A stretch of 64,000 bases of DNA from an uncultured Bacilli bacterium (GTDB lineage Bacteria; Bacillota_I; Bacilli_A; RF39; UBA660), in NCBI GenBank assembly GCA_934148845.1, contig CAKPDH010000001.1, forward strand, positions 98,939 through 162,938, given 5' to 3'. The notes beneath the pieces were generated by a model. It worked only from the letters and a program-made list of their open reading frames with translations, had not been told where the DNA came from and did no database searches. Shown piece by piece: positions 1 through 64,000 of this stretch. The position numbers and the translations under genes were made by a program. How positions within the stretch are numbered: the first letter of the stretch is position 1; every line of letters begins with the position of its first letter.

Positions 1-49
1 GAACTTTTAAAAAGTAAGAATATATAATATAATAAAAAGTGGTGATAAA

Positions 50-889
50 ATGAAAAAAAATGGTGTTAAAATATTTATTATATCAATTATTTTATTTGGA
101 ATTCTTCTAGGATTTACAGTAAAAAAAATAGAAAAAGAAAAAAAATTAAATTTTTTTGAAAAATCTATCAAAGATACGGTAGTCTTTGTACAAAAAATAT
201 TTTATGCACCAATAAAATTTACAAAAAATAAAATAGAAATGTATTTAGAATTTAAAGATTTATATAAAAAGTATGATAGCCTAAAGGATAAAGCATCAAA
301 AGCAGAATTATATTATGCTCAAATAGAAGAATTACAAAAAGAAATAAAAGACTTAAAAGATGTACTTAAAATATCTCCAGTTTTATCTGAATATACTTAT
401 GTATATGCAAATGTAGTAAATAGAAATAATAGTAAATGGTATAATACTCTTACTATAGATAAAGGAATTAAAAATGGAATAAAAGATGGCGATGCTGTTA
501 TAACAAATAAGGGATTAATAGGTAAAATATATGGAGCATCTAATTTTTCGAGTTCAGTAAAACTTCTTACAACTGATGAAATATTAAACAAAATATCTAT
601 AAAAATTAAGACTGATGATAATTTTAATTACGGTCTACTTAGTAAATATAATATATTAAAAAATGTTTATGAAATTGAAGGTATTACTGATTATAGTAAA
701 ATAAAAGAAGGAGATATAGTTACAACATCAGGACTTACAGATTATTTTCCTAGTGGCTTATTAATTGGATATGTAAAAAGCATTATAAAGGATGAATATG
801 ATTTAAATAGTGTTATAGAGGTAACACCTTCAGTAGATTATAGTGATATTAGTGTAGTTGCCATATTAAATAGAAAGGCATCAAAATGA
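50..889 (+). CDS. mreC: Rod shape-determining protein MreC
   Basis: N-terminal TM anchor, coiled-coil segment and C-terminal beta-rich domain ending ..TSGLTDYFPSGLLIGYV.., as in B. subtilis MreC. RBS GGTGAT 6 nt upstream. Immediately followed by mreD. Confidence 0.8.
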   Translation: MKKNGVKIFIISIILFGILLGFTVKKIEKEKKLNFFEKSIKDTVVFVQKIFYAPIKFTKNKIEMYLEFKDLYKKYDSLKDKASKAELYYAQIEELQKEIKDLKDVLKISPVLSEYTYVYANVVNRNNSKWYNTLTIDKGIKNGIKDGDAVITNKGLIGKIYGASNFSSSVKLLTTDEILNKISIKIKTDDNFNYGLLSKYNILKNVYEIEGITDYSKIKEGDIVTTSGLTDYFPSGLLIGYVKSIIKDEYDLNSVIEVTPSVDYSDISVVAILNRKASK

Positions 890-1374
890 TAATTTTTATT
901 ATTATATTTTCATTTTTATTTCAACTTTCAATTACAAATATAATAAATTTAAACACATATATAATACCACTCTTCATCTTAAGTTCATTTTCTATATTGT
1001 ATCCTTATTTTAAAAATAAATTTAATTTTATTATAGCTATAACTTTAATTGGTTTTTTATATGATATTAGTATGAATATGACTTTTATAAATACTATTAT
1101 ATATTCTATTTGTGGAGCACTTATAATATTTTTTAATAAATTATTAAAGTATAATATATATACTTCAAATTTTATTAATATACTTATAATAATTATATAT
1201 AATCTATTATTAATTTTAATATTTAATTTAATAAACTATACAAATTTTAATTTTAATATATTAGTTAAAATAATATTACAATCTCAAATATTAAATTTAA
1301 TATATGGAATTATTTTGTATAAAATAGTAAATTTACTTTCAAATATATTAGATGTACATAAAAATATTAATTAA
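886..1374 (+). CDS. mreD: Rod shape-determining protein MreD (polytopic membrane protein)
   Basis: 162-aa entirely hydrophobic multi-TM ORF overlapping the mreC stop by 4 nt (ATGA). Position and size fit mreD. Confidence 0.65.
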   Translation: MIIFIIIFSFLFQLSITNIINLNTYIIPLFILSSFSILYPYFKNKFNFIIAITLIGFLYDISMNMTFINTIIYSICGALIIFFNKLLKYNIYTSNFINILIIIIYNLLLILIFNLINYTNFNFNILVKIILQSQILNLIYGIILYKIVNLLSNILDVHKNIN

Positions 1375-1384
1375 CTTTACATTA

Positions 1385-1411
1385 AAAAGTCAAATAAACA
1401 TTGACTTTTTA
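1385..1411 (+). terminator. Rho-independent terminator after mreD
   Basis: Hairpin AAAGTCAA-ataaaca-TTGACTTT followed by a T-run. Confidence 0.6.
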
Positions 1412-1450
1412 TATATTATTTAATATATTTTAAAACAAATTATAATCTTC

Positions 1451-1480
1451 TTGCTTATAAAGAATTCTATATGATATAAT
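1451..1480 (+). promoter_or_regulatory. Sigma-A type promoter for deoD
   Basis: TTGCTT -35, 18-nt spacer, extended -10 TGaTATAAT. RBS GGAGG before the ATG at 1498. Confidence 0.5.
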
Positions 1481-1497
1481 ACTAATTGGAGGTATTT

Positions 1498-2199
1498 ATG
1501 ACACCACATATAGAAGCAGATATTAAAGATATTGCCAAGACTGTATTAATGCCAGGTGATCCATTAAGGGCTAAATATATAGCTGACAATTATCTTGAAG
1601 ATGTAAAATTAGTAAGTAAAGTTAGAAATATTTATGCATATACAGGTAAATATAAAAATCATGAAATTACTGTAATGGCAAGCGGTATGGGTATGCCAAG
1701 TATTGGAATTTATTCTTATGAATTATATAAATTTTATAATGTAGAAAATATAATTAGAATAGGTTCTGCAGGTTCTTATGATAAAAATATAAAATTATAT
1801 GATTTGATTTTGGTAAGCGATTCATATTCATTATCAAATTTTGCTAAAATTCAAGGATATGATTCAAACATTATAAAATCAAGTAATTATATTAATAAAA
1901 AAATAGAAGATACTTGTAAATTATTAAATAAAAAATTAACTATAGGAAGAGTATATTCATCAGATGTATTTTACATGGATGATGATATTAATTATCTTAG
2001 AAATGAAAAAGAGTGTTTATGTGTAGAGATGGAGTCTTTCGCATTATTTTATAACGCTCAAAAATTAAACAAAAATGCAGCTTGTATTTTGACTATATCA
2101 GATAATCTAGTAACGCATGAGAATGCCTCTTCTATGGAAAGACAAAATTCATTTAATGATATGATGCTAGTCGCACTTGAATCTGCGATTAATTTATAA
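1498..2199 (+). CDS. deoD: Purine nucleoside phosphorylase, DeoD type
   Basis: MTPHIEAD..VLMPGDPLRAKYIA..YTGKYK..SGMGMPSIGIYSYEL..RIGSAGS..VEMES aligns along its length with B. subtilis/E. coli DeoD. The ATG at 1498 has a GGAGG RBS; the ORF-track start at 1486 lies inside that RBS. Confidence 0.85.
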   Translation: MTPHIEADIKDIAKTVLMPGDPLRAKYIADNYLEDVKLVSKVRNIYAYTGKYKNHEITVMASGMGMPSIGIYSYELYKFYNVENIIRIGSAGSYDKNIKLYDLILVSDSYSLSNFAKIQGYDSNIIKSSNYINKKIEDTCKLLNKKLTIGRVYSSDVFYMDDDINYLRNEKECLCVEMESFALFYNAQKLNKNAACILTISDNLVTHENASSMERQNSFNDMMLVALESAINL

Positions 2200-2232
2200 A
2201 AGTTAGAACATAATATAAAAAGAGGTGACCCT

Positions 2233-3519
2233 GTGAAATATAAAAAAATAAATAATTATTCATATAACCTTCATATAATTAAAACAGATAAATTTAAAAC
2301 AATAACAGTTCAAATTAATTTTAAAAGAAAACTTATAAAAGAAGAAATTGTATATAGAAATTTAATTGTTGATATATTAAATGAATCAACTAGTGCTTAT
2401 CCTACTAGAAGACTTTTAGATATAGCAACAGAAGAATTATATAATTTATATTATAGTGGGATGAATTATGTATCGGGAAAATATAACATAATGAATATAG
2501 CAGCAACATTTTTAGACCCTAAATATACTGAAGAATCAATGCTTAAGGAATCTATAAAATTTATATCAGATATAGTATTAAAGCCCAATATAGAAAGAAC
2601 TTCACAAGGTATTTCTTTTAACGAAGAGAATTATAAAATTGCTTATAATAAACTTAAAAATAATATATTATCTTTAAAAGAAAATCCAGATGTATATAGT
2701 AGAATTAGAATGCTTGAAAACATGGAACATGATTCATATTTTTCCTATAGAACAGTAGGATATATGGAAGATTTAAAAAATGTAGATAATGCTAAACTAT
2801 ATAAATATTATGAATCTATGTTAAATAGTGATATTATTGATATATTTGTTATTGGAGATGTTAATGAAAGAAAAGTAAAGAAATTAATAGAAGATAATTT
2901 TTCATTTATAAAGACTATAAAAAGACCATTAGATTCACACTTTATAAGACCTAAAAAAGTTAGATTAATTCCAAAAACTGTAAAAGAAAAGCAAGATATT
3001 AATCAAAGTAAACTTGTTTTAGGATTTAAAATAGATAAAATGACTGATTTTGAACTTAGATATGTTCTTAATGTATATTCATATATATTAGGTGGAGGCC
3101 CTGATTCTAAATTGTTTAAAACAGTAAGAGAAGAAAACAGTATGTGCTACCACATATCATCAATAAGTTTTCCTTTAAATAGTTTACTTATTGTTAATGC
3201 TGGTATAAATAAAGAAAATTATAAAAAAGTTCTTTCACTTATAAAAAGAGAAGTAAGTAACATGAAAAAAGGTAAGTTTACTAAAGAAGATATAATAAAA
3301 TCTAAAGTAACTTATGTAAATAGTTTAAAAGAATTAGAAGATAATCCACAAAGTATAATAGGATTATATGCAGGAATTGAATATTTAAAAAGTGATGATT
3401 TAGATAAAAGACTTACAAAAATAAATAAAGTAACAAAAAAAGATGTAGTAAAGTTAGCATCTAAAATTCATTTAGATACAATATATTTATTAGAAGGTGG
3501 TTCAAATGGAAAAAAATAA
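2233..3519 (+). CDS. M16-family peptidase-like protein, no HxxEH zinc motif (probably the non-catalytic partner)
   Basis: 428 aa, M16/insulinase-like length and architecture but no HxxEH. Overlaps the next gene, which is an M16 with an intact motif; compare the B. subtilis ymfF/ymfH-type pairs. GTG start with AGAGGTGA RBS. Confidence 0.6.
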   Translation: MKYKKINNYSYNLHIIKTDKFKTITVQINFKRKLIKEEIVYRNLIVDILNESTSAYPTRRLLDIATEELYNLYYSGMNYVSGKYNIMNIAATFLDPKYTEESMLKESIKFISDIVLKPNIERTSQGISFNEENYKIAYNKLKNNILSLKENPDVYSRIRMLENMEHDSYFSYRTVGYMEDLKNVDNAKLYKYYESMLNSDIIDIFVIGDVNERKVKKLIEDNFSFIKTIKRPLDSHFIRPKKVRLIPKTVKEKQDINQSKLVLGFKIDKMTDFELRYVLNVYSYILGGGPDSKLFKTVREENSMCYHISSISFPLNSLLIVNAGINKENYKKVLSLIKREVSNMKKGKFTKEDIIKSKVTYVNSLKELEDNPQSIIGLYAGIEYLKSDDLDKRLTKINKVTKKDVVKLASKIHLDTIYLLEGGSNGKK

Positions 3520-4780
3520 TTTAGAAAAATTAGATTTAACACTTTATCATGAAGAATTATCTAATGGACTTAATGTTTATATAGTACCAAAAGATAATGT
3601 TAATGGAATATATGCAACCTTTACTACTAAATTTGGATCTGTTAATCAAGAATTTGTGCCTATATCAGAGAAAAAAATGGTTAAAGTACCACTAGGCGTA
3701 GCTCATTTTTTAGAACATAAGATGTTTGAACAAAAGGATTCAAAAGATCCATTTACTTTTTATTCAGAACGCGGATGTGATTCAAACGCTAATACATCTA
3801 ATTATAAAACCACTTATTTATTTAGTGGTTCTAATTCTTTTTTAGAAAATTTAGATTACTTACTTGATTATGTACAATCCCCATATTTTACGGATTCTAA
3901 TGTTGAAAAAGAAAAGGGAATAATAGAGCAAGAAATTAAAATGTATGACGATGATCCATATTTTAAAATGTATTCAAGTGTACTTTATAATGCTTTTCAT
4001 ATACATCCAATAAGATATCCAATAGGAGGAACAAAGGAAGATATTTATAAGATTACTAAAGAAGATTTATATACTTGTTATAATACTTTTTATAATCCAT
4101 CTAATATGTTTTTAGTTATTACTGGAAATGTTGATCCAGAGGATGTTATAGCCTTAATAAAATTAAATCAAGAAAAAAAGAAGTTTGAAAAAATAAAGAA
4201 AATTAAAGTAAAAGAGTATGATGAACCTGATACAGTATTTAAAGAATATGATAGTACAAAAATGGATATTGAACTTCCTAAAATATCTGTAGCTTATAAA
4301 TTTAATTTTTCTAAAAGTAAAAAAAATATGGCTTTAATAAAAACAGTTATAGCAAACGTCTTAGATCTTAGACTTGGTACTACGTCTATTTTACATGAGA
4401 ATTTAAAAAGAGATGGATTAATTACATATGGAATAGATGTTAGTTTAGTTAATACAGATAAACATATTTTAGCTATTATTACTTTTGAAACAGAAGAAAT
4501 TGATAAAGTAATAAAATTAATAGAAGATGAACTTAGAAATTTATCTATTACTGAAGAAGAATTAAAAAGAAGAAAAAAGATAGCTAAAAGTAATTCGATA
4601 TATAGAAGTGATAATATTTATTCTATTAATAATAAAATTGTAAGTAATATTATGAATTATAATTCGGTTATATGTGATGTATATAAGATGATTGATGATG
4701 TTGATATGACTTTAGTTAATGATGTGATAAATAAAGTAAAATTAGATAATAAAACAGTTTACGTCATTAATAAAGCTTGA
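3506..4780 (+). CDS. M16-family zinc peptidase (insulinase-like), active-site HFLEH present
   Basis: HFLEHKMFE (HxxEH inverted zincin motif) near the N-terminus; about 425 aa. RBS GAAGGTGG before the ATG at 3506. Confidence 0.75.
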   Translation: MEKNNLEKLDLTLYHEELSNGLNVYIVPKDNVNGIYATFTTKFGSVNQEFVPISEKKMVKVPLGVAHFLEHKMFEQKDSKDPFTFYSERGCDSNANTSNYKTTYLFSGSNSFLENLDYLLDYVQSPYFTDSNVEKEKGIIEQEIKMYDDDPYFKMYSSVLYNAFHIHPIRYPIGGTKEDIYKITKEDLYTCYNTFYNPSNMFLVITGNVDPEDVIALIKLNQEKKKFEKIKKIKVKEYDEPDTVFKEYDSTKMDIELPKISVAYKFNFSKSKKNMALIKTVIANVLDLRLGTTSILHENLKRDGLITYGIDVSLVNTDKHILAIITFETEEIDKVIKLIEDELRNLSITEEELKRRKKIAKSNSIYRSDNIYSINNKIVSNIMNYNSVICDVYKMIDDVDMTLVNDVINKVKLDNKTVYVINKA

Positions 4781-4825
4781 TTTATTAATGAAATCATGAT
4801 AAATTATATGAGTTAGGAGGTAATT

Positions 4826-5032
4826 ATGCGTACGTTTTTAATAATTGTTTCAATATTACTAATAGCAATCGTGTTACTTCAAAGTGGTAAAGCAGAAGGT
4901 GCATCTTCAATTATTACTGGTGGTAATAATGATTTGTTTAAAAATAGAAAAGAAAGAGGAGGAGAGTTATTTATTACATATTTAACTGGAATCCTTGGTA
5001 TTATATTTTTAGCACTTTGTATAATTTTATAA
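4826..5032 (+). CDS. secG: Preprotein translocase subunit SecG
   Basis: 68 aa with two TM helices; MRTFLIIVSILLIAIVLLQSGKAEG..GG..LF...ER..L resembles the SecG consensus. RBS AGGAGG. Confidence 0.7.
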   Translation: MRTFLIIVSILLIAIVLLQSGKAEGASSIITGGNNDLFKNRKERGGELFITYLTGILGIIFLALCIIL

Positions 5033-5055
5033 GTTGAGTAATCAACTTTTTTTTT
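5032..5055 (+). terminator. Rho-independent terminator after secG
   Basis: AGTTGA-gtaa-TCAACT followed by T9. Confidence 0.65.
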
Positions 5056-5113
5056 AAAATTGTTTTTTTTTATATTTAAATATGTTAAACTATATATATT
5101 GAAAGGTGATTTT

Positions 5114-6388
5114 ATGAGTGTTTTACCAGCAGATACATTTATCGTTGTAAATAAGACAATTTTGTGTGATAATGATAGAAAATTATTAACGCTTTTATAT
5201 CAGCCAATAATTGGCTCACAAGCTATAAGTCTTTATTATACATTATGGGCTTATTTAGATAAAACTGAATTAATGTCAAATGAATGGACTCATCATCATA
5301 TATTAAGGGATATGATGATAAGTAATTTAGAATTCTGTGATGCTAAAGTAAAATTAGAAGCTATAGGTCTTATGAAAACATATTTAAAGAAAAACAATAT
5401 AAATAATTATATTTATGAATTATATTCTCCTTTAAATGCTTCTGAATTTATAAATAATCCTTTATTAAATATGGCTCTTTTTAATGCAGTAGGAAAACTT
5501 GAATATGAAAGAATTGTAAGTTATTTTAAGATTCCTAAAATAAATTTAAGAGAATATGAAGATATAACCAGTAAATTTAGTGATGTATTTGCGTTTTCAA
5601 ATATAGCTTATAATGATAATTTGATTTATGATATAAAAAAATCAAATTATAGAAAACTAGAAATATTATCAAAAATAGATATAAATACAATATTAAGTTT
5701 AATAAGTGATGATATTTTAAATAAAAAATCTCTTACTAGAGATACTAAAGATCTTTTATTTAAAATTGCATATATCTATAATTATTCAAATGATGATATG
5801 ATAGAACTAATTAGAAATTCTATATCAGAAAAACATACTATTGATAAAAAATTACTTCAAGAGAATGCTAATAAATATTATAGATATGACAATATGGGTA
5901 AACTACCAAGTATAATATATAAAAATCAACCAGAATATTTAAGAGAACAATCTTCTGATACTTCAAATAGATCACGTATGATACATTTATTTGAAACAAC
6001 AAGTCCATATGATTTTATATGTAGTAAATATAAAACAGGAAGACCAACAAGCTCTGATTTAAATATTATCTCATACTTACTTATAGATTTAAATTTAAAA
6101 CCAGGGGTTGTTAATGTTTTAGTTGATTATGTTTTAAAAATAAATAATAATAAGCTTATTAAATCTTTTGTTGAGGTGATCGCATCTCAGTGGAGTAAGA
6201 GTGGAATTGAAACTGTTAATGATGCTATGGCTCTTGCAGAAAAAGAATATAAGAATAAGAAAACACTTAAAGATAAAGTAGTAAAAAAAGAAGCAATAAA
6301 ACCAGAGTGGTTTAATAAGAATGTAGAGCAAAGGGAAGCTACTGCTTCTGAAATAAGAATGTTAGAAGAACGTATGAAAAGGAGTTAG
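5114..6388 (+). CDS. dnaB: Replication initiation/membrane attachment protein (Bacillus-type DnaB, DnaD-like domains)
   Basis: About 425 aa, two DnaD-like regions (YQPIIGSQAISLYYTLW; ...SDLNIISYLLIDLNLKPGVVNVLVDYVL). Immediately upstream of, and translationally coupled to, the dnaI-like loader, as in the B. subtilis dnaB-dnaI operon. Start at the ATG at 5114, after the run of AT-rich codons. Confidence 0.6.
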   Translation: MSVLPADTFIVVNKTILCDNDRKLLTLLYQPIIGSQAISLYYTLWAYLDKTELMSNEWTHHHILRDMMISNLEFCDAKVKLEAIGLMKTYLKKNNINNYIYELYSPLNASEFINNPLLNMALFNAVGKLEYERIVSYFKIPKINLREYEDITSKFSDVFAFSNIAYNDNLIYDIKKSNYRKLEILSKIDINTILSLISDDILNKKSLTRDTKDLLFKIAYIYNYSNDDMIELIRNSISEKHTIDKKLLQENANKYYRYDNMGKLPSIIYKNQPEYLREQSSDTSNRSRMIHLFETTSPYDFICSKYKTGRPTSSDLNIISYLLIDLNLKPGVVNVLVDYVLKINNNKLIKSFVEVIASQWSKSGIETVNDAMALAEKEYKNKKTLKDKVVKKEAIKPEWFNKNVEQREATASEIRMLEERMKRS

Positions 6389-6390
6389 GT

Positions 6391-7287
6391 ATGCATAATA
6401 TATTAAATGATTTAGATATAAAGGAAAAAGTTGATTTAGATTTAGAATATAAAAAAGCACTTTTAGACCCTAATTTTAAACAAATAGTAAAATCATTAAA
6501 ATTAGATCCTTTAGAACTTAAAAAATATACATCACAATTACAAGAAGCAGCAAGTTCTTATTCTAATTGTAAATCTTGTAAATGTTTACTTGATTGTAAA
6601 AATAAAATAGAGGGTTTTTGTTATTTACCATTTAATGTTAATGGTGTGATTAGTTTTTTTTACAAGCCTTGTAAGTATAAAGAAATTAATTTAAGTAAAA
6701 ATAAATATTTAAATAATATAAAATTCTTTAATACACCTAGTTATGTTAAAGATGCCTCTCTTGATAATATATATAAAACTGATAAAAATAGATTTGAAGT
6801 AATTAATGCACTTATGGATTTTTTAGATAATTATGAAAGTAACAAACCTTGTAAAGGACTATATTTAAGTGGTAATTTTGGATGTGGTAAAACATATTTA
6901 ATATCAGCTATCTTTAATGAACTTGCAAAGCATAATTATAAAAGTAGTATAGTTTTTTGGCCAGAATTTTTACGTCAAGCTTTTTATGACGATTTTAAAG
7001 ATAAGTTTGATTATGTAAAAAAAGTTCCACTTTTACTAATAGATGATATAGGAGCAGAAGGATTAACTAGTTATAATAGAGATGAAATATTATGCCCTTT
7101 ATTACAATATAGAATGGATAATAACTTAGCTACTTTTTTTACATCAAATCTTAATTTAAATGAATTAGAAATGCACTTAGCAAATTCAAAAAGCGGAGTA
7201 GATAGTGTAAAAGCAAAAAGAATTATTTGTAGAATAGAACAACTTACAAATAATTTAGAAATGATAAGTAAAAATTTAAGAAAATAA
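6391..7287 (+). CDS. dnaI: Primosomal helicase loader DnaI (DnaC family AAA+)
   Basis: N-terminal Cys cluster CKSCKC..DCKN (zinc-binding module), Walker A GNFGCGKTYL, Walker B LLLIDDIGAE. Confidence 0.75.
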   Translation: MHNILNDLDIKEKVDLDLEYKKALLDPNFKQIVKSLKLDPLELKKYTSQLQEAASSYSNCKSCKCLLDCKNKIEGFCYLPFNVNGVISFFYKPCKYKEINLSKNKYLNNIKFFNTPSYVKDASLDNIYKTDKNRFEVINALMDFLDNYESNKPCKGLYLSGNFGCGKTYLISAIFNELAKHNYKSSIVFWPEFLRQAFYDDFKDKFDYVKKVPLLLIDDIGAEGLTSYNRDEILCPLLQYRMDNNLATFFTSNLNLNELEMHLANSKSGVDSVKAKRIICRIEQLTNNLEMISKNLRK

Positions 7288-7356
7288 TATTGCTTTTAAG
7301 TATTTAAAAAACAATATTTTAATGATATAATTATATTATAATAAAGGGTGATTGCT

Positions 7357-9717
7357 ATGTATGATTTAGGTGAATATTTTAAATTTGATTTATCTTTAGC
7401 GCGTATGAATAATGAATGTATATTTAAAGGTAGTAAATATAGAATAACCATTTTAACTGAAAGATTAGTTAGAATTGAATATAATGAGGCGGGTACTTTT
7501 ATTGATAATCCAAGTATACTTGCTTGGTATAGAAATTTTACAAAGCCAAAGTTTTTAGTAGAAGAAACAGATAAAACATTAAAAATAACAACTAAATATT
7601 TTTCTTTATTTTATAAAAAAGAGATGCCTTATAAAGGAAGTAGTATAAATCCTACAAAGAATTTTAGAATAGAATTATTGAATACAGATAAAGTATGGTA
7701 TTATAACCATCCGGAAATAAGAAATTTTGGATATTATAATTATTCTGAAGAATCTTCTAAGCTTGAAAAAAATAAAGGATTATATTCTGAAGATGGATTT
7801 TGTTCTTTAGATGATTCTAAAACTCCTATCATACTTGAAAATGGTATGTTTAAAAAAAGAGAAACTGTGGGTGTTGATACATATATATTTTTATATAATA
7901 AGGATTTTTATTATTGCCTAAATGATTATTTTAAACTTACAGGATATCCTCCATTATTACCTAGATATGCTTTTGGTAATTGGTTTAGCAAAAATCAATT
8001 TTATACTGAATTTGATGTAGCTCATTTAGCACGTAAATTTGAAGAAAATCTTGTACCTATATCTATGATTACACTTACTAATTGGGAAGACGATATTAAA
8101 TATAAATTTAAAAGCATTTATAGAGAAATACCAAATATAATTAATTTTTTAAATCAAAAAAATATAAGACTTGGATTAGAAATTACTGATATTGTTGATT
8201 TTTCTGATAAAGTCGTAAATTTTGATATAATAAAGCAATATAAAGAAGTAAATAAGAAAGGAAAAATTCCATTTAATGTATTTGATGAAAGATGTATTGA
8301 TGCATATTTTAAGCTTATAATACATCCTATAGATAAGATGGGAATAAATTATTATTATTTATCTTCAACAAAAGATAATGATAGGCTTTCTATGCTTAGA
8401 CATTATTTATATAGAGATAGTATAAAGGATTTGGATAATAGACCAATTTTAATGTCTAAAGATTATTTATATGGATCTCATAGATATTCTTTATTGTATT
8501 CTGGTGATGAAAGTGTTAGCTTTGATACCTTAAAAAATATTGTTAAGATAAATACATCATCATCTAATATTGGTATAAGTTATTTTAGTCATGACTTTGG
8601 TGGATCAATTGGTGGTGTAGAGGATTCAGAATTGTTTACAAGGTTTATACAGTTAGGTACTTTTTCACCTATATTTAGACTTGGAGCTGGAGAAAGCAAA
8701 TATTATAAAAGAGAACCTTGGAAATGGGATATTTCAACAAATAAGATAACTTCTGATTATATGAGATTAAGATATAAGTTAATACCATATATATATACAG
8801 AAGCTTATAAATATTATAAGTATGGAAAACCTTTAATAGAACCTATTTATTATAGATATCCATCATTATATGATGATGTACTTTATTGTAATAATTATTT
8901 CTTTGGTTCAACATTTTATATTTGTCCTATATTATCAAAAAAAGATGAAGTAATGGATAGGGTTATTCATAAGTTATATATTCCTGATGGTATATGGTAT
9001 GATTATTTTACTGGTAAAAAGTATACAGGAAATAAAAAGTATGTATCATTTTATAAAATAGATGAATATCCTGTATTTGTAAAAAGTGGTGCGATAATAC
9101 CTTTGTCTACAAATAAATTTAATGATACTAGTATACCTAAAACTTTAGAAATTGCTGTATTTCCTGGAGATAATAATACTTATAGTATATATGAAGATGA
9201 TGGACTTACAAATAAATATCAAAAGGGTGAATATGTAATTACTAATATAGAGTTTTTATTTAAAAAAGATAATTATACATTAACAATATTACCAGTAGCG
9301 GGAAATTCTTCAATTTTACCTAGTAGTAGAAATTATAAAATAAGAATGAAAAATACTAAGCCTTCTGCCTTAGTAAAAGCTTATTCTAATGGTAATAAGA
9401 TAATGGTTAAAAGATATAAAGATTCTAATGATTTAATAGTAGAGCTTGAAAATATAAAACCTACGTCACAAATAACAATTATGTTTAGTGGTAAAGACAT
9501 TGAAATTGAGGCACTTAGAATTATAAATGATGATATTGTTGGAATAATTAGTGATTTACCACTTAAAACATCAATTAAACAAAAAATAGATAGTATTATG
9601 TTTTCACAAAATATTTCTTTAAAAAAGAAAAGAATTGAAATAAGAAAATTAAATTCCTTGGGTAGAAAATATATTAATTTATTCTTAAGATTACTTGAAT
9701 ATATTAATGAAGTGTAA
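7357..9717 (+). CDS. Glycoside hydrolase family 31-like protein (alpha-glucosidase/xylosidase fold), catalytic motifs divergent
   Basis: About 787 aa. SHDFGGSIGG resembles the GH31 WSHDIGGF motif, and YSGDESVSF resembles the acid/base W.GDN region. The nucleophile region (WIDMNE-like) is not clearly conserved. RBS AAAGGGTG before the ATG at 7357; the track start at 7348 is GTG. Confidence 0.5.
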   Translation: MYDLGEYFKFDLSLARMNNECIFKGSKYRITILTERLVRIEYNEAGTFIDNPSILAWYRNFTKPKFLVEETDKTLKITTKYFSLFYKKEMPYKGSSINPTKNFRIELLNTDKVWYYNHPEIRNFGYYNYSEESSKLEKNKGLYSEDGFCSLDDSKTPIILENGMFKKRETVGVDTYIFLYNKDFYYCLNDYFKLTGYPPLLPRYAFGNWFSKNQFYTEFDVAHLARKFEENLVPISMITLTNWEDDIKYKFKSIYREIPNIINFLNQKNIRLGLEITDIVDFSDKVVNFDIIKQYKEVNKKGKIPFNVFDERCIDAYFKLIIHPIDKMGINYYYLSSTKDNDRLSMLRHYLYRDSIKDLDNRPILMSKDYLYGSHRYSLLYSGDESVSFDTLKNIVKINTSSSNIGISYFSHDFGGSIGGVEDSELFTRFIQLGTFSPIFRLGAGESKYYKREPWKWDISTNKITSDYMRLRYKLIPYIYTEAYKYYKYGKPLIEPIYYRYPSLYDDVLYCNNYFFGSTFYICPILSKKDEVMDRVIHKLYIPDGIWYDYFTGKKYTGNKKYVSFYKIDEYPVFVKSGAIIPLSTNKFNDTSIPKTLEIAVFPGDNNTYSIYEDDGLTNKYQKGEYVITNIEFLFKKDNYTLTILPVAGNSSILPSSRNYKIRMKNTKPSALVKAYSNGNKIMVKRYKDSNDLIVELENIKPTSQITIMFSGKDIEIEALRIINDDIVGIISDLPLKTSIKQKIDSIMFSQNISLKKKRIEIRKLNSLGRKYINLFLRLLEYINEV

Positions 9718-9737
9718 TATAATACTATCAAGGTGTA

Positions 9738-9764
9738 AATTACATCTATTGATGTAATTTTTTT
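9738..9764 (+). terminator. Rho-independent terminator after the GH31-like gene
   Basis: Perfect 9-bp stem AATTACATC-tatt-GATGTAATT followed by T5. Confidence 0.7.
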
Positions 9765-9774
9765 AGGAGAAGAT

Positions 9775-10116
9775 ATGAAGAATTTATTAATATATATTAT
9801 TACATTTACTGTTTGTTATTTAATTTATTTTATATTTGTAATTAATAGAAAAAATATGCTTGAAAAATTTATTGATGGAAAAGAAATTAGATATTTAAAA
9901 TATAAATATAAAGTTAAAGTTAATAAGAATAATTTAAAAAAAATAGCTCATATGGTATCTTTAGCTAATTCATTTATTATATCTACAACAGTATTTGTTA
10001 TAGGTCTTATAGATAATCTTGTAATTGAAATATTATTAGGTTTTGCACTTATATTTATACTTATAATTTTACTATATCGTATAATTGCTATAATTATTAA
10101 GAAAGAAGGAATTTAA
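9775..10116 (+). CDS. Small membrane protein (hypothetical), translationally coupled to leuS
   Basis: 113 aa, 3 predicted TM helices, strong RBS AGGAGAAG. Stop TAA is 1 nt from the leuS ATG. Confidence 0.45.
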   Translation: MKNLLIYIITFTVCYLIYFIFVINRKNMLEKFIDGKEIRYLKYKYKVKVNKNNLKKIAHMVSLANSFIISTTVFVIGLIDNLVIEILLGFALIFILIILLYRIIAIIIKKEGI

Positions 10117-10117
10117 T

Positions 10118-12514
10118 ATGTATAATTTTGAAAAAATAGAGAAAAAATGGCAAAAATATTGGGAAGAACATGATACTTTTAAAGCATTAAATAATAGTAC
10201 TAAACCAAAATATTATTATTTAGTTGAATTTCCTTATCCATCAGGATCAGGATTACATGTAGGACATGTTAGAAGCTATACTGCACTTGATGCTATGGCT
10301 AGAAAAAAGAGAATGCAAGGATATAATGTATTATATCCAATGGGATGGGATGCATTTGGACTTCCTGCTGAGCAATATGCTATAAAAAATCATATACATC
10401 CAAGTGAGGCTGTTAAAGAAAACATAAAAGTATTTAAAAATCAAATAAAAAAATTGGGTATATCATTCGATTGGTCAAGAGAATTTTCAACAACAGATCC
10501 AGATTATTATAAGTGGACACAGTGGCAATTTTTAAAGTTTTATGAATCAGGAATGGCTTATAAAGCAAAAAAAGAAATTAATTGGTGTCCTAACTGTAAA
10601 ATAGGATTATCAAATGAAGAATCTGAAGGAAATGTATGTGAAAGATGTAATGGACCTGTTGTAAAAAAAGAAAAAGAACAATGGATGTTAAAAATGAGCG
10701 ATTACGCTGAAAAATTACTTGACGGATTAGATAAGACAGAATTTGTTGATAGAATAAAGACAGCTCAAATTAATTGGATTGGTAAGAGTGTAGGTGCAGA
10801 AGTAGATTTTAAGATAAAAGATATAGATGAAGTTTTAAAAGTATTTACAACTAGATGCGATACACTTTATGGTGTTACATTTATGGTAGTGTCACCAGAA
10901 CATCCAATACTAAAAAAATATGAAAATAAAATTAAAAATATAGATGAAGTTAAAAAATATCAATTAGAAGCACAAGCTAAAACAGAAATAGAAAGAACTG
11001 ATTTAACAAGAAAAAAGACTGGTGTTAAGATAGATGGACTTGTAGCCATTAATCCAGTTAATTCAAAAGAAATACCAATATGGATAAGTGATTATGTATT
11101 AGTTAATTATGGTACTGGTGCTATAATGGCAGTTCCAGCTCATGATGAAAGGGATTATGAGTTTGCAAAAAAATTTAATATAGATATTATTCCAGTAATA
11201 GAAGGCGGAGATAATACTTGTGCTTATACTTTAGATGGAGTTCATATTAATTCAGACATACTTAACGGACTTGGCAAAGAAGAAGCTATAGAAAAAATGC
11301 TTAAATATTTAAGTGATAATAAAATAGGTAAGAAAAAAATCAATTATAGATTACAGGATTGGGTTTTTTCAAGACAAAGATTTTGGGGAGAACCTATTCC
11401 AATGGTTCACTGCGAAAAATGTGGTTATGTACCTGTTAAAGAAGAGGATTTACCAGTAACACTTCCAGATGTCGCATCATATGAGCCTACTGATAATGGT
11501 GAAAGTCCTCTTGCAAATATTGAAGAATGGGTAAATACAACTTGTCCAAAATGTGGCGGAAGTGCAAAAAGAGAAACTGATACAATGCCAAACTGGGCTG
11601 GATCAAGCTGGTACTATTTAAGATATATGGATCCTAAAAATGATAAAGAATTTGTATCTCAAGATGCTTTAAAATATTTTAATATGGTAGATTACTATAA
11701 CGGTGGTATGGAGCACGCTACAAGGCATTTACTATATGCAAGATTTTGGCATAACTTCCTATATGATAAAGGGTTAGTTCCATATAGCGAGCCATTTAAA
11801 AAACGTGTAGCTCATGGAATGATACTAGGTGCAAATGGAGAAAAAATGAGTAAATCTAAAGGTAATGTAGTAAATCCTGATGATATGGTTAAAGAATATG
11901 GAGCAGATGCTTTAAGATGTTATGAATTATTTATAGGTGATTATACTATGGATGCTTCTTGGAATGAATTTGGTCTTAAAGGATGCAAAAAGTTCTTAGA
12001 TAGAATCTATAGACTAGGAAATAAACTAAATGATAGTTTAGAATATTCTAAAGATCTTGAAATATTAATAAATCAAAGTATAAAAAAAGTAACTGATGAT
12101 CTTGAAAATATGAAATATAATACTGCAGTATCAACACTTATGATATTACTTAATAAATTTGAAGAAAAAGATACAATAACTAAAAAAGACTATAGAACAA
12201 TTCTTCATTTACTTAATCCAATATCTCCACATATTACCGAAGAATTAAATGAAAAATATAATTTAGGTAATCCATTATGTGAATCAACTTTTCCTAATTA
12301 TGATAATAGTAAACTTGAAAATAATACATTTACTATGATAGTACAAGTAAATGGTAAAGTAAGAGGAAAAATCGAAATTAAATCAGATATAACAGAAGAA
12401 GAAATGAAAGAAAAAGCAAAAAATATAGATAATGTAAAATCATATATTGATGGAAAAGAAATAGCTAAAATAATAGTTGTACCTAAAAAATTAGTAAATA
12501 TAGTAGTTATTTAA
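10118..12514 (+). CDS. leuS: Leucine--tRNA ligase
   Basis: Class I HIGH motif (P.GSGLHVGHVRSY), KMSKS motif (GEKMSKSKGN), CP1 editing and zinc motifs (CPNC..CERC). 798 aa. Confidence 0.95.
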   Translation: MYNFEKIEKKWQKYWEEHDTFKALNNSTKPKYYYLVEFPYPSGSGLHVGHVRSYTALDAMARKKRMQGYNVLYPMGWDAFGLPAEQYAIKNHIHPSEAVKENIKVFKNQIKKLGISFDWSREFSTTDPDYYKWTQWQFLKFYESGMAYKAKKEINWCPNCKIGLSNEESEGNVCERCNGPVVKKEKEQWMLKMSDYAEKLLDGLDKTEFVDRIKTAQINWIGKSVGAEVDFKIKDIDEVLKVFTTRCDTLYGVTFMVVSPEHPILKKYENKIKNIDEVKKYQLEAQAKTEIERTDLTRKKTGVKIDGLVAINPVNSKEIPIWISDYVLVNYGTGAIMAVPAHDERDYEFAKKFNIDIIPVIEGGDNTCAYTLDGVHINSDILNGLGKEEAIEKMLKYLSDNKIGKKKINYRLQDWVFSRQRFWGEPIPMVHCEKCGYVPVKEEDLPVTLPDVASYEPTDNGESPLANIEEWVNTTCPKCGGSAKRETDTMPNWAGSSWYYLRYMDPKNDKEFVSQDALKYFNMVDYYNGGMEHATRHLLYARFWHNFLYDKGLVPYSEPFKKRVAHGMILGANGEKMSKSKGNVVNPDDMVKEYGADALRCYELFIGDYTMDASWNEFGLKGCKKFLDRIYRLGNKLNDSLEYSKDLEILINQSIKKVTDDLENMKYNTAVSTLMILLNKFEEKDTITKKDYRTILHLLNPISPHITEELNEKYNLGNPLCESTFPNYDNSKLENNTFTMIVQVNGKVRGKIEIKSDITEEEMKEKAKNIDNVKSYIDGKEIAKIIVVPKKLVNIVVI

Positions 12515-12529
12515 TTACTATATTTTTTA
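12498..12529 (+). terminator. Terminator hairpin after leuS (5' element of the repeated cassette)
   Basis: ATATAGTAGTT-attt-AATTACTATAT (11-bp stem with one G.U) followed by T-run; the same element recurs at 33628-33659. Confidence 0.55.
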
Positions 12530-12558
12530 TTGCAAATTAAAATAAATAATGATAAAAT
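12530..12558 (+). promoter_or_regulatory. Promoter of the LRR-protein gene
   Basis: TTGCAA -35, 17-nt spacer, TAAAAT -10; an equivalent promoter (TTGTAA-17-TAAAAT) is retained in the decayed copy at 33659-33687. Confidence 0.5.
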
Positions 12559-12580
12559 TAATATGAAAGTAGGAGGATAT

Positions 12581-14014
12581 ATGAAAAACAAAAAGATAAC
12601 AGTAGCTGCACTAATAGTAGCAGTATTAAGTCTTTCAATAGGATTTGCAGCATTTTCAAACAGTTTAAATATTAAAAGTAGTGCGAATGTAAAACCAAGT
12701 GATAAAGACTTTAAAATAGTATTTTCAAAAGAAAGAGATACATTTGTAAGTGGAAATGAAATAATAAATGCAACAGGAGATATTAATGAGAATACAAAAA
12801 AAGGATCAATAAATGATATAGGAGATACATTATATAATCTAGAGACAGAATTTACTACTCCTGGAGAGAGTGTAGAATATAGTTTATATATAAAAAATAT
12901 AGGAGCATATAATGCAGTATTAAATAAACTAGAAATAGAAGAAGCAGAACTAACAAGTGATATAACAGTAGATAACTATTATATAGTAGATAATGGAAGT
13001 GTTAAGTGTTATGCAAAAAAAGATCCACAAAATAAAGCAAATGAAGAATTATTAAAAGAGGCTTGTAATAATATAAAATTAAAAGTAAAACTACAACAAG
13101 AAAGTGAATATATAACAAGTACAAAAGAATTTGATAGTTATGTAATAAATAAAGGAGAAAGTGAGAGTGTTACAGTAACACTAGAATATACAGGAGATAC
13201 ATTAGCTGATACAAATTTTAATGTAGTATTTGGTAGTGTTAAGATGAATTATGCAACAGCAAAGGTAAGTAGTAGTACTCTAGTAGAAGATCAAGTATGT
13301 TTTTATACAGAATTAAATGAAGATAATAGCACATTAAGTATAGCTGGATATAATCCAGAATGTGGTACTGATGTAGTAATACCTGATAGTCTTCCACTAA
13401 CAAGTATAGAAAGCTTAGATACAGAAGCTTGTATTAATGGACTTGTAGCAACAGGAGATTATGACCAAAATTCAGCTACTCAAAGCTGCAGTTTATCAAA
13501 CGAAGATTTATTATATGAATTATCATCAAATAATTTGATGAATACTCTTAAAATTACTAAGAGTACAAATTCTTATTCTGTATCGAAGATAAAAAATAAC
13601 TCATTTGTTGAACTTAATTTAGAAAGCGTAATAATCCCTGGGACAGTAGAGATTATAGGAAGAGAGGCCTTCATTTATAATAATATATCAAGTGTTATTT
13701 TAAATGAGGGAACTAAGACAATTGATTCTTATGCTTTTGCATTAAATAAATTAAAGGAAATAAATATACCAAATAGTGTTGAAACAATAGAGAATTCTGC
13801 ATTTGATTCTAATAATATTCAAATCGTAAGTATAGGGAAGAATATAAATTTTATTGGTGAAAGTGCTTTTGGCAAAAGCAATGAAGAAGGCTATGGACCA
13901 AATAAAATAGAAAGTGTAACTATAAATACAACAAAAGATAAAGTGACAGTAGAAACAAACGTATTTAGCTGGGTATTAGGAAAAAGTGATGCAGATATAA
14001 AATGGGCTGAGTAG
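12581..14014 (+). CDS. Secreted protein with BspA/TpLRR-type leucine-rich repeats and a TasA/camelysin-like (SipW-cognate-type) leader
   Basis: Leader MKNKKITVAALIVAVLSLSIGFAAFSN resembles the TasA ..GGTWAAFND and CalY ..GTFAYFSD cleavage regions. C-terminal about 150 aa are LRR_5-like repeats (IPNSVETIENSAFDSNNIQIVSIG..FIGESAFG). RBS AGGAGG 5 nt before the ATG at 12581; the track start at 12530 is upstream. Confidence 0.6.
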   Translation: MKNKKITVAALIVAVLSLSIGFAAFSNSLNIKSSANVKPSDKDFKIVFSKERDTFVSGNEIINATGDINENTKKGSINDIGDTLYNLETEFTTPGESVEYSLYIKNIGAYNAVLNKLEIEEAELTSDITVDNYYIVDNGSVKCYAKKDPQNKANEELLKEACNNIKLKVKLQQESEYITSTKEFDSYVINKGESESVTVTLEYTGDTLADTNFNVVFGSVKMNYATAKVSSSTLVEDQVCFYTELNEDNSTLSIAGYNPECGTDVVIPDSLPLTSIESLDTEACINGLVATGDYDQNSATQSCSLSNEDLLYELSSNNLMNTLKITKSTNSYSVSKIKNNSFVELNLESVIIPGTVEIIGREAFIYNNISSVILNEGTKTIDSYAFALNKLKEINIPNSVETIENSAFDSNNIQIVSIGKNINFIGESAFGKSNEEGYGPNKIESVTINTTKDKVTVETNVFSWVLGKSDADIKWAE

Positions 14015-14131
14015 TATTTTAGATATTACTTGGGTAAATGGTTAGATAAATGATAAAAATATTTATAAATGTATTTTATAGATATTTTTTTATAAATTTA
14101 TGATATAATTTATTTAGAATGGAGATTTGAA

Positions 14132-15406
14132 ATGATTAAGGTAATTAAGAATGGTACAGTTATTACAATGGACCCAAAAAGAGAAAAAGTAGAAAAATTA
14201 GATATAGTTATTAAAGATAATATAATTATTGATATAACTGATAATTATTGTGGTGCTTATGATGAATTAATAGATGCTAAAGGTAAGATAGTAATGCCTG
14301 GATTAATTAATGCACATACTCATCTTGGTATGAGTATATTTAGAGCTACTAATGATTCACTTAAGCTTCAAGATTGGCTTACTTTAAAAATATGGCCTAT
14401 TGAAGATAAATTAACTAATGATGATGTATACTATAGTACTCTTTTATCTTGTATTGAAATGATTAAAAGTGGAACTACTACAAGTAATGATATGTATTTT
14501 AATTGTGATGGTAGTATTAAAGCTTTAAAGAAAATGAAAGTTAGGTCTTTATTTAGTAGATGCTTGCAAGATTTTGATTCTAATGGGGATTCTAAAATAG
14601 ATGAATTTTTAAAGTTATATGAAGAAAACAAAAATGATGAATTAATTAAATTTTGTGTATCAGCTCATGCTTTTTATACTTGTAGTAGTGAGTATCTAAA
14701 AAAATGTAGTGACCTTGCTTTAAAGCTTGATATGCCACTTCATATACATTTTTGTGAAAACTTAAAAGAAGTAGAAGATATTAAAAATAAATATAATATG
14801 GATCCTATAGATGTATTAGAAGATTTAGGGTTATTAAGAAATAAATTAATACTTGCGCATACAACTTTTATTACTGAAGATAAATTATCAAAATTAAAAG
14901 ATAAAAATGTGAGTTTTGTACACAATCCAATAAGTAATTTAAATCTTGGGTGTGGTATAGCAAATATTAGTAAGTATATGAAATATGTTAATGTATGTCT
15001 TGGAACTGATGGCGTTGGAAGTGGAAATAATATGAATTTATTTTATCACATGTCAGTTACAGATCTATTACAGAAGGGATTATATAAAGATCCTACTATA
15101 ATGTCTTCATATGATGTACTTAAATTAGCTACTATAAATGGTGCTCGAGCTCTTTATATGGATCATAAAATAGGAAGTATAGAAATATCTAAATATGCAG
15201 ATATTATAATAGTTGATTTAAATAATATAGAAACATATCCAACTGTAGATTTAATTAATAATTTAGTACATAATACTACTATATCTAATATAGATACTAC
15301 TATAATCAATGGAGAAGTTTTGATGAAAAATCATAAGATTTTACTTGATATAGATGAAGATCTTTTAAAAGAAAAAATAGATAATATAATAAAACGTGTT
15401 AAATAA
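14132..15406 (+). CDS. mtaD: Amidohydrolase, 5-methylthioadenosine/S-adenosylhomocysteine deaminase-like
   Basis: Metal-dependent hydrolase motifs GLINAHTHLGMS, ..HIHFCE.., ..GTDG..; 424 aa, typical of MtaD/chlorohydrolase-family members. Confidence 0.65.
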   Translation: MIKVIKNGTVITMDPKREKVEKLDIVIKDNIIIDITDNYCGAYDELIDAKGKIVMPGLINAHTHLGMSIFRATNDSLKLQDWLTLKIWPIEDKLTNDDVYYSTLLSCIEMIKSGTTTSNDMYFNCDGSIKALKKMKVRSLFSRCLQDFDSNGDSKIDEFLKLYEENKNDELIKFCVSAHAFYTCSSEYLKKCSDLALKLDMPLHIHFCENLKEVEDIKNKYNMDPIDVLEDLGLLRNKLILAHTTFITEDKLSKLKDKNVSFVHNPISNLNLGCGIANISKYMKYVNVCLGTDGVGSGNNMNLFYHMSVTDLLQKGLYKDPTIMSSYDVLKLATINGARALYMDHKIGSIEISKYADIIIVDLNNIETYPTVDLINNLVHNTTISNIDTTIINGEVLMKNHKILLDIDEDLLKEKIDNIIKRVK

Positions 15407-15459
15407 TATTGTATTTTTAATAAATTTGTGTTAAATTTAAATTGTAAAAGGAGACTTAA

Positions 15460-15825
15460 ATGAAAACAATTATTGTAGCAGATGATTCGATGATAGTAAA
15501 AAATATAGTTGAACAGGCTCTTATGGATGAATATGATGTAGTTAAAACATCAAGTGGAGCTGAAACATTAGATTTTATTATTAATAATAAAGATAAGGAT
15601 ATAAAAGGTTTATTACTTGATCTTAATATGCCTGGCACTGATGGCTTTATGGTTTTAAATTATTTTAAAAATGCTAATTTATTTCAAAAGATAAAAGTTT
15701 CAATAATATCTGGTGATGATACTAAAGAAACTATAGATAAAGCATTTACATATGATATAGTTGATATGCTAAATAAACCATTTAATAAAGCAAATATTAA
15801 AAATATAGTAAATAAAATGATATGA
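15460..15825 (+). CDS. Single-domain response regulator (CheY-like receiver only)
   Basis: 121 aa. Acidic pocket IIVADDS, phospho-acceptor LLLDLNMPGTDG, conserved S/T (IISGD) and K (LNKPF). No output domain. RBS AAAGGAG. Confidence 0.75.
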   Translation: MKTIIVADDSMIVKNIVEQALMDEYDVVKTSSGAETLDFIINNKDKDIKGLLLDLNMPGTDGFMVLNYFKNANLFQKIKVSIISGDDTKETIDKAFTYDIVDMLNKPFNKANIKNIVNKMI

Positions 15826-15942
15826 GTGTGTAAAGAATTCTATATAAATGGAATCTAACCACGATATTTTGAAACCTTAATTGGTTTTTTTATCTAAATA
15901 ATAACATATAATGTTTAATTTTCAAAGAATTAAATTTTTCTA

Positions 15943-16225
15943 TTAAACAAATAGATAATCCAGATAATATAGTTTCCAAATTTCTATATGCTTGATCCCT
16001 TTTAGATATATTTTTAAACATTTAAGTAATGCCATATCTGTTGGAAAAACAGATATGGTTTTATTAAATTTTCTATATTGTCTATTTAATTATTTGATTG
16101 TATTAGTTGTATACATAATTTTTCTAATTTCATTTGAGAATTGAAAAAATAGACAAATTGCATCCAATTTTCCTTCCTTTTGAATAATCAAATTCGGCGT
16201 TCATCATTTCTTATAATAATTTTAA
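15943..16225 (-). pseudogene. Remnant of an IS256/mutator-family transposase (C-terminal about 90 codons, with internal stop and frameshift)
   Basis: Minus-strand translation gives ..FFQFSNEIRKLCIQLIQSNN*IDNIEN.. and, in another frame, NRQYRKFNKTISVFPTDMALLKCLKIYLKGIKHIEIW. These match the conserved C-terminal block of IS256-family transposases (F.FP.eIRK.IYTTNaIEslN.q.RK..k...vFP.d.aalKl.yL......kW). No upstream catalytic region and no terminal inverted repeats found. Confidence 0.45.
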
Positions 16226-16373
16226 TATTTCTTTCCGCTTGCTATTTTTCCCATAATAAAAACCTCTCCATTTCTTTTATTTTATTATAGAAATAAAGGC
16301 TCAATTATATTGAAATATGATTAATTTAATTCAAAATAATTAATTTCCTTGTATTTATATAATTAGTTTTAGT

Positions 16374-16397
16374 ATAAAAAAACAACCATTAGGTTGT
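16374..16397 (-). terminator. Terminator of the HTH gene
   Basis: On the minus strand, ACAACC-taat-GGTTGT followed by T7. Confidence 0.55.
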
Positions 16398-16407
16398 ATA
16401 TAAATTA

Positions 16408-16647
16408 TTATTTATTAAAATTCATTTGATTAAATATATCAGTATCATAAAACTCTGCCATAGTTATTCCAAAAACTCTGCACATTTTATATATATTTTT
16501 GGAACTAGGATTTTCTACTTTATCATTTAGTAACGCAAAAAGAGTTGCTACTGGTACAGTGGAAAGTTCTGATAACTTGTTTGGAGTAATATGGTTTTTT
16601 TTACATAATTCTAGTATTCTATTAATAATTGCCTGTGTGAAAGACAT
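16408..16647 (-). CDS. XRE-family helix-turn-helix transcriptional regulator (79 aa)
   Basis: ILELCKKNHITPNKLSELSTVPVATLFALLNDK is a Cro/C1-type HTH. RBS AAAGGAGG. Divergent from the pseudo-receiver gene. Confidence 0.6.
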   Translation of the reverse strand: MSFTQAIINRILELCKKNHITPNKLSELSTVPVATLFALLNDKVENPSSKNIYKMCRVFGITMAEFYDTDIFNQMNFNK

Positions 16648-16706
16648 ATTATAGGCCTCCTTTGTCTAAATGTAATTATATCAAATTATTATTAAAAATA
16701 TCTCTT

Positions 16707-16792
16707 GATTTCAATAAATTTATCGAAAACAAGAACATTTTTTTAACATAAATAATTTTTTTATTGAAATCAGTAGAACTTTTATCGAAATC
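16707..16792. repeat. Array of four 12-bp motifs TTTATYGAAAWC (one inverted) in the divergent promoter region
   Basis: GATTTCAATAAA (16707-16718, inverted), TTTATCGAAAAC (16719-16730), TTTATTGAAATC (16759-16770), TTTATCGAAATC (16781-16792). The first two form a 24-bp near-palindrome. The last copy ends 2 bp before the -35 of the downstream promoter. Centre-to-centre spacing is 12/40/22 bp. Confidence 0.55.
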
Positions 16793-16794
16793 GG

Positions 16795-16822
16795 TTGACT
16801 TTTTTGATAAAAAAAGTATAAT
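16795..16822 (+). promoter_or_regulatory. Sigma-A type promoter of the pseudo-receiver gene
   Basis: TTGACT -35, 16-nt spacer, TATAAT -10. Confidence 0.55.
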
Positions 16823-16911
16823 AAATCTTGTATCAGATTTAGTTTATTTTTATTTAACAACTCATTTAATCAAAAGGTAAAACTCTTGATACATAAATGT
16901 AGGTGATAATT

Positions 16912-17478
16912 ATGAATCAAAAAGAAAAAAAATATAATGAAAACAAAATAAGTTTATTTTTCTATAATAAAACAGTTCATGAAAAAAGTAAAAGTAAAAT
17001 TAGTAATTTATCAAAATATAAACCTAACAGAAAAATATATGTTTTACTTGGTGATAATTATGAACCAATGGCAATTATTACTAATTCTATATTAGAAAGC
17101 ATAGGTTGTAAAACGACAATTGTTCCTAGTGTTAGTTCTTTAGTTCAAGAATTTAAAGAAAATAAGGATAAATATAATGTAATAATTACAAATAATATTT
17201 ATTCAAATAAAGGTACAGGAGTAGATGCTTTAAAATTAGTTAAAAAGCAGAAAAAAGATATTAAAGTTATTGTATTGGCAGTAGAAAAAAATCAAACAAA
17301 GCATTTTATTAATTTTTTAGGATTTGATGGATATTTAGAAAAACCGTTAAGTCAAAGAAAAGCTATTTCTATATTATCATCATTAATTCCAAACATAATA
17401 TTTAAAAAAATAGAACCTAAGTATTATATAAATAATAATAAAAATATAAATAAAAAATATAAAATTGATAAATATTGA
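16912..17478 (+). CDS. Pseudo-receiver (Asp-less CheY-like) domain protein
   Basis: KIYVLLGDN..MAIITNSILESIGCKTTIVPSVSSLVQEF...KYNVIITNNIYSNKGTGVDALKLVKK...IKVIVLAVEKN...FDGYLEKPLS follows the receiver-domain pattern, but the phospho-acceptor Asp is Asn (VIITNN) and the conserved T/S is Ala. N- and C-terminal Lys/Asn-rich tails. RBS AGGTGAT before the ATG at 16912. Confidence 0.45.
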   Translation: MNQKEKKYNENKISLFFYNKTVHEKSKSKISNLSKYKPNRKIYVLLGDNYEPMAIITNSILESIGCKTTIVPSVSSLVQEFKENKDKYNVIITNNIYSNKGTGVDALKLVKKQKKDIKVIVLAVEKNQTKHFINFLGFDGYLEKPLSQRKAISILSSLIPNIIFKKIEPKYYINNNKNINKKYKIDKY

Positions 17479-17641
17479 TTTTATATTTTTTATTTATATA
17501 AAATTCCTCATAAAAATATTTTAAAATTATATCTAAAAACAGTTATGTAATATAAATAAAATTAAAATTTTTAAATATACGTAAAAAATATTTATTAAAA
17601 TTAAAGGTTATGATATAATGTAATAGAAAGGAGAAAAAATA

Positions 17642-20600
17642 ATGAACAAATCGAACTTAGTCAAAAAATTGACTATGATATTATTTACATTAGTAGCAAT
17701 CTTTGCTGTAGGATTAACTAATGTAAATGCAGAAACAACAACTGCAGTTGTTGAAGATCGAGATGCATTAGTAAAAAAGATGGATGATAAAACAACAGAT
17801 ATAGTTAGACTTAATAATAATATTGAACTATCAAGCGAATATAATACAACTTTCTCTATTGAAAAGTCAAAAACACTTGATTTAAATGGTCACACTATAA
17901 CTGTACCAGATGGTAAAGAAATTAATTTTTGGTATTATGCAGATGCTGATATTAAAATAATGAATTCTAGCAATAGTAGTTCTGCAAAAATTATTGGTAA
18001 TCATACTGGTTCATCGACCTATTTTTTGTTGCGTGGAGCAATTATTCGTGATGCAGAAAAGGTAAACTTTGAGATTGACGGTGTTGATTTTGAAGTGAAA
18101 AACAGTAATTTTACTACCATTGTTTTTATGAAAAATGGGCAAAAATATGAAAATCTCATTATAAAAAATTCTAATGTTAATGGGAATCAGTACTTATTTT
18201 GGTCTGGTGCTGCTAAAAAAGTTTATTTGGAAAGTATAACTTTAAACCGTGCTGAAGGTGCTGATAGAAATCTATATAGACAACTTAGTAATACTTCTTC
18301 TTTAACTGTTAATGATGTAATTGATGCCAATGCTGTTGTTGAGTATTATCCTAGTCGTGGTGTAAAAGCTACTGCTGATAGAACAGCAATACTTAATACT
18401 TCTGATCTTAATGCTTATTGGGGTCCAATAACAGTTAAATTTGCAAATGGATTTAATGTATCTAATGCTTCTTTAACTGGTAAATATGGTGAAACACCTG
18501 AGGCTAATATTACAATTAAAAATGTTGGTGAAAATAATTTACAAATTAAAAATGTAACAGTATCTGAACCTACAAAATTTGAAATCATTGGACCAACACA
18601 ACCAACAGTAATTGCTGGTACAACAAATACTGATTTTAAAGTAAAAGCAAAAGAAGGACTTTCTGTTGGTAATTATACTGCAACAATTACTGTAACTGAT
18701 ATGGGTGGTAAAACATATACAGCAACAGTTACATTAGTAGTTGAGAAAAAACAATTAGATGGTTTAGGTGCTGGATTTACTAGCAACTGGACTTATGGCG
18801 AAACAGCATTAGAACCTAACATTTCTGGTGTTGATTCACTAGGAGCAGATGAATACAAAGTTGAATATGCTAAAGCTGGTACTGATGATTGGAGTACAAT
18901 TAAACCTACTACAGCAGGAGATTATACAATTAGATTAACTATTACAGGATCTAATTATAAAACTGGTACTGCATCTTCAACGTTTAAGATTTTACCTACT
19001 GAAAAGGAAGTTAAAATTGTTGCTAATTCATCTAGTCATCAATATGATGGAAATGCTTATACTGATAATGGATATAAAATTTACTTTGATGGAACAGAAG
19101 TTACTGATGGTAAATTATTATATGATGATATTATTGGCAATGTAAAAATTAATGGTAGTGTTACTGATGTAGCTGATAATACTACTGTTGAAAACAATTT
19201 AATTGATAGATATAGTTATACAATTACAAATAAAGAAAGTTACAAAAATATTAAGTTAGTAGCTGGTAATATCAAAATCACACCAATTCCAACATCAATA
19301 GTTGTAAAAGCTGATTCAGATACTAAGGTATATGATGGTACTGAATTAACAAAAAATACTTATACATATACTGATGGTGTATTATTAGCTGGTGATACAT
19401 TAGAAGCTACAATTACTGGTAGCCAAAAATTTGTAGGTTCTTCAAATAATACTGTAAACAATGTTAAAGTAAAGAGAGATGGAAAAGATATTACTGATAA
19501 CTATACATTTGGAACTCATACATTTGGAAAACTAACAGTAACAAGTGCAGAACAACCTTTAGCAATTGCAGATCAATATGTAAAAGTTAATGGTTCTATA
19601 TTATTAAGTGATTTAGAACAAGAAGTAACTGGAGATGTAGGAAACATTGATTTTGCTATTAAATCAGGAACAGCACTTACATATGATGCTACAAATGATG
19701 AATATGTAGCAGGAGCAACTGCAGGAGATGTTGTAATGACAGTTACAGCAGTAAAAGTAAACCTTGGTGGAGATGATACACCTGAATGGAAAGAAACATC
19801 AAAAGACTTTACAGTTCATGTTGTAAATAAAGAAAATGTAACAATTACTGGTTTAGAGGATAATCAAGTATTTACTTTTGATAATACTACTAAAACTCCA
19901 TGGGGAACAGGCACAATTACAGTTGAAGATAATAAAGTCAATGTAAATGAATTAGAGATATTTTACAATGGAACTGGTAGCACAACATATAGTAGTAAGT
20001 TTGCTCCAGTAGATGCAGGTACTTATACAATAACTTATAAAGTTAAAGATAGTAATCCTGACTATGTAGGAAGTGTAACTTATGCTTTCACAATTAAGAA
20101 AGCACAATTAAATAAGCCAACTGCTAGTACAACATCATTTGTATATGATGGTACAAGTAAAGGATATAGTTCATTCCATGATACTGAAACATTTGAATTT
20201 ACAGGTACTAATACTGCTACAAATGTAGGTAATTATAGTCTTACAATATCTTTAAAAGATAAAGATAATTATGAGTGGGTTGGTGGTACAACTACTGATG
20301 TAGTTATTAACTGGTCTATTACTCAAGCAACACCTAATTATACAGTACCTACTGGGCTTGTTGGTGTTAAAGGTGATTTCTTAAGAAGCATTGCACTTCC
20401 TTATGGATTTACTTGGAATAATCCTAATGAGTTATTAAATGCTGGAACTCATACTTATAAAGCTACATATACACCTGCAGATACAACAAATTATAAAACA
20501 GTAACAGACATTGATGTAACTGTTGTTGTAAAAAATAAATTTGTTTTAGTAGGAATTGTTAATGGTGGAAATGGTACAATAAGCGTTTCTAGTCTAGAAG

Positions 20601-21391
20601 TATTAGAAGGAGAAAAAGCAGAAGTTGTATTTACACCAGATACTGGTTATATGATTGACAAAGTTCTTGTTGAAGAAACTGAAGTTGAAGTTACTGGTAA
20701 TAAATTAGAACTTACTATGGATGGAAATAAATTAGTTACAGTAAGTTATAAGAAAATACCATTTACAGTAACTGTTAAAGATGTAACTGGTGCTACTGTT
20801 ACTCCAAATGGAGCTGTTAGTGTAAATTATGGTGATAATAAAGAATTCACAATCACAGTTAATAGTGGTTATAAATTAGTTAAAGTTTTAGTAAATGGAA
20901 CTGATAAAACTGCTGATATGGTTGATGATAAATTAACACTTTCAAACATTACTGCTAATATGGAATTAGAAGCAGTTGTAGAAAAAATAGTTTATGAAGT
21001 AACTGAAGGAGCTAATCAAAAATATACAATTACTAAAAATAGTGAAGCTAAATTCAAAATAAATGCTGACTTTAGATTATTTGATGATGGTAAAGTATAT
21101 GTTGATAATGAATTAGTTGATCCTAAAAATTATACAGCAGAATCAGGGAGCACAATAATTACATTAAAGAAGGAATTTGTTGATACATTATCAGTTGGAG
21201 AACATACTTTAAAAGTATTATTCAATGATGGTGGAGAAGCAACAACAAAATTTACTGTAGCAAGAGTAACAGTGCCTACTGATAATCCAAATACTGGAGA
21301 TAATATTGGATTCTATATAATAAGTGGAATCTTATCAATCGTAGGACTTGCTTTAATTGGAATCTTTTATAGAAGAAAACAGACAAATTAA
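17642..21391 (+). CDS. Large cell-wall-anchored surface protein (putative adhesin) with Ig-like/MBG-type repeats, divergent InlB-B-type repeats and a C-terminal NPNTG sorting signal
   Basis: Sec signal peptide (..GLTNVNA|ETT). N-terminal region rich in N/S/G, possibly beta-helical. Multiple repeats of the form GTYTITYKVKDSNPDYVG.. / NYSLTISLKDKDNY.. and GNGTISVSS..GYMIDKVLV.. / TVTPNGAVSVNYGDN..GYKLVKVLVNG. C-terminus ..VPTDNPNTGDNIGFYIISGILSIVGLALIGIFYRRKQTN = sorting motif + TM + basic tail. Confidence 0.7.
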   Translation: MNKSNLVKKLTMILFTLVAIFAVGLTNVNAETTTAVVEDRDALVKKMDDKTTDIVRLNNNIELSSEYNTTFSIEKSKTLDLNGHTITVPDGKEINFWYYADADIKIMNSSNSSSAKIIGNHTGSSTYFLLRGAIIRDAEKVNFEIDGVDFEVKNSNFTTIVFMKNGQKYENLIIKNSNVNGNQYLFWSGAAKKVYLESITLNRAEGADRNLYRQLSNTSSLTVNDVIDANAVVEYYPSRGVKATADRTAILNTSDLNAYWGPITVKFANGFNVSNASLTGKYGETPEANITIKNVGENNLQIKNVTVSEPTKFEIIGPTQPTVIAGTTNTDFKVKAKEGLSVGNYTATITVTDMGGKTYTATVTLVVEKKQLDGLGAGFTSNWTYGETALEPNISGVDSLGADEYKVEYAKAGTDDWSTIKPTTAGDYTIRLTITGSNYKTGTASSTFKILPTEKEVKIVANSSSHQYDGNAYTDNGYKIYFDGTEVTDGKLLYDDIIGNVKINGSVTDVADNTTVENNLIDRYSYTITNKESYKNIKLVAGNIKITPIPTSIVVKADSDTKVYDGTELTKNTYTYTDGVLLAGDTLEATITGSQKFVGSSNNTVNNVKVKRDGKDITDNYTFGTHTFGKLTVTSAEQPLAIADQYVKVNGSILLSDLEQEVTGDVGNIDFAIKSGTALTYDATNDEYVAGATAGDVVMTVTAVKVNLGGDDTPEWKETSKDFTVHVVNKENVTITGLEDNQVFTFDNTTKTPWGTGTITVEDNKVNVNELEIFYNGTGSTTYSSKFAPVDAGTYTITYKVKDSNPDYVGSVTYAFTIKKAQLNKPTASTTSFVYDGTSKGYSSFHDTETFEFTGTNTATNVGNYSLTISLKDKDNYEWVGGTTTDVVINWSITQATPNYTVPTGLVGVKGDFLRSIALPYGFTWNNPNELLNAGTHTYKATYTPADTTNYKTVTDIDVTVVVKNKFVLVGIVNGGNGTISVSSLEVLEGEKAEVVFTPDTGYMIDKVLVEETEVEVTGNKLELTMDGNKLVTVSYKKIPFTVTVKDVTGATVTPNGAVSVNYGDNKEFTITVNSGYKLVKVLVNGTDKTADMVDDKLTLSNITANMELEAVVEKIVYEVTEGANQKYTITKNSEAKFKINADFRLFDDGKVYVDNELVDPKNYTAESGSTIITLKKEFVDTLSVGEHTLKVLFNDGGEATTKFTVARVTVPTDNPNTGDNIGFYIISGILSIVGLALIGIFYRRKQTN

Positions 21392-21396
21392 ACTGT

Positions 21397-21425
21397 GAGT
21401 TAGAGTTTTCTCTAACTCCTTTTTA
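21397..21425 (+). terminator. Rho-independent terminator after the adhesin gene
   Basis: GAGTTAGAG-tttt-CTCTAACTC followed by CTTTTT. Confidence 0.7.
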
Positions 21426-21434
21426 ATATAAAAT

Positions 21435-21944
21435 TTGAGGGATGGTAATGTGAAAAAGACAAAATTAAAGATAAAGAAACTATCTAAAAAACAAATTATC
21501 ATTATTTCAAGTATTCTTCTAGTTGTTATACTAATTATTGTTTTACTATCACAAAAAGAACCATATGTTGGTAAAATAAAGGATGGTAAAGTAGTGTACA
21601 TTGATAGAGTTAAAAATGTAACAGTATATCCTGAAAAAAATAAGACATTAATAGAGTTTGAGAATAATGAGGAACTTATTGATAATTGTATAATATCAAA
21701 TGAAATATATGATAAATTTAAGAGTAATGATCCACTTTATAATATAACAGTTAAAGACTATTCTAAATTATCTAACTTATCAGCTAAAGAAAATTATAAT
21801 ATAAATAAATCTTTACAATTAAAGTTAGTAAAAGAAGATGATAGTTATGCTGATTATTATGCAATGACTTGTGGATTTAAAAATAAAGAAGAACTTATGA
21901 AATATACAAAGGCAGTTATAAAACTTGCTAATGAAGCTAAATAA
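21435..21944 (+). CDS. Membrane-anchored hypothetical protein (169 aa)
   Basis: Single N-terminal TM (IIIISSILLVVILIIVLL), extracytoplasmic C-terminal domain with one Cys pair. The start is ambiguous (ATG 21435 or GTG 21450; GAGGGA RBS precedes the GTG). Confidence 0.4.
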   Translation: MRDGNVKKTKLKIKKLSKKQIIIISSILLVVILIIVLLSQKEPYVGKIKDGKVVYIDRVKNVTVYPEKNKTLIEFENNEELIDNCIISNEIYDKFKSNDPLYNITVKDYSKLSNLSAKENYNINKSLQLKLVKEDDSYADYYAMTCGFKNKEELMKYTKAVIKLANEAK

Positions 21945-22031
21945 TAACTAAATTAAAAAACACGATAAAATTAAATAAATGTTTTAAAATAAAGAATTTT
22001 ATAGTATAATAAAATTAGAGGAGGAGTGAAT

Positions 22032-23183
22032 ATGTCTAATAATGGCAAAAAAAGTATAATTATTGGAGCAATTTTTGGCATTTTATTGCTTACAATTGTT
22101 ATAATTTTATCTTGGTTTTTAAATCGAAAGTTTGATGTTACTTTTGATTTAGATAACGGTACTAAAAATGAAGTAGTACAAGTTAAATATAATAAAACCA
22201 TAAACAAAAAAAATGTCAAAGATCAAAAAGAGCTAGGTGAATTATTTATAGGCTGGTATGAAGTAGTTGATGTTAAAGATAAAAAAGATATTTTAGCAAA
22301 AAAAGAATTTGATTTTAAAACTAAAATTAATAGAAATGTTAAATTAAAAGCAGTTTATGAACAAAAGCCAAAAACTATTACTATTACATTTGATTCTAAA
22401 GGAGGAAGTAAAGTTGAACCTATTACCATAAATGAAGGTTCAGAATTAATATTACCAAAAAATCCAACTTATAGTGGATACACATTTAAATGTTGGGAGG
22501 ACAAGAATGAAAAACCAATTTACAATAATGTAGTATTAGCAGAAGATACAACTTTATATGCTAAATGGGAAAAAGATGAGCCTAAAAAGTCAAATACTAA
22601 AAAGGATGAGTCTAAAAAGTCAAATACTAAAAAAGAAGATCAAAAAAAAGATAAGCCAAAAGAAGTTGTATATTACTGTGATTCAGGATATGTTTTAGAA
22701 GGAACTAAATGTACTAAAACAGAAAAGAAAATCTCTGAGATTATTTATTCTTGTAGTTCACCTTACAGTTTATCTATAGATGATAAATGTATTGATATTA
22801 CTAAGAAAACGGATTTAGTAAAAGTATGTGCAGAATATAAAGGATATAAAGGAGTAATTGCTCAAGGAAGTCCATTATGTTTCTATCATGATATAGGTCC
22901 AGGTAGTAGTTATCAAGAATGTGTATCTATACATAATAGTCAAGAAGTAGGACAATATAATGGAAGATGCTATGAATTTAAAAAAATGAAAGATGATAAT
23001 AGCAACAATTTAATAATAAGTTCTTGTCCTGAAGGCTATACAGAATTTCGACCATCAACATCAAGTAATCCTGTATGTGGTAAATCTGTAAATGCAAAAA
23101 AAACTTATGCGTGTCCTAGTGGATACCGTTTATCTGGCAAAAATTGTTTAAAGACAGTAACTGTTGATGCTAAGAAAAAATAA
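22032..23183 (+). CDS. Membrane-anchored surface protein with two Listeria-Bacteroides (Flg_new) repeats and a triple Cys-containing repeat
   Basis: N-terminal TM. VTFDLDNG..FIGWYEV and TITFDSKGGSKVEPITINEGS..YSGYTFKCWED..LYAKWE are typical Flg_new repeats. Lys-rich linker (KKSNTKKDE x2). Then three copies of C.SGY.L.G..C (YYCDSGYVLEGTKC; YSCSSPYSLSIDDKC; YACPSGYRLSGKNC). RBS GAGGAGG before the ATG at 22032. Confidence 0.55.
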   Translation: MSNNGKKSIIIGAIFGILLLTIVIILSWFLNRKFDVTFDLDNGTKNEVVQVKYNKTINKKNVKDQKELGELFIGWYEVVDVKDKKDILAKKEFDFKTKINRNVKLKAVYEQKPKTITITFDSKGGSKVEPITINEGSELILPKNPTYSGYTFKCWEDKNEKPIYNNVVLAEDTTLYAKWEKDEPKKSNTKKDESKKSNTKKEDQKKDKPKEVVYYCDSGYVLEGTKCTKTEKKISEIIYSCSSPYSLSIDDKCIDITKKTDLVKVCAEYKGYKGVIAQGSPLCFYHDIGPGSSYQECVSIHNSQEVGQYNGRCYEFKKMKDDNSNNLIISSCPEGYTEFRPSTSSNPVCGKSVNAKKTYACPSGYRLSGKNCLKTVTVDAKKK

Positions 23184-23246
23184 TATTAAATTTATTCTAA
23201 AATATAATATAATTTAATGATTTTGTAGATAAAATTAAAAGTTAAT

Positions 23247-23284
23247 AAGCCTTGTTTCTTTTTGTATAGAAATAAGGCTTTTTA
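23247..23284 (+). terminator. Rho-independent terminator
   Basis: 13-bp stem AAGCCTTGTTTCT / AGAAATAAGGCTT (1 mismatch), 8-nt loop, T4. Confidence 0.6.
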
Positions 23285-23597
23285 ATATATAGATATTTTT
23301 ATCAAGACTGAGATAAATAAATTTAAAACTATCAATTTTTTATTTTACTTTACAATTTATATAAAAAATCAATAAAAAGTGCAGAAACTCTACCGAAAAC
23401 GAGAGAAACATGATATTATATATATAGCAAGAGAATATATATAAAGAAAGGAGGCTTTGTTTAAGTTTAGTTGTAGATTAATTAAGAATAAAATTTAATT
23501 TTATATTCATTGCTAAAAAATTAAAATAAATTGTATTTCATATAATTTTTAAATTAAAATATTTACAATTATATATACAATATGATAGGAGAAACAT

Positions 23598-24392
23598 ATG
23601 AATATTAAAAAAATAGTTAAAATAATTATTTTAATTGCTTTTATAAGCGTAATATGTATATTTACATATGTATTGTCTATGAATAAGAAAATTAATCTTC
23701 CTAAAATGGATGAATTTAAAGAGATAATACTAAAAGAGAATGATAAGATATTTGTTATTGATGGAAAGAAAGATATAGAAAATATATATAAAATTTTAAA
23801 AGATAAGAAGTCTATAAAAAAAAGTATTGAAGATACTCCAAAAGGTGTAAAATCATTTGTAAAAATATCATTTGTTATAAATGATTCTGAAAAAAATAAA
23901 ATGAATATTTATACAAAAAACGATAGCTATTATATTGAAGAACCATATAACAGAATATTTAAACTAAGTAAAGAGGAATATGAGAATATTGTTAATTATA
24001 TATCTAGCCCATATACTATTGGCAAATTATCTAATTATAACATTACTAATGATAAGATAATTATGGAGATAAAAGAAGACTCTAGTATGAATAAAAAAAT
24101 TAATTTAACTATAAAAAATATGACAAATAAAATTTATGAATATGGTGAAGAGTATTTTATTGAAATAAAAAAAGATGGTGGATGGTATAAATTAAAGTGG
24201 GTAAATGAACCTGAATTTAATTTAATATTACATTTAATTAAAGGGGAAGAAACAACTACAGATATTATTGATGTATCATTTAAAGATTTATTAGGAAAAG
24301 GTAAATATAGACTCGTAAAATCTTTTAGTGAGAAAAATGCAACAGAAGATATTGAAACAGTATATGCTGCCGCTGAATTTGAAATAAAATAA
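23598..24392 (+). CDS. Membrane-anchored hypothetical protein (264 aa)
   Basis: N-terminal TM (IILIAFISVICIFTYVL), Lys/Glu-rich extracytoplasmic domain. RBS GGAGAAA. No recognisable catalytic motif. Confidence 0.45.
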   Translation: MNIKKIVKIIILIAFISVICIFTYVLSMNKKINLPKMDEFKEIILKENDKIFVIDGKKDIENIYKILKDKKSIKKSIEDTPKGVKSFVKISFVINDSEKNKMNIYTKNDSYYIEEPYNRIFKLSKEEYENIVNYISSPYTIGKLSNYNITNDKIIMEIKEDSSMNKKINLTIKNMTNKIYEYGEEYFIEIKKDGGWYKLKWVNEPEFNLILHLIKGEETTTDIIDVSFKDLLGKGKYRLVKSFSEKNATEDIETVYAAAEFEIK

Positions 24393-24457
24393 ACAAGCTA
24401 TAATAAATTTAATAATTTTATAGTATTTAAAATAGAAATTACATGCATTATTTAATC

Positions 24458-24492
24458 CTAATTAAGTTAATCCTTAATTAGGATTTTATAAT
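24458..24492 (+). terminator. Hairpin terminator after the 23598 gene
   Basis: 13-bp perfect inverted repeat AATCCTAATTAAG / CTTAATTAGGATT followed by a T-rich tract. Confidence 0.5.
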
Positions 24493-24619
24493 TTAGTAAA
24501 GTTTAAAAATAGGTAAGTACATTAAGTACTTTTAGTAATAAATAGTAAATATTACGGGATCTGAGTGTTTTTAATTGACTATAAAAAATATATATGTTAA
24601 AATTTAGATGGTGATTATA

Positions 24620-25327
24620 ATGGAGGATTTAAAAATACCAAATCACGTTGCAATTATATTAGATGGTAATGGAAGATGGGCAAAAAAAAGGGGATTAATT
24701 AGAAGTTTAGGTCATAAAGCAGGGTTTGAAAATTTAAGAAATTTATCTAAGTATATATTTGATAAAGGAGTAAAAGTATTAAGCGTTTTTGCATTTTCAA
24801 CAGAAAATTTTAAAAGAGATAAATCAGAAGTTGACTATTTAATGAATTTATTTGCTAATAATTTCAAAAAGTATGTTAACAAGGAAGATAATGTTAAAAT
24901 AGTGTTTTCGGGTATTAGGGGAGGTAAGTTACCTCAAAAAGTAATAGATGCTATGAATGAAGTGGAGGAAATTACTAAAGATTGTGATGGGCATATATTT
25001 AATATTTGTGTTAATTTTGGAGGAAGAGCAGATATTGTTGATGCGACAAAAAAGATTGTTAAAGAATGCTTAGATGGAAAACTTGATATAGATGATTTAG
25101 ATGAAGAAAAATATAAAGAATACCTATATAATGGAATACCAGATATAGATTTACTTATAAGAACTAGTGGAGAATTTAGAATTAGTAATTTCTTACTATA
25201 TCAATCAGCATATGCAGAATTTTATTTTCCTGAAACATTTTTCCCAGATTTTAATGAGGAAGAATTTGATAAGGCCATACTTGCATATAATAAAAGGGAT
25301 AGAAGATTTGGTGGAATAAAGAAATAA
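24620..25327 (+). CDS. uppS: Isoprenyl transferase (undecaprenyl-diphosphate synthase)
   Basis: HVAIILDGNGRWAKKRG, FAFSTENFKR, ..LLIRTSGE.R.SNFLLYQSAYAEF.., RRFGGI: canonical cis-prenyltransferase motifs. TTGACT-17-TAAAAT promoter upstream. Confidence 0.85.
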   Translation: MEDLKIPNHVAIILDGNGRWAKKRGLIRSLGHKAGFENLRNLSKYIFDKGVKVLSVFAFSTENFKRDKSEVDYLMNLFANNFKKYVNKEDNVKIVFSGIRGGKLPQKVIDAMNEVEEITKDCDGHIFNICVNFGGRADIVDATKKIVKECLDGKLDIDDLDEEKYKEYLYNGIPDIDLLIRTSGEFRISNFLLYQSAYAEFYFPETFFPDFNEEEFDKAILAYNKRDRRFGGIKK

Positions 25328-25337
25328 GGGGTAGATA

Positions 25338-25499
25338 ATGGAAAAGAAAGAATCTATTTTATATAAAAAGCTTAATTTAGCATTTGTATATATTTTTATA
25401 TTTTTAATAGGAATGTTAATTGTGTTTTTTATGACAAGCTATTTAAATAATAAAGTTAAAGAATTTAATAATGAAATAGTTACAAATACAAATAAGTGA
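25338..25499 (+). CDS. Small membrane protein (53 aa, not in the ORF track)
   Basis: ATG with RBS AAGGGG 6 nt upstream. MEKKESILYKKLNLAFVYIFIFLIGMLIVFFMTSYLNNK.. has one TM helix. Sits between uppS and the mraZ promoter. Confidence 0.3.
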   Translation: MEKKESILYKKLNLAFVYIFIFLIGMLIVFFMTSYLNNKVKEFNNEIVTNTNK

Positions 25500-25533
25500 T
25501 TTACACATATTTGTTTTTTTTTACTTAAATATA

Positions 25534-25598
25534 TTTACAAAACAATAAAAAAAGGTTATAATTGTGGTGAAATGTTACATAAAGTGGTAAAAAGTGGG
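25534..25598 (+). promoter_or_regulatory. mraZ promoter with MraZ-type direct-repeat operator
   Basis: TTTACA-17-TATAAT, followed by GTGG at 25564, 25584, and 25594 (GTGGG) with a 10-bp register between the last two, resembling the TGGGN direct repeats bound by MraZ. Confidence 0.5.
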
Positions 25599-25606
25599 TG
25601 ATAAAT

Positions 25607-26029
25607 ATGTTTATGGGGGAGTATCATCACAGTATAGATTCCAAAGGTAGATTAATTATTCCAGCTAAATTAAGATATGATTTAGGTGAGAATTTTGTAA
25701 TTACTAGAGGTCTTGATGGATGCTTATTTATATATCCTAATGCAGCTTGGGATAAAATAATAGATAAGTATAAAGATTTACCAGAAACAACATATAAAAG
25801 AAAATTTATGAGAATCTTTTTATCAGGTGCTAAAAGAGGGGAATTTGATCGACAAGGAAGAATAAATATTCCACCTCCACTAATCCAATATGCAAGTTTA
25901 ATTAAAGACTGTATAATAATTGGTGTAGATGAAAGATTAGAAATTTGGAGTAAGGAGAAATGGGAAGATTTTATTAAAGATAATGAAGTTAATTTGTCTT
26001 TAATAGCTGATAATCTTTTTAACAATTAA
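25607..26029 (+). CDS. mraZ: Transcriptional regulator MraZ
   Basis: MFMGEYHHSIDSKGRLIIPAKLR.. matches B. subtilis MraZ ([23 protein letters not shown]); two SpoVT/AbrB-like halves. Confidence 0.85.
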   Translation: MFMGEYHHSIDSKGRLIIPAKLRYDLGENFVITRGLDGCLFIYPNAAWDKIIDKYKDLPETTYKRKFMRIFLSGAKRGEFDRQGRINIPPPLIQYASLIKDCIIIGVDERLEIWSKEKWEDFIKDNEVNLSLIADNLFNN

Positions 26030-26030
26030 T

Positions 26031-26939
26031 ATGCATAAATCAGTTTTACTTAATGAATGTATTGAAAATTTAAATTTATCCCTAGATAGTATAGTTGTTG
26101 ATTGTACTCTTGGATATGGTGGTCATAGTAGTGAAATATTAAAACGTATACCAAAAGGTATGTTATATTCTTTCGATCAAGATATGGATGCTATTAAATA
26201 TAGTAGTGAAAGACTAAGTAAAATATCTAGTAATTATGAAATAATTAATAGTAACTTTGTGAATATAAAGAAAGAATTAAATAATCGTAATATACATAAG
26301 GTAGATTCAATATTATATGACCTTGGAGTATCAAGTCCACAATTAGATGAAGGAGATAGGGGATTTAGTTTTCATAAAGATGCAAGGCTTGATATGAGAA
26401 TGGATAGATCTTCTAGTCTTGATGCATATGAAGTTGTAAATAATTACTCGCTAGATAAATTAATTGAAATATTTCATAAATATGGTGAGGAAAAATATTC
26501 TAGTAAAATTGCTAGAGGTATTGTTAATTCAAGACCTATAAATACAACTTTAGAACTCGTTGAAGTTATAAAGCGTAATGTTCCAGAAAAATATAGGAGA
26601 GAAAAACATCCGGCAAGAAAAATATTTCAAGCAATTCGCATAGAGGTAAATGATGAGTTAAATGTATTTGAAAAAAGTCTTAAAGATTCGTTAGATCTTA
26701 TAACTATAGGTGGTAGAATATGCGTTATAACATTTCATTCATTAGAAGATAAAATATGTAAAGATTTATTTAAAAGAGTAAGTTCTATAGATCCAAATTT
26801 AAAACATTTACCTGTTATACCAGATGAATATTTACCAAAATATAAGGTTTTAAAAACTATAGAGCCTAGTAAACTTGAACTTGATACAAATAATAGATCA
26901 AGAAGTGCTAAACTTAGAATCATAGAAAGAATAGGATGA
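26031..26939 (+). CDS. rsmH: 16S rRNA (cytosine1402-N4)-methyltransferase RsmH (MraW)
   Basis: VDCTLGYGGHS, DLGVSSPQLD, FHSLEDK, ..RSRSAKLR.. are RsmH signatures; follows mraZ. Confidence 0.9.
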   Translation: MHKSVLLNECIENLNLSLDSIVVDCTLGYGGHSSEILKRIPKGMLYSFDQDMDAIKYSSERLSKISSNYEIINSNFVNIKKELNNRNIHKVDSILYDLGVSSPQLDEGDRGFSFHKDARLDMRMDRSSSLDAYEVVNNYSLDKLIEIFHKYGEEKYSSKIARGIVNSRPINTTLELVEVIKRNVPEKYRREKHPARKIFQAIRIEVNDELNVFEKSLKDSLDLITIGGRICVITFHSLEDKICKDLFKRVSSIDPNLKHLPVIPDEYLPKYKVLKTIEPSKLELDTNNRSRSAKLRIIERIG

Positions 26940-26943
26940 TAAA

Positions 26944-27237
26944 ATGAAAAAAAATACAAAAAAAATAGTTCGTCTTACAAGGGGTGAAAGAATGTTATAT
27001 TCACTAGGATTATTATGTTTTGCTTTTACTATTGTAACTAAGGTTTTTTTAAGTGCAAGTATTGGTAATATAAAAATGGATATGGAAAAGATTTCTTATA
27101 AAATAGATAATCAAAAGAAAAAGAATCAAAGCTTAGCAATGCAAGTTAATGAACTTACTTCATATGAAAACTTAAATAATGTTTTAAAAGATATGGGTCT
27201 TGCTTATAATAACGAGAACATAGTAACTATAAAATAG
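26944..27237 (+). CDS. ftsL: Cell division protein FtsL-like
   Basis: 97 aa, single TM after a basic N-terminus, then coiled-coil; third position of the dcw cluster. Confidence 0.55.
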   Translation: MKKNTKKIVRLTRGERMLYSLGLLCFAFTIVTKVFLSASIGNIKMDMEKISYKIDNQKKKNQSLAMQVNELTSYENLNNVLKDMGLAYNNENIVTIK

Positions 27238-27277
27238 GGTTTCCTATTTTTATTTTTATAAAAATAAAAAAATTGTA

Positions 27278-27306
27278 TTGACAAAATAAAAAATCTAATC
27301 TATAAT
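27278..27306 (+). promoter_or_regulatory. Consensus sigma-A promoter of the T-box leader
   Basis: TTGACA, 17-nt spacer, TATAAT. Confidence 0.65.
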
Positions 27307-27313
27307 TAGTACA

Positions 27314-27565
27314 TAAGCTTTTGAAAGGCTTTGAATGAGAAAAGTAATAATAATTACTGATTAAAGCGAGTTAGGTATGGTGTAAGCTAACGATTAAGTT
27401 TATTATGAAAAACACTCAGGAGCTTCTAATCTGAATGAAGTAAGGTTAGACGGTTGTAATCCGTTATTAATTACTCGATTTGATAGAATCGGTAAGAGGT
27501 CAATTTTTTGACAATTTGGGTGGTACCGCGGATGATGTTCGTCCCATTGAAGACGAATTACTATT
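27314..27565 (+). promoter_or_regulatory. T-box riboswitch leader (probable Asn specifier)
   Basis: T-box sequence AATTTGGGTGGTACCGCGG at 27513-27531, then terminator stem TTCGTC..GACGAA. Stem I region contains GA/K-turn-like elements and an AAU-rich candidate specifier loop (..AGTAATAATAATTACTGA..). Confidence 0.7.
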
Positions 27566-27569
27566 ATAT

Positions 27570-27645
27570 GCTCAATTAGCTCAGTCGGTAGAGCGCACGG
27601 CTGTTAACCGTTAGGTCGTAGGTTCGAGTCCTACATTGAGCGCCA
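27570..27645 (+). tRNA. tRNA-Asn (anticodon GTT)
   Basis: 76 nt. Acceptor stem GCTCAAT/ATTGAGC, D-arm GCTCAGTCGGTAGAGC, anticodon loop CT-GTT-AA, T-arm GTAGGTTCGAGTCCTAC, encoded CCA. Confidence 0.85.
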
Positions 27646-27653
27646 TCTTATGT

Positions 27654-27729
27654 GCCTCTTTAGCTCAGTCGGTAGAGCGCACGGCTGTTAACCGTTAGGT
27701 CGTAGGTTCGAGTCCTACAAGAGGCGCCA
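27654..27729 (+). tRNA. tRNA-Asn (anticodon GTT), second copy
   Basis: Identical body to the first copy, with a different acceptor stem (GCCTCTT/AAGAGGC). Encoded CCA. Confidence 0.85.
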
Positions 27730-27742
27730 TTTTAGAATAGTA

Positions 27743-27766
27743 ACAAGTCTTATGACTTGTTTTTTT
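27743..27766 (+). terminator. Hairpin terminator/attenuation point between the tRNA genes and gatC
   Basis: ACAAGTC-ttat-GACTTGT followed by T6. Confidence 0.6.
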
Positions 27767-27783
27767 GATTATAAGGAGGATAT

Positions 27784-28074
27784 ATGGTAACTAAGAAAGA
27801 TTTAAAAGAATATGCTAATAAGCTTATGTTTGATATGGATGATAGTGGATATGAAAGAACTCTTAAGGAATTTGAAACTATTGAAAAGCACATGGCTTTG
27901 ATTGGAAAGATAGATGGTATAGAAGATGTTTCTCCTATGACTTTTCCATATGTAATATATCATGCAAAATTAAGAGATGATGTATATGAAAATACATTAA
28001 CTAGCGAAGATGTACTTAAAAATGCAAAAGATACAAAAGCAGATCAAATTAAAGTACCAAAGGTGGTGGGATAA
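27784..28074 (+). CDS. gatC: Glutamyl/aspartyl-tRNA amidotransferase subunit C
   Basis: 96 aa. Position immediately 5' of gatA with a 1-nt overlap. RBS AAGGAGG. Confidence 0.8.
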   Translation: MVTKKDLKEYANKLMFDMDDSGYERTLKEFETIEKHMALIGKIDGIEDVSPMTFPYVIYHAKLRDDVYENTLTSEDVLKNAKDTKADQIKVPKVVG

Positions 28075-29516
28075 TGAAAAATATTGTAGAACTTAGAAAA
28101 GATTTAGATAATAATAATGTTACACCAGAAGATTTATTTAAGTGCGCTAATATGAAGGCTCATAAGTATCAAGATGAATTTAATTCATTTGTAACTATAC
28201 TTGATTCTTGTAATTATAATAGTTCAAATTCTATTTTAAATGGAATACCTTATGCACTTAAGGATAACTTTTCTACAAAAGGAATATTATCCACATCATC
28301 ATCAAATATATTAAAAGATTATGTTCCAGTATATGATGCTACTGTATATAAAAAATTAAAAGAAGCTGGCGCTATACTTGTAGGTAAAACAGTTTTAGAT
28401 GAACTTGCTATGGGTGGAACTGGTACAACTGGTCATACTGGTATAGTAAGAAATCCTTGGGATAAAAATAGACAAATAGGAGGATCTTCCGCTGGTTCAG
28501 CTGCTTCAGTCGCACTTGGTATAGTTCCTTTTGCAATTGGATCAGATACTGGGGACTCAGTAAGAAAACCAGCTGCTTATGGTGGCATTGTAGGATTTAA
28601 ACCAACGTATGGTAGAATATCAAGATATGGACTTTTTGCTTTTGCATCTAGCTTAGATCATGTTGGTATTTTTACACGTAATGTTTTAGATTGTGCTATA
28701 GTAACAGATATAATTAAAGGAAAAGATGAGAGGGATATGACCTCTCTACCTGATGATAATATTAAATATACTGACTTTATAAATGATGATATTAAAGGTA
28801 AAAAATTATTTTATATTAAAGAGTTAACAGATAAAAATTTATATAAAGATAATGATGAAACATTGGAAATTTTATCTAAGTTTGAAGAAAATATAAATAA
28901 ACTTAGAAAAATGGGATTTATTGTTTCAGAAGTATCTTTTGATGAAAAATTATTAAAAGCTATTTATCCTTCTTATATGGCAATTAGTTGTGCCGAAGCA
29001 ACTAGCAATAATTCTAATCTTACTGGTATAATATTTGGCCCAAGAGGTGCTGGAGATAATATTAATGAAATAATGTTTAATGCTAGAACTAATGGATTTT
29101 CTGAACTAATTAAGAGAAGATTTATTTTAGGTAGTTATATTTTACAAAAAGAAAATCAAGAAAGACTATTTAAAAATGCACAAAGACTTAGAAGAATTAT
29201 TGTAGATAAAATGAATGAATTATATAAAGAATATGATGCTATGATATTACCCGCAAGCGGTGGTATAGCTCCAAAATTTGAAGATGAGATAGATAGAATG
29301 AGCGATAGATATTTAATGCTTGAAAATCATATGGCAATAGGTAATTTCGGTGGCTTTCCAAGTATAACTATACCAGCAGGATTTGTAAAAAATATGCCAA
29401 TAGGTATAAATATAACAGGAAAATGTTTTTCTGATTCACTAGTTCTTAATATAGCAAATAAAATAGAAGAAGAATTAGGATATAAAGATTTAATTAAGGA
29501 GGAATATGATGTATAA
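28074..29516 (+). CDS. gatA: Glutamyl/aspartyl-tRNA amidotransferase subunit A (amidase signature)
   Basis: Amidase signature GGSSAGSAASVALG..GSDTGDS.R.PA, catalytic Ser-cisSer-Lys region. 480 aa. Confidence 0.9.
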   Translation: MKNIVELRKDLDNNNVTPEDLFKCANMKAHKYQDEFNSFVTILDSCNYNSSNSILNGIPYALKDNFSTKGILSTSSSNILKDYVPVYDATVYKKLKEAGAILVGKTVLDELAMGGTGTTGHTGIVRNPWDKNRQIGGSSAGSAASVALGIVPFAIGSDTGDSVRKPAAYGGIVGFKPTYGRISRYGLFAFASSLDHVGIFTRNVLDCAIVTDIIKGKDERDMTSLPDDNIKYTDFINDDIKGKKLFYIKELTDKNLYKDNDETLEILSKFEENINKLRKMGFIVSEVSFDEKLLKAIYPSYMAISCAEATSNNSNLTGIIFGPRGAGDNINEIMFNARTNGFSELIKRRFILGSYILQKENQERLFKNAQRLRRIIVDKMNELYKEYDAMILPASGGIAPKFEDEIDRMSDRYLMLENHMAIGNFGGFPSITIPAGFVKNMPIGINITGKCFSDSLVLNIANKIEEELGYKDLIKEEYDV

Positions 29517-30933
29517 GACTGTAATTGGACTTGAAGTACACTGTGAGGTTATTACTAATTCAAAAAACTTTTCAACTGCTAAAAATTCATATTCAGAATA
29601 TCCAAATGAAAATATTGATACAACAGATATAGGTCTTCCTGGAGTTCTTCCAATAGCTAATCGTGAAGCATTTAGAAAATCACTTATGATGGCACTTGCT
29701 CTTAATTGTCAAACTCCAGATATAGTTATGTTTGACAGAAAAAATTATTATTATCCTGATTTACCTAAAGGATATCAAATAACTCAAATGACAAAACCAG
29801 TAGGTATTAATGGATATGTAATGATTAATGTAGACGGTGTCGATAAAAAAGTTGAAATTGATAATATTCATTTAGAAGAAGATACAGCTTCTATGGAGCA
29901 TTTTAGTAATTATTCATTAATCGATTACAATAGAGCAGGAGTACCATTACTTGAAGTTGTAACAACTCCTTGTATGTATTCAGTAAAAGAAGCATTAACA
30001 TTTCTAGAAGCATTAAAAGGTATATTTCTTTATACTGGAGTATCTTTAGCTAGAGTTGATAGAGGACAAATGAGATGTGATGTAAATGTTAATCTTATGG
30101 ATTCTAATGGTAATTATATAACTCCTAAAGTAGAAATGAAAAATATTAATAGCTTTAATAATGTAAAATTAGCTATAGAAGCTGAGGTTAAAAGACAAAT
30201 TGAATGTCTAGAAACAGGTAAGGAAGAATTAATACAAGAAACTCGTAGATTTGATGAAGAAAATCTTACTACACATAGAATGCGTAGTAAAGCTGATGCT
30301 ATTGATTATAAATATTATATAGAACCTAATATTCCACCTATTAAAATAACAGATGAATGGGTATCAGAAATAAAAAGTGAAATACCTATGTTACAATTTG
30401 AAAGAGTAAATAATTATATAAATAATCTTAATTTGAATAGAAAAGAATCTGAATTATTAGTTCATGATAAAAAAATATCAGACTATTTTGAAAATGTTAT
30501 AAAATTAGGTGTTAAACCTAAAGATGCCTCAAACTGGATAACAACAAATGTTATGGGCTATTTAAATAAAAATGGTAAAAATATAGATGAGATTAATTTA
30601 AGTCCTGAATATTTAGCACAATTAATAAAATTAGTTGACACTGGTAAAATATCTGGAAAGCAATCAAAAGAAGTATTTGAACAAATATTAGTTTCATCTA
30701 AATCGCCAGAAGAAATAGTAAAAAGCCTTAACATAACTCAAATTACTGATTTAGATACAATAAGAAATATAGTAGTAAAATTATTAGATAACTATCCAAA
30801 CTTAATAGAGGATCATAAAAAAGGTAAAAATACATTTGATTTCTTTGTAGGTCAAGTAATGAAAGAAACTAAAGGTAGAGCTAATCCAAGTATAACAGCA
30901 CGTATTATAAAAGAAGAAATGGAGGATAGATAA
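29506..30933 (+). CDS. gatB: Glutamyl/aspartyl-tRNA amidotransferase subunit B
   Basis: GLEVHCEV.., ..NRAGVPLLEVVT.., C-terminal YqeY-like tail; 475 aa. Overlaps gatA by 11 nt. Confidence 0.9.
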   Translation: MMYKTVIGLEVHCEVITNSKNFSTAKNSYSEYPNENIDTTDIGLPGVLPIANREAFRKSLMMALALNCQTPDIVMFDRKNYYYPDLPKGYQITQMTKPVGINGYVMINVDGVDKKVEIDNIHLEEDTASMEHFSNYSLIDYNRAGVPLLEVVTTPCMYSVKEALTFLEALKGIFLYTGVSLARVDRGQMRCDVNVNLMDSNGNYITPKVEMKNINSFNNVKLAIEAEVKRQIECLETGKEELIQETRRFDEENLTTHRMRSKADAIDYKYYIEPNIPPIKITDEWVSEIKSEIPMLQFERVNNYINNLNLNRKESELLVHDKKISDYFENVIKLGVKPKDASNWITTNVMGYLNKNGKNIDEINLSPEYLAQLIKLVDTGKISGKQSKEVFEQILVSSKSPEEIVKSLNITQITDLDTIRNIVVKLLDNYPNLIEDHKKGKNTFDFFVGQVMKETKGRANPSITARIIKEEMEDR

Positions 30934-30934
30934 T

Positions 30935-32311
30935 ATGGATTTAAAAGATTTATTAAAAGAAATAGAAAAATATGAAGGAAAAGAAATTACCATAAATGGT
31001 TGGATAAAAAGTCATAGAAAACAAAAAGAATATGGATTTATTGATTTTACTGATGGTACTTGTTTTCAAACACTTCAAGTTGTATATGATAATAAATTAG
31101 AAGATTTCCTAGATATTCAAAAATTACATATAGGAAGCGCTATAGAATTAAATGGTATTATAATTAGGTCCGAAGGTGGAGGACAAAGCCATGAATTAAA
31201 ATTATCAAAAATTAAATTATTGGGTGATTGTCCACTAGATTATCCACTACAATCAAAAGGGAGACCAACTAGAGAATTCTTAAGAGAAATTGCATACTTA
31301 AGACCTCGTACAAATCTTTATAATAATGTTTTTCGTGTAAGAAGTGTAGCTGCATACGCTATACATAAATATTTTCAAGAAAATGGCTATGTATATTTTC
31401 ATGCTCCATTAATTACAGCAAGTGATTGTGAAGGGGCAGGTGAGATGTTTCAAGTAACAACTCTTGATCTAAATAAAATAGCTGAAAGTGGAAAGGTTGA
31501 TTATTCAAAAGACTTCTTTGGTAAACCTGCATCCCTTACTGTAAGTGGTCAACTTCAAGCAGAAACATTTGCGCTTGCATATAAAAAGACATATACATTT
31601 GGTCCCACATTTAGAGCAGAAAATTCAAATACTAAAACACATGCAAATGAATTTTGGATGATTGAACCAGAAATCGCATTCTGTGACCTTGAAGGCGATA
31701 TGAATATTATGGAAGATATGCTTAAATATGTAGTTAAGTATGTACTTGATAATTGTAAGAGTGAAATGTCATTTTTTGATTCGTACGTTGAAAAAGGTCT
31801 AATTAATAAATTAACTAAGCTTGTTAATAGTAAGTTTGTAAGAATAGATCATAAAGAAGTTATTTCTATTTTGAAAAAAGCAGATGTAAAATGGGAATTT
31901 GAACCAGAATATGGTGAAGATATTGCAAAAGAACATGAAAAATATATTACTGAGTATTTTGATGGACCAGTATTTATAAAAAATTGGCCAAAAGATATAA
32001 AAGCATTCTATATGAAACAAAATGATGATTTAGAAACAGTAGCTGCTGTTGATCTTGAAGTTCCAGGAGCAGGTGAGCTTATGGGTGGATCTCAAAGAGA
32101 AGAAAGCTATGATAAGCTATTAAATAGAATGAAAGAACTAAATATGAGTACAGACGGGTTAGATTGGTATTTAAATTTAAGAAAATTTGGTGGATGTGTA
32201 CATTCAGGATTTGGAATGGGATTTGAAAGATTACTTATTTATTTAACTGGTGTAGATAATATAAGAGATGTTATTCCTTATTATAGAACACCAGGAAATT
32301 GTGATTATTAA
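30935..32311 (+). CDS. Class IIb aminoacyl-tRNA synthetase, AsnRS-like (asparaginyl-tRNA synthetase or archaeal-type non-discriminating AspRS)
   Basis: 458 aa. N-terminal OB anticodon-binding domain. Motif 2 [28 protein letters not shown] (close to B. subtilis AsnS [28 protein letters not shown]), motif 3 ..GFGMGFERL.. Length excludes bacterial-type AspRS (about 590 aa). Confidence 0.8.
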   Translation: [458 protein letters not shown]

Positions 32312-32325
32312 AATTTATAAATTAA

Positions 32326-32355
32326 AGCATTTAAACTATTTGAATGCTTTTTTAA
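32326..32355 (+). terminator. Terminator after the aaRS gene
   Basis: AAAGCATT-11 nt-AATGCTTT followed by a T-rich tract. Confidence 0.5.
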
Positions 32356-32408
32356 TTTTAAATTTCAATTTTTCTTTTTTTAGACATATATTTTAATAGG
32401 AGGTATAT

Positions 32409-33614
32409 ATGTTTAAAAAAATTTGGAAAAATTATAAATTTCCAATTATATTATTAATTTCTATAATAATAGGATGTATTTTAGGAATTATTTTAGGTGA
32501 TAATGCTATATCATTAAAACCTATAGGAACTATATTTATAAATATGCTTTATGTAATAGTAGTTCCTTTAGTATTCTTTACTATTTCTAGTAGTATATCA
32601 AGTATTAAAAGTTTAAAAAAACTTGGTAAAATATTTAAAGTAATGTTTATTGTATTTATTATAACAAGTATGTTATCTGCTTTATTTACTTTAATTGGTG
32701 TTAAAATAATAGACCCTGTTGGTAATATTAATATAAGTCTTACAGCAGGTACTAAAGAAAATATAGATATTGGAAGTAAAATAGTTGATATGTTAACGGT
32801 TTCAGACTTTTATCAATTATTATCTAAAGGTAGTATGTTACCACTTATTATATTTTCTATAATATTTGGATTTGGTGTAGGAATGGTAAAGGATGAATCA
32901 AAAAAAATATCTGATGCTTTAAATTTAATATCAAAAGTAATGATGAATGTAATAAAAATAATTATGTATTATGCTCCTATAGGATTATGTGCTTATTTTG
33001 CAGCACTTATAGGAGAATATGGTAAAGAAATAATAGGTAGTTATGCTAGAAGTATGATATTTTATTACATTATGGCTATATTGTATTATGTTATATTTTA
33101 TACTATATATAGCTATATATATAAGAAAAAAAGAGGAGTTAAAGAGTTTTTTAAAAGTGCTTTTACTCCAACAGTAACATCACTTGGCACCTGTTCTTCA
33201 CTTGCAAGTCTTCCATCAAATTTAGAATGTGCTACAGAACTTGGAATAGATGATGATGTAGCTAAAACAACACTTCCAATAGGAGCTACTATGCATATGG
33301 AAGGATCCAGTATGGCATCAATTCTAAAAATAGCTTTCTTATTTGGTGTATTTGGTAAAAGTTTTACAGGAATAGATACATATCTAATAGCTATTTTAAT
33401 TTCAGTATTATCAGGAGTAGTAATGTCAGGAATACCTGGTGGAGGATTAATAGGAGAAATGCTAATAGTTTCATTATATAATTTCCCATTAGAAGCATTC
33501 CCTATAATTGCAACAATAGGCTGGATAGTAGATCCACCAGCTACTTGCTTAAATGTAGTAGGAGATGTTGCTAGTGCGTCTCTCATAGATAAATATATAA
33601 ATAAAAAAAGTTAA
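32409..33614 (+). CDS. Dicarboxylate/amino acid:cation symporter (DAACS family)
   Basis: 401 aa, 8-10 TM segments with re-entrant-loop-like regions (..TLPIGATMHMEGSSMA.., ..SGIPGGGLIGE..) typical of GltP/SstT-like transporters. RBS AGGAGG. Confidence 0.65.
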   Translation: MFKKIWKNYKFPIILLISIIIGCILGIILGDNAISLKPIGTIFINMLYVIVVPLVFFTISSSISSIKSLKKLGKIFKVMFIVFIITSMLSALFTLIGVKIIDPVGNINISLTAGTKENIDIGSKIVDMLTVSDFYQLLSKGSMLPLIIFSIIFGFGVGMVKDESKKISDALNLISKVMMNVIKIIMYYAPIGLCAYFAALIGEYGKEIIGSYARSMIFYYIMAILYYVIFYTIYSYIYKKKRGVKEFFKSAFTPTVTSLGTCSSLASLPSNLECATELGIDDDVAKTTLPIGATMHMEGSSMASILKIAFLFGVFGKSFTGIDTYLIAILISVLSGVVMSGIPGGGLIGEMLIVSLYNFPLEAFPIIATIGWIVDPPATCLNVVGDVASASLIDKYINKKS

Positions 33615-33627
33615 ACTATAACGTAAA

Positions 33628-33807
33628 ATATAGTAGTTATTTAATTACTATATTTTTTTTGTAAATTAGATTAACTAATGATAAAATTAATATGTAAGCT
33701 AGGAGGATATATGAAAAATAACAGTAGCTGTAAGTAGTAGCATTAGGTAATTCTGTATTTAATTGGTATCAGGAAAAAGTGATGCAGATATAAAATGGGC
33801 TGAATAA
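33628..33807 (+). pseudogene. Deletion remnant of a second copy of the LRR-protein gene (terminator hairpin + promoter + 5' 40 nt + 3' 55 nt of CDS)
   Basis: 33628-33659 repeats the leuS-terminator hairpin (ATATAGTAGTTATTTAATTACTATAT + T-run). 33659-33687 retains TTGTAA-17-TAAAAT. AGGAGGATATATGAAAAA(9-nt deletion)TAACAGTAGCTG matches 12571-12615, then jumps to ..GGAAAAAGTGATGCAGATATAAAATGGGCTGAATAA, matching the last codons of the 12581-14014 gene (..GKSDADIKWAE*). Confidence 0.55.
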
Positions 33808-33883
33808 AAATATAGAGTTTTCTATCTTTTTTTATTAAATTATTATTAAGTATGGTATAATTAGATAGTAGAAAAGAGGATTT

Positions 33884-36028
33884 ATGAATAAAGATTTAAT
33901 AAAGGAGATAAGTAATGAACTTGGTATTACTGTAAAACAAGTAGAAGTTACTTTAAAATTACTAGAAGAAGGAAATACTATACCATTTATAGCTCGTTAT
34001 AGAAAGGAAGCAACAAATGCATTAAATGAAGATCAAATTAAATCTATAGGTGATGTTTATTCATATCAATTAAATTTATTAAAGAGAAAAGAAGATGTAA
34101 TAAGATTAATAGATGAAAAGGGAATGCTTACAGATGAGCTTAAGTCTTCAATTTTATCATGTACTAAACTTGTTGATGTAGAAGATTTATATAGGCCTTA
34201 TAAGGAGAAGAAGAAGACTAAAGCAACTCTTGCTATAAAAAACGGTCTTGAAGGTCTTGCAAAGGAATTGATGGAGTTTAATGCTTGTGATATTAATGCA
34301 GTAGCTAGTAAGTATTTAAATGATAATGTTAAAACTATATTAGATGCAGTTACAGGTGCTAAATATATAATTGCTGAAAATATAAGTGATAATGCTAAAT
34401 ATAGAAAGTATATAAGGGATAATACATATAATTATGGAACTATTAAAAGTAAAATAAAAAAAGATGCAGTAGATACTAATAAAGTGTATGATATGTATTA
34501 TGATTATGAGGAAAAAATTAAATATATAAAGCCTCATAGAATACTTGCTTTAAATAGAGGAGAGAATGAAGGCATACTCAGTGTTTCTATACAAAATGAT
34601 AAGGATAAAGTACTTTCTTATTTGTATAAGAAGGTGATTAAAAATGACTTATCACCATCTGCAAATATTGTGAAAGAAGCAATAGATGATTCTTATAAGC
34701 GACTTATATTTCCATCAATAGAACGTGAAATTAGAAGTGAATTAACTCTTTTAGGTGAAGATGCAGCTATTTTAAATTTTTCTAAAAATTTAGAGTCATT
34801 ATTATTAACTCCACCTATAAAAGAAAAAATTGTATTAGCTTTTGACCCTGGTTTTGTTAATGGATGTAAAATAGCTGTAATAGATGCAACAGGTAAATAT
34901 TTAGATTCTACAGTAATAAAACCATTTTTAAAAAGTAATGATAATTATTTAAAAGAAATGGAAATAGTAAAAGATTTAGTAATTAAATATAATGTAGATA
35001 TAATAGCAATTGGAAATGGAACAGCTTCACGTGAATCAGAAAGGTTTATATCTGATTTAATTAAAAAGTATAATTTAAATTGTAAATATATAATAGTATC
35101 TGAAGCTGGTGCTTCAATATATAGTGCATCTAAGCTTGCACAATTAGAATTTCCAGATCTAGAAATAGAAAAAAGAAGTGCCGTTAGTATAGGTAGAAGA
35201 CTTCAAGATCCTTTATCTGAGCTTGTTAAAATTCCACCAGAAGGAATAGGCGTTGGGCTGTATCAACACGATGTATCACAAAAAAAATTAAGTGAAAATC
35301 TTGATTTTGTTGTTAGTAAAACTGTAAATAATGTAGGAGTAAATGTAAATACAGCATCAACTGCTTTACTTAAATATGTATCTGGTTTTACTAAGAAAAA
35401 TATAGAAAAAATAATTGAATATAGAAATAAAATGGGTAAATTTAAATCTAGAGATGAAATAGAAAAATTATTAAGTGATAAAGTTTACGAACAATCAATT
35501 GGATTTTTAAGAATTACAGATGGTTCAAATATATTAGATTCAACTTCTATACATCCAGAAAGTTATAATATAGTTTTAAAGCTTTTAGAGAGTCTTAATA
35601 TGAATTTAAGTGATATTGGTACAGAAAAATTAATATCTATGCTTGATAACATTAATTTAAATGAATATAAAGATATTCTTAATACCGATATTTATACATT
35701 AGAAGATTTAATTAAATCATTAAAAAAGCCTAATAGAGATCCTAGAGATTATATAGATGCTCCTATTTTAAAAAGTAATATATTAGAGCTTAATGATCTA
35801 AGTGTAGGAATGCATCTTCAAGGTACTGTTAGAAATGTAGTTGACTTTGGAGCTTTTATAGATATTGGATTACACGAAGATGGACTTGTTCATATATCTA
35901 AAATAACTAATAAATATATAAAACATCCAAGTGAAGTATTAAGTGTTGGAGATATAGTTGATTGCTATGTAGATGAAATAAAACTTGATAAGAAGAAAGT
36001 TTCGCTTAGTTTAATTAAACCTAGTTAA
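33884..36028 (+). CDS. tex: Transcription accessory protein Tex
   Basis: 714 aa. N-terminal helix-hairpin-helix/YqgF-like regions, ..IAIGNGTASRESE.. (YqgF/RuvC-like), HhH region, C-terminal S1 domain (..GTVRNVVDFGAFIDIGLHEDGLVHISK..). Confidence 0.85.
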   Translation: MNKDLIKEISNELGITVKQVEVTLKLLEEGNTIPFIARYRKEATNALNEDQIKSIGDVYSYQLNLLKRKEDVIRLIDEKGMLTDELKSSILSCTKLVDVEDLYRPYKEKKKTKATLAIKNGLEGLAKELMEFNACDINAVASKYLNDNVKTILDAVTGAKYIIAENISDNAKYRKYIRDNTYNYGTIKSKIKKDAVDTNKVYDMYYDYEEKIKYIKPHRILALNRGENEGILSVSIQNDKDKVLSYLYKKVIKNDLSPSANIVKEAIDDSYKRLIFPSIEREIRSELTLLGEDAAILNFSKNLESLLLTPPIKEKIVLAFDPGFVNGCKIAVIDATGKYLDSTVIKPFLKSNDNYLKEMEIVKDLVIKYNVDIIAIGNGTASRESERFISDLIKKYNLNCKYIIVSEAGASIYSASKLAQLEFPDLEIEKRSAVSIGRRLQDPLSELVKIPPEGIGVGLYQHDVSQKKLSENLDFVVSKTVNNVGVNVNTASTALLKYVSGFTKKNIEKIIEYRNKMGKFKSRDEIEKLLSDKVYEQSIGFLRITDGSNILDSTSIHPESYNIVLKLLESLNMNLSDIGTEKLISMLDNINLNEYKDILNTDIYTLEDLIKSLKKPNRDPRDYIDAPILKSNILELNDLSVGMHLQGTVRNVVDFGAFIDIGLHEDGLVHISKITNKYIKHPSEVLSVGDIVDCYVDEIKLDKKKVSLSLIKPS

Positions 36029-36039
36029 GAGGAGATTTT

Positions 36040-39000
36040 ATGGCATGGACAAAAGAACAAGAAGAAGCAATAACAAGAACTGGAACTAATATAATAGTAA
36101 GTGCAGGTGCAGGAAGTGGAAAAACTGCTGTATTAACGGAAAGAACAATACGTAAATTATTAAATGGTGAAAGTATTAATAAGCTTTTGATTCTAACGTT
36201 TACAAATGCAGCAGCAGGTGAGATGAGGGAGAGAATAAGAAGAGAATTAAAAAAGTCTGGTCTAGTAGATGAACTAGATAATATAGATTCAGCTTATATC
36301 ACAACATTCGATTCTTTCGCACTTTCTGTTGTAAAAAAATACCATTATCTTCTTAATGTTCCAAAAAATATATCAATTATGGATTCATCAATTGAAATTG
36401 TAAAAACAGATGAAATAATTAATGATATATTTTTGGATATGTATTCTAGGGATGATTTTAAAAAATTCATAGGCGACTTTTGTTATAAAAGTGATGATAA
36501 TGTAAAAGAAGTAATAAAAGAATTAAATAAAAAATTAGATTTACTTCCAAATAAGATAGAATACTTATCAAACTATACAGATAAATTTTTTAGTTTAGAT
36601 AATATCAATAAATATGTAGATGAATATTTAGATTTAATTAAAAAGAAAGTATCACAGATAAATACACCATATGAAAATCTTGTAAGCTTAACAGATAATA
36701 AATATATTGAAAAATTTAATTTAGAGCCATTACTTAATTCAAAAACATATGAAGATATTAAAATGAATATAGGCCTCATAGGATCACCTAGAAAAAATCA
36801 AAATTGCTCTCCTGATTTTGTTATTTATAAAGACTTAATTATGGAAAAAATAAAAGCACTAAAAGAATATACAAGATTTAATGATGTCCTTGACATAAAA
36901 GAATCTTTATTATCTATTAAGCCATATATAAAAGTAATATGCGATATTATTATTAAATTGGATTTAGAGTTTAATAAATATAAGAAGGAAAAAAATTTAT
37001 ATACTTTTTCTGATATAGCACTAATGTCAATAAAAGTAGTAAGTGAAAATGAAGATGTAAAAGAAGAATTAAAAAATTCATTTTCAGAAATTATGCTTGA
37101 TGAATATCAGGATACAAGTGATATTCAAGAAAAATTTATTAATCTAATTTCAAATAATAATGTATATATGGTAGGTGATATAAAACAATCTATATATAGA
37201 TTTAGACATGCTAATCCTTATATATTTAGGGATAAGTATGATAATTATTCAAAAAATAATGGCGGAATAAAAATTGATTTATTAAAAAATTTTAGAAGTA
37301 GAGAAGAAGTACTTGATAATATTAATTTAATATTTAATTTAATTATGGATAATAATATAGGCGATGCTGAGTATAAATTATCTCATCAGATGAATTATGG
37401 TAATATAAGTTATTCAAATGAATTAAAAACATCTAATGATAATAATATGGATATATTTACTTATGAAAAGTTGGATGAATATTCTAATGATGAGGTAGAA
37501 GCTTTTTTTGTAGCGCATGATATAAAAGAAAAAATTGATAATAAATATGAAGTTGTAGATAAAAATACTAAAATGCTAAGAGCTTGTACATACTCGGATT
37601 TTGCTATAATAATGGATCGTGGAAGTAGTTTTGATTTATATAAAAAAATATTTGAATATTTAGGTATTCCTATATCTCAAATAAAGAATGAAAAACTTAC
37701 GAGTGGCTATGATATAACAATAATTAGTAATTTAATAAATTTAATTATAAAAATAAATGATAAAGAGTATGATAATGATTTTAAATATTATTATACTAGT
37801 GTATCTAGATCATACTTAAATAAAATAAGTGATGAAGAACTGTTTACAATAGTTAGTGAAAATAAATATTTTGATACTGAATTATTTATTAAATGTAAAA
37901 ATATAAATATATTAGAACTTTCTTGTTACTCATTACTTAATAAAATAATAAATGAATTTAACTTTTATGAAAAAATATTAACACTAAATAATATAAAAGA
38001 AAAACAAATTAAAATGGAATACTTATTGAATTTAAGTGAAAGTTTATCTAACATAGGTTATACTCCAAAAATGTTTGCTTTATATTTAAACGAAATGAAA
38101 GATAAGGAATCAATAGAATATTCTTTAAATCAAAATGATTCTAATAGTGTTAAAATATTAAATATACATAAAAGTAAAGGGCTAGAATATAATATTTGTT
38201 ATTTTACAGGATTATATAAAAAGAAAAACGATGAAGAGAAGAAGGCTAGATTTTTAGTGGATTCTAATTTTAATATAGTAACCCCTTATGTTAATAATGG
38301 AATTAAAAATACTATATTAAAGGATCTTATAATAGATAAAAATGCAAAAGATGATATAAGTGAAAAAATAAGATTATTTTATGTAGCGCTTACACGTGCT
38401 AAAGAAAAAATTATTTTAGTTTTACCATCTAATGATTCTAAAGATTCATACACAACTCTTGTTCCAGATGAAGTAAGACTTAAGTATAATAGTATGGCAT
38501 CTTTCTTATATTCAATATATCCAGTATTAACAAGATATATTAAAGAGATAGATTTTAATAAAGTTATATTAACTAAAGACTATGATAAAATAAAAAAGTA
38601 TAATTATAAAAGTTTAATAAAAAAAAGTAATGTTAGTATAATAAAAAAGAAAAATAATATAGAATATAATCTTTTAAATGAATCTAGATATTCAAAACAT
38701 TCAAATAATTTAATTACTATAGATGAATATAATAATATGAAAGAAGGTACTAAATTTCATTATATTTTTGAAGTAGAGGATTTTAATACAACTACTAATA
38801 AGTATGTTTTAAAATTTTTAAAACATATTGATAATAATTATATTAACTGTTATAAAGAATATGAATTTATTTATACTAGTAATTTAGAAGTTAAAAAGGG
38901 TATTATAGACCTATTACTTGAATATGAAGATCATTTTGATATAATAGATTATAAAATGAAAAATATATATGATTTAAATTATGTAAAACAATTAAATGGA

Positions 39001-39087
39001 TATAAAGAATATATAGAAAGTATCAGCCAAAAAAATACAAATATATATTTGTATTCTATTTTAGAAGATAAATTAACTAAAATATAA
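36040..39087 (+). CDS. addA: AddA-like ATP-dependent helicase/nuclease (UvrD-family SF1 helicase with C-terminal PD-(D/E)xK nuclease motif)
   Basis: Motif I AGAGSGKTAVLTER, Ia TFTNAAAGEMRERI, LDEYQDTS, GDIKQSIYRFRHANPYIF, IDLLKNFRSR, NIHKSKGLEY, LFYVALTRAKEKIILV, and C-terminal GIIDLLLEYEDHFDIIDYK. Each aligns with B. subtilis AddA equivalents. 1015 aa. No addB adjacent. Confidence 0.7.
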   Translation: MAWTKEQEEAITRTGTNIIVSAGAGSGKTAVLTERTIRKLLNGESINKLLILTFTNAAAGEMRERIRRELKKSGLVDELDNIDSAYITTFDSFALSVVKKYHYLLNVPKNISIMDSSIEIVKTDEIINDIFLDMYSRDDFKKFIGDFCYKSDDNVKEVIKELNKKLDLLPNKIEYLSNYTDKFFSLDNINKYVDEYLDLIKKKVSQINTPYENLVSLTDNKYIEKFNLEPLLNSKTYEDIKMNIGLIGSPRKNQNCSPDFVIYKDLIMEKIKALKEYTRFNDVLDIKESLLSIKPYIKVICDIIIKLDLEFNKYKKEKNLYTFSDIALMSIKVVSENEDVKEELKNSFSEIMLDEYQDTSDIQEKFINLISNNNVYMVGDIKQSIYRFRHANPYIFRDKYDNYSKNNGGIKIDLLKNFRSREEVLDNINLIFNLIMDNNIGDAEYKLSHQMNYGNISYSNELKTSNDNNMDIFTYEKLDEYSNDEVEAFFVAHDIKEKIDNKYEVVDKNTKMLRACTYSDFAIIMDRGSSFDLYKKIFEYLGIPISQIKNEKLTSGYDITIISNLINLIIKINDKEYDNDFKYYYTSVSRSYLNKISDEELFTIVSENKYFDTELFIKCKNINILELSCYSLLNKIINEFNFYEKILTLNNIKEKQIKMEYLLNLSESLSNIGYTPKMFALYLNEMKDKESIEYSLNQNDSNSVKILNIHKSKGLEYNICYFTGLYKKKNDEEKKARFLVDSNFNIVTPYVNNGIKNTILKDLIIDKNAKDDISEKIRLFYVALTRAKEKIILVLPSNDSKDSYTTLVPDEVRLKYNSMASFLYSIYPVLTRYIKEIDFNKVILTKDYDKIKKYNYKSLIKKSNVSIIKKKNNIEYNLLNESRYSKHSNNLITIDEYNNMKEGTKFHYIFEVEDFNTTTNKYVLKFLKHIDNNYINCYKEYEFIYTSNLEVKKGIIDLLLEYEDHFDIIDYKMKNIYDLNYVKQLNGYKEYIESISQKNTNIYLYSILEDKLTKI

Positions 39088-39091
39088 AAAA

Positions 39092-39124
39092 GGAATCCAC
39101 TTTTTAAATGGATTCTATTTTTTT
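39092..39124. terminator. Bidirectional hairpin between convergent addA-like and rnj genes
   Basis: GAATCCA-cttttttaaa-TGGATTC flanked by A/T runs on both sides. Confidence 0.5.
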
Positions 39125-40785
39125 ATGTCATTAATTATAGGCAAAATTATAGGATATCTTCCTGTTCTATCATATATATAAGAAGAAAGGTTAGTTATTA
39201 AATCAGTTTTAATATCACTAAAAATACAATTTACTTTAAGTTTATTATTAATTATCATAAAAGCTTCTTTTTCTATATCTTTTAATAATTCAAGATTTTC
39301 TTGTATTAATACAAATCCCCTTGTAGTTATGTTAGGTGACACTAATAGTTTTTTCTTTTGTGTATCTATGTTTGCTATTACTACAACTATTCCATCACTA
39401 GACATAATTTTTCTCTCACGCATAACAGCGTTTCCAATTTCTCCAATTCTATTACCATCTACATAAACATCACCAGATTGAACATTTTTATCCTTTTTTA
39501 TTTTTCCTTTATTAAGCGATAAAACTTCACCATTTTCAAGGACAAATGTGTTTTCTTTAGGCATACCACATAATACTGCTAGATCAGCATGACTTTTAAG
39601 CATTCTATATTCTCCGTGGAATGGCATAAAATATTTTGGCTTAATTAGTCTTAACATAAGTTTTAATTCTTCTTGATTACCATGCCCTGATGTGTGTACA
39701 TCATTTAATGAAGTGTTAGTATAAACTTTAACACCCTTTAAATATAATTTGTTTATTATTCTTGAAATAGATAATGCATTACCAGGTATTGCTGATGATG
39801 AGAATATAACAACATCATTATCTTGTAATTTAATTTGTTTATGAGAATTATTTGCTATACGTGAAAGGGCAGCTAATGGTTCACCTTGTGAACCTGTACA
39901 AAGTAAGCATACTTCATTAGGTGGAAGATTATTAGCTTCTTCTGGTGTTATAAATATTTCTTTATTTTTTATATAACCTGAATTTAGCGATATTTCAATA
40001 TTATTTTCCATACTTCTACCAAATATAGCAATTTTTCTATTATTTCTCTTGCAAGTGTCAACAATATGTTTAAGTCTATAAATATTAGACGCAAATGTAG
40101 CTATTATAATTCTACTTTTATTTTGATAAAATATATGAGATAATGCTTGGTCTACTTTTGATTCACTTGTACTTACACCTTCATTTAAAGCATTTGTACT
40201 GTCACTTAAAAGTAAAGATACGCCCGCTTTACCAATTTCTGCCATTTTATGTATATTAGCCATAGGTCCTATAGGAGTCAAATCAAATTTAAAATCTCCA
40301 GTAGTTACTATTGTACCATTAGGTGTATGTACAACAACGCCGTGTGAATCTGGAATAGAATGCGTTGTTCTAAAAAATTCAACAGACATATTTTTAAATT
40401 TAACTTTTGTCTTTTCATCATATATAATTAAATTTTTATAATTAATTCCTTTATCTTCAAGTTTCTTTCTAATAAGTCCTGCTGCTTGGTTAGGTGAATA
40501 GATTACTGGTATATTAACTGTTTGAAGTAAAAATGGAATACCACCAATATGATCTTCGTGCCCATGTGTTATAAATACTGCTTTTATTTTACTTTCATTT
40601 TTCTTAAGAAAGCTAAAGTCTGGAATTATATAATCTACACCAGGTAATTCATCTGATGGAAAGGTTATTCCAACATCAATAATAACTATTTCATTTTTAA
40701 CTTGAACACAATACATATTTTTTCCAACTTCACCAAGTCCACCTAAGGCAAATATTTTAGTATCATTATTATTTATAAGTTTCAT
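39115..40785 (-). CDS. rnj: Ribonuclease J (metallo-beta-lactamase / beta-CASP RNase)
   Basis: N-terminus MKLINNNDTKIFALGGLGEVGKNMY, HGHEDHIGG zinc motif, beta-CASP and C-terminal domain; 556 aa. Confidence 0.85.
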   Translation of the reverse strand: MKLINNNDTKIFALGGLGEVGKNMYCVQVKNEIVIIDVGITFPSDELPGVDYIIPDFSFLKKNESKIKAVFITHGHEDHIGGIPFLLQTVNIPVIYSPNQAAGLIRKKLEDKGINYKNLIIYDEKTKVKFKNMSVEFFRTTHSIPDSHGVVVHTPNGTIVTTGDFKFDLTPIGPMANIHKMAEIGKAGVSLLLSDSTNALNEGVSTSESKVDQALSHIFYQNKSRIIIATFASNIYRLKHIVDTCKRNNRKIAIFGRSMENNIEISLNSGYIKNKEIFITPEEANNLPPNEVCLLCTGSQGEPLAALSRIANNSHKQIKLQDNDVVIFSSSAIPGNALSISRIINKLYLKGVKVYTNTSLNDVHTSGHGNQEELKLMLRLIKPKYFMPFHGEYRMLKSHADLAVLCGMPKENTFVLENGEVLSLNKGKIKKDKNVQSGDVYVDGNRIGEIGNAVMRERKIMSSDGIVVVIANIDTQKKKLLVSPNITTRGFVLIQENLELLKDIEKEAFMIINNKLKVNCIFSDIKTDLITNLSSYIYDRTGRYPIILPIINDIKK

Positions 40786-40854
40786 AGTTACCTCCTTTCT
40801 TTTATTAATTACTTTACAATTATACTATTAAATACTTTTTTTGTCTAGTCGAAA

Positions 40855-40878
40855 TAAAAAGATAGGCAAGGCCTATCT
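40855..40878 (-). terminator. rpsD terminator
   Basis: Minus-strand AGATAGGC-ctt-GCCTATCT followed by T5; overlaps the stop codon. Confidence 0.5.
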
Positions 40879-41475
40879 GTTATAGAATTCAACTATTAAT
40901 GATTCATTAACGTTACCATTTAATTCAGTTCTTTCTGGATATCTTACAAAAGTACCAGCCATTTTAGCTTCGTCATATGTAATAAATTCAGCTCTTTTAG
41001 CTAATGCAGAAAGTGAATCAAGTACAACTTTTAATTCTCTGTCAGTTTCTTTAATTCCAATAACATCACCAGGTTTACATCTGTATGATGGAATATCAAC
41101 TTTTTTACCATTAACAGTTATATGTCCATGATTTACAAGTTGTCTTGCACCACGTCTAGTAGTAGCAAATCCAATACGGTAAACTAGGTTATCTAATCTT
41201 GATTCAAGTAATCTAAATAAGTTTTCACCATGAACACCTTTCATCTTACCAGCATCCTCAAAAGTTTTTCTGAATTGTTTTTCATTTAAGCCATACATGA
41301 ATCTAACTTTTTGTTTTTCTTGTAATTGAACACCATAGTTAGATAATTTTTTAGCTTTCTTATTTCCATGAATACCAGGTGCATAAGGCTTTTTAGCAAG
41401 CTCTTTACCTGTTTCAAGAGTAGAGAAACCTAAACGACGACTTATACGATAACTTGAGTCTTTGTATCTTGCCAT
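40873..41475 (-). CDS. rpsD: 30S ribosomal protein S4
   Basis: MARYKDSSYRISRRLGFS..., full-length alignment to bacterial S4 (..LESRLDNLVYRIGFATTRRGARQLVNHGHI..LIVEFYNR). Confidence 0.95.
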   Translation of the reverse strand: MARYKDSSYRISRRLGFSTLETGKELAKKPYAPGIHGNKKAKKLSNYGVQLQEKQKVRFMYGLNEKQFRKTFEDAGKMKGVHGENLFRLLESRLDNLVYRIGFATTRRGARQLVNHGHITVNGKKVDIPSYRCKPGDVIGIKETDRELKVVLDSLSALAKRAEFITYDEAKMAGTFVRYPERTELNGNVNESLIVEFYNR

Positions 41476-41640
41476 AATATTCTCCTTTCTTACGAAAAGA
41501 ACTACTTGTCTAATTATAGGGTGTTTATTTTAATATTTTCGCTTCGCAGCACTTTAGTAATAAAAGTTACTAATAAACCAAATGGAATAAACACGTTATA
41601 ATTATCTAGTATTGCTGCTCCAATTCGCACTTATGATTAT
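41476..41640 (-). promoter_or_regulatory. rpsD 5' leader/promoter region (candidate S4 autoregulatory leader)
   Basis: Minus-strand TATAAT candidates at about 41515 and about 41610. Leader with GCAGCA/TGCTGC and TAGTAA/TTACTA inverted repeats. S4 genes in Firmicutes have structured autoregulatory leaders. Confidence 0.35.
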
Positions 41641-41678
41641 ATAATTATTTTTTATATTTGTCAATATCTATATGCTTA

Positions 41679-41707
41679 TTGACTATTAAATCAAAATAAA
41701 TTAAAAT
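41679..41707 (+). promoter_or_regulatory. thyA promoter
   Basis: TTGACT-17-TAAAAT. RBS AAGGAGGG before the ATG at 41726. Confidence 0.5.
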
Positions 41708-41725
41708 TATTAAGGAGGGTAAATT

Positions 41726-42721
41726 ATGACAAAATGGGATAAAGATTATTTAGAACTTTGTAAAAGAATACTTAAAGAAGGGGAAGAAGTAGAAAATAGA
41801 ACAGGAATTAATACAATTAAAATACCGAGTCACACTTTTCATTTTGATTTGAGTAAAGAATTTCCAATTCTTCAAACAAAACAATTATTCTTTAAAAATG
41901 CTATTACTGAAATACTATGGATATATCAAGCACAAAGTAATAATGTAGATTGGCTTCATGAAAGGGGAAATAAAGTATGGGATGAATGGATGATAGATTC
42001 AGATGGTATTTATAGAACTTATAAAACTGTTGATGGGGCTAGGGTTTTAAATAGTGAAAAAAATTTTGGAACTGAATTTAGTCATACTATAGGTACTGCT
42101 TATGGATGGATAGTTAATAAATATAAATTAACTGATCAACTTTTAGATACTATAAAAAATAATCCAACGGATAGAAGATTAATTATGTCATTGTGGCAAA
42201 ATGAATGGCTTAAAACAGCAGTATTGCCATCTTGTGTTTGGTCTAGTGAATGGGATGTAACTGATGGAAAGCTTAATGCTTGGGTTCATCAAAGAAGCTG
42301 TGATGTACCACTTGGACTACCTTTTAATGTGACGCAATATGCAACCTTATTAACTCTTTTTTCACAGTGTGCATCTCTAAAACCCGGCACTCTTGACTGG
42401 TCAATAAAAGACGCACATATCTATACTAATCAAATAGATGGAATAATAGAACAAATAAAAAGAGATGAAATATATGAAAAATTAAAAAAGTATACAAAAG
42501 ATGATTTGATAAGATTAAAACACCACTTAGAAAATGAAGAAAATAAAGATGATACTTTATTAAGAATTATAGATATTATATTAGAACCAACAAAACCATA
42601 TTTATGGGTAAATCCAGATATTAAAGATTTTTACGCATTTGATAATTCAAAAAATTTAAATGATATTAAAGTTAAGGAGTATAAGCACATGGGAAAAATT
42701 AAGTTTCCTATTGCTCAGTAA
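41726..42721 (+). CDS. thyA: Thymidylate synthase (ThyA, long form with insert)
   Basis: ..ENRTGINT..FHFDL..FPILQTKQLFFKNAITEILWIY.., catalytic region ..AVLPSCVWSSEW.. and ..DAHIYTNQ..; 331 aa. Confidence 0.8.
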   Translation: MTKWDKDYLELCKRILKEGEEVENRTGINTIKIPSHTFHFDLSKEFPILQTKQLFFKNAITEILWIYQAQSNNVDWLHERGNKVWDEWMIDSDGIYRTYKTVDGARVLNSEKNFGTEFSHTIGTAYGWIVNKYKLTDQLLDTIKNNPTDRRLIMSLWQNEWLKTAVLPSCVWSSEWDVTDGKLNAWVHQRSCDVPLGLPFNVTQYATLLTLFSQCASLKPGTLDWSIKDAHIYTNQIDGIIEQIKRDEIYEKLKKYTKDDLIRLKHHLENEENKDDTLLRIIDIILEPTKPYLWVNPDIKDFYAFDNSKNLNDIKVKEYKHMGKIKFPIAQ

Positions 42722-42723
42722 TT

Positions 42724-43203
42724 ATGGACATTAATTTAATTGCAGCAATAGGTAAAAATAATGAATTAGGGTATAATAAAGATTTAATCTGGAAAATAAA
42801 GGGAGATTTAAAGTTCTTTAAAAATACTACTATTGGACATCCAGTAGTAATGGGTAGGAGGACTTTTGAATCTCTACCTAAAGTATTACCACAAAGAGAA
42901 AATATAGTTATTAGTAGCACTATGGAAGATGTAAATAAAGAAATAAAACTTTATAGAAGTGTTAAAGAATTTTTAGAAGAATATAAAAAATATAATGGTG
43001 ATGTTTTTGTAATAGGTGGTGAATCTATATACTCACAGTTTATAGACCTTGCAGATAAAATTTATTTAACAGAAATAGACGATTCGAAACTATCTGATGT
43101 ATATTTTCCTAAATTTGACAAAAATAAATATTCAAAGAATCTAATTTTAACTAATATAGAAGATGGTATAAAATATAGTCATGTTTTATATAAGAAAAAA
43201 TAA
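42724..43203 (+). CDS. folA: Dihydrofolate reductase
   Basis: MDINLIAAIGKNNELGYNKDLIWKIKGDLKFFKNTTIGHPVVMGRRTFESL.. is the classic DHFR N-terminus; 159 aa. Follows thyA. Confidence 0.85.
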   Translation: MDINLIAAIGKNNELGYNKDLIWKIKGDLKFFKNTTIGHPVVMGRRTFESLPKVLPQRENIVISSTMEDVNKEIKLYRSVKEFLEEYKKYNGDVFVIGGESIYSQFIDLADKIYLTEIDDSKLSDVYFPKFDKNKYSKNLILTNIEDGIKYSHVLYKKK

Positions 43204-43261
43204 TAATAAAAAATATTGTCGAAAAAAATCAAGTGTGATATAATTATAATAGGTGATCGCT

Positions 43262-44980
43262 ATGGATAATTTAACGCTTATTATGTTAACACTTTTTTTA
43301 ATATGCTCTGGCCTTATAATAGCAGTGTTAAATTTAATTCAGACTAGAAAAAATAAAAAAATCAAAAAAACTTTGGAAAAGTTAGAAGTAGAAAAAAATG
43401 AACTTGCTACTTCTCCTATTGTACCTGAACTTGCAAAGGTAGAGGCTTTTTTGAATAATGATAAATTAAAAGAATTATATGATGAATGGACAAAAAGATT
43501 AAAACAGATAAAAGAAGTCCAAATACCTAAATTATCTGATATGATTTTGGATGCTGAATATACACTTTCTCAAATGGATTATAAAGGTACTACATATAAA
43601 ATAGCAAAACTAGAAATGGAATTATATAAAGTTAGAACTAATTCAGATTTTTTATTTGGTGAAATAAAAGATTTAACTACAAGTGAAGAGAGAAATAGAA
43701 CTATAATAACTGATTATAAATCAAGATATAGAGCTCTTTATCAAAAATATGTTGATATTAAATCTGAATATGGAGATTTTAGTGAAATTGTAAATGATGA
43801 ATTTAAATTAATAGCAAGTAAATTTGAACAATTTGAAACTATGATGGATAATAATGAATATATCGAAGTAAATGATGTTTTAAGTAATATAGATGAATTA
43901 TTAAATCATATGGCTATTGTAGTGGAAGAAGTGCCTTCTATTGTTCTTATGTTATCTAATATACTTCCTAAAAAAATAAATGAAGCAAAATCTACATATG
44001 ATAAGATGATAAATGAAGGATATCCTCTAGATTATTTGAATGTTGAATATAATTTAGATGAAGCAAATAAGAAAATAGAAGATATAAAGAATAGAACAAC
44101 AAAGCTTGATATGAATGAAAGTCTAGTTGAACTTAAAGCTTTATTAGATTATTTTGATACTTTAGCAGGAGCATTTGATAAAGAAAAAAACGATAGAAAA
44201 ACTTATGAAGATAAGTTAATATCATTTGAAAAACGCTTGACTAAAATGAATAGTGCGGTAGATGAAGTATATGATCAGATAGATGAAATAAAAAATATTT
44301 ATAATCTAAAGTCTGAAAATATAAATGCTTTAAATGAAGTAAGAACTGAAATGTATAATATTAATACAAATTATAAAGTATTAAAGGATCATACAAAGTT
44401 TAATAGTACATTTGCATATTCTAAATTAGTTAAAGAAGTAGAAGGATTATCAAATTCACTTGTTAACTCACAAGAAAAATTTGAAGAAGCTTTAAATGTA
44501 ATTGGTGGTATGCATGACGATGAGATACGAGCACGTCAACAATTAGAAGAAATTAAAAATGTATTAAAGGATTCTAAAGCTCAAATTAAAGAATATAATT
44601 TACCATTAATTCCTAGTGAATATTATACTGAATTAGGTGAGGCTAATAATGCTATTAAAGAAATAATAAAAGAATTAGATAAAAAACCAATCACAATAGA
44701 TGTATTAAATACAAGAGTTGATACAGCACGTGATTTAGTTCTTAAATTATATACTAAGACTAAAAGTATGATGAAAAATGCAATGTTTGCAGAAAAAGCA
44801 ATTGTATATGGAAATAGATATAGAAGTACAAATGAAGAATTAAATAATAGTTTAAATATATCAGAACAATTATTTTATAAAGGAGAATATAAGAAGTCTT
44901 TTGAACTTACTATTAATGCCATTAATAGAATAGAACCTGGTATATATAATAAAATACTAAATTTATATGGTGAAAAGTAA
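43262..44980 (+). CDS. ezrA: Septation ring formation regulator EzrA
   Basis: N-terminal TM (LTLIMLTLFLICSGLIIAVLNLI) followed by about 540 aa of spectrin-like coiled coil; size and architecture of EzrA. RBS AGGTGA before the ATG at 43262. Confidence 0.7.
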   Translation: MDNLTLIMLTLFLICSGLIIAVLNLIQTRKNKKIKKTLEKLEVEKNELATSPIVPELAKVEAFLNNDKLKELYDEWTKRLKQIKEVQIPKLSDMILDAEYTLSQMDYKGTTYKIAKLEMELYKVRTNSDFLFGEIKDLTTSEERNRTIITDYKSRYRALYQKYVDIKSEYGDFSEIVNDEFKLIASKFEQFETMMDNNEYIEVNDVLSNIDELLNHMAIVVEEVPSIVLMLSNILPKKINEAKSTYDKMINEGYPLDYLNVEYNLDEANKKIEDIKNRTTKLDMNESLVELKALLDYFDTLAGAFDKEKNDRKTYEDKLISFEKRLTKMNSAVDEVYDQIDEIKNIYNLKSENINALNEVRTEMYNINTNYKVLKDHTKFNSTFAYSKLVKEVEGLSNSLVNSQEKFEEALNVIGGMHDDEIRARQQLEEIKNVLKDSKAQIKEYNLPLIPSEYYTELGEANNAIKEIIKELDKKPITIDVLNTRVDTARDLVLKLYTKTKSMMKNAMFAEKAIVYGNRYRSTNEELNNSLNISEQLFYKGEYKKSFELTINAINRIEPGIYNKILNLYGEK

Positions 44981-44987
44981 AAAAGTA

Positions 44988-45016
44988 TTAACAAATTAAA
45001 AAAAATATGTTAAAAT
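44988..45016 (+). promoter_or_regulatory. thrS promoter
   Basis: TTAACA-17-TAAAAT with an extended -10 TG. Confidence 0.5.
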
Positions 45017-45024
45017 ATTTTCAT

Positions 45025-45240
45025 CAAAGGCAATGATTAGGACACGATTATTAAAGTATCATGATAGAGAGCTAGATTATGGTGGAATTCTAGTATGTAA
45101 TTTAATAGTTACTACCTATGAGCTGTTATCGAAAGATAAACCGGATAATACCGTTATTTAAATTAAGATATAAATTAGGATGGTACCGCGTACTACGTTT
45201 CTTACGCTCCTTAGTGGAGATAGGAAACGTTTTTTTATAG
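45025..45240 (+). promoter_or_regulatory. T-box riboswitch leader, Thr specifier (ACC)
   Basis: T-box sequence AAATTAGGATGGTACCGCG at 45173-45191. ACC codon in the candidate specifier loop (..GTTACTACCTATGAG..). Terminator AACGTTTC...GAAACGTT + T7 immediately before thrS. Confidence 0.75.
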
Positions 45241-45250
45241 GAGAGGTTTT

Positions 45251-46999
45251 ATGATAAATATTAAAGAAGATAAAGAGTTAAATGTATTAAATCATTCATG
45301 TGCACATTTAATGGCACATGCTATAAAGCACTTATATAAAGATGCAAAATTTTGGGTAGGCCCTGTAATAGATAGTGGTTTTTATTATGATGTTGATTTA
45401 GGTGATGCTGTAATAAATTCATCTGACTTATTAAAAATAGAAAGTGAAATGAAAAAAATAGCTAAGTCTGATAAGTTAATTAAAAGAATTGAGTTATCTA
45501 AAGGAGAAGCACTTGATATGTTTAAGGATGATCCATATAAGATTGATTTAATTTCTAGAATGGATGAAGATAATACTGTTATAAGTGCTTATAAGCAAGA
45601 TGACTTTATTGATTTATGTAGAGGACCTCATATGCCAACTACTAAATCTATGAAATATTTTAAGCTTATAAAAGTATCAGGTGCATATTATAAAGGTGAT
45701 TCAAAAAATAAAATGCTTCAAAGAATATATGGAGTATGCTTTAATAATCAAGAAGACTTAGATAATTATTTAAAAGAATTAGAAGAAGCTAAAGAAAGAG
45801 ATCATAGAAAAATAGGAAAAGATTTAGGTATATTTATGTCTCATGATTTAGTTGGAAAAGGTATGCCACTTTGGTTACCTAATGGTGCTATAATAAGAAA
45901 ACAACTAGAAAATTATATATATGATAAAGAAAGAAAAATGGGATATTTACATGTATATACACCTTGTGTTGGTACTATTGATTTATATAAGACTAGTGGT
46001 CACTTTGATCATTATAAAGAAAATATGTTCCCATCAATGAAAGTAGATGATGAAGAGTTTGTACTTCGTCCAATGAATTGTCCTCATCATATGTTAGTTT
46101 ATGGTAATGAGCTTCATTCTTATAGAGATTTACCTATTAGAATAGGTGAGTTTGCAACTGATTTTAGATATGAAGCAAGTGGAGCTGTTAAGGGACTTGA
46201 AAGAGTACGTTGTATGTGCCAAAATGATGCTCATCTTTTTGTTAGACCAGATCAAATAGGTGATGAATTTAAAAAGGTAGTATCTCTTATTTTAGAGGTA
46301 TATAAAGACTTTGGACTTAAAAATTATAAATTTAGATTATCATTAAGAGATCCTTTAGATAAACATAAATACTTTGATGATGATGAAATGTGGAATATAG
46401 CAGAAGATAAATTAAGAAGTGTATTAAATGAACTTGGATGTGAATATACTGAAGCTATTGGAGAAGCTGCATTTTATGGCCCTAAACTTGATGTTGAGGT
46501 AAAACCTGCAGTAGGACCTGAAGTAACTCTTTCTACTTGTCAATTAGATTTCTTATTACCAAGAAGATTTGAACTTACTTATGTTGATTCAGATGGAACT
46601 AAAAAAACTCCAGTAGTACTACATAGAGCAATTTTTGGAACATTTGATAGATTTACTGCATTTATATTAGAAGAAACTAAGGGAGCTTTACCACTTTGGT
46701 TAAGTCCAGTACAATTTAATGTAATACCAGTAAATAATAAATATCATAAAGAATATGCAACTAAGATTTATGATATGCTAAAAGATAAAGATTATAGAGT
46801 TAATCTAGATGATAGAGATGAAAAGCTAGGATATAAAATGAGAGAATCAGTAATGAAGAAAATACCATATTCAATAATCATAGGACAAAAAGAAGTAGAC
46901 AATAATAATATTAGTTATAGAACTTATGGTAGTGAAGAGACTATAACTTTATCAAAAGAAGAATTTATGGCTTTAATAGAAAAAGAATTAAGTAAATAG
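45251..46999 (+). CDS. thrS: Threonine--tRNA ligase (lacking the N-terminal TGS/N1 domain)
   Basis: Begins at the editing/N2 domain (..[20 protein letters not shown].., the equivalent of E. coli residue about 65). Class II motifs ..[16 protein letters not shown].., ..[11 protein letters not shown]..; C-terminal anticodon-binding domain. 582 aa vs about 640 typical. Confidence 0.9.
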
Positions 47000-47202
47000 G
47001 AGTTTTATGAAAAGATTTTCAAATAAAATAGCTTTAAAGCAATATAAAAAAGCATTAATAGGGACTTATTATATCAATATTATTAGTAATTATAGGTATT
47101 ATATTTTGGATATGAAAAGATAGTATTATAAAAGAATCTAAGAAAAATATTTATGGCTTAAATGATATAATAATCAGTAATGAAGAAACTAAAGATTATA
47201 AA

Positions 47203-47487
47203 ATGGCATATATAAATAATATGATAACTCCATATAAATTTGCAGTTTATGATAATACAACAGATGCTTATTATATAGTAAAAGCCAGAAAATCAAAAGG
47301 TATTAAAACTGCTCGGTGTATTATTTTATTACTTACTAATGGTAATAAAATAAATATAGTTAATAGTTCTTTATCAAAAAAATCATTAGAACAATATAAT
47401 CAAGTATGGGATTATATAATAAATAAAAATAATAATATATTGGTAGGTTATACCGATATAAATAAAAAAAATATAAAGAAAGTTTAA
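47203..47487 (+). CDS. Hypothetical protein (94-aa ORF; probably the C-terminal part of a disrupted longer gene starting at 47007)
   Basis: ORF has no Shine-Dalgarno sequence. The same frame is open back to 47116, preceded by a TM-helix-encoding stretch and an in-frame TGA; an upstream ATG at 47007 with a TAGGAG RBS is in another frame. Confidence 0.3.
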
Positions 47488-47506
47488 GAAAAGAGGTAAA
47501 ATAATT

Positions 47507-48046
47507 ATGGAATTAAAAGGAAGTAAAACTTATACTAATTTAATGAGTGCTTTTGCAGGAGAAAGTCAAGCAAGAAATAAGTATACATATTTTGCAAGTA
47601 AAGCGAGAAAAGAAGGCTATGAACAAATAGCAGCTATATTTGAAGAAACTGCTAATAATGAAAAAGAGCATGCTAAGATGTGGTTTAAATTATTAGAAGG
47701 TGGAGATATTAAAACTACTACTGATAATTTAAAAGCAGCTGCTGAGGGTGAGAATTATGAGTGGACTGATATGTACGCATCATTTGCTAAAACAGCAAAG
47801 GAAGAAGGTTTTGACCATATAGCTAAACTTTTTCTAGGTGTTGCTGAAATAGAAAAAGCACATGAAGAAAGATATAAAAAGTTACTTAAAAATATAGACG
47901 AAAAGATAGTATTTTCTAGCGAAGGAGATACTATTTGGATTTGTAGAAACTGTGGGCATATTGTAATTGGAAAGGAAGCTCCAAAAGTTTGTCCAATATG
48001 TGCTCATCCACAAAGCTATTTTGAAAGAAAAGCAAATAATTATTAA
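47507..48046 (+). CDS. rbr: Rubrerythrin
   Basis: Ferritin-like diiron domain (E..E..H pairs: ..[11 protein letters not shown].., ..[11 protein letters not shown]..) plus C-terminal rubredoxin-like CRNCGH...CPICAH. RBS AAGAGG. Confidence 0.85.
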
Positions 48047-48121
48047 TGCTTTTTTTTATTTCAAATGTTGCTTTTTTTTAAAATTAATAATATAATTATA
48101 TAGTAAGAAAGTAGGGATAAT

Positions 48122-49102
48122 ATGATTGATAAATTATTTATGAGAGTACTTGGAGCAATATCATCGGCGCTTATAATAGTATCTGTTTTTGTACCTTTTT
48201 CAACTATTGTAGATACGGGTCTTTTTGAATTATATGATAATCTAGACATGATTTATGTACCTATTACAATAATTGTATTTGGTGCAATTGGCGTACTAGC
48301 ATTTTCAATTAATATAAAAACAGAATTTGCATATACAACTGTAGGTGCTATTTCATTCTTTTTAATTATGCAAACTATGGAAGTATTAAATAATGGAGTA
48401 GGATTAAGTAAGTTTAGTTTAGGTTATTATTTCTTACTTATTGGTGATTTATTAACTCTTATATTTACATTTTTATCTAATTTAAAGCGAAAAAAAAGTG
48501 TATCACCAGTTATTATAGAAGATAATTCAAGTATTCCAGTGTCAAATCAAAATATATATAGTAATTTACAAGGTGTAAATCAAGTGCCTCAAACGCCAAA
48601 TATACAACCACAAGGATTAAATATGGCAGTAAATAATCAAATGCAAGTACCTAATTTAGGTATAAATAATCAAATACAACCACAAGTACCTATACAGCCT
48701 ATAAATCAAAATATAAATCCTATAAGTTTAGATCAAACACCTGGATTGAATTCAAATTTAACTAATACTAAGCAAATTAATCAAGTATCACAAGAACCTA
48801 TAAATAATTTAAATCCAAATCCTATAGGTTTAGAACCAATACCAGAGTTAAATGTAAATTTAACTTCACTTAATAGTAATATTCCACCTATCGCACCTGT
48901 TATTCAACCTCAAAATGAAACTGTAGATATGCCTAAAATGAATCCAGTGCTTGCTGAATTTACAAATAATAATATTCAACAAGTTCAAAATAATAAGTCC
49001 AAGAGTACAAATACTTTTTTAAATAATCAGGTAAATCAGACTAATACAAATAACCAATCAAATAGTACTGCACCATCGTCATTGGATATATTTGGAAGAT
49101 AA
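48122..49102 (+). CDS. Membrane protein with a Q/N/P-rich low-complexity C-terminal tail (hypothetical)
   Basis: 4 predicted TM helices in the first 130 aa, then about 190 aa rich in Gln/Asn/Pro/Ile (..NIQPQGLNMAVNNQMQVPNLGINNQIQPQVPIQP..). RBS GTAGGGA. Confidence 0.45.
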   Translation: MIDKLFMRVLGAISSALIIVSVFVPFSTIVDTGLFELYDNLDMIYVPITIIVFGAIGVLAFSINIKTEFAYTTVGAISFFLIMQTMEVLNNGVGLSKFSLGYYFLLIGDLLTLIFTFLSNLKRKKSVSPVIIEDNSSIPVSNQNIYSNLQGVNQVPQTPNIQPQGLNMAVNNQMQVPNLGINNQIQPQVPIQPINQNINPISLDQTPGLNSNLTNTKQINQVSQEPINNLNPNPIGLEPIPELNVNLTSLNSNIPPIAPVIQPQNETVDMPKMNPVLAEFTNNNIQQVQNNKSKSTNTFLNNQVNQTNTNNQSNSTAPSSLDIFGR

Positions 49103-49173
49103 GAAAAACTTAAGCTTATCTTTTTTTGACATTTTTTTTAATTTAAATAAAGTAAAATTAAATAGGTGATATC

Positions 49174-49551
49174 ATGTATTATCTATTTATAATTAAAGAT
49201 GATTATTTTAAACATAATAGTAAATATTTATATGAAATATTATATAAAATAAAACATATGCATAAAGAAAACTATAATTATGGTATTAGTTTATTTTATA
49301 ATATTTGTGAATTATTTGATACTAAAAATTTAAATAATTATATAAGTTCAAAATATAAATTAAATAAAATTAATAATAAATTCTATTTAGATAAATATAA
49401 TTATTTTGAAATAAAAAAAACATATTGTAAGATTAATAATAGTAAATATTTAAGAGAGATATTATGTATATTTTTCATATATAATAAAAATATTTTTGTA
49501 TGTGACTTTTTTTCAAATGAATATTTTTGGTTAAGAGATAAATTTAAATAA
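49174..49551 (+). CDS. Hypothetical protein, Tyr/Asn/Lys-rich (125 aa)
   Basis: RBS GGTGAT before the ATG. Extremely AT-rich codon composition, no recognisable motif; could be non-coding. Confidence 0.3.
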   Translation: MYYLFIIKDDYFKHNSKYLYEILYKIKHMHKENYNYGISLFYNICELFDTKNLNNYISSKYKLNKINNKFYLDKYNYFEIKKTYCKINNSKYLREILCIFFIYNKNIFVCDFFSNEYFWLRDKFK

Positions 49552-49606
49552 TACTTGAAAAATATACATTAATATAGTAAAATGTTTATACAAGGGAGGA
49601 TATAAC

Positions 49607-49810
49607 ATGGATATTTTATATATATTAATAGGGCTTGTAATTGGAGCAGTAATAGGATTTTTTGTAGCACGTTCATATATGAAAAAATTTTTAAAGAAAA
49701 ATCCACCAATTAATGAACAAATGATTAAAGCTATGATGATGCAGATGGGAAGAACTCCTAGTCAAAAGCAAGTAAATCAAATGATGAAATCAATGAATAA
49801 ATATATGTAA
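49607..49810 (+). CDS. yneF: UPF0154-family small membrane protein (YneF-like)
   Basis: [65 protein letters not shown] matches the conserved YneF family (TM + [16 protein letters not shown]). Confidence 0.65.
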
Positions 49811-49838
49811 TACCAATATTGAATTTTGGTATTTTTTT
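49811..49838 (+). terminator. Terminator after yneF
   Basis: TACCAA-9 nt-TTGGTA followed by T7; overlaps the next promoter. Confidence 0.6.
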
Positions 49839-49846
49839 GTTATAAT
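49819..49846 (+). promoter_or_regulatory. Promoter of the pilin-like LRR gene
   Basis: TTGAAT -35, 16-nt spacer, extended -10 TGtTATAAT. RBS AGAGAGG. Confidence 0.45.
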
Positions 49847-49873
49847 TTATATAGTCGGTTAGAGAGGTAAAAT

Positions 49874-51382
49874 ATGAAAAGAAAAGGATTTACATTAATA
49901 GAACTACTTGCAGTAATAGTAATACTTGCAATAATAGCTTTAATAGCAACTCCAATTATACTTGGTATAATAGAGGATACGAGAAATTCATCAAAAGATG
50001 AAAGTGTAAAATTATATTTAGACACTTTAAAGAAGAGTATAGCATCTGTGCTTGCAACTGATCCAAAATTTGATACACAATATTTAGAATGTGGTGTGAA
50101 TAGTGATAGTAGTGCAGTTTGTAATTATAAAAATATAAAAGTTGAAATTAGTGGTAATACTCCTATATCAGGTAGGATTACTATTGAAAATGGTAAAATT
50201 ATTAGTGCAATAAATTTACAATTTAAAAATGATGATAATATTTATAAATTTGAGAATAATAAATTAGTATTAATGTCTCTTGATGAATTAACTGAAAGCT
50301 GCTTTGTAAGTTTAACTCAAGGTGAAATAAGCGTATATGATACATTTTGTCCCAAAAATATAAAGTTGAGTAAAAATTTGGGATTACCGGTTAGTACAGT
50401 AAAACAAAGTTCGTTTAATAAATCAAAGTGTATGGCATATGCAAAATCTTCTTCTGATGTTAATGATATTATGACAGAAGAAGAATTGTGTGCTGCTATT
50501 GCTAGTAATTATGAAAATTTTGATACCGCAATAAAAATTAAAGTTGGAGATGTAACATTTGAAAGAACTAAAGACAAGTATAAAATATCAAAAATAGGAA
50601 ATTCTGCTTTTGTAGGTAATGGAATAACAAATATAGAACTATCAGATAATATAGTTGAAATAGGTGCAAATGCATTTTCAGGAAATAGTTTAACAAGTAT
50701 CAAAATTCCAAATAGCATAACAAGTATAGGAGATAATGCATTTTCAAATAATAAACTTACAAACATAATAATTCCAAATAGTATAACAAATATAGGTGAA
50801 TCTGTTTTTGAAGAAAATGAGTTAATAAGTGTCGAAATTCCAAATAGTGTAACAAGTATAGGTGATTATGCATTTAGCGATAATAAACTTACAAATGTAA
50901 GTATTCCAGATAGTGTAACAAATATAGGTAGGGAAGCATTTTCAAATAATAAGCTTAAAAGTGTAACTGTTCCAAAGAATTTAACAACAATGGGATATTA
51001 TATATTTTCTAACAATAAAATATCAACTGTGAAAATATCTGATGGTGTTAAGGAAATTAGCTTCGGAATGTTTTATAAAAATGAACTTACAAGTGTAAGT
51101 ATTCCAAATAGCGTAACTAGAATAGAGACTGATGCATTTAATTATAATAATATAACTAATGTAGAAATTGGATCAGGAATTGAATATTTAGGAACACGTT
51201 GTTTTTATAATGATAAAGAAGTTGATGAGAATAATAATATAACGTATGGCCCAAATGAAATTAAAGTATTTAAAATACATAAGACAAAAGATGAAAGCAT
51301 ATTTAAAAATGGTAACTATAATAAAACTGTTTTCATAGGTAGCGATGGTAAGAGTAATTCAAATATAATTTGGGATAGTTAA
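49874..51382 (+). CDS. Type IV pilin-like (class III signal peptide) protein with C-terminal BspA/TpLRR-type leucine-rich repeats
   Basis: N-terminus MKRKG|FTLIELLAVIVILAIIALIATPIILG: basic leader, Gly-Phe cleavage site, Glu+5 and hydrophobic helix of prepilins. C-terminal about 250 aa consist of about 9 tandem LRR_5-like units (IPNSITSIGDNAFSNNKLTNI...). Paralogous C-terminal domain to the 12581 gene. Confidence 0.65.
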   Translation: MKRKGFTLIELLAVIVILAIIALIATPIILGIIEDTRNSSKDESVKLYLDTLKKSIASVLATDPKFDTQYLECGVNSDSSAVCNYKNIKVEISGNTPISGRITIENGKIISAINLQFKNDDNIYKFENNKLVLMSLDELTESCFVSLTQGEISVYDTFCPKNIKLSKNLGLPVSTVKQSSFNKSKCMAYAKSSSDVNDIMTEEELCAAIASNYENFDTAIKIKVGDVTFERTKDKYKISKIGNSAFVGNGITNIELSDNIVEIGANAFSGNSLTSIKIPNSITSIGDNAFSNNKLTNIIIPNSITNIGESVFEENELISVEIPNSVTSIGDYAFSDNKLTNVSIPDSVTNIGREAFSNNKLKSVTVPKNLTTMGYYIFSNNKISTVKISDGVKEISFGMFYKNELTSVSIPNSVTRIETDAFNYNNITNVEIGSGIEYLGTRCFYNDKEVDENNNITYGPNEIKVFKIHKTKDESIFKNGNYNKTVFIGSDGKSNSNIIWDS

Positions 51383-51398
51383 TATAAAATATAATAAT

Positions 51399-51418
51399 AA
51401 AGTGGCTAATGCCACTTT
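51399..51418. terminator. Bidirectional hairpin between the pilin-like gene and clpP
   Basis: AAAGTGGC-taat-GCCACTTT. Confidence 0.5.
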
Positions 51419-51419
51419 A

Positions 51420-51989
51420 TTAATTTATTATTTTATCTATAATTCCATATTCTAAAGCTTCTAAAGCTGACATAAAATTGTCTCTATCTGTATCATGTTC
51501 TATTATTTCTATATTCTTGCCTGTGTTATCAGCAAGTATTTTATTTAATATGCTTTTAGTTTTCAAAATATGTTCTGCAGCTATTTTTATTTCTGTAGCT
51601 TGGCCTTGTGCACCACCAAGAGGTTGATGTATCATAACTTCAGCATTCGGAAGTATAAATCTTTTTCCCTTTTTTCCACTGCTAAGTAAAAAAGCCGCCA
51701 TTGAAGCACATATACCCATTCCTATTGTTGAAACATCACTTTTTATATAATTCATTGTATCATAGATTGCCATTCCATCTGTAACAGAACCACCTGGTGA
51801 GTTAATATAAATATTTATAGTTTCATTTCCTAATGAGTCTAAATAAAGAAGTTGAGCAATAACAGAATTAGCGCTTTCATTATTAATCTCACCATTAATA
51901 ATTATAATTCTGTCTTTTAAAAGTCTTGAGTATATATCATACGCTCTTTCTGTATTGTTTACTTTATCGATTACTGTTGGAATTATCAT
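51420..51989 (-). CDS. clpP: ATP-dependent Clp protease proteolytic subunit
   Basis: ..[19 protein letters not shown].., catalytic Ser region [16 protein letters not shown], His region ..IHQPLGG..; 189 aa. Confidence 0.9.
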
Positions 51990-52098
51990 AAAATCATCTC
52001 CTATGTATATAATAGTTGTAAATAGTGAATTTATTCAACTAATAAGTCGACAAATTTATTTTTTTTTGATATTATTAGTATAGAAAGTAGGAAATAAT

Positions 52099-53760
52099 AT
52101 GTATAAAAAGTATAAAGTTACGTTTAGGGGAGAAGTATTTGAATTTGAAGAAGATACTACATTTAAAGAAATATCGGAGTCTTTTAAGAAATATTATAAA
52201 TATGAAATTTTAGTTGCTAAAGTAGATAATGATATTGTTGATTTAAGTGAAAAACTAAAAAAATCTTGTACTATTGATTTTTTTGATAGAAGTTATCAAA
52301 TAGGACAATCTGTGTATACTAATAGTGTTATATTTATGCTTGTTCTTGCTGTTAAAAATTTATTTGGCGAAGATGTTTCTGTAGTTGTAGAGCATTCTAT
52401 GGATCATGGAGTATATTGTAGTTTTAAAAATTTTACATTAGATAATAAAAAGCTTGATTTAATATATGATGAAATGAAAAACATTTCTTTAGAAAATTAT
52501 TTGTTTACTAAAATAAGTGTGTATAGATTAGACGCAATTAAGTATTTTAAGAAACTTAAAATGTATGATAGAGTAAATGTACTTAAATATATTTCAAATA
52601 CATATATAAATCTTTATAGAATTAATGATATGTATGATTATTATTATGGTAAAATGGCATATAGTACATCTCAAATAGATAGTTTTAAACTTTCTTATGT
52701 AAATGATACTGGGTTTGTATTATCAATGCCTGATATTGTAAATCCTGAGTGTACATTAGATTATGTTCATCATGAAAAGATATTTGAAAAATATAGAGAA
52801 TATGGAAACTGGGGCAATATTCTTGGTATAGAAAATGCTGCTGATTTAAATAAAATTGTATCAAGTGCTAAGGTAAGCGAATTAATAAATTTATCAGAGG
52901 CATATTATGATAGTCAATTATCTAGAATAGCGGATGATATATTTAGTAAGAGTGATCGCGTTAAAATTGTACTTTTAGCGGGGCCATCATCTAGTGGTAA
53001 AACTACAACGTCAAAAAAATTAAGTATATATTTAAAAAGTAAAGGATTTATAACACATCCAATAGAGCTTGATAATTATTTTACTGATATATCTAAAAGG
53101 GCACTTGATAAAGATGGTAATCCTGATTTTGAATCAGTAAAAGCTTTGGATGTGGAACTTTTTAATAAGCATTTAAATCAATTACTTGAAGGAAAAAAGG
53201 TAAGTTTACCTACATATAATTTTGTATTAGGTAAAAGGGAATATAATGGTAATTACTTGCAGCTTGGGTCAAGAGATATTATTGTTGTAGAAGGGTTACA
53301 TGCATTAAATGATTTATTAACACTTAGTATTCCTGATTCTAAAAAATATAAAATATTTATAAGCCCTTTGGTACAAATTAATATTGATAATCATAATTAT
53401 ATTCATACAAGTGATGTTAGAAAATTAAGAAGAATAGTAAGAGATAGTAAAACTAGAGGATATGGGGCTAAGGATACTCTTTCTATGTGGCCAGCTATAA
53501 AATCTGGAGAAAGAGATAATATATTTAAGTTTCAAGACAATGTTGATGTAGTAATTAATTCATCTTTAATTTATGAAATTGGTGTATTAAAGACTTATGT
53601 TGAACCATTACTATTTAATGTTTTAGAAGATGATCCTGAATATCCTGAAGCATTAAGACTTATAAATTTCCTTAGAAATTTTTTACCAATACCTAGTGAT
53701 GATGTCCCACCACAATCAGTACTTAGAGAATTTATAGGTGGAAGTTGTTTTACAAAATAA
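52099..53760 (+). CDS. Uridine kinase-family (PRK) nucleoside kinase fused to an N-terminal TGS-like and ThrRS-SAD-like region
   Basis: N-terminal about 60 aa beta-grasp-like (YKVTFRGEVFEFEEDTTFKEISE..AKVDNDIVDLSE), then ..VVVEHSMDHGVYC.. (HxxxH as in the ThrRS/AlaRS second additional domain). P-loop AGPSSSGKTTTSKKL and Udk-like ..VVEGLHALND.. region. 553 aa. Confidence 0.55.
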   Translation: MYKKYKVTFRGEVFEFEEDTTFKEISESFKKYYKYEILVAKVDNDIVDLSEKLKKSCTIDFFDRSYQIGQSVYTNSVIFMLVLAVKNLFGEDVSVVVEHSMDHGVYCSFKNFTLDNKKLDLIYDEMKNISLENYLFTKISVYRLDAIKYFKKLKMYDRVNVLKYISNTYINLYRINDMYDYYYGKMAYSTSQIDSFKLSYVNDTGFVLSMPDIVNPECTLDYVHHEKIFEKYREYGNWGNILGIENAADLNKIVSSAKVSELINLSEAYYDSQLSRIADDIFSKSDRVKIVLLAGPSSSGKTTTSKKLSIYLKSKGFITHPIELDNYFTDISKRALDKDGNPDFESVKALDVELFNKHLNQLLEGKKVSLPTYNFVLGKREYNGNYLQLGSRDIIVVEGLHALNDLLTLSIPDSKKYKIFISPLVQINIDNHNYIHTSDVRKLRRIVRDSKTRGYGAKDTLSMWPAIKSGERDNIFKFQDNVDVVINSSLIYEIGVLKTYVEPLLFNVLEDDPEYPEALRLINFLRNFLPIPSDDVPPQSVLREFIGGSCFTK

Positions 53761-53779
53761 AAAAAGAAAGAGTGATAAT

Positions 53780-54787
53780 ATGATAAAAGTAGCAATTAAT
53801 GGATTTGGAAGAATAGGAAGATTAGTATTTAGAATAATGGAAGAGGATCCTAACTTTTCTGTTGTAGCAATTAATGATTTAACTGATGCAGAGCAACTTG
53901 CATATTTGTTAAAATATGATACAAATCATGGAAATTATAGGGTAGATGAAATTGGGTATACAGATGATTCAATAATAGTAGGAAATAGAAAAGTAAGGGT
54001 TTATTCATCAGTAGATCCATCAACTCTTCCTTGGGGTGAACTTGGTATAGATGAAGTATTTGAATGTACAGGTAGATTTACTGATTATGATGCATCGTAT
54101 GCTCATATTAAGGCAGGCGCTAAAAAGGTTATAATAAGTGCTCCAGCAAAAGGAGATTTAAAAACTATCGTATATGGTGTAAATGAACATATATTAGATG
54201 GAAGTGAAAAGGTTATAAGTGCAGCGTCTTGTACAACTAATTGTCTTGCTCCAGTACTTAATGTAATAGAAAAAAATATTGGAATAAATAAAGGATATAT
54301 GACTACTGTGCATGCATATACTAATGATCAAGCAACTCTAGATATAGCTCATAAAAAAGGTATAAATTCAAGACGCGGTAGAGCTTGTTGTGCAAATATT
54401 GTACCGTCAAGTACTGGTGCTGCAAGTGCAATAGGATTAGTAATTCCAAATCTTAAAGGAAAACTTGATGGTAGTGCTCTTAGAGTACCTGTTACAACTG
54501 GTTCTATAATTGATTTAACATTAGATCTTAAAAGAAGTACAACTATAGATGAAATAAATGATTTATTTAGAGCAAATAAGAGTGATGCTATTAATATAAC
54601 TATGGATCCAATTGTATCTAGTGATATTAAAGGATCTAAATTAGGGGCACTAGTAGATGGGCAGTTAACTAAGGTTTTAAATACTAATGAGGGTGAACTT
54701 GTAAAAATAGTTGCTTGGTATGATAATGAGATGGGTTATTCTGCACAAATGGTAAGAACAGCTAAATATTTAGGTAATCTTAAATAA
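53780..54787 (+). CDS. gap: Glyceraldehyde-3-phosphate dehydrogenase (type I)
   Basis: MIKVAINGFGRIGR (NAD-binding), catalytic ASCTTNCLAP, ..WYDNEMGYS..; the ATG at 53780 lies 14 codons inside the track ORF. Confidence 0.9.
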   Translation: MIKVAINGFGRIGRLVFRIMEEDPNFSVVAINDLTDAEQLAYLLKYDTNHGNYRVDEIGYTDDSIIVGNRKVRVYSSVDPSTLPWGELGIDEVFECTGRFTDYDASYAHIKAGAKKVIISAPAKGDLKTIVYGVNEHILDGSEKVISAASCTTNCLAPVLNVIEKNIGINKGYMTTVHAYTNDQATLDIAHKKGINSRRGRACCANIVPSSTGAASAIGLVIPNLKGKLDGSALRVPVTTGSIIDLTLDLKRSTTIDEINDLFRANKSDAINITMDPIVSSDIKGSKLGALVDGQLTKVLNTNEGELVKIVAWYDNEMGYSAQMVRTAKYLGNLK

Positions 54788-55287
54788 TGCTTTATATTCA
54801 GTTAATTGGTATATTAGGCTTTTGTTTACTTGTATTATCTTATTATAAAAAGAAAACAAAGGAAATAATAATATACCAAACGGTATCGAATTTTGCATAT
54901 TTTATACATTATTTTTTGCTTTTAGCTCTTCCAGGTGCTTTTTGTAGCCTAATTGGAATATTGAGAAATATATTGTTTATTAAAACTAACATTAATAAAA
55001 AAATTATATTTTCATTAATGTTTCTTTTATATTTAACAGTTACAATAGTTTTTTATGAAGACTTATATTCTATATTTCCTATCGTAGGAAATGCATCTTA
55101 TATGGGATTTATGGTAACAAATAATAGAGATAAAATCTTAATTGGAGGAATTATAAATTCAATTATGTGGTTTAGTTATTCTATTTTTGTATCTTCATAT
55201 TCAGGTATGATAACTGAGATGATTTTAATAATATCAAATATCATATTATTAATTAGATTAAATAAAAAAAAGATTAGGAACTTCTAA
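54787..55287 (+). CDS. Small polytopic membrane protein (hypothetical, YgjV-like size)
   Basis: 166 aa, about 5 TM helices, start overlapping the gap stop (TAATG). Confidence 0.4.
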   Translation: MLYIQLIGILGFCLLVLSYYKKKTKEIIIYQTVSNFAYFIHYFLLLALPGAFCSLIGILRNILFIKTNINKKIIFSLMFLLYLTVTIVFYEDLYSIFPIVGNASYMGFMVTNNRDKILIGGIINSIMWFSYSIFVSSYSGMITEMILIISNIILLIRLNKKKIRNF

Positions 55288-55338
55288 TCTTTTATTGTTA
55301 AAAACATTTGTTTGTGTTATACTTGTTATGGTGAGGTT

Positions 55339-55893
55339 ATGTTTGAATATATAAAAGGAAAAATTGTAAAACAAGAAAGTAATTATATTGTACTTGAAAA
55401 TAATGGTATTGGTTATTTAATATATGTACCAAATCCTTATTCATTTATTAGTAATATAGATACTATAGTATATATATATCAATTAGTAAGAGAAGATGAA
55501 ATTTCTTTATATGGATTTAAAACATATGAAGAAAAAGAATTGTTTTTAAAGCTTATAAATGTAAAAGGCTTAGGATGTAAAATGGCACTTCCAATACTTG
55601 CAACAGGTTCTATATCTGGAATTATAGATGCAATAGAAAGAGAAAATATATTATATTTAAAGAAATTTCCTAAAATAGGAGATAAAGTTGCTAGACAAAT
55701 TGTATTAGATTTAAAGGGAAAAATAAGTAGTAATAATTTGAGCAATAAACTTAAGGATTATGATGAATTAGTAGATGTATTAAAGGGCTTAGGCTATAAG
55801 CAAAGTGATATTAATAAAATTTTACCACAAATAAATAGTGAATTAGATATAGAAAGTCAAATAAAGGAAGCTTTAAAGCTAATGCTTAAATAA
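55339..55893 (+). CDS. ruvA: Holliday junction branch migration complex subunit RuvA
   Basis: MFEYIKGKIV.. OB domain, two HhH motifs (..LINVKGLGCKMALPIL.., ..LKKFPKIGDKVARQIVLDLKGK..), C-terminal RuvB-interaction domain. Confidence 0.85.
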   Translation: MFEYIKGKIVKQESNYIVLENNGIGYLIYVPNPYSFISNIDTIVYIYQLVREDEISLYGFKTYEEKELFLKLINVKGLGCKMALPILATGSISGIIDAIERENILYLKKFPKIGDKVARQIVLDLKGKISSNNLSNKLKDYDELVDVLKGLGYKQSDINKILPQINSELDIESQIKEALKLMLK

Positions 55894-56387
55894 TGAAAAT
55901 TGGAATAGATATAGATGATACATTAACTAATACTGATTTAGAATTTAAGAAAGTTATGAGTAAGTATGTAAATAGTGATAAAGGCTATAAAGATAAATTA
56001 ACTACTTTGGAATATAAAATATTTCTAGATAATATAGAAGAAATAATGTCCAAAGCAAATCTTAAAGAAGATGCAAAAGATGTATTATATGAGTTAAGAA
56101 ACTTAGGACATAAATTATATATAATAACTGCTCGTAGCAATAAATTTTCAAAAAATATAGAAGATATTACTATGAATTTTATTAAAAAAAATAACTTGAA
56201 ATTTGATAAAATAATATTTAATCAACAAAAAAAGTCTGATATTGCTAAAAAGCTAGAATTAGACTTAATGATAGATGATAATATTGCTGTTTACAATAAT
56301 ATGAAAGAGGAAAATATTAATTGTATTTTGTTTGGCGATAAAATAAGAACTTGGAAAGAAGTACTTGATTATATTAAAAGGATGTGA
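55893..56387 (+). CDS. HAD-superfamily hydrolase, 5'(3')-deoxyribonucleotidase-like
   Basis: Motif I GIDIDDTL (DxDxT), motif II ..LYIITARS.., motif IV ..MIDDN..; 164 aa. Inserted between ruvA and ruvB. Confidence 0.5.
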   Translation: MKIGIDIDDTLTNTDLEFKKVMSKYVNSDKGYKDKLTTLEYKIFLDNIEEIMSKANLKEDAKDVLYELRNLGHKLYIITARSNKFSKNIEDITMNFIKKNNLKFDKIIFNQQKKSDIAKKLELDLMIDDNIAVYNNMKEENINCILFGDKIRTWKEVLDYIKRM

Positions 56388-56390
56388 ATT

Positions 56391-57383
56391 ATGGATAGAA
56401 TTGTTACTGAAAATAAAACTCCTGAGGATAATTTTGAAAAGAATATTAGACCTAGTAGTTTATCTGAATATGTGGGACAGAGTGAAGTAAAAGAAAATTT
56501 AGAGATATTTATAAAGGCTGCTAAAATGAGAGATGAACCATTAGATCATGTATTGCTTTATGGCCCACCTGGACTTGGAAAGACTACGCTTGCATTTATT
56601 ATAGCAAATGAACTTGGAAGTAATATAAAAGTAGCTAGTGGTCCTTCAATAGAAAAAAGCGGAGATCTTGCTGCTATACTCTCTAGTTTGGAACCAGGTG
56701 ATGTTCTATTTATAGATGAAATTCATAGAATACCTAGATTTATAGAAGAAATATTATATTCAGCTATGGAAGATTTTACTTTAGATATAGTAGTTGGCAA
56801 TGAAGGCTCAAGTAGAAATATAAAAATAGATCTTCCTCCATTTACTTTAGTAGGTGCGACAACTCGTGCTGGAGATTTAACAAGTCCACTTAGAGATAGA
56901 TTTGGAATTATAAATAAACTTAATTATTATACCGAATCTGAACTTAAAGATATCGCCCTTAGAACAGGTAAAGTATTAAACTGTAAAATAGATTTAGATG
57001 CTGCCTTAGAACTTGCAAGGCGTTCTAGAGGTACTCCTCGTATATGTAATAGATTGTTTAGACGTGTTAGGGATTTTGCCTTTGTAATGGGTGATGGCTG
57101 TATAGATTTAAATATAACAAAAATGGCATTGGATAAACTTAAAGTAGATTCACTAGGACTTGATGAGACTGATTATAATTTATTAAAATCTATAATAGAA
57201 AAATTTAATGGAGGTCCTGTTGGAATTGAAGCTATAGCGTCTTCGATTGGCGAAGAGCAAACAACTATTGAAGATGTATATGAACCATATCTTTTACAAA
57301 CTGGATTGCTTAAAAGAACAACCAGAGGCAGAATGGTAACAAAAAAAGCTTATGATCATTTAGGAATACAATATAAAGAATAA
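56391..57383 (+). CDS. ruvB: Holliday junction branch migration complex subunit RuvB
   Basis: Walker [12 protein letters not shown], Walker B LFIDEIHR, sensor/arginine-finger region, winged-helix C-terminus. Confidence 0.92.
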
Positions 57384-57420
57384 AAAAATAATAATGAGAA
57401 ACAATATAAATGGTGATGTT

Positions 57421-58497
57421 ATGAGAAAGTATTTAATAATTTTACTTGTTATATTATTTGTATCTTGTACTAATGAAAATAATAAAAAAGATAAAGCTAA
57501 TGAAAAAATAGATAGTACTAAAAAACCTAAGACTGAAATATTAAAAGAATTAACAGAAGAAGATTATATTAATAATAATGTAAATGAATTAGGTGAAGTT
57601 CCAATTATGATGTATCATGGTATTTATAATTTAGCTAATAGTGATACAAAATATACAGGTGGTAATGTAGATAAAGATGGATATCAAAGAACTAAAGAAG
57701 CTTTTATTAATGATTTGGAATTTTATTATAAGAATGGATATAGGATGATTAGATTAACTGATTATATAGATGGTAATATAGATACAGAACTTGGATATAG
57801 TCCTATAATTCTTACATTTGATGATGGACTTGAAAATTGCATAAAAGTTACAGGATTAGATGAAAATGGAAATATTATAATAGATCCAAATAGTGCAGTA
57901 GGTATACTAGAATCTTTTAAAAAGAAATATAAAGATTATAATGTAACTGCAACCTTTTTTATTAATGGTGCTATATTTAATCAAGAAGAGTATAATGAAA
58001 GTATACTTAATTGGTTAGTAAATAATGGATATGATGTTGGAAATCATACATATACACATGTAGATTTTAAAAAAACAAGTATTAATGAAACACAAAAAGA
58101 AGTTGGAAAAGTATATGAATTATTAGATAGATATATAGAAGGAAAATATGTAAATATAATAGCGCTTCCTTTTGGTTCACCCTACAGTATAGATAATCCT
58201 AATATGGAATATATATTTAATACTAATTATAATAATAAAAATTATAATACTAAATCAGCATTAAGAGTAGGATGGAAAGCTAGTGAATCTCCTTTTCATA
58301 AAGAGTTTAATCCTAAATTTTTAAAACGTATTCGTGCATATGACAATAATGGAACAGATTTTGATATTGATTTTAATTTTAAATTACTTTCAAAAAATAG
58401 ATATATATCTGATGGCTTTAAAGATAAAGTAGTAATTCCAAAATCTTATGAAAGCTATATAGGAAATAGTTATAATAAAAAAGTAATAATATACTAA
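57421..58497 (+). CDS. Polysaccharide deacetylase (NodB-homology) family lipoprotein
   Basis: Lipoprotein-type leader MRKYLIILLVILFVSC|TNEN. NodB motifs ..ILTFDDGLEN.. and ..GYDVGNHTYTH... RBS GGTGAT before the ATG at 57421. Confidence 0.65.
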   Translation: MRKYLIILLVILFVSCTNENNKKDKANEKIDSTKKPKTEILKELTEEDYINNNVNELGEVPIMMYHGIYNLANSDTKYTGGNVDKDGYQRTKEAFINDLEFYYKNGYRMIRLTDYIDGNIDTELGYSPIILTFDDGLENCIKVTGLDENGNIIIDPNSAVGILESFKKKYKDYNVTATFFINGAIFNQEEYNESILNWLVNNGYDVGNHTYTHVDFKKTSINETQKEVGKVYELLDRYIEGKYVNIIALPFGSPYSIDNPNMEYIFNTNYNNKNYNTKSALRVGWKASESPFHKEFNPKFLKRIRAYDNNGTDFDIDFNFKLLSKNRYISDGFKDKVVIPKSYESYIGNSYNKKVIIY

Positions 58498-58554
58498 AAA
58501 ACATTTAAAATTTTAAATATTTATGTTATAATTACCATGTGAGTGAGGTAATTT

Positions 58555-59967
58555 ATGGAAGAATTAAAAAATTATTTTGAAACATTAAATATAGAATATA
58601 CTGAAGATGGAAATAGATTAATTGAAACACTTATTGAAACACTATCTAATCCTAATATAGATGAAGATATAATAAAAATAATCCTTGTTGCTGCTCTTAA
58701 TAAAAAAATAATTTCGTCAGAACAATTTACAAAATACTTTGAAGAAGCAGCACGAATAAAAGATCAGCAGCTAGCACGGGAAGCTCAAGCAAATGCAGCA
58801 GATGCAACTCCAGCACAGGAAGCTCAAGCGAATGCAGCAGATGCAACTCCAGCACAGGAAGCTCAAGCAGATGCAGCAGATGCAACACCAGCACAGGAAG
58901 CTCAAGCAGATACAGCAGATGCAACACCAGCACAGGAAGCTCAAGCAGATGCAACCCCAGCACAAGAAGCTCAAGCGAATGCAGCAGAGGCAACTCCAGC
59001 ACAAGAAGCTCAAGCAGATGCAGCAGATGCAACTCCAGCACAGGAGGCTCAAGCAGATGCAGCAGATGCAACCCCAGCACAGGAAGCTCAAGCAGATGAA
59101 AAAAGAGATAAAACAAACAAGTCTGTTTGTAGAAACAAAACGTTTGGGAGTACGCTTTTAAAATCTCTTCCAGGTGCTGTTATTGTAGGTGGAATTTTAC
59201 TTGGTACTATATCAGTAGCTCCTATAACTATACCATATGCCTATGCTTTGGGTAAGCTAACTATAATTGGTGGAACTCTAGCAGGTGGTATTGTATCTTA
59301 TCTAGTATGTAAACGTTTATCAAATACAAAATTATATAAGAATATTTATAAAGGCAAAATTAGTAAAATTACTACTGATGAGTCAAAAGAAATAGAATTA
59401 GAAGCAGAAAAAACTATGACTGAAATAAGAAAAATGTTAGTAGACCCTTCAAAGGATAACTATAGGCTTCAAATTAGTTTAATTAAATATAAAAATCAAT
59501 GTGAATTACTTGAAAAAAGAATAGATATGAAAAAGAATCAAAAAGTAGCAAAAGGGGATAAAATATTACAATCCTTAAGTATACTTGCTTTAGATAGCAT
59601 AAGAAAAAATATGCAAAAAAACTTAGATGAAGCAAATTTATTACTTGCAAAAGCTGAAGAAAAAAGAGAAGGCCCATCTCGTCTTAATAAATTAAATACT
59701 AAGCTACAAGAAGTTAATGAAAACATTAGCAACATAAGACAAGCAAGCATTTCAGATAATACGGGACACTTGTCTAGTGAGGAAAAAAGCAAAAATGTAA
59801 GTAGCTATTTAAAACTTAGTATTAAATCTTCTGGATTAGAATTTATTAGAAATGCAAAAATTAGAAATATTAGGCTAACACAAAGTGTATATAATTTTTT
59901 TAATATTAAAATTAGAAGAGAATTTAAAGCTTTAGCTTCAAAATTTGATAATGCAAGACATAGATAA
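58555..59967 (+). CDS. Tandem-repeat (PAQEAQA[DN]AADAT)n membrane protein with C-terminal coiled coil (hypothetical)
   Basis: No signal peptide. About 70-aa N-terminal domain, about 10 x 11-aa Ala/Gln/Asp-rich repeats, two TM helices (GAVIVGGILLGTISVAPITIPYAYALGKLTIIGGTLAGGIVSYLV), then about 230 aa K/E-rich coiled coil. RBS GTGAGTGAGG. Confidence 0.5.
   Translation: MEELKNYFETLNIEYTEDGNRLIETLIETLSNPNIDEDIIKIILVAALNKKIISSEQFTKYFEEAARIKDQQLAREAQANAADATPAQEAQANAADATPAQEAQADAADATPAQEAQADTADATPAQEAQADATPAQEAQANAAEATPAQEAQADAADATPAQEAQADAADATPAQEAQADEKRDKTNKSVCRNKTFGSTLLKSLPGAVIVGGILLGTISVAPITIPYAYALGKLTIIGGTLAGGIVSYLVCKRLSNTKLYKNIYKGKISKITTDESKEIELEAEKTMTEIRKMLVDPSKDNYRLQISLIKYKNQCELLEKRIDMKKNQKVAKGDKILQSLSILALDSIRKNMQKNLDEANLLLAKAEEKREGPSRLNKLNTKLQEVNENISNIRQASISDNTGHLSSEEKSKNVSSYLKLSIKSSGLEFIRNAKIRNIRLTQSVYNFFNIKIRREFKALASKFDNARHR
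58775..59097 (+). repeat. 33-bp tandem repeat array (about 9.8 units, one unit shortened to 24 bp) inside the coding sequence
   Basis: Unit GCACAGGAAGCTCAAGC(A/G)(A/G)ATGCAGCAGATGCAAC(T/A/C)CCA with a few substitutions. Local GC is far above the window average. Confidence 0.9.
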
Positions 59968-60006
59968 AAGATAGGATATTGACGATTTCAATATCCTATC
60001 TTTTAA
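59968..60006. terminator. Bidirectional terminator between convergent repeat-protein gene and rpmB
   Basis: 14-bp stem AAGATAGGATATTG / CAATATCCTATCTT with 7-nt loop and T-run. A second palindrome AAAGTCATATGACTTT lies at 60013-60031. Confidence 0.65.
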
Positions 60007-60036
60007 AATAAAAAAGTCATATGACTTTCTATAATA

Positions 60037-60219
60037 CTAATCAGCATTTTTTGCTGCTTTATTTAATGTTCTTATTTCTCTAGCACTTTTTCTTACTTTA
60101 GAACCATCACTTAAAGTTACAATTTGTAAATTAACTTTTTGTGAATGTTTAGTAGCTCTACAAGAATGTGATCTTCTATTACCAGATAATGGTTTTTTAT
60201 TTGTTTGTTTAACTGCCAT
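60037..60219 (-). CDS. rpmB: 50S ribosomal protein L28
   Basis: MAVKQTNKKPLSGNRRSHSCRATKHSQKVNLQ.. matches L28 (..GNNRSHA.N..KR...NLQ..). RBS GGAGGAATATT before the ATG at 60219 (minus strand). The track ORF is extended 16 codons upstream. Confidence 0.8.
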   Translation of the reverse strand: MAVKQTNKKPLSGNRRSHSCRATKHSQKVNLQIVTLSDGSKVRKSAREIRTLNKAAKNAD

Positions 60220-60600
60220 AATATTCCTCCATTCAAAGTTTTTCCCTATGCCAATAAAGTTTATCATATTTTTTTTTACTTGTCAATAATCTTGATGCTT
60301 TAACCTGAAAAACTGATATATTTCTTAATATTATAAGTATTGAAATCTATGTAATAATAAAATATATACTACTTTAAATTTAAAATTTATTTTAAATAAT
60401 AAATTTATTAATATTGTTAAATAATTACTAATTTATTATATTCAAACTTTATTAGTTCAATTTAAAATTGTATATAGTTAATAAGTTAACAGTGTAAAAA
60501 ATAAGGGTTTATATATCTATTTTTTATACACGCTTTTAAATTACACAATAAATCTTTAAAATTTAAAATAAATATAGTAAAATATAAATGGAGGGATAAG

Positions 60601-63519
60601 ATGTATACACCACTTTATATAAAAACGGATAATAGTTTACAACAATCACTTATAAAAATACCAGATTTAATTAAATTTGCTAAAGAAAATAATTTAACAT
60701 CACTTACTATTACAGATAATAATATGTATGGCGTTGTTGATTTTTATAAGGCATGTGTTAATAACAGTATAAAACCAATAATTGGGCTTGAAGTATGTAT
60801 AGATGATTTTATTATAGTGTTGTATGCAATGAATTATTTAGGATATAAAAACTTGATTAAAATTACGACAATAATGTCTTATCAAAAATTAAGTTATGAA
60901 GATATATCAAAATATTTTGATAATTTAATATGCATAATTCCATATGAGTATATTAATAAATATGAATTATTTAAATCTTTAAGTAAGAATGTTTATATAT
61001 CTTATAAAAATCTAGATGAATATAATAATATTAAAATTCCTAATAAAGTATATATGAATAAAACATTATATCTAAATGATAAAGATAATATATATATAAA
61101 ATATTTAAAAGCCATAAAAGAAAGTGTTTCTATTAATGAGATAGTAGATGCTGATAATAAAATTTTAACGTATCAGGAATATAATAAATTATATCCTTTT
61201 GATAATAATAATAAAATTATAACTGATATGTGTAATGTAATAATACCAAGTAGATCTGATTTGATTCCAAAATTTGATACTGGAAATTTAAGTTCTTATG
61301 AATATTTAAAATTAAAATGTATAGAAGGAATTAGATATTATTTTAAAGATAGTGTTAGAAAAATATACAAAGATAGACTAAAGTATGAATTAGATGTAAT
61401 TAATAAAATGGGATTTTGTGATTATTTTTTAATAGTAGCAGATTATGTTAATTATGCTAGGGAAAATAATATCATAGTTGGAACAGGTAGGGGTAGTGCT
61501 GTTGGATCACTTGTATCTTATTGCCTTAAAATAACAGATGTTGATCCTATTAAATATAATTTATTGTTTGAAAGATTTCTTAATCCAGAACGTATAAGTA
61601 TGCCTGATATTGATATTGACTTTGAGCATGAAAAAAGAATGGATGTAATAAATTATTGTATAGAAAAGTATGGTAGTAAAAGAGTAGCGCCAATAATAAC
61701 TTTTGGAACATATGGTGCTAAGCAATCATTAAGAGATGTAGCTAGTGTTATGAATATTGAAATATCCTTAATTGACGATTTATGTAAATTAATAGATTCA
61801 AAAAAAAGTTTAATGGAAAACTATAATGAAAATGAAAAAATAAAAATTCTTTTATCTAGAAAAAAAGAGTTAAAGGCGTGTTATGGAATATCACGTCATA
61901 TAGAAGGCTTAAAAAAACATAAATCTATACATGCAGCAGGTGTTATTATTTCATCAGTAGATTTGGATACAGTAATTCCTCTTGATAAAAATAATAATAT
62001 GTATATAACAGGATATGACATGACATATTTAGAAGAACTAGGACTTTTAAAAATGGATTTTTTAGCTATTAAATATTTGACAACTATACACAAGTTAATA
62101 GATGATATAAATTTAAATTATAATACAAATATTACATTTTCAAATATTCCACTTAATGATCCAAAGGCAATAAATATATTTACATCGGCTCTTACTCTTG
62201 GAATATTTCAATTTGAATCAGATGGTATGATTGATTTTTTAAGTAAACTTAAGGTAGATAAAATGGATGATATATTTGCCGCTATAGCTTTATATAGACC
62301 TGGACCTATTAAAAATATTCCAACATATATAGCAAGAAAAAACGGTCTTGAAAAAATAGAATATATAGATAAATCTCTAGAACCTATATTAAGACAAACA
62401 TATGGTATTATGATATACCAGGAGCAAATTATGCAGGTCGCACATGTTATGGCTAATTATACGCTTGGAGAAGCGGATATACTTAGAAAAGCTATGAGTA
62501 AAAAGAAAAAAGATATTTTGCTTGGTGAAAGAAAAAAATTCAAAGAAAGAGCGCATAAATTAGGATATTCTGAAGAAATAATAGACAAAGTATTTAATAG
62601 TATGCTTAAATTTGCAGAATATGGCTTTAATAAATCACATTCAGTTGGTTATTCTATTGTTGCGTATAAAATGGCATATTTAAAGGCTTATTATCCAGCT
62701 TTATTTATTGTGCACTCTCTATCTAGTGATAGCGATTTAGATAAGTTTAAAAAGTATATATATGAGGCAAAAAGGTTAGGATTAGAATTACTTTTACCGG
62801 ATATAAATAAAAGTTTAAAAAAATATACTTTAGAAGATAATAAAATCAGATATCCTTTATCTAATATAAGAAATATAGGTACAATATGTGCTGATATTAT
62901 ATTAAAAGAAAGAAAAAATGGTAAATTTATTGATATTTTTGATTTTATTAAGAGATGTTATGGTAAAGAAATAAATAAAAAAGTTATAGAATCATTAATA
63001 TATTCAAATGCATTTTCTAATATGGGTTATAATAAGAAAACATTAATAAATAACTTAGATGTAATAATTAATTATGGAATATTAATAAAAGATTTAGATA
63101 GAGAATTTGTTCTTAAACCTGAAATAAAAATTTATAAAGAATATGCAAAAAAAGAACTATTAAATCAAGAATTAGATATGTTTGGAGTTTATATAACAGA
63201 TAATCCTATATATCAAATTAAATTACAATACAAAGATATAATAGATATAAAAAATATAGAGATGTATTTTGATAAAATAGTTAATATAATTGCCTTTGTA
63301 GATAAGGTAAGACAAGTTAATACAAAAGATGGAAGTATTATGTGCTTTATTAATTTAAGTGATGAATTAAGTAAAATAGATGGAGTTTTGTTTCCAAAAG
63401 TATATGAAAAATACAAAGACATTAATGCGGGTGATATAATAAGATTAACAGGTAGAATAGAAAAAAGATTTGATAAATATCAAATTGTAGTAAGTAATAT
63501 AATTAAGATAAATTATTAG
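60601..63519 (+). CDS. dnaE: DNA polymerase III alpha subunit, DnaE-type, short form with degenerate PHP domain
   Basis: Pol IIIalpha core motifs PDIDIDFEHEKR, ITFGTYGAKQSLRDV, HAAGVIIS, GLLKMDFLAIKYLT, YGIMIYQEQIMQVA, GEADILRKAMSKKKK, FNKSHSVGYS; C-terminal OB fold. 972 aa. N-terminal PHP ligands replaced (YIKTDNS for HVHSxYS; ITDNN for LTDHG). RBS GGAGGG. Confidence 0.8.
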   Translation: MYTPLYIKTDNSLQQSLIKIPDLIKFAKENNLTSLTITDNNMYGVVDFYKACVNNSIKPIIGLEVCIDDFIIVLYAMNYLGYKNLIKITTIMSYQKLSYEDISKYFDNLICIIPYEYINKYELFKSLSKNVYISYKNLDEYNNIKIPNKVYMNKTLYLNDKDNIYIKYLKAIKESVSINEIVDADNKILTYQEYNKLYPFDNNNKIITDMCNVIIPSRSDLIPKFDTGNLSSYEYLKLKCIEGIRYYFKDSVRKIYKDRLKYELDVINKMGFCDYFLIVADYVNYARENNIIVGTGRGSAVGSLVSYCLKITDVDPIKYNLLFERFLNPERISMPDIDIDFEHEKRMDVINYCIEKYGSKRVAPIITFGTYGAKQSLRDVASVMNIEISLIDDLCKLIDSKKSLMENYNENEKIKILLSRKKELKACYGISRHIEGLKKHKSIHAAGVIISSVDLDTVIPLDKNNNMYITGYDMTYLEELGLLKMDFLAIKYLTTIHKLIDDINLNYNTNITFSNIPLNDPKAINIFTSALTLGIFQFESDGMIDFLSKLKVDKMDDIFAAIALYRPGPIKNIPTYIARKNGLEKIEYIDKSLEPILRQTYGIMIYQEQIMQVAHVMANYTLGEADILRKAMSKKKKDILLGERKKFKERAHKLGYSEEIIDKVFNSMLKFAEYGFNKSHSVGYSIVAYKMAYLKAYYPALFIVHSLSSDSDLDKFKKYIYEAKRLGLELLLPDINKSLKKYTLEDNKIRYPLSNIRNIGTICADIILKERKNGKFIDIFDFIKRCYGKEINKKVIESLIYSNAFSNMGYNKKTLINNLDVIINYGILIKDLDREFVLKPEIKIYKEYAKKELLNQELDMFGVYITDNPIYQIKLQYKDIIDIKNIEMYFDKIVNIIAFVDKVRQVNTKDGSIMCFINLSDELSKIDGVLFPKVYEKYKDINAGDIIRLTGRIEKRFDKYQIVVSNIIKINY

Positions 63520-63527
63520 GAGGAATT

Positions 63528-64000
63528 ATGGAAATATTAGATGGATTAAATACTAAAATACAATTATTAGAAAATTTAAAGAAAAAAGTTTTGAAGTTAG
63601 AAAGACCACTTGGTCTTGTTGTAATACAAATTGGGCTTGATAAAGCAAGTACTGTTTATGTTAATCAAAAAAGAAAAATGGCAGAAAGCTTAGGATTTAA
63701 TTTCAATCATATAAAATTAGATGATAATGTAGATGAAGATACAGTTATAAAATTAATACAAGAATTAAATAATGATAATTATGTAGATGGAATTTTAGTA
63801 CAAATGCCTCTTCCTTCTCATTTAAATGAAAAAAGAATACAAAATGCAGTAGATCCAAATAAAGACGTAGATGGACTTACAGATATAAACGCTGGTAGAT
63901 TATCTCATGGAATAGATTCACTTATTCCTTGTACACCAGCTGGTATTATGGATTTATTAAAAATATATAAAATTGGTGTAGAAGGAAAAAACGTTACAAT
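63528..64000 (+). CDS. folD: Bifunctional methylenetetrahydrofolate dehydrogenase/cyclohydrolase (5' part; continues beyond window)
   Basis: MEILDGLNTKIQLLENLKKKV..GLVVIQIGLDKASTVYVNQKRKMAESLGF..ILVQMPLPSH..KDVDGL..PCTPAGIM matches the FolD N-terminal half. RBS AGGAGG. Confidence 0.85.
   Translation, partial: MEILDGLNTKIQLLENLKKKVLKLERPLGLVVIQIGLDKASTVYVNQKRKMAESLGFNFNHIKLDDNVDEDTVIKLIQELNNDNYVDGILVQMPLPSHLNEKRIQNAVDPNKDVDGLTDINAGRLSHGIDSLIPCTPAGIMDLLKIYKIGVEGKNVT

Follow-up and report, generated by a model that had tools for sequence, protein, structure and literature searches.

In Bacillus subtilis (tapA-sipW-tasA) and in the CalY system of B. cereus, a dedicated SipW-type peptidase adjoins the subunit genes. 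SipW and TapA are the only accessories listed for the TasA locus (bioRxiv 10.64898/2026.01.04.697558), and the donor strand of TasA comprises the first 11 mature residues (PMC9674648). Haloarchaeal Tafi loci (TafA/C/E) encode a peptidase, TafD, together with a DUF5305 protein, TafG, and deletion of the peptidase stops subunit processing (PMC11821415). AbpX-type loci combine a major subunit, a signal peptidase I with many transmembrane helices, a DUF5305 accessory protein and minor or tip subunits; AbpX itself is from Pyrodictium abyssi, bacterial homologues occur in Bacillota and Chloroflexota, and two transmembrane helices are typical of prokaryotic signal peptidase I (bioRxiv 10.64898/2026.01.04.697558). 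By analogy with such systems, the product of the gene at 12581-14014 of the window, the whole stretch of 64,000 nucleotides analysed here, is probably a fibre-borne adhesin.

The gene and its duplicated upstream unit

The gene, its upstream elements and a decayed copy are located as follows:

12496..12528, + strand: A/U-rich hairpin (13-bp stem, 4-nt loop) followed by a T-run, recognised by its fold; outer stem bases are kept in L083
12530..12558, + strand: promoter-like site, TTGCAA, 17 nt, TAAAAT, with a TG extension; 9 of 12 matches, in a block conserved at three paralogous loci
12571..12576, + strand: ribosome-binding site AGGAGG, 5 nt before the ATG and invariant across three aligned copies
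12581..14014, + strand: coding sequence, 477 aa plus stop
33620..33806, + strand: decayed paralog retaining the hairpin, promoter, ribosome-binding site and ATG, plus the gene's 3'-terminal ~55 nt

The enclosing open reading frame spans 12530-14014. We assign ATG 12581 as the true start because it lies 5 nt past AGGAGG and because homologues likewise open with MKNKK; homologues P0001-P0006 share the position of this Met. The hairpin stem (12496-12525) has a dG of -10.4 kcal/mol (z -3.3; 1 of 200 shuffles is as stable), and the leuS stop codon (12512-14) lies inside the hairpin. Because of this overlap we assign it to leuS rather than to the 12581 gene; it is likely both the leuS terminator and the 5' edge of a duplicated unit. 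No convincing terminator was found 3' of the gene at 12581-14014. The first-pass annotation had credited the gene with its own terminator-promoter cassette, of which the promoter unit, conserved at three loci, stands and the private terminator falls away.

The promoter elements are TTGCAA (12530-35), TG (12550-51) and TAAAAT (12553-58). Matches to such a pattern occur at chance frequency in DNA of 25% GC (18 observed versus 16.3 expected), and the hexamers alone were rejected as evidence for this reason. Support comes from the block of hairpin edge, promoter and ribosome-binding site, which is conserved at the 33.6-kb remnant and upstream of the paralog P0001 at the unrelated locus L083. A search of JGI metagenomes for the exact promoter pattern gave no match.

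The remnant is indeed a copy of this unit, as had been suggested: positions 12524-12569 and 33653-33698 are 87% identical, positions 13972-14030 and 33765-33823 are 85% identical, and the hairpin sequence of 12496-12528 recurs at 33625-33660. An 8-nt deletion after the ATG is accompanied by a premature stop (MKNNSSCK, then stop), and ~1.3 kb is missing internally.

Leader, candidate donor strand and N-terminal domain

The N-terminal half of the protein divides into three parts:

12581..12649, + strand: signal peptide, aa 1-23, with n-region MKNKK, h-region ITVAALIVAVLSLSI and c-region GFA
12650..12691, + strand: candidate N-terminal donor strand, aa 24-37, AFSNSLNIKSSANV; suggested by conservation, pLDDT <50 in both AF2 models
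12698..13258, + strand: beta-sandwich core of the unnamed N-terminal domain, aa 40-226; from alignments and AF2 (pLDDT 81)

The protein begins MKNKKITVAALIVAVLSLSIGFAAFSNSLNIKSS, and the only hydrophobic segment in its entire length is aa 6-24. As first reported, the leader ends ..SIGFA/AFSNSLNIK.. (slash, predicted cut); cleavage is predicted at A23/A24 by analogy with A27/A28 of TasA (PMC9674648). Conservation in the family to which the N-terminal half belongs peaks in the leader and the 14 residues past the predicted cut. Across 80 family members G21, F22 and A23 are invariant or almost so, and at least 76 have F, Y or M at mature position 2; L29 is invariant across the family, I31, A35 and V37 are nearly invariant, and mature position 4, usually N, S or R, is not acidic. 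The leader motif G[FY][AS]x[F]x is present in 142 of 166 family ORFs versus 2 of 1062 other ORFs. This pattern supports the view that the leader, as the family's most conserved segment, is not an ordinary signal peptide. G-F-A/A also satisfies the ordinary -3/-1 rule, so that a high standard signal peptidase I score could not discriminate. We rejected the idea of a type IV pilin leader, as the hydrophobic segment precedes GF and N_methyl (PF07963) is unmatched. In the AF2 models aa 14-38 are unplaced, with pLDDT <50 for the strand at aa 24-37 and 80-95 for the core.

The core carries two conserved Cys (C143 and C162) and the motif FTxPGxSVxYxxxxxNxGxYxAxL. The Cys pair and an acidic composition are both signs of an extracytoplasmic location. 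The family defined by aa 1-226 comprises 707 representative clusters at E<=1e-30, with the qualification that the query profile included LRR columns and that looser family counts may contain LRR-only matches; each of the 150 matches listed aligns from residue 1. Its hosts are uncultured gut Bacilli. No Pfam or NCBIfam model matched the N-terminal domain in the protein or in family members, none of the 15 cluster members examined bore a source-given name, and the family alignment, used as a profile against PDB sequences, matched nothing. The fold matches for the domain are generic.

LRR cargo and the operon of related genomes

Beyond the core, the protein continues into an LRR cargo, with a counterpart elsewhere in the window:

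13259..13288, + strand: low-confidence linker, aa 227-236 (pLDDT <50), at which the cargo modules of paralogs diverge
13298..14011, + strand: Cys-containing cap, BspA-type LRR_5 array and tail ..GKSDADIKWAE, aa 240-477; from Pfam and AF2 (pLDDT ~90)
49874..51382, + strand: second LRR_5 protein, with a type IV prepilin-type N-terminus; Pfam N_methyl at aa 2-25, LRR_5 at E 8e-58

The BspA-type LRR C-terminus named in the first-pass annotation was borne out by the HMM check proposed there, with LRR_5 (PF13306) matching aa 314-433 (nt 13520-13879) at E 6.3e-21 and 75 bits versus a gathering cut-off of 27.7. About 5-6 repeats of 22 residues each can be counted by eye, AF2 places strands every 22 residues, and the C-terminal tail is conserved. 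The LRR_5 array is shared with Tannerella BspA, Treponema LrrA and GBS HupY/LrrG, and the 12581 product is partially similar to the HupY/LrrG model NF047961, at a score that falls far short of the cut-off (47 versus 1250). Unlike BspA-type proteins, the 12581 product has an unrelated N-terminal half and lacks any known module for anchoring in the cell wall or outer membrane, and a C-terminal anchor is absent from the 477-aa protein.

The same cargo is found on the type IV prepilin heads P0024 and P0025 (59% identical, including an unbroken run of 60 identical residues), and P0001 becomes homologous to the pilin-type P0024 from ~aa 228-236 onwards. Within the window, the 49874-51382 protein is 36% identical to the LRR part of the 12581 product. 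Taken as counterparts, P0024, P0025 and the 49874-51382 gene suggest that the LRR cargo has a swappable handle: they belong to the same species group and share the cargo and the C-terminal tail, and attachment is through the N-terminal assembly module only. This module is a prepilin methylation motif and helix in the pilins, whereas the 12581 product has a predicted cleavable Sec leader and a beta-sandwich. Among the other multi-domain relatives, cargo domains at the C-terminus mostly lack a Pfam match.

In other genomes, a family member of ~217 aa lies directly upstream of a signal peptidase I in 64 of 82 loci (median gap 49 bp), a DUF5305 protein follows the peptidase in 61 of the 82, and next comes a 500-1300-aa paralog with the leader G[FY]SAF[QS]; independent gene calls give the same order. 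The linked peptidase, of 376 aa, combines about 8-9 hydrophobic segments with a signal peptidase I domain at its C-terminus. It matches TIGR02228 at 94 bits (cut-off 51.85), with the SipW model NF046067 as its second-best match, and retains the SGSMxP, HR and TKGDAN motifs.

Neither the peptidase nor the DUF5305 protein is encoded in the 64-kb window (family-built HMMs on the six-frame translation; best E 0.03), in agreement with the earlier statement that a sipW-like peptidase is missing there. The 12581 protein itself has no exact match among the records searched. The contexts of P0001, P0004, P0005 and P0008 contain orphan copies only, with no peptidase; none of the best 120 of 1233 peptidase homologues is tied to the contigs of P0001, P0003-P0005, P0008 or P0024; and the homologue search returned no ~217-aa "major subunit" near this species. 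Orphan genes are normal in this family: one MAG holds one operon and 16 orphans, and another holds one operon and three orphan multi-domain members.

Candidate role in a donor-strand fibre

We consider the chances evenly balanced that the 12581 product is an orphan, LRR-carrying subunit of a donor-strand fibre, cut at A23/A24 by a dedicated peptidase whose gene would lie at another genomic site. As part of this fibre reading, and with the same even confidence, it would be a modular secreted surface adhesin composed of a Sec-type leader, a 14-residue strand, a ~190-aa beta-sandwich and a BspA-type LRR domain. Judging from the conserved upstream block, the gene would be transcribed from its own promoter, 3' of the leuS terminator. 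The product would then be exported by Sec and, as the operon of its relatives suggests, cut at GFA/AFS by a SipW/archaeal-type signal peptidase I acting with a DUF5305 partner, both encoded elsewhere. As happens in TasA, AbpX and Tafi fibres, the freed strand AFSNSLNIKSSANV could slot into the beta-sandwich of the next subunit by donor-strand complementation. Mounted along or at the tip of a fibre made mainly of ~217-aa subunits, the LRR domain may bind a host or microbial ligand, as its domain class suggests.

Haloarchaeal Tafi resembles the family in pairing a peptidase with a DUF5305 protein, in having several paralogous subunits, some of them tip- or adhesin-like, and in the requirement of the peptidase for processing, but it is archaeal and uses Tat leaders, whereas the leader of the 12581 gene is Sec-type and lacks a twin arginine (PMC11821415). 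AbpX loci share the layout of subunit, many-TM signal peptidase I, DUF5305 protein and minor or tip paralogs. In AbpX as in the family, the subunits are acidic, with two Cys and the motif PG....F.L.N.G, and ..LTYA/QWSETLSLSATIS of AbpX falls in register with the family's ..GFA/AFSxTLTIxSSAxV, including the aromatic residue at mature position 2. In contrast, mature position 4 of AbpX is a conserved acidic, calcium-binding residue, where that of the family is non-acidic; AbpX has 161 aa versus ~190 for the family subunits, with marginal sequence homology; and the 12581 member bears an LRR cargo, sits outside an operon and belongs to a family hosted by uncultured gut Bacilli. A full-length hhalign comparison of the alignment A3 with AbpX was collinear over 155 columns (P 0.007) at a probability of only 5%. 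Mature parts alone scored 16.5, versus 11.8 +/- 2.1 for shuffles (9 of 300 reach 16.5), and the family cleavage/donor PSSM placed AbpX at the 6th percentile. Across these hhalign and PSSM comparisons the register with AbpX is suggestive but short of significance, and homology to AbpX is weak.

An alternative explanation, which we hold rather unlikely, is that the LRR adhesin is an ordinary secreted protein, or one loosely associated with the cell, whose leader is removed by a dedicated or a general peptidase; the N-terminal domain would be a spacer or stalk, and fibres would not form. The fit of G-F-A/A to the -3/-1 rule, the undetectable TasA homology, the generic fold matches and the orphan state of the gene, with no operon within the window, all agree with it, but it leaves unexplained the conservation of the 14 post-cleavage residues, the linkage of the family to the peptidase and DUF5305 pair, and the retention at the cell of a protein devoid of an anchor.

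Membrane anchoring is common in wall-reduced, Mollicutes-like gut Bacilli, and the relatives include such organisms. As aa 6-24 are the sole hydrophobic segment and no other anchor is present, the leader could stay uncleaved as an N-terminal signal anchor, with GFAAFS..L.I as a juxtamembrane interaction site. We regard this as improbable, since close operon linkage with a signal peptidase favours cleavage, small residues occupy -1 and -3, and the linked peptidase does process the Tafi subunit (PMC11821415).

The likeness to TasA and camelysin proposed in the first-pass annotation did not hold at the level of family. TIGR04088 (cut-off 19 bits), the search suggested there, was unmatched by the full protein, by aa 1-60 (E<=10), by aa 1-250 and by the 80 members, with TasA as a positive control at 38 bits; PF12389 (Peptidase_M73) was likewise unmatched by the protein and the 80 members. 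The hhalign probability was 1.1% for the family versus TasA alone (range over tests 1-3%) and 2.6% for A3 versus a 40-sequence TasA/CalY profile, with 33 non-collinear columns, and TasA-family sequences scored at background level against the family cleavage-region PSSM. True membership of the TasA/camelysin family is highly improbable on these results, despite the shared local motif aromatic-A-A-F-[SN]-[ND] and the shared PGxxxxxxFxxxNxG.

As judged by sequence, the product lies outside the TasA/camelysin family and its resemblance is an analogy of leader and gene context. The analogy consists in the cleavage context aromatic-A/A-F-[NS], a donor strand at the mature start and a larger accessory paralog in the operon (PMC9674648), together with an aromatic residue at mature position 2 and a SipW-type peptidase adjoining the subunit genes; the family-linked peptidase differs in its about 8-9 hydrophobic segments and its DUF5305 partner. 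The earlier proposal of a SipW-type leader is upheld in part, by the conserved, non-ordinary leader and by the linkage to a SipW-type peptidase in 64 of 82 loci, but not by TIGR04088.

Returning to the donor-strand fibre, we suggest, tentatively and as a somewhat doubtful extension, that the N-terminal domain may mark a very large fibre system, as yet without a name, in small-genome gut Bacilli that are uncultured (RF39-like lineages and spore-forming relatives). In this system, the polytopic SipW-type peptidase, paired with DUF5305, would cut the subunits before donor-strand exchange, tandem arrays holding as many as ten subunit paralogs would be a source of variation, and LRR_5-like cargoes would recombine between fibre and type IV pilin handles, moving as promoter-plus-leader cassettes. 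The literature searched yielded no paper on the surface structures of the carrier lineages. If the fibre reading is true, the family would give these abundant uncultured gut Bacilli a fibre and adhesin system whose processing enzyme is clear and whose cleavage site and donor strand can be tested, and the TasA-type fibre principle, with a dedicated signal peptidase I and DUF5305, would reach a large family missed by Pfam and NCBIfam. For annotation, TIGR04088 would be overlooking a whole class of SipW-type substrates. Finally, the exchange of LRR cargo between fibre and type IV pilin handles suggests a route of adhesin diversification and may guide the design of fibres that display cargo.

The repeat-protein gene and its upstream elements

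The listed open reading frame encodes a 477-aa product if translation begins at ATG 12581, the most likely start because an AGGAGG lies 5 nt upstream and MKNKK is the N-terminus of all close homologues. The gene and its surroundings comprise:

10118–12514: leuS, directly upstream of the gene
12496–12525: 13-bp A/U stem followed by a T-run (fold −10.4 kcal/mol, z −3.3)
12530–12558, + strand: promoter-like TTGCAA-17-TAAAAT with a TG extension
12571–12576, + strand: ribosome-binding site AGGAGG, 5 nt before ATG 12581
12530–14014, + strand: listed open reading frame, probable start ATG 12581
33620–33806, + strand: decayed paralog, flanked by a sodium:dicarboxylate symporter gene and by tex

The sole Pfam domain of the protein is LRR_5 of the BspA type (aa 314–433, E 6.3e-21), and the sole NCBIfam match, HupY/LrrG, falls in the leucine-rich repeat (LRR) part and far below threshold. 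The exact protein has no match on record.

The first-pass annotation assigned this gene its own terminator-promoter cassette. The hairpin, the promoter and the copied block stand, but the private terminator does not: the stem overlaps the leuS stop codon and is therefore the leuS terminator, and no terminator-like structure was found 3' of the gene. Matches of the TTGCAA-17-TAAAAT type occur at chance frequency in the 25% GC DNA of the window, and the promoter pattern gave no match in JGI metagenomes. The block of hairpin edge, promoter and ribosome-binding site is kept at three places, namely at this gene, at 33620–33806 and before the paralog P0001, which lies at an unrelated locus (L083) downstream of two glycosyltransferase genes.

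The cassette copy reported elsewhere in the window is indeed present, as the decayed paralog. This remnant retains hairpin, promoter, ribosome-binding site and ATG, after which an 8-nt deletion causes a frameshift; an internal deletion then removes ~1.3 kb and leaves the final ~55 nt of the gene. Its 3' end is closer to the P0001 type than to the intact gene, which in sequence suggests mosaic exchange among paralogs. Directly behind P0001 lies a second family gene (L083, 11582–11812) with the same ribosome-binding site and leader, cut by the contig end; therefore at least one relative carries two cassette genes in tandem. Larger tandem arrays, each of ten ~215–230-aa family paralogs with a separate intergenic spacer per paralog, occur on two other loci (L001, 3557–11515; L024, 3445–11403) downstream of gyrA and a mazEF pair. 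No peptidase gene was found beside them on the L001 and L024 DNA examined, and they resemble a variable surface-protein array.

Two further repeats were seen in the window. One is coding (58704–59153, + strand, inside open reading frame 58555–59967) and shows periods of 15 and 39 nt; its 147-nt unit recurs in 15 overlapping copies at 61–90% identity. The other, two adjacent 84-nt copies that are 88% identical (27564–27731, + strand), has the appearance of putative tandem tRNA genes.

The N-terminal family and its operon

A word-indexed search recovered near-identical LRR proteins (P0001–P0005), multi-domain relatives (P0006–P0009) and many stand-alone proteins of ~215 aa. Scanned in full with an HMM, 1.84 billion representatives yielded 707 clusters at E≤1e-30, and the 150 matches listed all align from residue 1; the 21,015 matches at E≤1e-3 may include LRR-only ones because the query profile contained LRR columns. 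A source name was absent in all 15 cluster members examined. By sequence, we define the N-terminal 226 residues of the protein as a large unnamed family. In alignments of 13–80 members, G21, L29, L114, C162 and Y203 are invariant, and F22, A23, I31, A35, V37, F44, F48, P94, G95, N106, C143 and D210 nearly so. The best-conserved 15-residue windows start at positions 9–21, spanning the hydrophobic leader and ~14 residues past the predicted cleavage site.

Eighty loci came from a scan of GTDB species representatives and two from another search; nearly all of the 80 belong to metagenome-assembled genomes (MAGs) of uncultured gut 'Bacilli', 'Mycoplasma sp. CAG:877', 'Mollicutes/Tenericutes' and Candidatus Faecisoma. 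Their open reading frames were grouped by all-against-all BLAST. Downstream of a ~217-aa family gene, with a median gap of 49 bp, 64 of the 82 loci encode a 376-aa protein; in 61 loci the next product is a ~372-aa protein, usually succeeded by a family paralog of 500–1300 aa. The 376-aa protein combines about 8–9 hydrophobic segments with a signal peptidase I of archaeal/SipW type at its C-terminus (TIGR02228, 94 bits against a cut-off of 51.85; SipW model NF046067, 63 bits; Pfam S24/S26) with conserved SGSMxP, HR and TKGDAN motifs. The 372-aa protein is a DUF5305 protein with two membrane spans. The order 217 aa / Peptidase_S24 / DUF5305 / 714 aa also emerges from independent gene calls on other contigs, and further contigs show it in part. 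Within their first 70 residues, 142 of 166 family open reading frames contain G[FY][AS]x[F]x, versus 2 of 1062 others at the same loci; in the large paralogs the leader takes the variant form G[FY]SAF[QS].

The peptidase itself (L007, 1038–2168; aa 80–101) and 61 homologues contain, after the third hydrophobic segment, a partly conserved G....FA...NY stretch, for example GILIGFAKNTNYFTINSF. When 1062 non-family open reading frames are ranked against the substrate cleavage/donor-strand PSSM, two homologues of this peptidase take first and third place; the stretch may be due to chance or be a substrate-like element of the polytopic peptidase.

Comparison with TasA, AbpX and haloarchaeal fimbriae

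The leader had been described as SipW-type and TasA/camelysin-like. It falls in a class of leaders for which a dedicated SipW-type peptidase exists, but the TasA/camelysin assignment fails. TIGR04088 matched neither the full protein, nor aa 1–60 (E≤10), nor the first 250 residues, while TasA as positive control scored 38 bits; none of 80 relatives matched TIGR04088 or Peptidase_M73, and hhalign of the family was negative against TasA (1.1%) and a 40-sequence TasA/CalY profile (2.6%). Since all these comparisons are negative, the protein does not belong to the TasA/camelysin family at the sequence level.

DUF5305 together with a dedicated signal peptidase I has been linked in two papers and one preprint to TasA-like donor-strand fibres. 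In the haloarchaeal Tat-fimbriae (Tafi), the subunit TafA is no longer processed once the peptidase TafD is deleted, and TafG is a DUF5305 protein (PMC11821415). AbpX loci, present in archaea, Bacillota and Chloroflexota, encode one major subunit alongside minor and tip subunits, together with a DUF5305 accessory protein and a signal peptidase I that has ten membrane helices (bioRxiv 10.64898/2026.01.04.697558). The TasA donor strand comprises residues 28–38, the first after SipW cleavage (PMC9674648). In register, the leaders read ..GTWA↓AFNDIKSK (TasA), ..LTYA↓QWSETLSLSATIS (AbpX) and ..GFA↓AFSxTLTIxSSAxV (family), sharing an aromatic residue at position 2; position 4 of the family is not acidic.

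Statistically, the sequence resemblance to TasA and AbpX is weak. Against AbpX, hhalign gave a collinear alignment of 155 columns (P 0.007, probability only 5%) and, without leaders, a score of 16.5 versus 11.8 ± 2.1 for shuffles, a value reached by 9 of 300. The cleavage/strand PSSM picks the correct window in AbpX, but the score there reaches only the 6th percentile when set against unrelated proteins; sequences of the TasA family do not rise above background.

An AF2 model of aa 1–239 has a mean pLDDT of 81 (core 88–95). The full-length model (pLDDT 81.6) places confident domains at aa 40–226 and 240–477, joined by a low-confidence linker (aa 227–236). In both models the region of the predicted cleavage site and the proposed donor strand (aa 14–38 or 20–36) falls below pLDDT 50 and does not pack against its own domain. 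Foldseek returned no match with a query-normalised TM above 0.35; FimG-type pilins were among the matches, and the existing AbpX structures (9sj2, 9rhp) were absent among those listed.

Orphan copies, a pilin counterpart and a proposed fibre system

As the first-pass annotation had stated, the window encodes no such peptidase: HMMs for the family-linked peptidase and DUF5305 find nothing in its 64 kb. Orphan copies of family genes are normal. The MAG Lapin-030__bin25 carries one operon locus and, spread over three other loci, 16 orphan genes, and RGIG8711 one operon and three orphan multi-domain members (406–592 aa); the gene studied here is an orphan like these. Near-identical paralogs lie on ~24% GC contigs with the sporulation genes GerQ, YabG, SpoIIIAH, SpoIIID and GerE. 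A single Hadza gut assembly holds P0004 and P0008 on separate contigs with coverages of 158x and 166x, which makes it probable that at least two orphan copies belong to the same genome. The organism's own peptidase was not found, including among the 120 listed of 1233 peptidase homologues.

The window encodes a further LRR protein:

49874–51382, + strand: second LRR_5 protein, with a type IV prepilin methylation motif at its N-terminus (MKRKGFTLIELLAV.., PF07963)

Its architecture recurs in P0024 and P0025, which combine a prepilin-type N-terminus with LRR_5. Their C-terminal module is 59% identical to that of P0001 over 249 residues, with an unbroken run of 60 identical residues, and this homology begins at the linker. 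A C-terminal anchor is absent from both protein types, and the N-terminal module is their sole means of attachment, which fits both modules mounting cargo on a filament; we infer that each, as a putatively swappable handle, carries LRR cargo in this way. Pilin and family systems also stand side by side in one Hadza MAG, where type IV pilin-like genes (L013, 9074–9958 and 16382–17371) adjoin a 399-aa family member.

The original observation is confirmed. The best explanation is that a TasA-like fibre system, dependent on a peptidase and DUF5305 and specific to gut Bacilli, includes this protein among its subunits as an LRR-bearing orphan. A cognate SipW-type peptidase, presumably encoded in the organism's own genome, would cleave between A23 and A24, and assembly would proceed by donor-strand exchange, with AFSNSLNIKSSANV inserted into the sheet of the next subunit.

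Follow-up and report, generated by a model that had tools for sequence, protein, structure and literature searches.

A putative XRE repressor-operator cassette upstream of a new Asp-less receiver gene in an uncultured Bacilli bacterium

The locus described here lies in the window, i.e., the whole 64-kb stretch of DNA (64,000 nucleotides) that was analyzed from an uncultured Bacilli bacterium. Two divergently oriented genes, one for a 79-aa helix-turn-helix (HTH) protein and the other for a 188-aa receiver-like protein, are separated by a 264-bp intergenic region in which short repeated motifs are found next to both promoters. The following features can be distinguished:

16306-16317, no strand: possible decayed fifth dyad, ATTGAAATATGA, 8/12 positions, located beyond the HTH terminator at about -335
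16382-16397, minus strand: intrinsic terminator of the HTH gene, a hairpin ACAACCTAATGGTTGT with a T-run behind it (terminator scan)
16408-16647, minus strand: gene of the 79-aa Cro/C1 (XRE)-type HTH protein (Pfam), the proposed operator-binding regulator, with the Shine-Dalgarno sequence AGGAGG at 16656-16661
16675-16704, minus strand: predicted HTH promoter, read from the sequence, with an extended -10 TGATATAAT (16675-16683), an 18-bp spacer and a weak -35 GAGATA (16699-16704)
16704-16715, no strand: dyad 1, CTTGATTTCAAT, arms TTGA/TCAA, the HTH-proximal putative operator
16707-16718 (minus strand), 16719-16730, 16760-16771, and 16781-16792: the copies of TTTATYGAAAWC
16719-16730, plus strand: motif copy 2, TTTATCGAAAAC, just a half-site (YGAAAAC) that lacks a matching second arm
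16763-16774, no strand: dyad 3, ATTGAAATCAGT, 21 bp from dyad 4 and centered at about -60.5 to -61.5 of the receiver-gene promoter
16784-16795, no strand: dyad 4, ATCGAAATCGGT, whose final T also opens the -35 hexamer, centered at about -40.5
16795-16822, plus strand: pseudo-receiver gene promoter, TTGACT (16795-16800), 16 bp, TATAAT (16817-16822)
16829-16911, plus strand: predicted 5' leader of about 83 nt, its start inferred from the -10, with the Shine-Dalgarno sequence AGGTGA at 16901-16906
16912-17478, plus strand: gene of the stand-alone 188-aa Asp-less receiver, with an N-terminal helix, a receiver core at about residues 35-167 and a disordered Lys/Asn-rich tail

The 79-aa protein exceeds the gathering scores of the XRE/Cro-C1 class (PF01381, PF13443), with 36.6 bits for HTH_26 (cut-off 22) and 26.5 bits for HTH_3 (cut-off 23). 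Its closest solved relatives are protein 11 of prophage Lp1 (3B7H, E 5e-11) and the N-domain of SinR, which places it among phage and SinR-type repressors, and it has no obvious sensor domain. The protein is 90-96% identical in close relatives, with a dN/dS of 0.06-0.08, and the terminator hairpin behind its gene is conserved in four related loci (L003, L005, L011, L014).

Regarding the 188-aa protein, PF00072 is matched over residues 44-152 (33.0 bits, cut-off 30.2), and the profile of its family matches the receiver domains of CheY, CpxR, and YycF in the PDB. The AF2 model (pLDDT 73.7, most of the core above 80) displays the (beta-alpha)5 receiver fold, with five strand-helix pairs over residues 42-158, and nearly all of the top 50 Foldseek matches are receiver domains (target-normalized TM 0.75-0.83, rmsd 2.2-3 A). 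According to an hmmalign alignment checked against E. coli CheY, the position of the phospho-Asp D57 is occupied by N94; G47 and D48 stand at the D12 and D13 positions, so that the Mg2+-binding DD pair is incomplete; K144 corresponds to K109; and A123 takes the T87 position in this strain. The product harbors no HTH. An ALR is a computationally recognized receiver without the phospho-Asp, and a pseudo-receiver is one that lacks any one of five active-site residues (PMC4395418, PMC12632262). As judged from its sequence, the 188-aa product is an Asp-less (ALR-type) pseudo-receiver, as the initial annotation had concluded from its CheY fold and the Asn at the phospho-acceptor position. The class is already known and the protein is a new member of it.

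About 120 members of the family were found among the 150 best matches listed at 50% identity. In the 121 members listed, the phospho-site is Asn in 117 and Asp in only 2. The Pfam match, the predicted fold and the residue mapping agree on the class assignment. Throughout the family, Gly or Ala takes the first acidic position, and most of the members listed have Asp at the second; position 93 is Thr or Ser in 116 of the 121, and D48 and K144 are conserved. Since the T87-equivalent is Thr in 115 of the 121 members listed, and also in P0001, a conspecific variant 98% identical to the protein (Thr at 123), its absence is a strain-private change; the earlier statement that the product lacks the conserved Thr/Ser is thus correct for this strain and incorrect for the family. 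Among the members listed, an N-terminal membrane helix can be found in 0 of the 40 from the window's clade versus 67 of the 81 others, and this clade has lost both the helix and the charged linker. The 188-aa protein retains the TNN, GFDGYLEKP, and D48 motifs, and its gene exhibits a dN/dS of 0.17-0.23 versus seven intact orthologues (dS 0.8-1.0), which indicates purifying selection. About 17 of 25 close orthologues, i.e., about two thirds, are frameshifted, truncated or carry a stop, and identical lesions are present in independent assemblies (L031, L032, L035; L048-L051). The frameshifts fall into poly-A tracts around codons 115-125 and may mark true pseudogenes, errors of assembly or phase variation by slipped strands.

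All that NCBIfam offers for the pseudo-receiver is sub-threshold matches to generic receivers, and no specific family name. A defense, phage or plasmid affiliation was considered and rejected: PADLOC returned no meaningful matches, PHROGs returned only unannotated ones, and no relatives were present in the viral contigs or in the plasmid and phage record collections searched. Among the 12 ORFs scanned (12530-25327), no HisKA/HATPase match that could represent a cognate histidine kinase was detected.

The 12-bp sequence TTTATYGAAAWC has four exact copies in the window, all of them in the intergenic region, which matches the count given in the initial annotation. While 0.13 copies are expected and 0 of 100 shuffles reach four, this statistic is circular because the pattern was taken from the same copies; with one mismatch allowed, the nine matches in the window are not above chance. 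Independent support for the repeats comes from their conservation in other genomes. The three direct copies are 41 and 21 bp apart from start to start, i.e., about 4 and 2 helical turns, so the helical-turn register noted earlier is confirmed. In contrast, the repeat unit as first defined was not retained. The functional unit appears to be a 12-bp dyad (AYYGAAATCRGT, CTTGATTTCAAT) offset by 3 bp from TTTATYGAAAWC, and copy 2 is a half-site, whose right-hand sequence CAAG completes no dyad on direct reading; in relatives copy 2 is conserved as TCTGAAAAC or CCGAAAAC. Similarly, the 24-bp near-palindrome noted earlier, at 16707-16730, is 10/12 self-complementary on direct reading, but the spacing of its arms changes by one base in relatives, and therefore it is not a conserved unit and was rejected as the functional one.

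Dyad 1 is a perfect palindrome, TTGAATTCAA, in L047, and ACGGATATCCGT or ACCGATATCGGT can be found at the equivalent place in distant clades, where perfect 12-bp palindromes occur. Dyad 3 is conserved in relatives as ACTGAAATCGGT and reads ATTGAAATCGGT in the conspecific L103. In the window's clade the dyads are imperfect, with 4-5 of 6 complementary pairs, and the outer positions of dyad 1 are unlike those of dyads 3 and 4. AYYGAAATCRGT has two exact matches in the 64-kb window, both in this intergenic region, and YYGAWWTCRR has four, three of them inside 90 bp of this region; a regulon search detected no further dyads elsewhere in the window. The regions around dyads 1 and 3 are alike at 20 of 24 positions and can be described as extended duplicates. 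A 33-bp palindrome centered on the -35 (TTTATCGAAA...TTTTGATAAA) was also considered and rejected, as it is absent from distant clades that keep the 12-bp dyad; with 28 inverted-repeat pairs in 281 bp of the region, such pairs are cheap here.

The dyads were compared across about 100 related loci, 93 of which encode a homologue of the 79-aa HTH. A dyad fused to a TTGAC(T/A) -35 is present in 62 of these 93 loci, versus a single match in 537 kb of flanking DNA, and the one-base overlap of dyad and -35 is kept across clades. The HTH-proximal dyad always precedes the start codon of the HTH gene by 52-63 bp, whatever the clade, and by 55-57 bp in nearly all close relatives, even at loci whose right-hand side has been replaced. 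The dyad sequence also varies with the protein: TTGAwwTCAA is paired with the HTH recognition region VPVATLFALL, and AC(C/G)GATATC(C/G)GT with (A/P)P(S/T)TL(R/Q). Other dyads in about 540 kb of related DNA occur only at one fixed place just past the HTH terminator, where a perfect ACTGAAATCGGT or ATTGAAATCGGT is located 311-321 bp from the HTH start in 19 related loci; the window has only the degenerate remnant ATTGAAATATGA at the equivalent place. Conservation is higher in the dyad cores than in the spacers that separate them.

While the HTH gene and the dyads stay together, the downstream gene varies between loci: it is the pseudo-receiver in some and something else in others, e.g., an operon of a MacB/FtsX ABC transporter and a PASTA protein in L001, L021, L025-27, L029, L040, and L042. 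Conversely, distant genome loci of pseudo-receiver homologues have an XRE-type HTH gene upstream in 7 of 9 cases, 3 of them homologous to the HTH of the window. The HTH gene and its operators therefore appear to form a portable cassette, in which the gene behind the promoter can be swapped. Because the dyad is inherited together with the HTH gene, at a constant distance and with a sequence that co-varies with it, the dyads can be attributed to this gene and the HTH protein is the best candidate binder, which would bind a dyad-symmetric operator near its own gene. Among the readings put forward in the initial annotation, that of an operator array for the divergent XRE-type HTH thus appears to be the best one.

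TTGACT-16-TATAAT, already recognized in the initial annotation, is the best sigma-70-like match in 15800-17700 (11/12 positions) and is conserved in relatives as TTGACA-16-TATAAT. The HTH promoter is not called by a consensus scan because its -35 is weak; its ATTATATCA block is conserved in all close relatives, and transcription is predicted to start at about 16668 (minus strand). Both promoters follow a common mirror-image plan of dyad, -35, spacer, and -10, in which each -35 has one base in common with a dyad; for the HTH promoter, this is dyad 1, centered at about -41.5 of the predicted start. The 5' leader of the pseudo-receiver gene is conserved, and in L001 it is duplicated along with the promoter. 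A structured leader was rejected, as the single-sequence fold is not better than that of shuffles (z = -0.70) and nine leaders give a weak consensus fold (-7.2 kcal/mol) whose closing stem shows only wobble-type changes; no Rfam match at E <= 1 was obtained for the leader or the intergenic region.

With regard to the surroundings, the pair is embedded in core chromosome (LeuRS, UppS, RsmH, GatA/B), with no prophage around it and no restriction-modification genes adjacent in the window; the neighbors of the HTH gene are an IS256 remnant and a CheY-like gene. The latter, at 15460, encodes a 121-aa stand-alone receiver whose sole Pfam match is PF00072 over residues 4-117, so that no DNA-binding domain is detected, and none of the 19 related genome loci has it in the 6-kb flanks. 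The gene appears to be unrelated to the HTH/pseudo-receiver pair, and the alternative binder suggested in the initial annotation is thereby disfavored. The IS256-type remnant was not seen in L003, L005, L011, or L014. At its position L014 has a different short reverse-strand ORF, ISL3-like by eye only. A single acquired module made up of the CheY-like gene, the IS remnant, the HTH gene, and the pseudo-receiver gene, as had been envisaged, does not hold, since only the HTH gene, the operators and, variably, the pseudo-receiver gene are conserved together.

It can be proposed, with a probability of about 0.6, that the locus is an XRE repressor-operator cassette of local action, which drives a new protein of the known Asp-less receiver class. 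What is conserved would be a local gene switch that is real but of an ordinary kind. The 79-aa Cro/C1-type HTH, presumably as a dimer, would bind the 12-bp dyads of the intergenic region. Dyad 1 abuts the weak -35 of the extended -10 promoter that serves the HTH gene itself, dyad 4 overlaps the consensus -35 of the divergent promoter by one base, and dyad 3 is two helical turns away from dyad 4. The most likely effect would be negative autoregulation together with repression of an otherwise strong sigma-A-type promoter. This promoter would drive the 188-aa single-domain receiver-fold protein, probably a soluble, N-terminally shortened offshoot of a mostly membrane-tethered family (helix, then charged linker). 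As the Asn at the phospho-site excludes canonical His-Asp phosphotransfer, the pseudo-receiver would have to act by protein-protein contacts. Considering the frameshifts and truncations of its orthologues and the loss of the near-invariant Thr, the regulated gene may be decaying.

Repression is suggested by the receiver promoter, which at 11/12 positions and with its conservation would be constitutive without a repressor, and by the phage and SinR-type relatives of the HTH. However, the dyads are imperfect in the window's clade, a 79-aa HTH with no obvious sensor domain offers no ready means by which a presumed inducing signal would flip the switch, and dyad centers at about -40.5 and about -61.5 upstream of a core promoter are the classic class II/class I activator geometry. 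The same protein on the same dyads could instead be an activator, with RNA polymerase recruited via sigma region 4 from the class II position (about -41) and the dyad at about -61.5 helping cooperatively. Recruitment next to the -35 is known for lambda cI at PRM and for restriction-modification controller proteins at their own promoters, and activator-dependent promoters usually have a poor -35. The dyad centers (about -41.5 at the HTH promoter, about -40.5 and -61.5 at the receiver promoter, counted from the -10 elements, although the -41.5 positions are soft because the transcription starts are predicted), the one-base overlap kept across clades and the poor GAGATA of the HTH promoter are consistent with activation. 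Nevertheless, the receiver promoter matches 11/12 consensus positions in this and other clades and should not need an activator, and small single-domain Cro/SinR-type proteins, to which the closest relatives of the HTH belong, are mostly repressors, which makes activation unlikely. It is very improbable that the dyads are occupied by some other protein, whether an alternative sigma factor, a global regulator or the CheY-like protein, or that local duplication left them behind without any function. AT-rich DNA makes inverted repeats easily, and the likeness of the dyad 1 and dyad 3 regions is as a duplication would leave it; moreover, TATCGAA resembles the Spo0A box, which is TGNCGAA. Against this, clades that differ in the downstream gene still have the dyad together with the HTH gene and varying in step with it, the dyad cores are better conserved than the spacers, and the CheY-like protein is neither syntenic nor provided with a detectable DNA-binding domain. 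Spo0A boxes were rejected because the key G is absent in most relatives, and an ECF-type -35 (TGAAAC-N16-CGTA) because the downstream elements are missing from the sequence and from the relatives; promoters of the TGAAAY-N16-CGTA type do not fit.

That the pseudo-receiver gene is a relic turning into a pseudogene, with a product that has become idle and only the HTH gene and the operators under selection, is doubtful, though the broken orthologues with their shared lesions, the membrane helix lost in the clade, the T123A change and the different operon behind the promoter in many relatives give this reading some weight. It is opposed by the intact reading frame with its good Shine-Dalgarno sequence and strong promoter, by the low dN/dS, by the confidently folded receiver core of the model, and by the retained motifs. 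A pseudo-receiver phosphorylated in an unconventional manner, either on an Asn94 deamidated to Asp or on the neighboring Thr93, is extremely unlikely. CheY D57N is phosphorylated on Ser56, and the Thr/Ser at position 93, D48, and K144 are conserved. Furthermore, deamidation can turn a phospho-site Asn back into Asp (Maule et al., 2015, PMC4395418). However, changing Asn53 of RitR is without effect on function (PMC4395418), the first acidic residue is Gly/Ala throughout the family, the phosphoryl-coordinating Thr is Ala in this strain, and the 12 ORFs scanned include no histidine kinase gene.

Several known systems resemble parts of this arrangement. Lambda-type cI/Cro, SinR, and prophage Lp1 protein 11 (3B7H) are small HTH proteins of the same Pfam families, and lambda-type regions also have several dyads between divergent promoters, with whole-turn spacing and one operator abutting each -35. 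In contrast to these, the divergent gene encodes no second repressor, as a bistable cI/Cro switch would have, the dyad cores have a length of 12 bp, not 17 bp, no prophage is present, and the cassette fronts unrelated genes. The restriction-modification C proteins (C.PvuII, C.AhdI) are dimeric, autoregulating XRE HTH proteins of about 80 aa with tandem dyads directly upstream of their own -35, and their genes are co-transcribed with the restriction endonuclease gene. Here, the target is divergent and the HTH gene has its own terminator, unlike in C-protein systems, and the dyad sequence is presumably unrelated to the C-box. FrzS from Myxococcus has a receiver-like domain without phospho-Asp on a helical/coiled-coil segment and acts by protein-protein interaction and localization. 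The joining of such a domain to a helical segment is shared with the 188-aa protein, but beyond the fold the two sequences are unrelated. The coiled coil of FrzS is long and C-terminal, whereas the family of the 188-aa protein has a membrane helix at the N-terminus with a charged linker, both of which the window's clade has lost. FrzS appears among the papers in which the ALR term is used (PMC9811614). Of the ALR substitutions, 16% are to Asn (PMC4395418), and the Asn subtype is represented by RitR from Streptococcus pneumoniae, which has the same PF00072 receiver fold with Asn at the phospho-acceptor position (PMC4395418; review PMC12632262). However, RitR carries a DNA-binding output domain, while the 188-aa protein is a single receiver that has only an N-terminal helix and a disordered tail in addition. 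Unlike RitR, most of its relatives are membrane-anchored, and the TNN, second acidic residue, Thr, and Lys conserved in its family are not the RitR pattern.

Pseudo-receivers are common, yet the way in which those of bacteria are turned on and off is still a mystery according to a 2025 review (PMC12632262). The compact subfamily described here, with Asn fixed at the phospho-site and the Thr, Lys, and one acidic residue retained, is mostly membrane-tethered and in many cases paired with a small XRE regulator whose candidate operator can be read from comparative data, and it therefore offers a simple, testable system in uncultured, low-GC human gut Bacilli. For annotation, the 79-aa protein can be described as a local regulator with defined putative operators, and the 188-aa protein should not be labeled a phosphorylatable response regulator. 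A bolder and quite unlikely reading is that the family, of roughly 200 aa, is an undescribed signaling module of gut Firmicutes, in which the membrane-tethered pseudo-receiver would be the input device of the sensor-less XRE repressor, e.g., as an anti-repressor or sequestering partner, and of which the window would have a soluble derivative. The layout that suggests it is an N-terminal membrane helix, a charged linker and a receiver with an invariant T-N-N, usually found beside a divergent small XRE regulator.

The 79-aa protein encoded at 16408-16647 (- strand) is a Cro/C1-type HTH regulator (HTH_26, 36.6 bits; HTH_3, 26.5 bits). The initial annotation placed four copies of a 12-bp motif between its gene and the divergent pseudo-receiver gene at 16912-17478 (+ strand). 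Four exact TTTATYGAAAWC copies are indeed found there and nowhere else in the window, but the statistic of this count is post hoc and falls to chance level with one mismatch allowed, so that the real test of the motif is its conservation in other loci. A genome scan with the 188-aa pseudo-receiver, one genome per species, yielded 19 loci carrying a relative, all in MAGs of uncultured gut Bacilli, "Mollicutes" or Clostridia (e.g., Clostridium sp. CAG:710, Acholeplasma sp. CAG:878, and UMGS1266); scans with the HTH protein added 80 loci from metagenomes and 3 from viral contigs. L003, L005-L008, L011, and L014 carry this HTH gene upstream in divergent orientation, with an identity of 90-95%, their receiver-like gene being only ~70% identical, and the distant loci L010, L012, and L016 repeat the pair (HTH 43-53%, receiver 35-42% identical).

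Distant loci display a perfect 12-bp palindrome, ACGGATATCCGT or ACCGATATCGGT, immediately 5' of a TTGACT -35 element and a weaker second copy 23 bp farther upstream; the window clade (the clade of the window locus) has the same arrangement with imperfect dyads. The repeats are present as annotated, but their unit is a 12-bp dyad, the 12-mer sitting 3 bp to the left of it, and motif copy 2 (16719-16730) comprises one dyad arm only. The predicted operators and promoters are:

16704-16715: dyad 1, CTTGATTTCAAT, on the HTH side
16763-16774: dyad 3, ATTGAAATCAGT, 21 bp upstream of dyad 4
16784-16795: dyad 4, ATCGAAATCGGT, its final T doubling as the initial T of TTGACT
Rightward promoter: dyad 4, TTGACT, 16 bp, TATAAT
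Leftward promoter: dyad 1, GAGATA, 18 bp, TGATATAAT (extended -10)

A pattern in which a dyad runs into TTGAC recurs, at set distances from the start of the HTH gene, in 62 of the 93 loci encoding an HTH homologue, against a background of one match in 537 kb of flanking DNA, both strands counted. The distance between the HTH-proximal dyad and the HTH start codon is always 52-63 bp, and the dyad sequence varies in step with the protein's recognition region, TTGAwwTCAA occurring with VPVATLFALL and AC(C/G)GATATC(C/G)GT with (A/P)P(S/T)TL(R/Q). Within the window, the exact AYYGAAATCRGT dyad has two sites, both in the intergenic operator region, and the relaxed YYGAWWTCRR has one extra match (48746), which is within chance expectation. 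Across all related DNA, other dyads recur at only one fixed spot, just past the HTH terminator, where 19 loci (L003, L005, L011, L021-22, L024-25, L027-32, L035, L037-39, L042, and L044) carry a perfect ACTGAAATCGGT or ATTGAAATCGGT 311-321 bp from the HTH start; the corresponding window site (16306-16317) is a degenerate remnant. The HTH gene of these relatives is thus bracketed by operators ~430 bp apart, an arrangement that might permit looping of the DNA or might be left over from a duplication. Two IMG/VR contigs classed as viral (L100 and L101) encode at 5001-5231 an HTH protein 74% identical to that of the window, whose start is preceded, at 58 bp, by a lone ACCGAAATCAGT dyad; the divergent neighbor there is a different XRE protein (191 aa).

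What lies behind the divergent promoter varies from locus to locus; the HTH gene and the operators remain joined. In eight close relatives (L001, L021, L025-27, L029, L040, and L042), promoter and leader precede a MacB/FtsX ABC transporter, its ATPase and a PASTA-domain protein. In L001 the block of operators, promoter and leader (~220 bp, 87-94% identical) is doubled, one copy (177-396) standing before the transporter operon and the other (5743-5961) before the pseudo-receiver gene. A 401-aa ORF, IS110-like by eye only, follows the transporter and PASTA genes in this locus. The remaining loci show unrelated genes, or deletions that take dyads 3 and 4 and spare dyad 1. A local regulator that carries its own operator would be expected to behave in this way, which points to the HTH protein as the candidate binder. 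Of the two binders initially proposed, the divergent HTH protein is hence favored by its co-inherited dyads; the CheY-like protein encoded at 15460 is not, consisting of a receiver domain only and being absent from the flanks of every related genome locus. The neighbors of the HTH/operator cassette and of membrane-anchored pseudo-receivers in distant clades include genes that, by eye only, are defense-like or mobile-element-like (L016:8265-11792; L064 and L072 flanks; L018:6570-7520), among them an ATPase of 1175 aa (P-loop GSGKSHF) similar to BREX BrxC/PglY, a 316-aa ORF like Mob/Pre-type relaxases, and replication-relaxation-like ORFs.

Regarding the sign of regulation, no site in the area is more promoter-like than the annotated TTGACT-16-TATAAT (16795-16822), and, counted from the -10 elements, both promoters share a mirror-image plan, the operator/promoter units being similar over an extended length (inverted-repeat pairs I2 and I3). 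Repression by the HTH protein is favored because the rightward promoter is near consensus in every clade, the last base of the dyad is part of the -35 hexamer (16795), and the closest HTH relatives are phage and SinR-type repressors. Measured from the starts predicted at about 16829 and 16668, the dyad centers fall at ~-40, ~-61, and ~-41.5, positions that would suit class II and class I activators equally well. Inference underlies all that is said here of DNA binding, of where transcription begins, of whether the HTH protein represses or activates, of the inducing signal and of what the pseudo-receiver does. The predicted leader is bracketed by a conserved inverted repeat, TTGTATCA (16827-16834) and TGATACA (16886-16893); relatives have TGGTACA as 3' arm, with pairing kept only as G-U in RNA. 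The leader fold is not significant overall, and double compensatory changes were not found in it.

The pseudo-receiver gene is intact in 7 of 25 close orthologues (8 counting the window copy), the others (L004, L006-L008, L011, L014, L030-L036, L046, and L048-L051) being frameshifted, truncated or stop-interrupted beside an intact HTH gene. The lesions include some located in poly-A tracts and some evident deletions: several frameshifts occur at A7-A8 tracts near codons 115-125, the reading frame of the CAG:710 group stops after codon 39, and deletions of the N-terminus or of the promoter are also seen. Frameshifts in metagenome assemblies can be artefacts, but the recurrence of identical lesions in independent assemblies argues against this; slipped-strand phase variation at the poly-A tracts may also be at work. 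Against intact copies, dN/dS is 0.17-0.23 (dS 0.8-1.0), and it is 0.06-0.08 for the HTH gene. The former value indicates that the pseudo-receiver has been under purifying selection where it survives; many lineages dispense with it, but not with the HTH gene.

The pseudo-receiver itself matches PF00072 (33.0 bits, cut-off 30.2), and the AF2 model, a check proposed at the outset, gives a receiver fold whose PDB structural neighbors are receiver domains, with an additional N-terminal helix (low confidence) and a disordered tail. When the family profile is aligned to CheY and other solved receivers, E. coli CheY D57, T87, K109, D13, and D12 correspond to N94, A123, K144, D48, and G47, respectively; N94, A123, and K144 lie at the C-terminal ends of strands 3, 4, and 5. 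An exhaustive profile search (E <= 1e-10) gave 420 representatives, one per 50%-identity cluster. Among 121 members of 150-260 aa pooled from two protein searches, the phospho-site is Asn in 117, as annotated for the window, preceded by Thr or Ser in 116; homologues with an intact Asp exist but number two. The Lys is retained in 117 and the Thr/Ser position in 118, so that the reported loss of Thr/Ser, although real (A123), is private to the window, the 98%-identical P0001 having Thr. P0041 (182 aa, 54% identical to the window protein) is the sole window-clade member whose phospho-site is Asp (VITDN); its second acidic position is Glu, and Thr and Lys are present, so that it may have reverted or may have stayed phosphorylatable. 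Of the 81 members outside the window clade, 67 carry a transmembrane helix at their start (~residue 4) and, after it, a linker rich in Lys and Glu; 0 of 40 window-clade members have such a helix. No specific Pfam, NCBIfam or PADLOC model covering the family was found.

By published definitions (PMC12632262; PMC4395418), the predicted active site makes the window product an aspartate-less receiver (ALR) of the Asn subtype. It shares this subtype with RitR but, unlike RitR, is single-domain and belongs to a family most members of which are membrane-anchored. In layout, regulator and operators work like lambda-type operator regions and restriction-modification controller proteins, although the second repressor of the former and the restriction gene of the latter are absent here. 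Since the ALR definitions apply and the layout comes without the defining gene context of either system, the locus combines an XRE local regulator and an ALR pseudo-receiver, both of known kinds, and is no new kind of system.

The 64 kb available for this organism are very AT-rich (~25% GC), with long ORFs nearly all on the plus strand, and housekeeping genes (DnaB/DnaI-like proteins, leucyl-tRNA synthetase, UppS, RsmH, GatA/B) surround the locus. The neighboring features are:

15460-15825, + strand: CheY-like stand-alone receiver, 121 aa, sole Pfam match PF00072 (residues 4-117)
About 15946-16251, - strand: degraded IS256/Mutator-family transposase gene (PF00872, E 1.2e-08, C-terminal profile positions 315-370)
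17642-23183, + strand: three genes, namely a secreted repeat protein (1249 aa, anchor-like helix at the C-terminus), an ORF of 169 aa, and a 385-aa protein containing a Listeria-Bacteroides repeat

Read from its sequence, the 121-aa protein has all five active-site residues (DD 8-9, D54, S82, and K104) of a canonical stand-alone receiver; no histidine kinase gene was found among the 12 ORFs scanned (12530-25327). The annotated IS remnant proved to be the IS256-type transposase gene, its reverse-strand reading interrupted by several stops. It is not seen in L003, L005, L011, and L014, the last of which has a different short reverse-strand ORF (ISL3-like by eye only) at this position, and the region to the left of the HTH gene thus seems prone to rearrangement. 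On the other side, the three genes at 17642-23183 separate the pseudo-receiver gene from a DUF5301/Big_14 gene at 23598, the homologue of which begins just ~0.5-2.3 kb past the pseudo-receiver match in relatives, so that these surface-protein genes look like a lineage-specific insertion.

What the first reader, a model, noticed from the sequence alone, without database searches (positions are those of the whole stretch)
27278..32311. T-box leader feeding directly into two tRNA-Asn genes, gatCAB and an AsnRS-like synthetase, spliced into the dcw cluster after ftsL
A consensus promoter and a complete T-box leader (T-box sequence AATTTGGGTGGTACCGCGG, terminator/antiterminator, AAU-rich candidate specifier) sit immediately 5' of two tandem tRNA-Asn(GUU) genes. 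A hairpin terminator follows, then gatC-gatA-gatB and a 458-aa class IIb synthetase (AsnRS or archaeal-type ND-AspRS). So the tRNA substrate, the amidotransferase and the synthetase for tRNA-dependent Asn-tRNAAsn formation are co-localised behind an element that senses uncharged tRNAAsn. A T-box-controlled aspS-gatCAB transamidation operon has been described in Clostridium acetobutylicum. Including the tRNA-Asn genes themselves behind the T-box, which would put the sensed tRNA under its own control, is not part of that description as I recall it. The whole module also replaces the usual continuation of the dcw cluster (pbpB/murE...) after mraZ-rsmH-ftsL.
Basis: partly seen in the sequence, partly recalled or inferred. 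Interest (0 to 1): 0.55.

Follow-up and report, generated by a model that had tools for sequence, protein, structure and literature searches.

The report
Asn T-box controlling tRNA-Asn genes
An RNA switch that senses uncharged asparagine tRNA sits directly in front of the genes for that same tRNA, followed by gatCAB and an asparaginyl-tRNA synthetase; the layout recurs in at least 69 uncultured gut Bacilli species, and I found no published description of it.

Summary
A perfect sigma-70 promoter (27278-27306) precedes a full-length T-box leader (27322-27549, 144 bits against a gathering score of 93). Its specifier is AAC (27411-27413). Two tRNA-Asn(GUU) genes follow, then a hairpin with a U7 run, then gatC-gatA-gatB and a true AsnRS, not an ND-AspRS.

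All 69 are AT-rich uncultured gut Bacilli, three of them closed 1.3-1.5 Mb genomes. AAC is invariant in 63 of 63 distinct leaders.

In one subclade the T-box has no promoter of its own. It lies inside a tRNA operon (tRNA-Ile, tRNA-Glu, T-box, tRNA-Asn) and has a strong canonical terminator. One locus has a T-box unit containing only tRNA genes.

The position next to ftsL is specific to this species.

Two caveats apply. In the window's own subclade the T-box terminator is weak and lacks a U-run, whereas the thrS T-box in the same window is canonical. These tRNA-Asn genes also carry G1-C72, not the U1-A72 pair that bacterial GatCAB is reported to need. Whether they are the genome's only tRNA-Asn genes could not be tested.

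Verdict: a new variant of a known kind.

The parts
27278..27306 (+). Sigma-70 promoter TTGACA-17-TATAAT of the module
   Evidence: 12 of 12 consensus matches. Invariant in the close relatives aligned in A1. A 12/12 promoter sits at the equivalent position in 24 of 37 related loci that have no upstream tRNA.
27322..27549 (+). T-box leader: Stem I, Stem II/IIA-B, Stem III and antiterminator
   Evidence: Rfam RF00230, 144.1 bits against gathering 93, full length. Homologous T-boxes of 102-152 bits occur in related loci.
27411..27413 (+). Specifier codon AAC (Asn) in the specifier loop GAA-A-AAC-A (27407-27414)
   Evidence: Position read from the cmscan alignment to the Stem I 3' internal loop. 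AAC followed by a purine is invariant in 63 of 63 distinct leaders, while the base before it varies among A, U and G.
27521..27524 (+). T-box bulge UGGU, which pairs with the G73-C-C-A end of uncharged tRNA-Asn
   Evidence: Read directly from the sequence. In the 65 Asn loci the variable base N is only U (36 loci) or C (29 loci). Both pair with the G73 discriminator found in 146 of 148 linked tRNA-Asn genes.
27532..27567 (+). Terminator-like alternative hairpin of the T-box (inner stem 27537-27543 with 27552-27558). It is weak, has no U-run, and ends 2 nt before the tRNA.
   Evidence: -7.7 kcal/mol, z -2.4. Its 5' strand overlaps the antiterminator 3' strand. It was not called as a terminator by the scan. 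Relatives in the other subclade have -13 to -21 kcal/mol plus 6-7 U in 8.
27570..27645 (+). tRNA-Asn(GUU) copy 1: G1-C72, G73, encoded CCA
   Evidence: ARAGORN, Rfam tRNA 72.4 bits, acceptor-stem reading.
27654..27729 (+). tRNA-Asn(GUU) copy 2. It is identical to copy 1 apart from the acceptor stem; G1-C72, G73, encoded CCA.
   Evidence: ARAGORN, Rfam tRNA 72.5 bits.
27742..27768 (+). Intrinsic-terminator-like hairpin (8 bp) plus U7, ending 15 nt before the gatC ATG. Probably a partial terminator that sets the tRNA-to-mRNA ratio.
   Evidence: Terminator scan; -9.3 to -9.5 kcal/mol. The hairpin is conserved with compensatory changes in 20 loci: 83% of cells paired against 30-50% in slid controls, and 4 pairs changed on both sides.
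27784..28074 (+). gatC
   Evidence: TIGR00135 51.2 bits (cut-off 47.1); PF02686.
28074..29516 (+). gatA
   Evidence: TIGR00132 451.6 bits, slightly below the cut-off of 481.1; Pfam Amidase 360 bits. Its position between gatC and gatB supports the assignment.
29506..30933 (+). gatB
   Evidence: NF004012 549 bits (cut-off 338); GatB_N and GatB_Yqey domains.
30935..32311 (+). asnS, asparagine--tRNA ligase
   Evidence: NF003037 597.7 bits (cut-off 414) and TIGR00457 562.6 bits (cut-off 342.6). The ND-AspRS models fall below their cut-offs.
32324..32354 (+). Terminator-like hairpin plus U-run that closes the operon after asnS
   Evidence: -9.6 kcal/mol, z -3.2, followed by UUUUUU.

Best explanation
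The region 27278-32354 is a single transcription unit: consensus promoter, Asn-specific T-box leader, two tRNA-Asn(GUU) genes, a partial intrinsic terminator, then gatC-gatA-gatB-asnS and a final terminator.

Proposed mechanism (inferred, by analogy with characterised T-boxes). Uncharged tRNA-Asn pairs its GUU anticodon with the AAC specifier. Its free G73-CCA end pairs with the UGGU bulge and stabilises the antiterminator. RNA polymerase then reads into the tRNA genes. A fraction of transcripts passes the second hairpin/U7 terminator into gatCAB-asnS. RNase P and 3' processing then release the tRNAs.

Consequence. The supply of tRNA-Asn, of its synthetase and of the amidotransferase is all tied to the charging state of tRNA-Asn, so the switch controls synthesis of its own ligand. 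Asn makes up 7.7% of codons in this 25% GC genome, so this would act as a demand-driven homeostat.

Shown: the anatomy, the Asn specificity, the match between T-box and tRNA, the lack of any other recognisable promoter, and lineage-wide conservation.

Inferred: ligand-dependent read-through. In this window's subclade regulation is probably leaky, because the T-box terminator is weak and has no U-run.

Asn-tRNAAsn in this organism is most simply made directly by AsnRS. Whether GatCAB also acts on this tRNA-Asn is open.
For: 1. Anatomy of the window.

2. Specificity. The AAC specifier is invariant in 63 of 63 distinct leaders. The UGGN base N is only U or C, and both pair with G73.

3. No + strand sigma-70-like site lies between 27536 and 28685. 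The second terminator's U-run ends only 15 nt before the gatC ATG.

4. Conservation. Six close relatives (GatC 73-81% identical) keep the whole unit in a different neighbourhood. In the genome scan, 69 of 119 returned loci are T-box -> tRNA-Asn x1-4, and gatCAB follows wherever the contig continues, apart from L076 and L111. Eighteen of 19 sampled loci have an Rfam T-box.

5. Control. Twenty motif-plus-tRNA hits for other tRNAs, all from genomes labelled as other phyla, have no T-box.

6. In about 29 loci tRNA-Ile and tRNA-Glu end some 25 nt before the T-box, and no promoter better than 9 of 12 lies between them. There the T-box has a canonical terminator (-13 to -21 kcal/mol, 6-7 U in 8) immediately before tRNA-Asn.

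7. L076 reads promoter, T-box(Asn) with a strong terminator, tRNA-Asn, tRNA-Glu, strong terminator. The next large ORFs are on the opposite strand, so this T-box unit appears to contain only tRNA genes.

8. The arrangement is present in closed long-read MAG chromosomes (L064, L099, L120), so it is not an assembly artefact.
Against: 1. In the window and its subclade the T-box terminator is weak (-2.7 to -11.4 kcal/mol) and lacks a U-run. The thrS T-box in the same window (45024-45214, 90.8 bits) has a strong stem plus U7. Termination here may be inefficient, or it may be read out in another way.

2. Related metagenomic loci place tRNA-Asn upstream of the T-box (L133, L236), or between two T-boxes (L059, L157), or as a stand-alone gene (61 AT-rich loci). 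T-box control of the tRNA is therefore not obligatory in the wider group.

3. Whether other tRNA-Asn genes exist elsewhere in these genomes could not be tested.

4. No expression data were available.
Confidence: 0.6

Rival explanations
1. The T-box in this window's subclade is effectively vestigial or very leaky. The consensus promoter drives near-constitutive tRNA-Asn and operon transcription, and the leader contributes little regulation.
For: The terminator is weak and has no U-run in the window and its subclade. The promoter is a perfect consensus. Control of tRNA by the T-box is dispensable in related architectures.
Against: The leader scores 129-144 bits in this subclade, higher than the canonical thrS T-box of the same window at 90.8 bits. 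AAC and the UGGN-G73 match are invariant. The alternative hairpin is kept, with different sequences, in relatives (UUCGUC/GACGAA, GUCUC/GAGAC, AAUUCGUC/GACGGAUU). This pattern suggests selection on a working switch.
Confidence: 0.2
2. The module is a dedicated kit for tRNA-dependent (indirect) Asn-tRNAAsn synthesis. On this view the adjacent tRNA-Asn is the GatCAB substrate. This rival concerns the biochemical role, and it is compatible with the transcriptional model above.
For: gatCAB is linked to an Asn T-box and to tRNA-Asn across the lineage. In many relatives the fourth gene is a bacterial-type AspRS (NF001750, 714-773 bits) or an archaeal-type ND-AspRS. A T-box-controlled aspS-gatCAB transamidation operon is published for C. 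acetobutylicum. I know this from the title of Saad 2012, as cited in PMC4206432, and from my own recall of the abstract.
Against: The window carries AsnRS, not AspRS. All linked tRNA-Asn genes have G1-C72, and that swap lowered GatCAB efficiency 100-fold in Neisseria meningitidis (PMC1635274). GatCAB may be needed only for Gln-tRNAGln.
Confidence: 0.3
3. In this subclade the T-box output is not transcription termination. Instead the alternative hairpin, which ends 2 nt before tRNA position +1, sequesters the 5' leader and modulates RNase P processing or precursor stability.
For: There is a hairpin without a U-run, and in the window it abuts the tRNA 5' end. The hairpin is kept in relatives.
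Against: The distance from hairpin to tRNA varies from 1 to 11 nt among relatives. This mechanism would affect only the first tRNA and not the operon. There is no precedent and no data.
Confidence: 0.07
4. The tRNA genes or gatCAB have their own promoters, for example TTGACA at 27508 with GATGAT at 27531, and the position of the T-box is incidental.
For: A 10 of 12 promoter-like match lies inside the T-box at 27508-27536.
Against: That TTGACA is the 3' strand of Stem III. The putative -10 is not conserved: it reads GGTAGT or GAAATA in relatives. About 48 such matches are expected by chance in this AT-rich region. No candidate site lies in the tRNA-gatC spacer.
Confidence: 0.05

Closest known systems
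Clostridium acetobutylicum T-box (NT-box) controlling the aspS-gatCAB transamidation operon (Saad et al. 2012 JBC; 2013 PNAS). Neither paper could be read here; they are cited from reference lists and from memory.
   Same: An Asn-specific T-box leader lies in front of gatCAB together with a class IIb synthetase. Some relatives found here (L134, L188) have exactly T-box -> aspS ... gatCAB.
   Different: Here one to four tRNA-Asn genes sit between the T-box and gatCAB, so the sensed tRNA is itself a product of the unit. The window has AsnRS rather than AspRS. The base before AAC varies among A, U and G, so a conserved overlapping GAA/AAC dual codon is not evident.
Classical transcriptional T-box leaders of aminoacyl-tRNA synthetase genes, such as B. 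subtilis tyrS and glyQS, and the thrS T-box of this same window at 45024-45214
   Same: Stem I with specifier loop, the T-box sequence with its UGGN bulge, and mutually exclusive antiterminator and terminator helices. asnS is a normal kind of T-box target.
   Different: The first genes downstream are tRNA genes. In one subclade the T-box lies inside a tRNA operon without its own promoter. In the window the terminator lacks the U-run that the thrS T-box has.
Mixed tRNA-protein operons, for example E. coli thrU-tyrU-glyT-thrT-tufB (from memory)
   Same: tRNA genes are co-transcribed with a translation-apparatus protein gene and released by processing.
   Different: Those operons are controlled at the promoter (growth rate and stringent control), not by a riboswitch that senses one of the encoded tRNAs.

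Membership tests
T-box leader (Rfam RF00230) | Covariance-model match above the curated threshold over the full model | tested here: met
   144.1 bits against 93, model positions 1-219 of 219.
T-box leader (Rfam RF00230) | Specifier loop with a codon followed by a purine, matching the anticodon of a tRNA encoded in the genome | tested here: met
   GAA-A-AAC-A at 27407-27414, and tRNA-Asn(GUU) 156 nt downstream. AAC is invariant in 63 of 63 leaders.
T-box leader (Rfam RF00230) | T-box sequence with a UGGN bulge complementary to the tRNA N73-CCA end | tested here: met
   UGGU at 27521-27524 against G73-CCA, a U-G wobble. Relatives have UGGC. N is only U or C in the 65 Asn loci.
T-box leader (Rfam RF00230) | Competing intrinsic terminator (stem plus U-run) that overlaps the antiterminator 3' strand | tested here: inconclusive
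   A competing hairpin exists (-7.7 kcal/mol), but no U-run follows it in the window. The terminator is canonical in the tRNA-Ile/Glu subclade and in this window's thrS T-box.
T-box leader (Rfam RF00230) | Read-through dependent on uncharged tRNA | not testable with these tools
   This needs in vitro transcription or reporter assays.
Asparaginyl-tRNA synthetase (AsnRS) | Score above the curated equivalog cut-off, and better than the AspRS models | tested here: met
   NF003037 597.7 bits (cut-off 414) and TIGR00457 562.6 bits (cut-off 342.6).
Non-discriminating archaeal-type AspRS | Score above the curated cut-off of NF003483 or TIGR00458 | tested here: not met
   235.4 bits against 353, and 195.2 bits against 368.4.
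GatCAB amidotransferase | All three subunits are recognisable and adjacent | tested here: met
   GatC scores 51.2 bits (cut-off 47.1) and GatB 549 bits (cut-off 338). GatA scores 451.6 bits, just under the cut-off of 481.1, but has the Amidase domain and lies between gatC and gatB.
Bacterial tRNA-dependent Asn pathway (ND-AspRS + GatCAB + tRNAAsn) | tRNAAsn carries the U1-A72 identity pair used by bacterial GatCAB (PMC1635274) | tested here: not met
   Both window tRNA-Asn genes, and 146 of 148 linked copies in relatives, have G1-C72. The literature rule was read.
Bacterial tRNA-dependent Asn pathway (ND-AspRS + GatCAB + tRNAAsn) | A non-discriminating AspRS is present, and asnA, asnB or AsnRS is absent | not testable with these tools
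   Only 64 kb of the genome is visible. AsnRS is present in the operon. None of the ten further large ORFs scanned is aspS, asnA or asnB.
C. acetobutylicum-type T-box-aspS-gatCAB operon | AspRS gene inside the T-box-controlled unit | tested here: not met
   The window has asnS. The feature is met in relatives such as L120, L036, L134 and L157.

The most novel reading that the evidence does not exclude
In this lineage the T-box is a demand sensor that controls transcription of the genes for its own ligand. It acts as a conditional terminator placed in front of, or inside, a tRNA operon. In at least one genome (L076) its unit contains only tRNA genes. That would be the first natural riboswitch known to control synthesis of its own RNA effector. 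A corollary is that the co-transcribed GatCAB may act on a tRNA-Asn with G1-C72, which would break the published bacterial U1-A72 identity rule.
Probability: 0.5. Interest if true: 0.72.

Novelty: new variant of a known kind. Interest (0 to 1): 0.6.

Why it matters
T-boxes are described as regulators of aminoacyl-tRNA synthetase, amino-acid biosynthesis and transporter genes. Bacterial tRNA genes are thought to be controlled mainly at promoters.

A T-box that gates tRNA genes would add a new class of target. It would also create an unusual feedback topology, in which the ligand controls its own synthesis, and this can be tested in vitro.

The set of natural variants found here offers ready-made comparisons:
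- a T-box before the tRNAs;
- a T-box after the tRNAs;
- T-boxes on both sides of the tRNAs;
- a T-box inside a tRNA operon;
- a T-box unit with tRNA genes only;
- strong against U-less terminators.

The arrangement marks a large, uncultured, small-genome gut lineage. The G1-C72 tRNA-Asn next to gatCAB and aspS raises a separate, testable question about amidotransferase tRNA recognition.

Tried and rejected
1. Internal promoter inside the T-box (27508-27536). Rejected: the TTGACA is the 3' strand of Stem III, and the -10 is not conserved.

2. T-boxes in front of other tRNAs. All 20 non-Asn motif-plus-tRNA hits checked lack a T-box, so they are chance matches in genomes labelled as other phyla.

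3. Single odd tRNAs in L002 and L024. Each joins the 5' acceptor strand of copy 1 to the 3' strand of copy 2. I read these as assembly collapse of the tandem repeat, not as biology.

4. Metagenome scan with the lineage's tRNA-Asn body, meant to test whether T-box-linked copies are the only tRNA-Asn genes. It showed many stand-alone copies in AT-rich contigs, but these cannot be assigned to the same genomes, so the question stays open.

5. dcw-cluster insertion as a meaningful feature. Rejected: none of the 71 related loci searched with the window's flanking proteins has mraZ, rsmH or ftsL nearby.

6. SDF transporter (32409-33614) as part of the operon. Rejected: a terminator follows asnS.

7. 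Saad 2012 and Saad 2013 could not be opened.

8. L010 gave no T-box at the gathering threshold, although its sister locus L041 scores 102 bits. I did not pursue this.
Full report
**What is in the window**

The 64-kb window has 25.3% GC. On the + strand it reads as follows.

- A perfect sigma-70 promoter, TTGACA-17-TATAAT, lies at 27278-27306.
- A full-length T-box leader lies at 27322-27549: Rfam RF00230, 144.1 bits against a gathering score of 93, E 3e-32.
- Two tRNA-Asn(GUU) genes lie at 27570-27645 and 27654-27729.
- An 8-bp hairpin with a U7 run lies at 27742-27768.
- The genes follow: gatC (27784-28074), gatA (28074-29516), gatB (29506-30933) and a 458-aa synthetase (30935-32311).
- A terminator-like hairpin at 32324-32354 closes the unit, ahead of a separate SDF-family transporter gene.

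The cmscan alignment places the specifier loop at 27407-27414 (GAA-A-AAC-A), so the specifier is AAC, for Asn. The T-box bulge is UGGU at 27521-27524. It pairs with the G73-CCA end of the downstream tRNAs through a U-G wobble.

The synthetase is a true AsnRS. NF003037 scores 597.7 bits against a cut-off of 414. The ND-AspRS models fall below their cut-offs.

No other + strand promoter-like site lies between 27536 and 28685. The U-run of the second hairpin ends 15 nt before the gatC ATG. gatCAB-asnS therefore appears to depend on read-through from the promoter at 27278.

**Conservation**

GatC homologues that are 73-81% identical, from human-gut metagenome assemblies and MAGs, led to six loci (L001-L006). 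Five keep promoter, T-box (129-138 bits), two tRNA-Asn genes, hairpin/U-run and gatCAB-asnS. L002 differs only in having a single chimeric tRNA (see the anomalies section). All six lie in a different neighbourhood, with rpsB-tsf upstream rather than mraZ-rsmH-ftsL.

I then scanned one genome per GTDB species for the T-box core, followed 80-110 nt later by a tRNA T-arm.

- Sixty-nine loci are T-box -> tRNA-Asn(GUU). Sixty-five were called by ARAGORN; four are cut by contig ends or collapsed.
- Counted over the 65 ARAGORN-called loci, and including arrays cut by contig ends, the tandem copy numbers are 1 (15 loci), 2 (33), 3 (9) and 4 (8).
- All 69 come from AT-rich MAGs. Most are labelled uncultured Bacilli, Tenericutes, Mollicutes, Erysipelotrichaceae or Candidatus Coprosoma; a few carry unrelated labels (Muribaculaceae, Sphaerochaetaceae, Clostridia) that may reflect mis-binning, which I did not check.
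- The sources include human, rabbit, ruminant and chicken gut. Three are closed chromosomes of 1.34-1.54 Mb.
- From memory this looks like order RF39 and its neighbours. I did not test that.

Wherever the contig continues, gatC-gatA-gatB follow. The exceptions are L076 and L111.

Eighteen of 19 sampled loci have an Rfam T-box of 102-152 bits. As a control, 20 hits where the motif precedes some other tRNA, all from genomes labelled as other phyla, have no T-box.

AAC followed by a purine is invariant in 63 of 63 distinct leaders, while the preceding base varies. The base N of UGGN is only U or C, and both pair with G73.

**Two architectures, plus variants**

*Architecture A.* The window and 24 of 37 loci without upstream tRNAs have a 12/12 consensus promoter at the same position.

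*Architecture B.* In about 29 loci, including the closed genomes, tRNA-Ile(GAU) and tRNA-Glu(UUC) end about 25 nt before the T-box. No promoter better than 9 of 12 lies between them. The only good candidate promoter precedes tRNA-Ile. In these loci the T-box lies inside a tRNA operon. It carries a canonical terminator (-13 to -21 kcal/mol, 6-7 U in 8) immediately before tRNA-Asn.

*Variants.*
- L076 reads promoter, T-box(Asn) with a strong terminator, tRNA-Asn, tRNA-Glu, strong terminator. The next large ORFs are on the other strand, so this T-box unit appears to contain only tRNA genes.
- L059 and L157 have a T-box on each side of the tRNA array. L165, whose contig starts inside the array, shows the T-box between the tRNAs and gatCAB.
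- L133 and L236 have tRNA-Asn, tRNA-Ile and tRNA-Glu before the T-box.
- L134 and L188 have T-box -> aspS ... gatCAB, with a tRNA-Asn 1.4 kb upstream.

The fourth gene also varies: AsnRS in the window, L001-L006, L088, L113, L059 and L236; bacterial-type AspRS of 579 aa in L120, L036, L041, L048, L101, L114 and L115; and archaeal-type ND-AspRS in L014, where it is split. L016 was not classified.

The spacer between the last tRNA and gatC nearly always holds a hairpin plus a U-run. In the aligned set this hairpin shows compensatory changes: 83% of cells are paired against 30-50% in slid controls, and 4 of 8 pairs change on both sides.

**How it most likely works**

Uncharged tRNA-Asn binds the leader through AAC-GUU pairing and UGGU-GCCA pairing. 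This stabilises the antiterminator and lets RNA polymerase enter the tRNA genes. The second terminator then passes only a fraction of transcripts into gatCAB-asnS, which would give more tRNA than mRNA.

More tRNA-Asn and more AsnRS should both restore the charged fraction, so overall the circuit is a negative-feedback homeostat. Demand is high: Asn is 7.7% of codons here, and 93% of those are AAU.

The anatomy, the specificity and the conservation are shown. Ligand-dependent read-through is inferred from the T-box family.

**Anomalies**

1. *Weak T-box terminator.* In the window's subclade the T-box terminator is weak (window -7.7 kcal/mol; subclade -2.7 to -11.4) and has no U-run. The same window has a thrS T-box (45024-45214, 90.8 bits, just under the gathering score) with a strong stem and U7. 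The difference is therefore specific to the Asn leader. Yet the leader core, the specifier and the alternative hairpin are all maintained. The likeliest readings are leaky or factor-assisted termination, or a different read-out such as RNase P access.

2. *G1-C72 in tRNA-Asn.* All linked tRNA-Asn genes have G1-C72, G73 and an encoded CCA: 146 of 148 copies in the genome-scan loci, and 83 of 84 AT-rich metagenome copies. The GC-richer contigs hit by the same pattern mostly have U1 (U1-A72 once tRNA boundaries are corrected) and no encoded CCA, although 10 of their 36 copies also have G1-C72. Bailly et al. 2006 (PMC1635274) reported U1-A72 as the identity element for bacterial GatCAB, with a 100-fold loss of efficiency for G1-C72. 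Either GatCAB has co-evolved with its tRNA in this lineage, or it serves only Gln-tRNAGln.

3. *Sole-copy question.* I could not establish whether these are the only tRNA-Asn genes in their genomes. The metagenome scan found many stand-alone copies of the same tRNA body in AT-rich contigs, but these cannot be assigned to particular genomes.

**Comparison with what is known, and novelty**

The closest described system is the C. acetobutylicum T-box-aspS-gatCAB operon. I could not open those papers; I know them from reference lists and from memory.

Eight full-text searches, together with the TBDB paper and the Wels 2008 survey, gave no description of tRNA genes downstream of a T-box. Wels 2008 states that no T-boxes were found upstream of amidotransferase genes in the genomes available then.

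I therefore classify this as a new variant of a known kind. It is a bona fide T-box with a new class of target, namely its own ligand's genes, and in some genomes a new placement inside a tRNA operon.

The position next to ftsL is specific to this species and has no evident meaning.

Noticed in passing
window 27570-27645 and 27654-27729; all tRNA-Asn in L001-L125 and the AT-rich loci among L126-L245: tRNA-Asn of this lineage has G1-C72 (with G73 and an encoded CCA) instead of the U1-A72 pair reported as the GatCAB identity element in bacteria. The GC-richer contigs hit by the same pattern mostly have U1 and no encoded CCA, although 10 of their 36 copies also have G1-C72.
   Followed up: partly
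window 45024-45214 (+), upstream of thrS at 45251-46999: A second T-box, presumably for Thr, scores 90.8 bits, just under Rfam's gathering score of 93, so the default scan missed it. It has a canonical terminator plus U7 directly before the thrS ribosome-binding site.
   Followed up: partly
L076 1-540: Promoter TTGACA-17-TATACT, then T-box(Asn) with a strong terminator, then tRNA-Asn, tRNA-Glu(UUC) and a strong terminator. The next large ORFs are on the opposite strand, so this T-box unit appears to contain only tRNA genes.
   Followed up: partly
L059 (reverse strand 4325-5145); L157 889-1526; L165 2220-2687: L059 and L157 have two Asn T-boxes in series: T-box, tRNA-Asn array, second T-box with a canonical terminator, then gatCAB. 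L165 shows the array and the second T-box, but its contig starts inside the array. These may be evolutionary intermediates between the architectures.
   Followed up: partly
L032, L118, L012, L062, L107, L124, L068, L070: spacer between the last tRNA-Asn and gatC: The terminator hairpins contain GGTCGTAGGT...CCTAC, which resembles the tRNA-Asn T-arm. They may be relics of a decayed tRNA-Asn copy reused as a terminator stem.
   Followed up: no
L002 5870-5942; L024 about 6440-6520: A single chimeric tRNA joins the 5' acceptor strand of copy 1 to the 3' strand of copy 2, and ARAGORN does not call it. This is most likely assembly collapse of the tandem repeat in these MAGs.
   Followed up: partly
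L014, about 5640-6964 in the orientation of the T-box: The archaeal-type ND-AspRS after gatB is split into ORFs of 251 and 150 aa. This is either a frameshift or pseudogene, or a sequencing error.
   Followed up: no
L111, between the tRNA-Asn array (ending about 4302) and gatC (about 5596): An insertion of about 1.3 kb with an ORF separates the tRNA array from gatCAB. A relic-T-arm terminator still follows the tRNAs.
   Followed up: no
L107 4428-4582: A tRNA-Asn replaces tRNA-Ile upstream of tRNA-Glu and the T-box. This genome therefore has one tRNA-Asn outside T-box control and two inside it.
   Followed up: no
window 28074-29516 and 26944-27237: GatA scores just below the TIGR00132 cut-off (451.6 against 481.1). 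The FtsL-like ORF is below both the TIGR02209 and Pfam DivIC cut-offs, so its name rests mainly on its position after rsmH.
   Followed up: no
L115 701-1900: A homologue of the window's SDF-family transporter (68% identity) lies immediately upstream of the T-box module there. In the window it lies immediately downstream. This is a loose but recurring association with a possible dicarboxylate or amino-acid carrier.
   Followed up: no

Follow-up and report, generated by a model that had tools for sequence, protein, structure and literature searches.

What occupies the spacer between the sodium:dicarboxylate symporter family (SDF) gene and tex in this uncultured gut bacterium? In the 64,000-nt stretch of DNA analysed here (the window), which has a G+C content of ~25%, the two genes are separated by 269 nt, and this spacer houses the remnant of an LRR-family gene, which we refer to as the ghost. 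An intact paralogue stands after leuS in the same window, and an intact gene, encoding the protein P0007, stands at the ghost's own site in a contig from a different sample (L103). The features that bear on the question, all on the + strand, are as follows:

12496–14014, +: intact leuS-site paralogue with the same hairpin, promoter and RBS cassette, CDS 12581–14014 (477 aa, N-terminal module plus LRR_5)
32409–33614, +: SDF gene (401 aa), the upstream neighbour (Pfam PF00375, E 3e-93)
33625–33661, +: hairpin and T-run, likely the SDF terminator and the first element of the shared cassette (from folding and identity to the leuS site)
33659–33687, +: retained sigma-70-type promoter of the ghost, with −35 TTGTAA, a 17-nt spacer and a TG-extended −10 TAAAAT (promoter scan)
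33701–33713, +: ghost RBS AGGAGG (33701–33706) and ATG (33711–33713), the same as in the intact paralogues (sequence reading)
33711–33742, +: ghost 5′ coding debris, 32 nt, codons 1–14 (signal/anchor segment) with indels (alignment to L103:5001-5042 and six family loci)
33742–33743, +: deletion junction, ..GTAGCA / TTAGGT.., joining the equivalents of L103:5042 and L103:6300
33743–33807, +: ghost 3′ coding debris, 65 nt, the last 21 codons and the stop at 33805–33807 (alignment to L103:6300-6365)
33808–33834, +: degraded ghost terminator hairpin, then a T-run (folding and alignment to L103)
33853–33861, +: TGgTATAAT, likely the extended −10 of the tex promoter (from sequence; same in L103)
33884–36028, +: tex (714 aa), the downstream neighbour (Pfam Tex_N, Tex_YqgF, HHH and S1 domains)

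Could the resemblance of the spacer to the leuS-site gene simply reflect AT-rich, low-complexity sequence? When positions 33560–33900 were compared with the whole window by BLASTN, two strong matches to the leuS-site gene were obtained, colinear with it and on the same strand: 33626–33745 aligned with 12496–12625 at 84.7% over 131 columns (E 1.3e-35), and 33755–33806 aligned with 13961–14013 at 90.6% over 53 columns (E 2e-14). The next-best non-self matches reached E ~1e-5 and came from the hairpin's own palindrome, and the remainder had E ≥ 1e-3. The similarity is thus significant against the window background, and AT-rich low-complexity noise is excluded as its source. The hairpin and T-run AAATATAGTAGTTATTTAATTACTATATTTTTT are identical at 33/33 positions between the SDF site and the leuS site (12496–12528), the segment from the RBS to the start TAGGAGGATATATGAAAA is identical at 18/18 positions, and residues 465–477 of the leuS-site protein (LRR1) match the 3′ debris at 92% by tblastn. 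The original prediction had described 33628–33720 as a near-copy of 12498–12595, which the first block upholds; the 5′ homology does not end there, however, and runs on to 33742, taking in codons 1–14 from the ATG at 33711. The predicted copy of the gene's 3′ end is also present, at 65 nt (21 codons plus stop) rather than about 55 nt. A further BLASTN match within the window, between 33645–33718 and 33819–33891 (76% similarity), is most simply explained by two AT-rich regions, each with a T-run, promoter, RBS and ATG, resembling one another.

Furthermore, we observed an intact gene at the same site in a related strain. A family search yielded the full-length relatives P0002–P0011, and a look-up of P0007 then led to L103, a 119.7-kb contig with the gene order gatA–gatB–asnS–SDF–P0007–tex–uvrD. 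In this contig, the SDF gene is followed by 96 nt, the intact P0007 gene (454 aa; an LRR_5 protein, Pfam E 1.5e-38), 80 nt and tex. The window and L103 are 99.37% identical over 28711–33745 and 99.25% identical over 33736–38803 (~99.3% over 5 kb of each flank), with 10 nt at the junction (33736–33745) covered by both alignments. Since the flank alignments meet at the junction, the intact gene occupies exactly the SDF–tex site in a conspecific strain. These results bear out the central claim made earlier for this locus, namely that an LRR-family gene once stood between SDF and tex and was killed by an internal deletion that spared its two ends.

Two more contigs (L089 and L090) encode an identical SDF protein, and in both, the sequence continues from the SDF flank across the cassette and into a family ORF that is still open at the contig end. 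Together with L103, they have the flank variant CGTAAATATAG (the intact type), where the ghost has CGTAAAATATAG. The position of the SDF gene was unchanged in all strain contigs compared. All comparison sequences are short-read metagenome contigs, in which the 700-nt repeat between paralogues can yield chimeras. From its sequence, L103 is unlikely to be one, with its left and right junctions each lying in non-repeated sequence: the left passes from the unique SDF flank to the intact-type cassette, and the right from the unique LRR 3′ region to the tex flank. A join inside the shared 700 nt is the sole part that could be ambiguous.

By what route was the coding sequence lost? The ghost's true parental allele lies outside the sampled set, so that the deletion's precise extent and frame, and how perfect the microhomology was, are judged from a relative; in the base-level alignment to L103, 1257 nt, or 419 codons, are missing between codon 14 and codon 434, and the primary deletion would consequently have been in frame relative to the L103 allele. 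Against the leuS-site paralogue, 1326 nt are missing. The predicted excision of coding sequence is therefore real, but both comparisons put it below the about 1.4 kb first proposed. The 7 nt preceding the breakpoints read AGTAGCA and AGTAACA when taken from L103, which is not the true parent, and match at 6/7 positions with an exact run of 2 nt only; in the L103 gene, only 0.5% of breakpoint pairs drawn at random do as well. Such a match is consistent with, though no proof of, slippage or illegitimate recombination at short, imperfectly matched direct repeats, the probable origin of the deletion.

Secondary lesions relative to L103 comprise changes of −8, −3 and +1 nt in the 5′ debris, the first of which falls between ATAA repeats just past the start codon, and −1 nt in TGG(G)TA of the 3′ debris. 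With 419 codons gone and four small indels, the reading frame is destroyed; the first stop follows after 8 codons, and the remaining ORF reads MKNNSSCK-stop. No LRR_5 domain was detected in the ghost, whose LRR region has been deleted entirely; the leuS-site paralogue and P0007 both carry the domain. After restoration of the 1-nt deletion, the 3′ debris reads LGNSVFNW(V)SGKSDADIKWAE-stop, and the full restored reading is LGNSVFNWVSGKSDADIKWAE-stop. The restored C-terminus matches motifs in P0002–P0008 and differs from P0007 and LRR1 (the ghost's 3′ end is LGNSVFNWVSGKS... compared with LGDTAFNWVKGKS... in P0007). Being family-like yet unlike P0007 and LRR1, it points to a parental allele that was a distinct family variant.

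The ghost and L103 diverge by ~8% in the cassette but by 0.7% in the flanks. The ghost may be far older than the divergence of its flanks would suggest, or else gene conversion may have been overwriting the intact alleles. One share of the cassette divergence is allelic, being common to the copy at the tsf site, a second occurs in the ghost alone, and a third may stem from homogenisation among the intact copies.

Could the remnant still be transcribed? The hairpin at the SDF site lies 11 nt past the SDF stop and has a 14-bp stem (−10.7 kcal/mol, z = −4.6 against shuffles) followed by T8; judged by its position and fold, it is most simply read as the likely intrinsic terminator of the SDF gene. 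The stem is rich in A-T and G-U pairs with one G-C pair, and the consensus terminator scan rejected it because the scan demands at least 3 G-C pairs. Downstream of it, the ghost promoter scores 9 of 12 with the TG in the promoter scan and aligns with the promoters of all intact family members. The three substitutions found only in the ghost all fall in the promoter spacer, and the 17-nt length is kept. Two other differences, TTGTAA and the pre-RBS TGTAAGC, were considered as promoter decay and rejected, as they are family variants common to the tsf-site copy.

On the other hand, the ghost terminator hairpin has lost 4 loop nt and gained one stem mismatch, leaving −3.5 kcal/mol (z −0.4) compared with −9.1 kcal/mol (z −3.9) for the intact terminator at L103:6362-6402. 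Given a consensus-like promoter and RBS together with a degraded terminator, the ghost is probably still transcribed, with read-through into tex. The likely extended −10 TGgTATAAT of tex is identical in L103 and was uncalled by the promoter scan, since it has no −35 match.

Taken together, these observations make it highly probable that the SDF–tex spacer is what remains of a once-intact member of a multi-copy LRR family, which underwent one internal deletion of ~1.26 kb and then decayed. In an ancestor of this strain, a single deletion took out ~1.26 kb between codon 14 and a point 21 codons short of the stop. The deleted allele later gained the four small indels, leaving the 8-codon ORF, and the locus can no longer yield the LRR protein. 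The pieces that survive would be those that the neighbours need, namely the hairpin terminator of SDF and the region containing the tex promoter.

How widely is this arrangement found in the lineage? We surveyed 80 tex loci of GTDB species representatives at 66–79% Tex identity, the closest of which are MAGs titled "uncultured Bacilli bacterium", "Mycoplasma sp. CAG:877" and "Clostridium sp. CAG:594". An SDF gene upstream of tex, or an LRR gene there, was found in 0 of the 80. Because tex synteny is not conserved at this level of identity, only strain-level comparisons are informative. In a few related species (contigs L032 and L074, ~4555–6001), asnS directly adjoins tex; given this order, the SDF gene and the LRR site may be a lineage-specific insertion. 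In a separate observation, contig L105 encodes two SASP-family proteins and a CotE homologue (3239–3845 and 15817–16347), a hint, from gene content, that sporulation may occur in this uncultured, small and highly AT-rich Bacilli lineage.

To what kind of family did the lost gene belong? The leuS-site product LRR1 is a BspA-type LRR_5 protein (Pfam E 6e-21). An exact protein look-up found no identical database entry for LRR1, and the nearest entry, P0001, differs by one residue. Its N-terminus has a predicted helix at residues 4–28, plausibly a signal/anchor segment, and a beta-rich module comes after it. Across the family, an N-terminal module of ~235 aa with a hydrophobic signal/anchor segment is conserved and precedes a variable leucine-rich-repeat domain of the BspA/TpLRR type. 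One relative, P0011, encoded after tsf (L105:10001-11599), has the ~235-aa module fused to an unrelated C-terminus of ~300 aa with no Pfam match, which indicates that the module behaves as a portable unit. The second LRR_5 gene of the window (49874–51382) belongs to a different subfamily; its identity, at 36%, is confined to the LRR part, and it lacks the cassette. That gene has a prepilin-type N-terminal methylation motif (PF07963 / TIGR02532), an architecture that several database relatives share.

The family is dispersed over at least six loci, which lie after leuS, valS, tsf and a glycosyltransferase gene (a tandem pair) and between SDF and tex. We aligned six family loci (after leuS, SDF, valS, the glycosyltransferase gene in two contigs, and tsf). 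Homology between loci starts at the −35 box and ends at the stop or ~35 nt past it. Paralogues at different loci are 96–100% identical over the first ~700 nt, ~50% in the LRR core and ~85% over the last ~100 nt. The promoter is common to all paralogous loci, but the identical hairpin is found at the leuS and SDF sites only; the glycosyltransferase site has a different hairpin, and valS and tsf have none of this type. Consequently, the terminator–promoter–gene unit proposed in the original prediction is supported only in part: it holds for the promoter and 5′ coding sequence at all loci, and for the hairpin at two.

Did the family spread as such a block, or does it recombine? All four combinations of the variants in the pre-RBS segment, codon 3 and codon 13 are found among the loci, and strains differ in promoter and 5′ coding variants at the same locus. 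At the SDF site alone, three cassette types were found by strain: that of L103, a leuS-like type in L089 and a tsf-like type in the ghost, whose TTGTAA...ATATGTAAGCTAGGAGG matches the tsf-site copy. The sharing of promoter and 5′ coding variants across loci favours gene conversion among the paralogues. The prediction had offered both possibilities, and the distribution of these sequence variants favours "recombines" over "spreads" as a fixed block.

The repeated 5′ module also left traces in the assemblies. In L100, at the glycosyltransferase site, a second family copy lies in tandem directly after P0004 (6582–6865; cassette and 5′ coding sequence 94–96% identical), and the contig ends inside it. 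L101 joins the upstream flank of the glycosyltransferase site to the downstream flank of the leuS site (an amidohydrolase gene, 98.6% identical to window positions 14015–14303), and L102 has the upstream flank of the valS site with a downstream gene, for an AMP-binding enzyme, unlike that in L099. Both L101 and L102, which qualify the gene-conversion reading, may be real rearrangements between paralogues or short-read chimeras formed through the 700-nt repeat. Among contigs covering the leuS site (L094, L095, L096 and L097), many metagenome contigs end 114–177 nt into the family gene there. In practical terms, these contig ends indicate that the repeated 5′ module breaks up short-read assemblies of this species.

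Could the ghost itself then be an assembly artefact, in which a full-length gene is present and has been collapsed to the ends that its paralogues share? The near-identical 700-nt 5′ region at several loci, the many contigs that break within family genes and certain short contigs that join flanks of different loci would all favour such a collapse. Yet the ghost spacer is 100% identical in three independent assemblies (L001–L003) and base-identical across samples and assemblers, including a 340-kb contig at 153× coverage. Of the listed occurrences of the identical SDF protein, 22 were read and 20 contigs accounted for; in 16 of these 20, tex lies at +270, the ghost spacing. The junction is present in ~17 independent metagenome contigs. 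L085, L087 and L091 differ from the ghost by SNPs at 33738 and 33744 but not in the junction, so that three SNP haplotypes share one junction, at which there is no shared repeat longer than 7 nt. The −8, −3, +1 and −1 indels and the unique substitutions are absent from every intact copy, and a collapse cannot create them. A collapsed assembly, which the original prediction had named as grounds for doubt, is in our view extremely improbable and is effectively refuted already. JGI contig L104 has ghost-specific sequence after the hairpin, and a scan of JGI metagenomes with the SDF-side flank returned one short ghost-type contig only. In the ghost-bearing contig L091 (1604–3765), tex is split into ORFs of 489 aa and 198 aa, which may reflect a frameshift, pseudogene formation or a fault in the assembly. 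When Tex, SDF and LeuS were looked up by exact sequence, they matched human-gut metagenome contigs from the Hadza and other cohorts; a search of a plasmid collection gave no match. Intact and deleted alleles coexist in the human-gut population of an uncultured low-GC Bacilli species.

Two further explanations grant that the deletion is real and assign the remnant a function. If the spacer were an empty expression site, its ends would serve as recombination handles through which an LRR cassette from a paralogue could refill it, as part of a system of surface variation. The mosaic family genes, with conserved ends and a variable core, fit such a scheme, as does the retention of ~117 nt, from the hairpin to codon 14, and of 65 nt homologous to the paralogues; the four variant combinations and the three cassette types at the SDF site likewise fit gene conversion between loci. 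However, the breakpoint falls inside the conserved 5′ module (codon 14 of ~235) rather than at the boundary between conserved and variable parts, the frameshifting indels and degraded terminator are those expected of neutral decay, and no recombinase, inverted repeats or silent cassette array was found near the ghost. Refilling of the site would at most be compatible with the data, and we consider a dedicated expression site very unlikely. A broader proposal, in which the ghost is one state of a recombination-driven repertoire of surface proteins whose LRR cores are swapped, and whose loci are emptied and possibly refilled, between strains, also seems unlikely to us, if less so. The shared promoter and 700-nt 5′ module and the ~60–100-nt 3′ end could then act as handles for gene conversion, and the mosaicism is seen between strains. 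As for co-option of the ghost by tex as a regulatory leader or additional promoter, or of the ghost's 8-codon ORF as a leader peptide, the intact promoter, RBS and ATG would allow it, and a terminator weaker than that of the intact allele makes read-through into tex plausible. Against this, tex keeps its own extended −10, identical in strains with the intact allele, no Rfam family matches the spacer, the SNPs of the ghost haplotypes lie in the debris, and the upstream neighbours of tex in other species are unrelated; the 8-codon ORF is a mere frameshift product. We give this possibility next to no credence.

Among known systems, the ghost comes close to the pseudogene remnants that arise in bacterial genomes, under deletional bias, by deletion between short direct repeats. 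The ghost resembles such pseudogenes in its internal deletion, flanked as judged from L103 by a short imperfect repeat, its subsequent frameshifting indels and the intact orthologue in sister strains. Unlike in those cases, the deletion left the two outermost ends and every regulatory element of the flanks in place, and the deleted allele is common, forming the majority among the sampled contigs. In comparison with BspA/TpLRR-type surface proteins (Pfam LRR_5, PF13306), the ghost keeps none of the LRR domain; the family itself departs from them in its ~235-aa N-terminal module, for which searches of Pfam, NCBIfam and PDB sequences gave nothing significant, and in the non-LRR C-terminus of P0011. 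A literature search found nothing on this family or lineage.

Multi-copy families of variable surface proteins with conserved 5′ regions and variable bodies are also known, such as the variable lipoproteins of Mycoplasma and the BspA-like expansion of Trichomonas (PMC2843621). The LRR family resembles them in its dispersed copies, its near-identical promoter and N-terminal coding sequence, its divergent repeat domain, and its signs of exchange between copies and of gain and loss between strains. It differs in that no machinery for phase variation, be it an invertible promoter, a homopolymer tract or a recombinase, was seen at SDF–tex, and that the variation observed is between strains.

These results indicate that the SDF–tex spacer should be annotated as a pseudogene remnant with a live-looking promoter, and not as empty intergenic DNA or as a small ORF. 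The site offers a clean presence/absence polymorphism, resolved to the base, in a putative surface adhesin; the bacterium is a human-gut species that only metagenomes have revealed. That genes decay by internal deletion is well established, and the mosaic, multi-locus family is a more interesting lead than the ghost itself: through the ghost, a multi-copy family comes to light whose 5′ halves are nearly identical, disrupt short-read assemblies and seem to swap sequence between loci.
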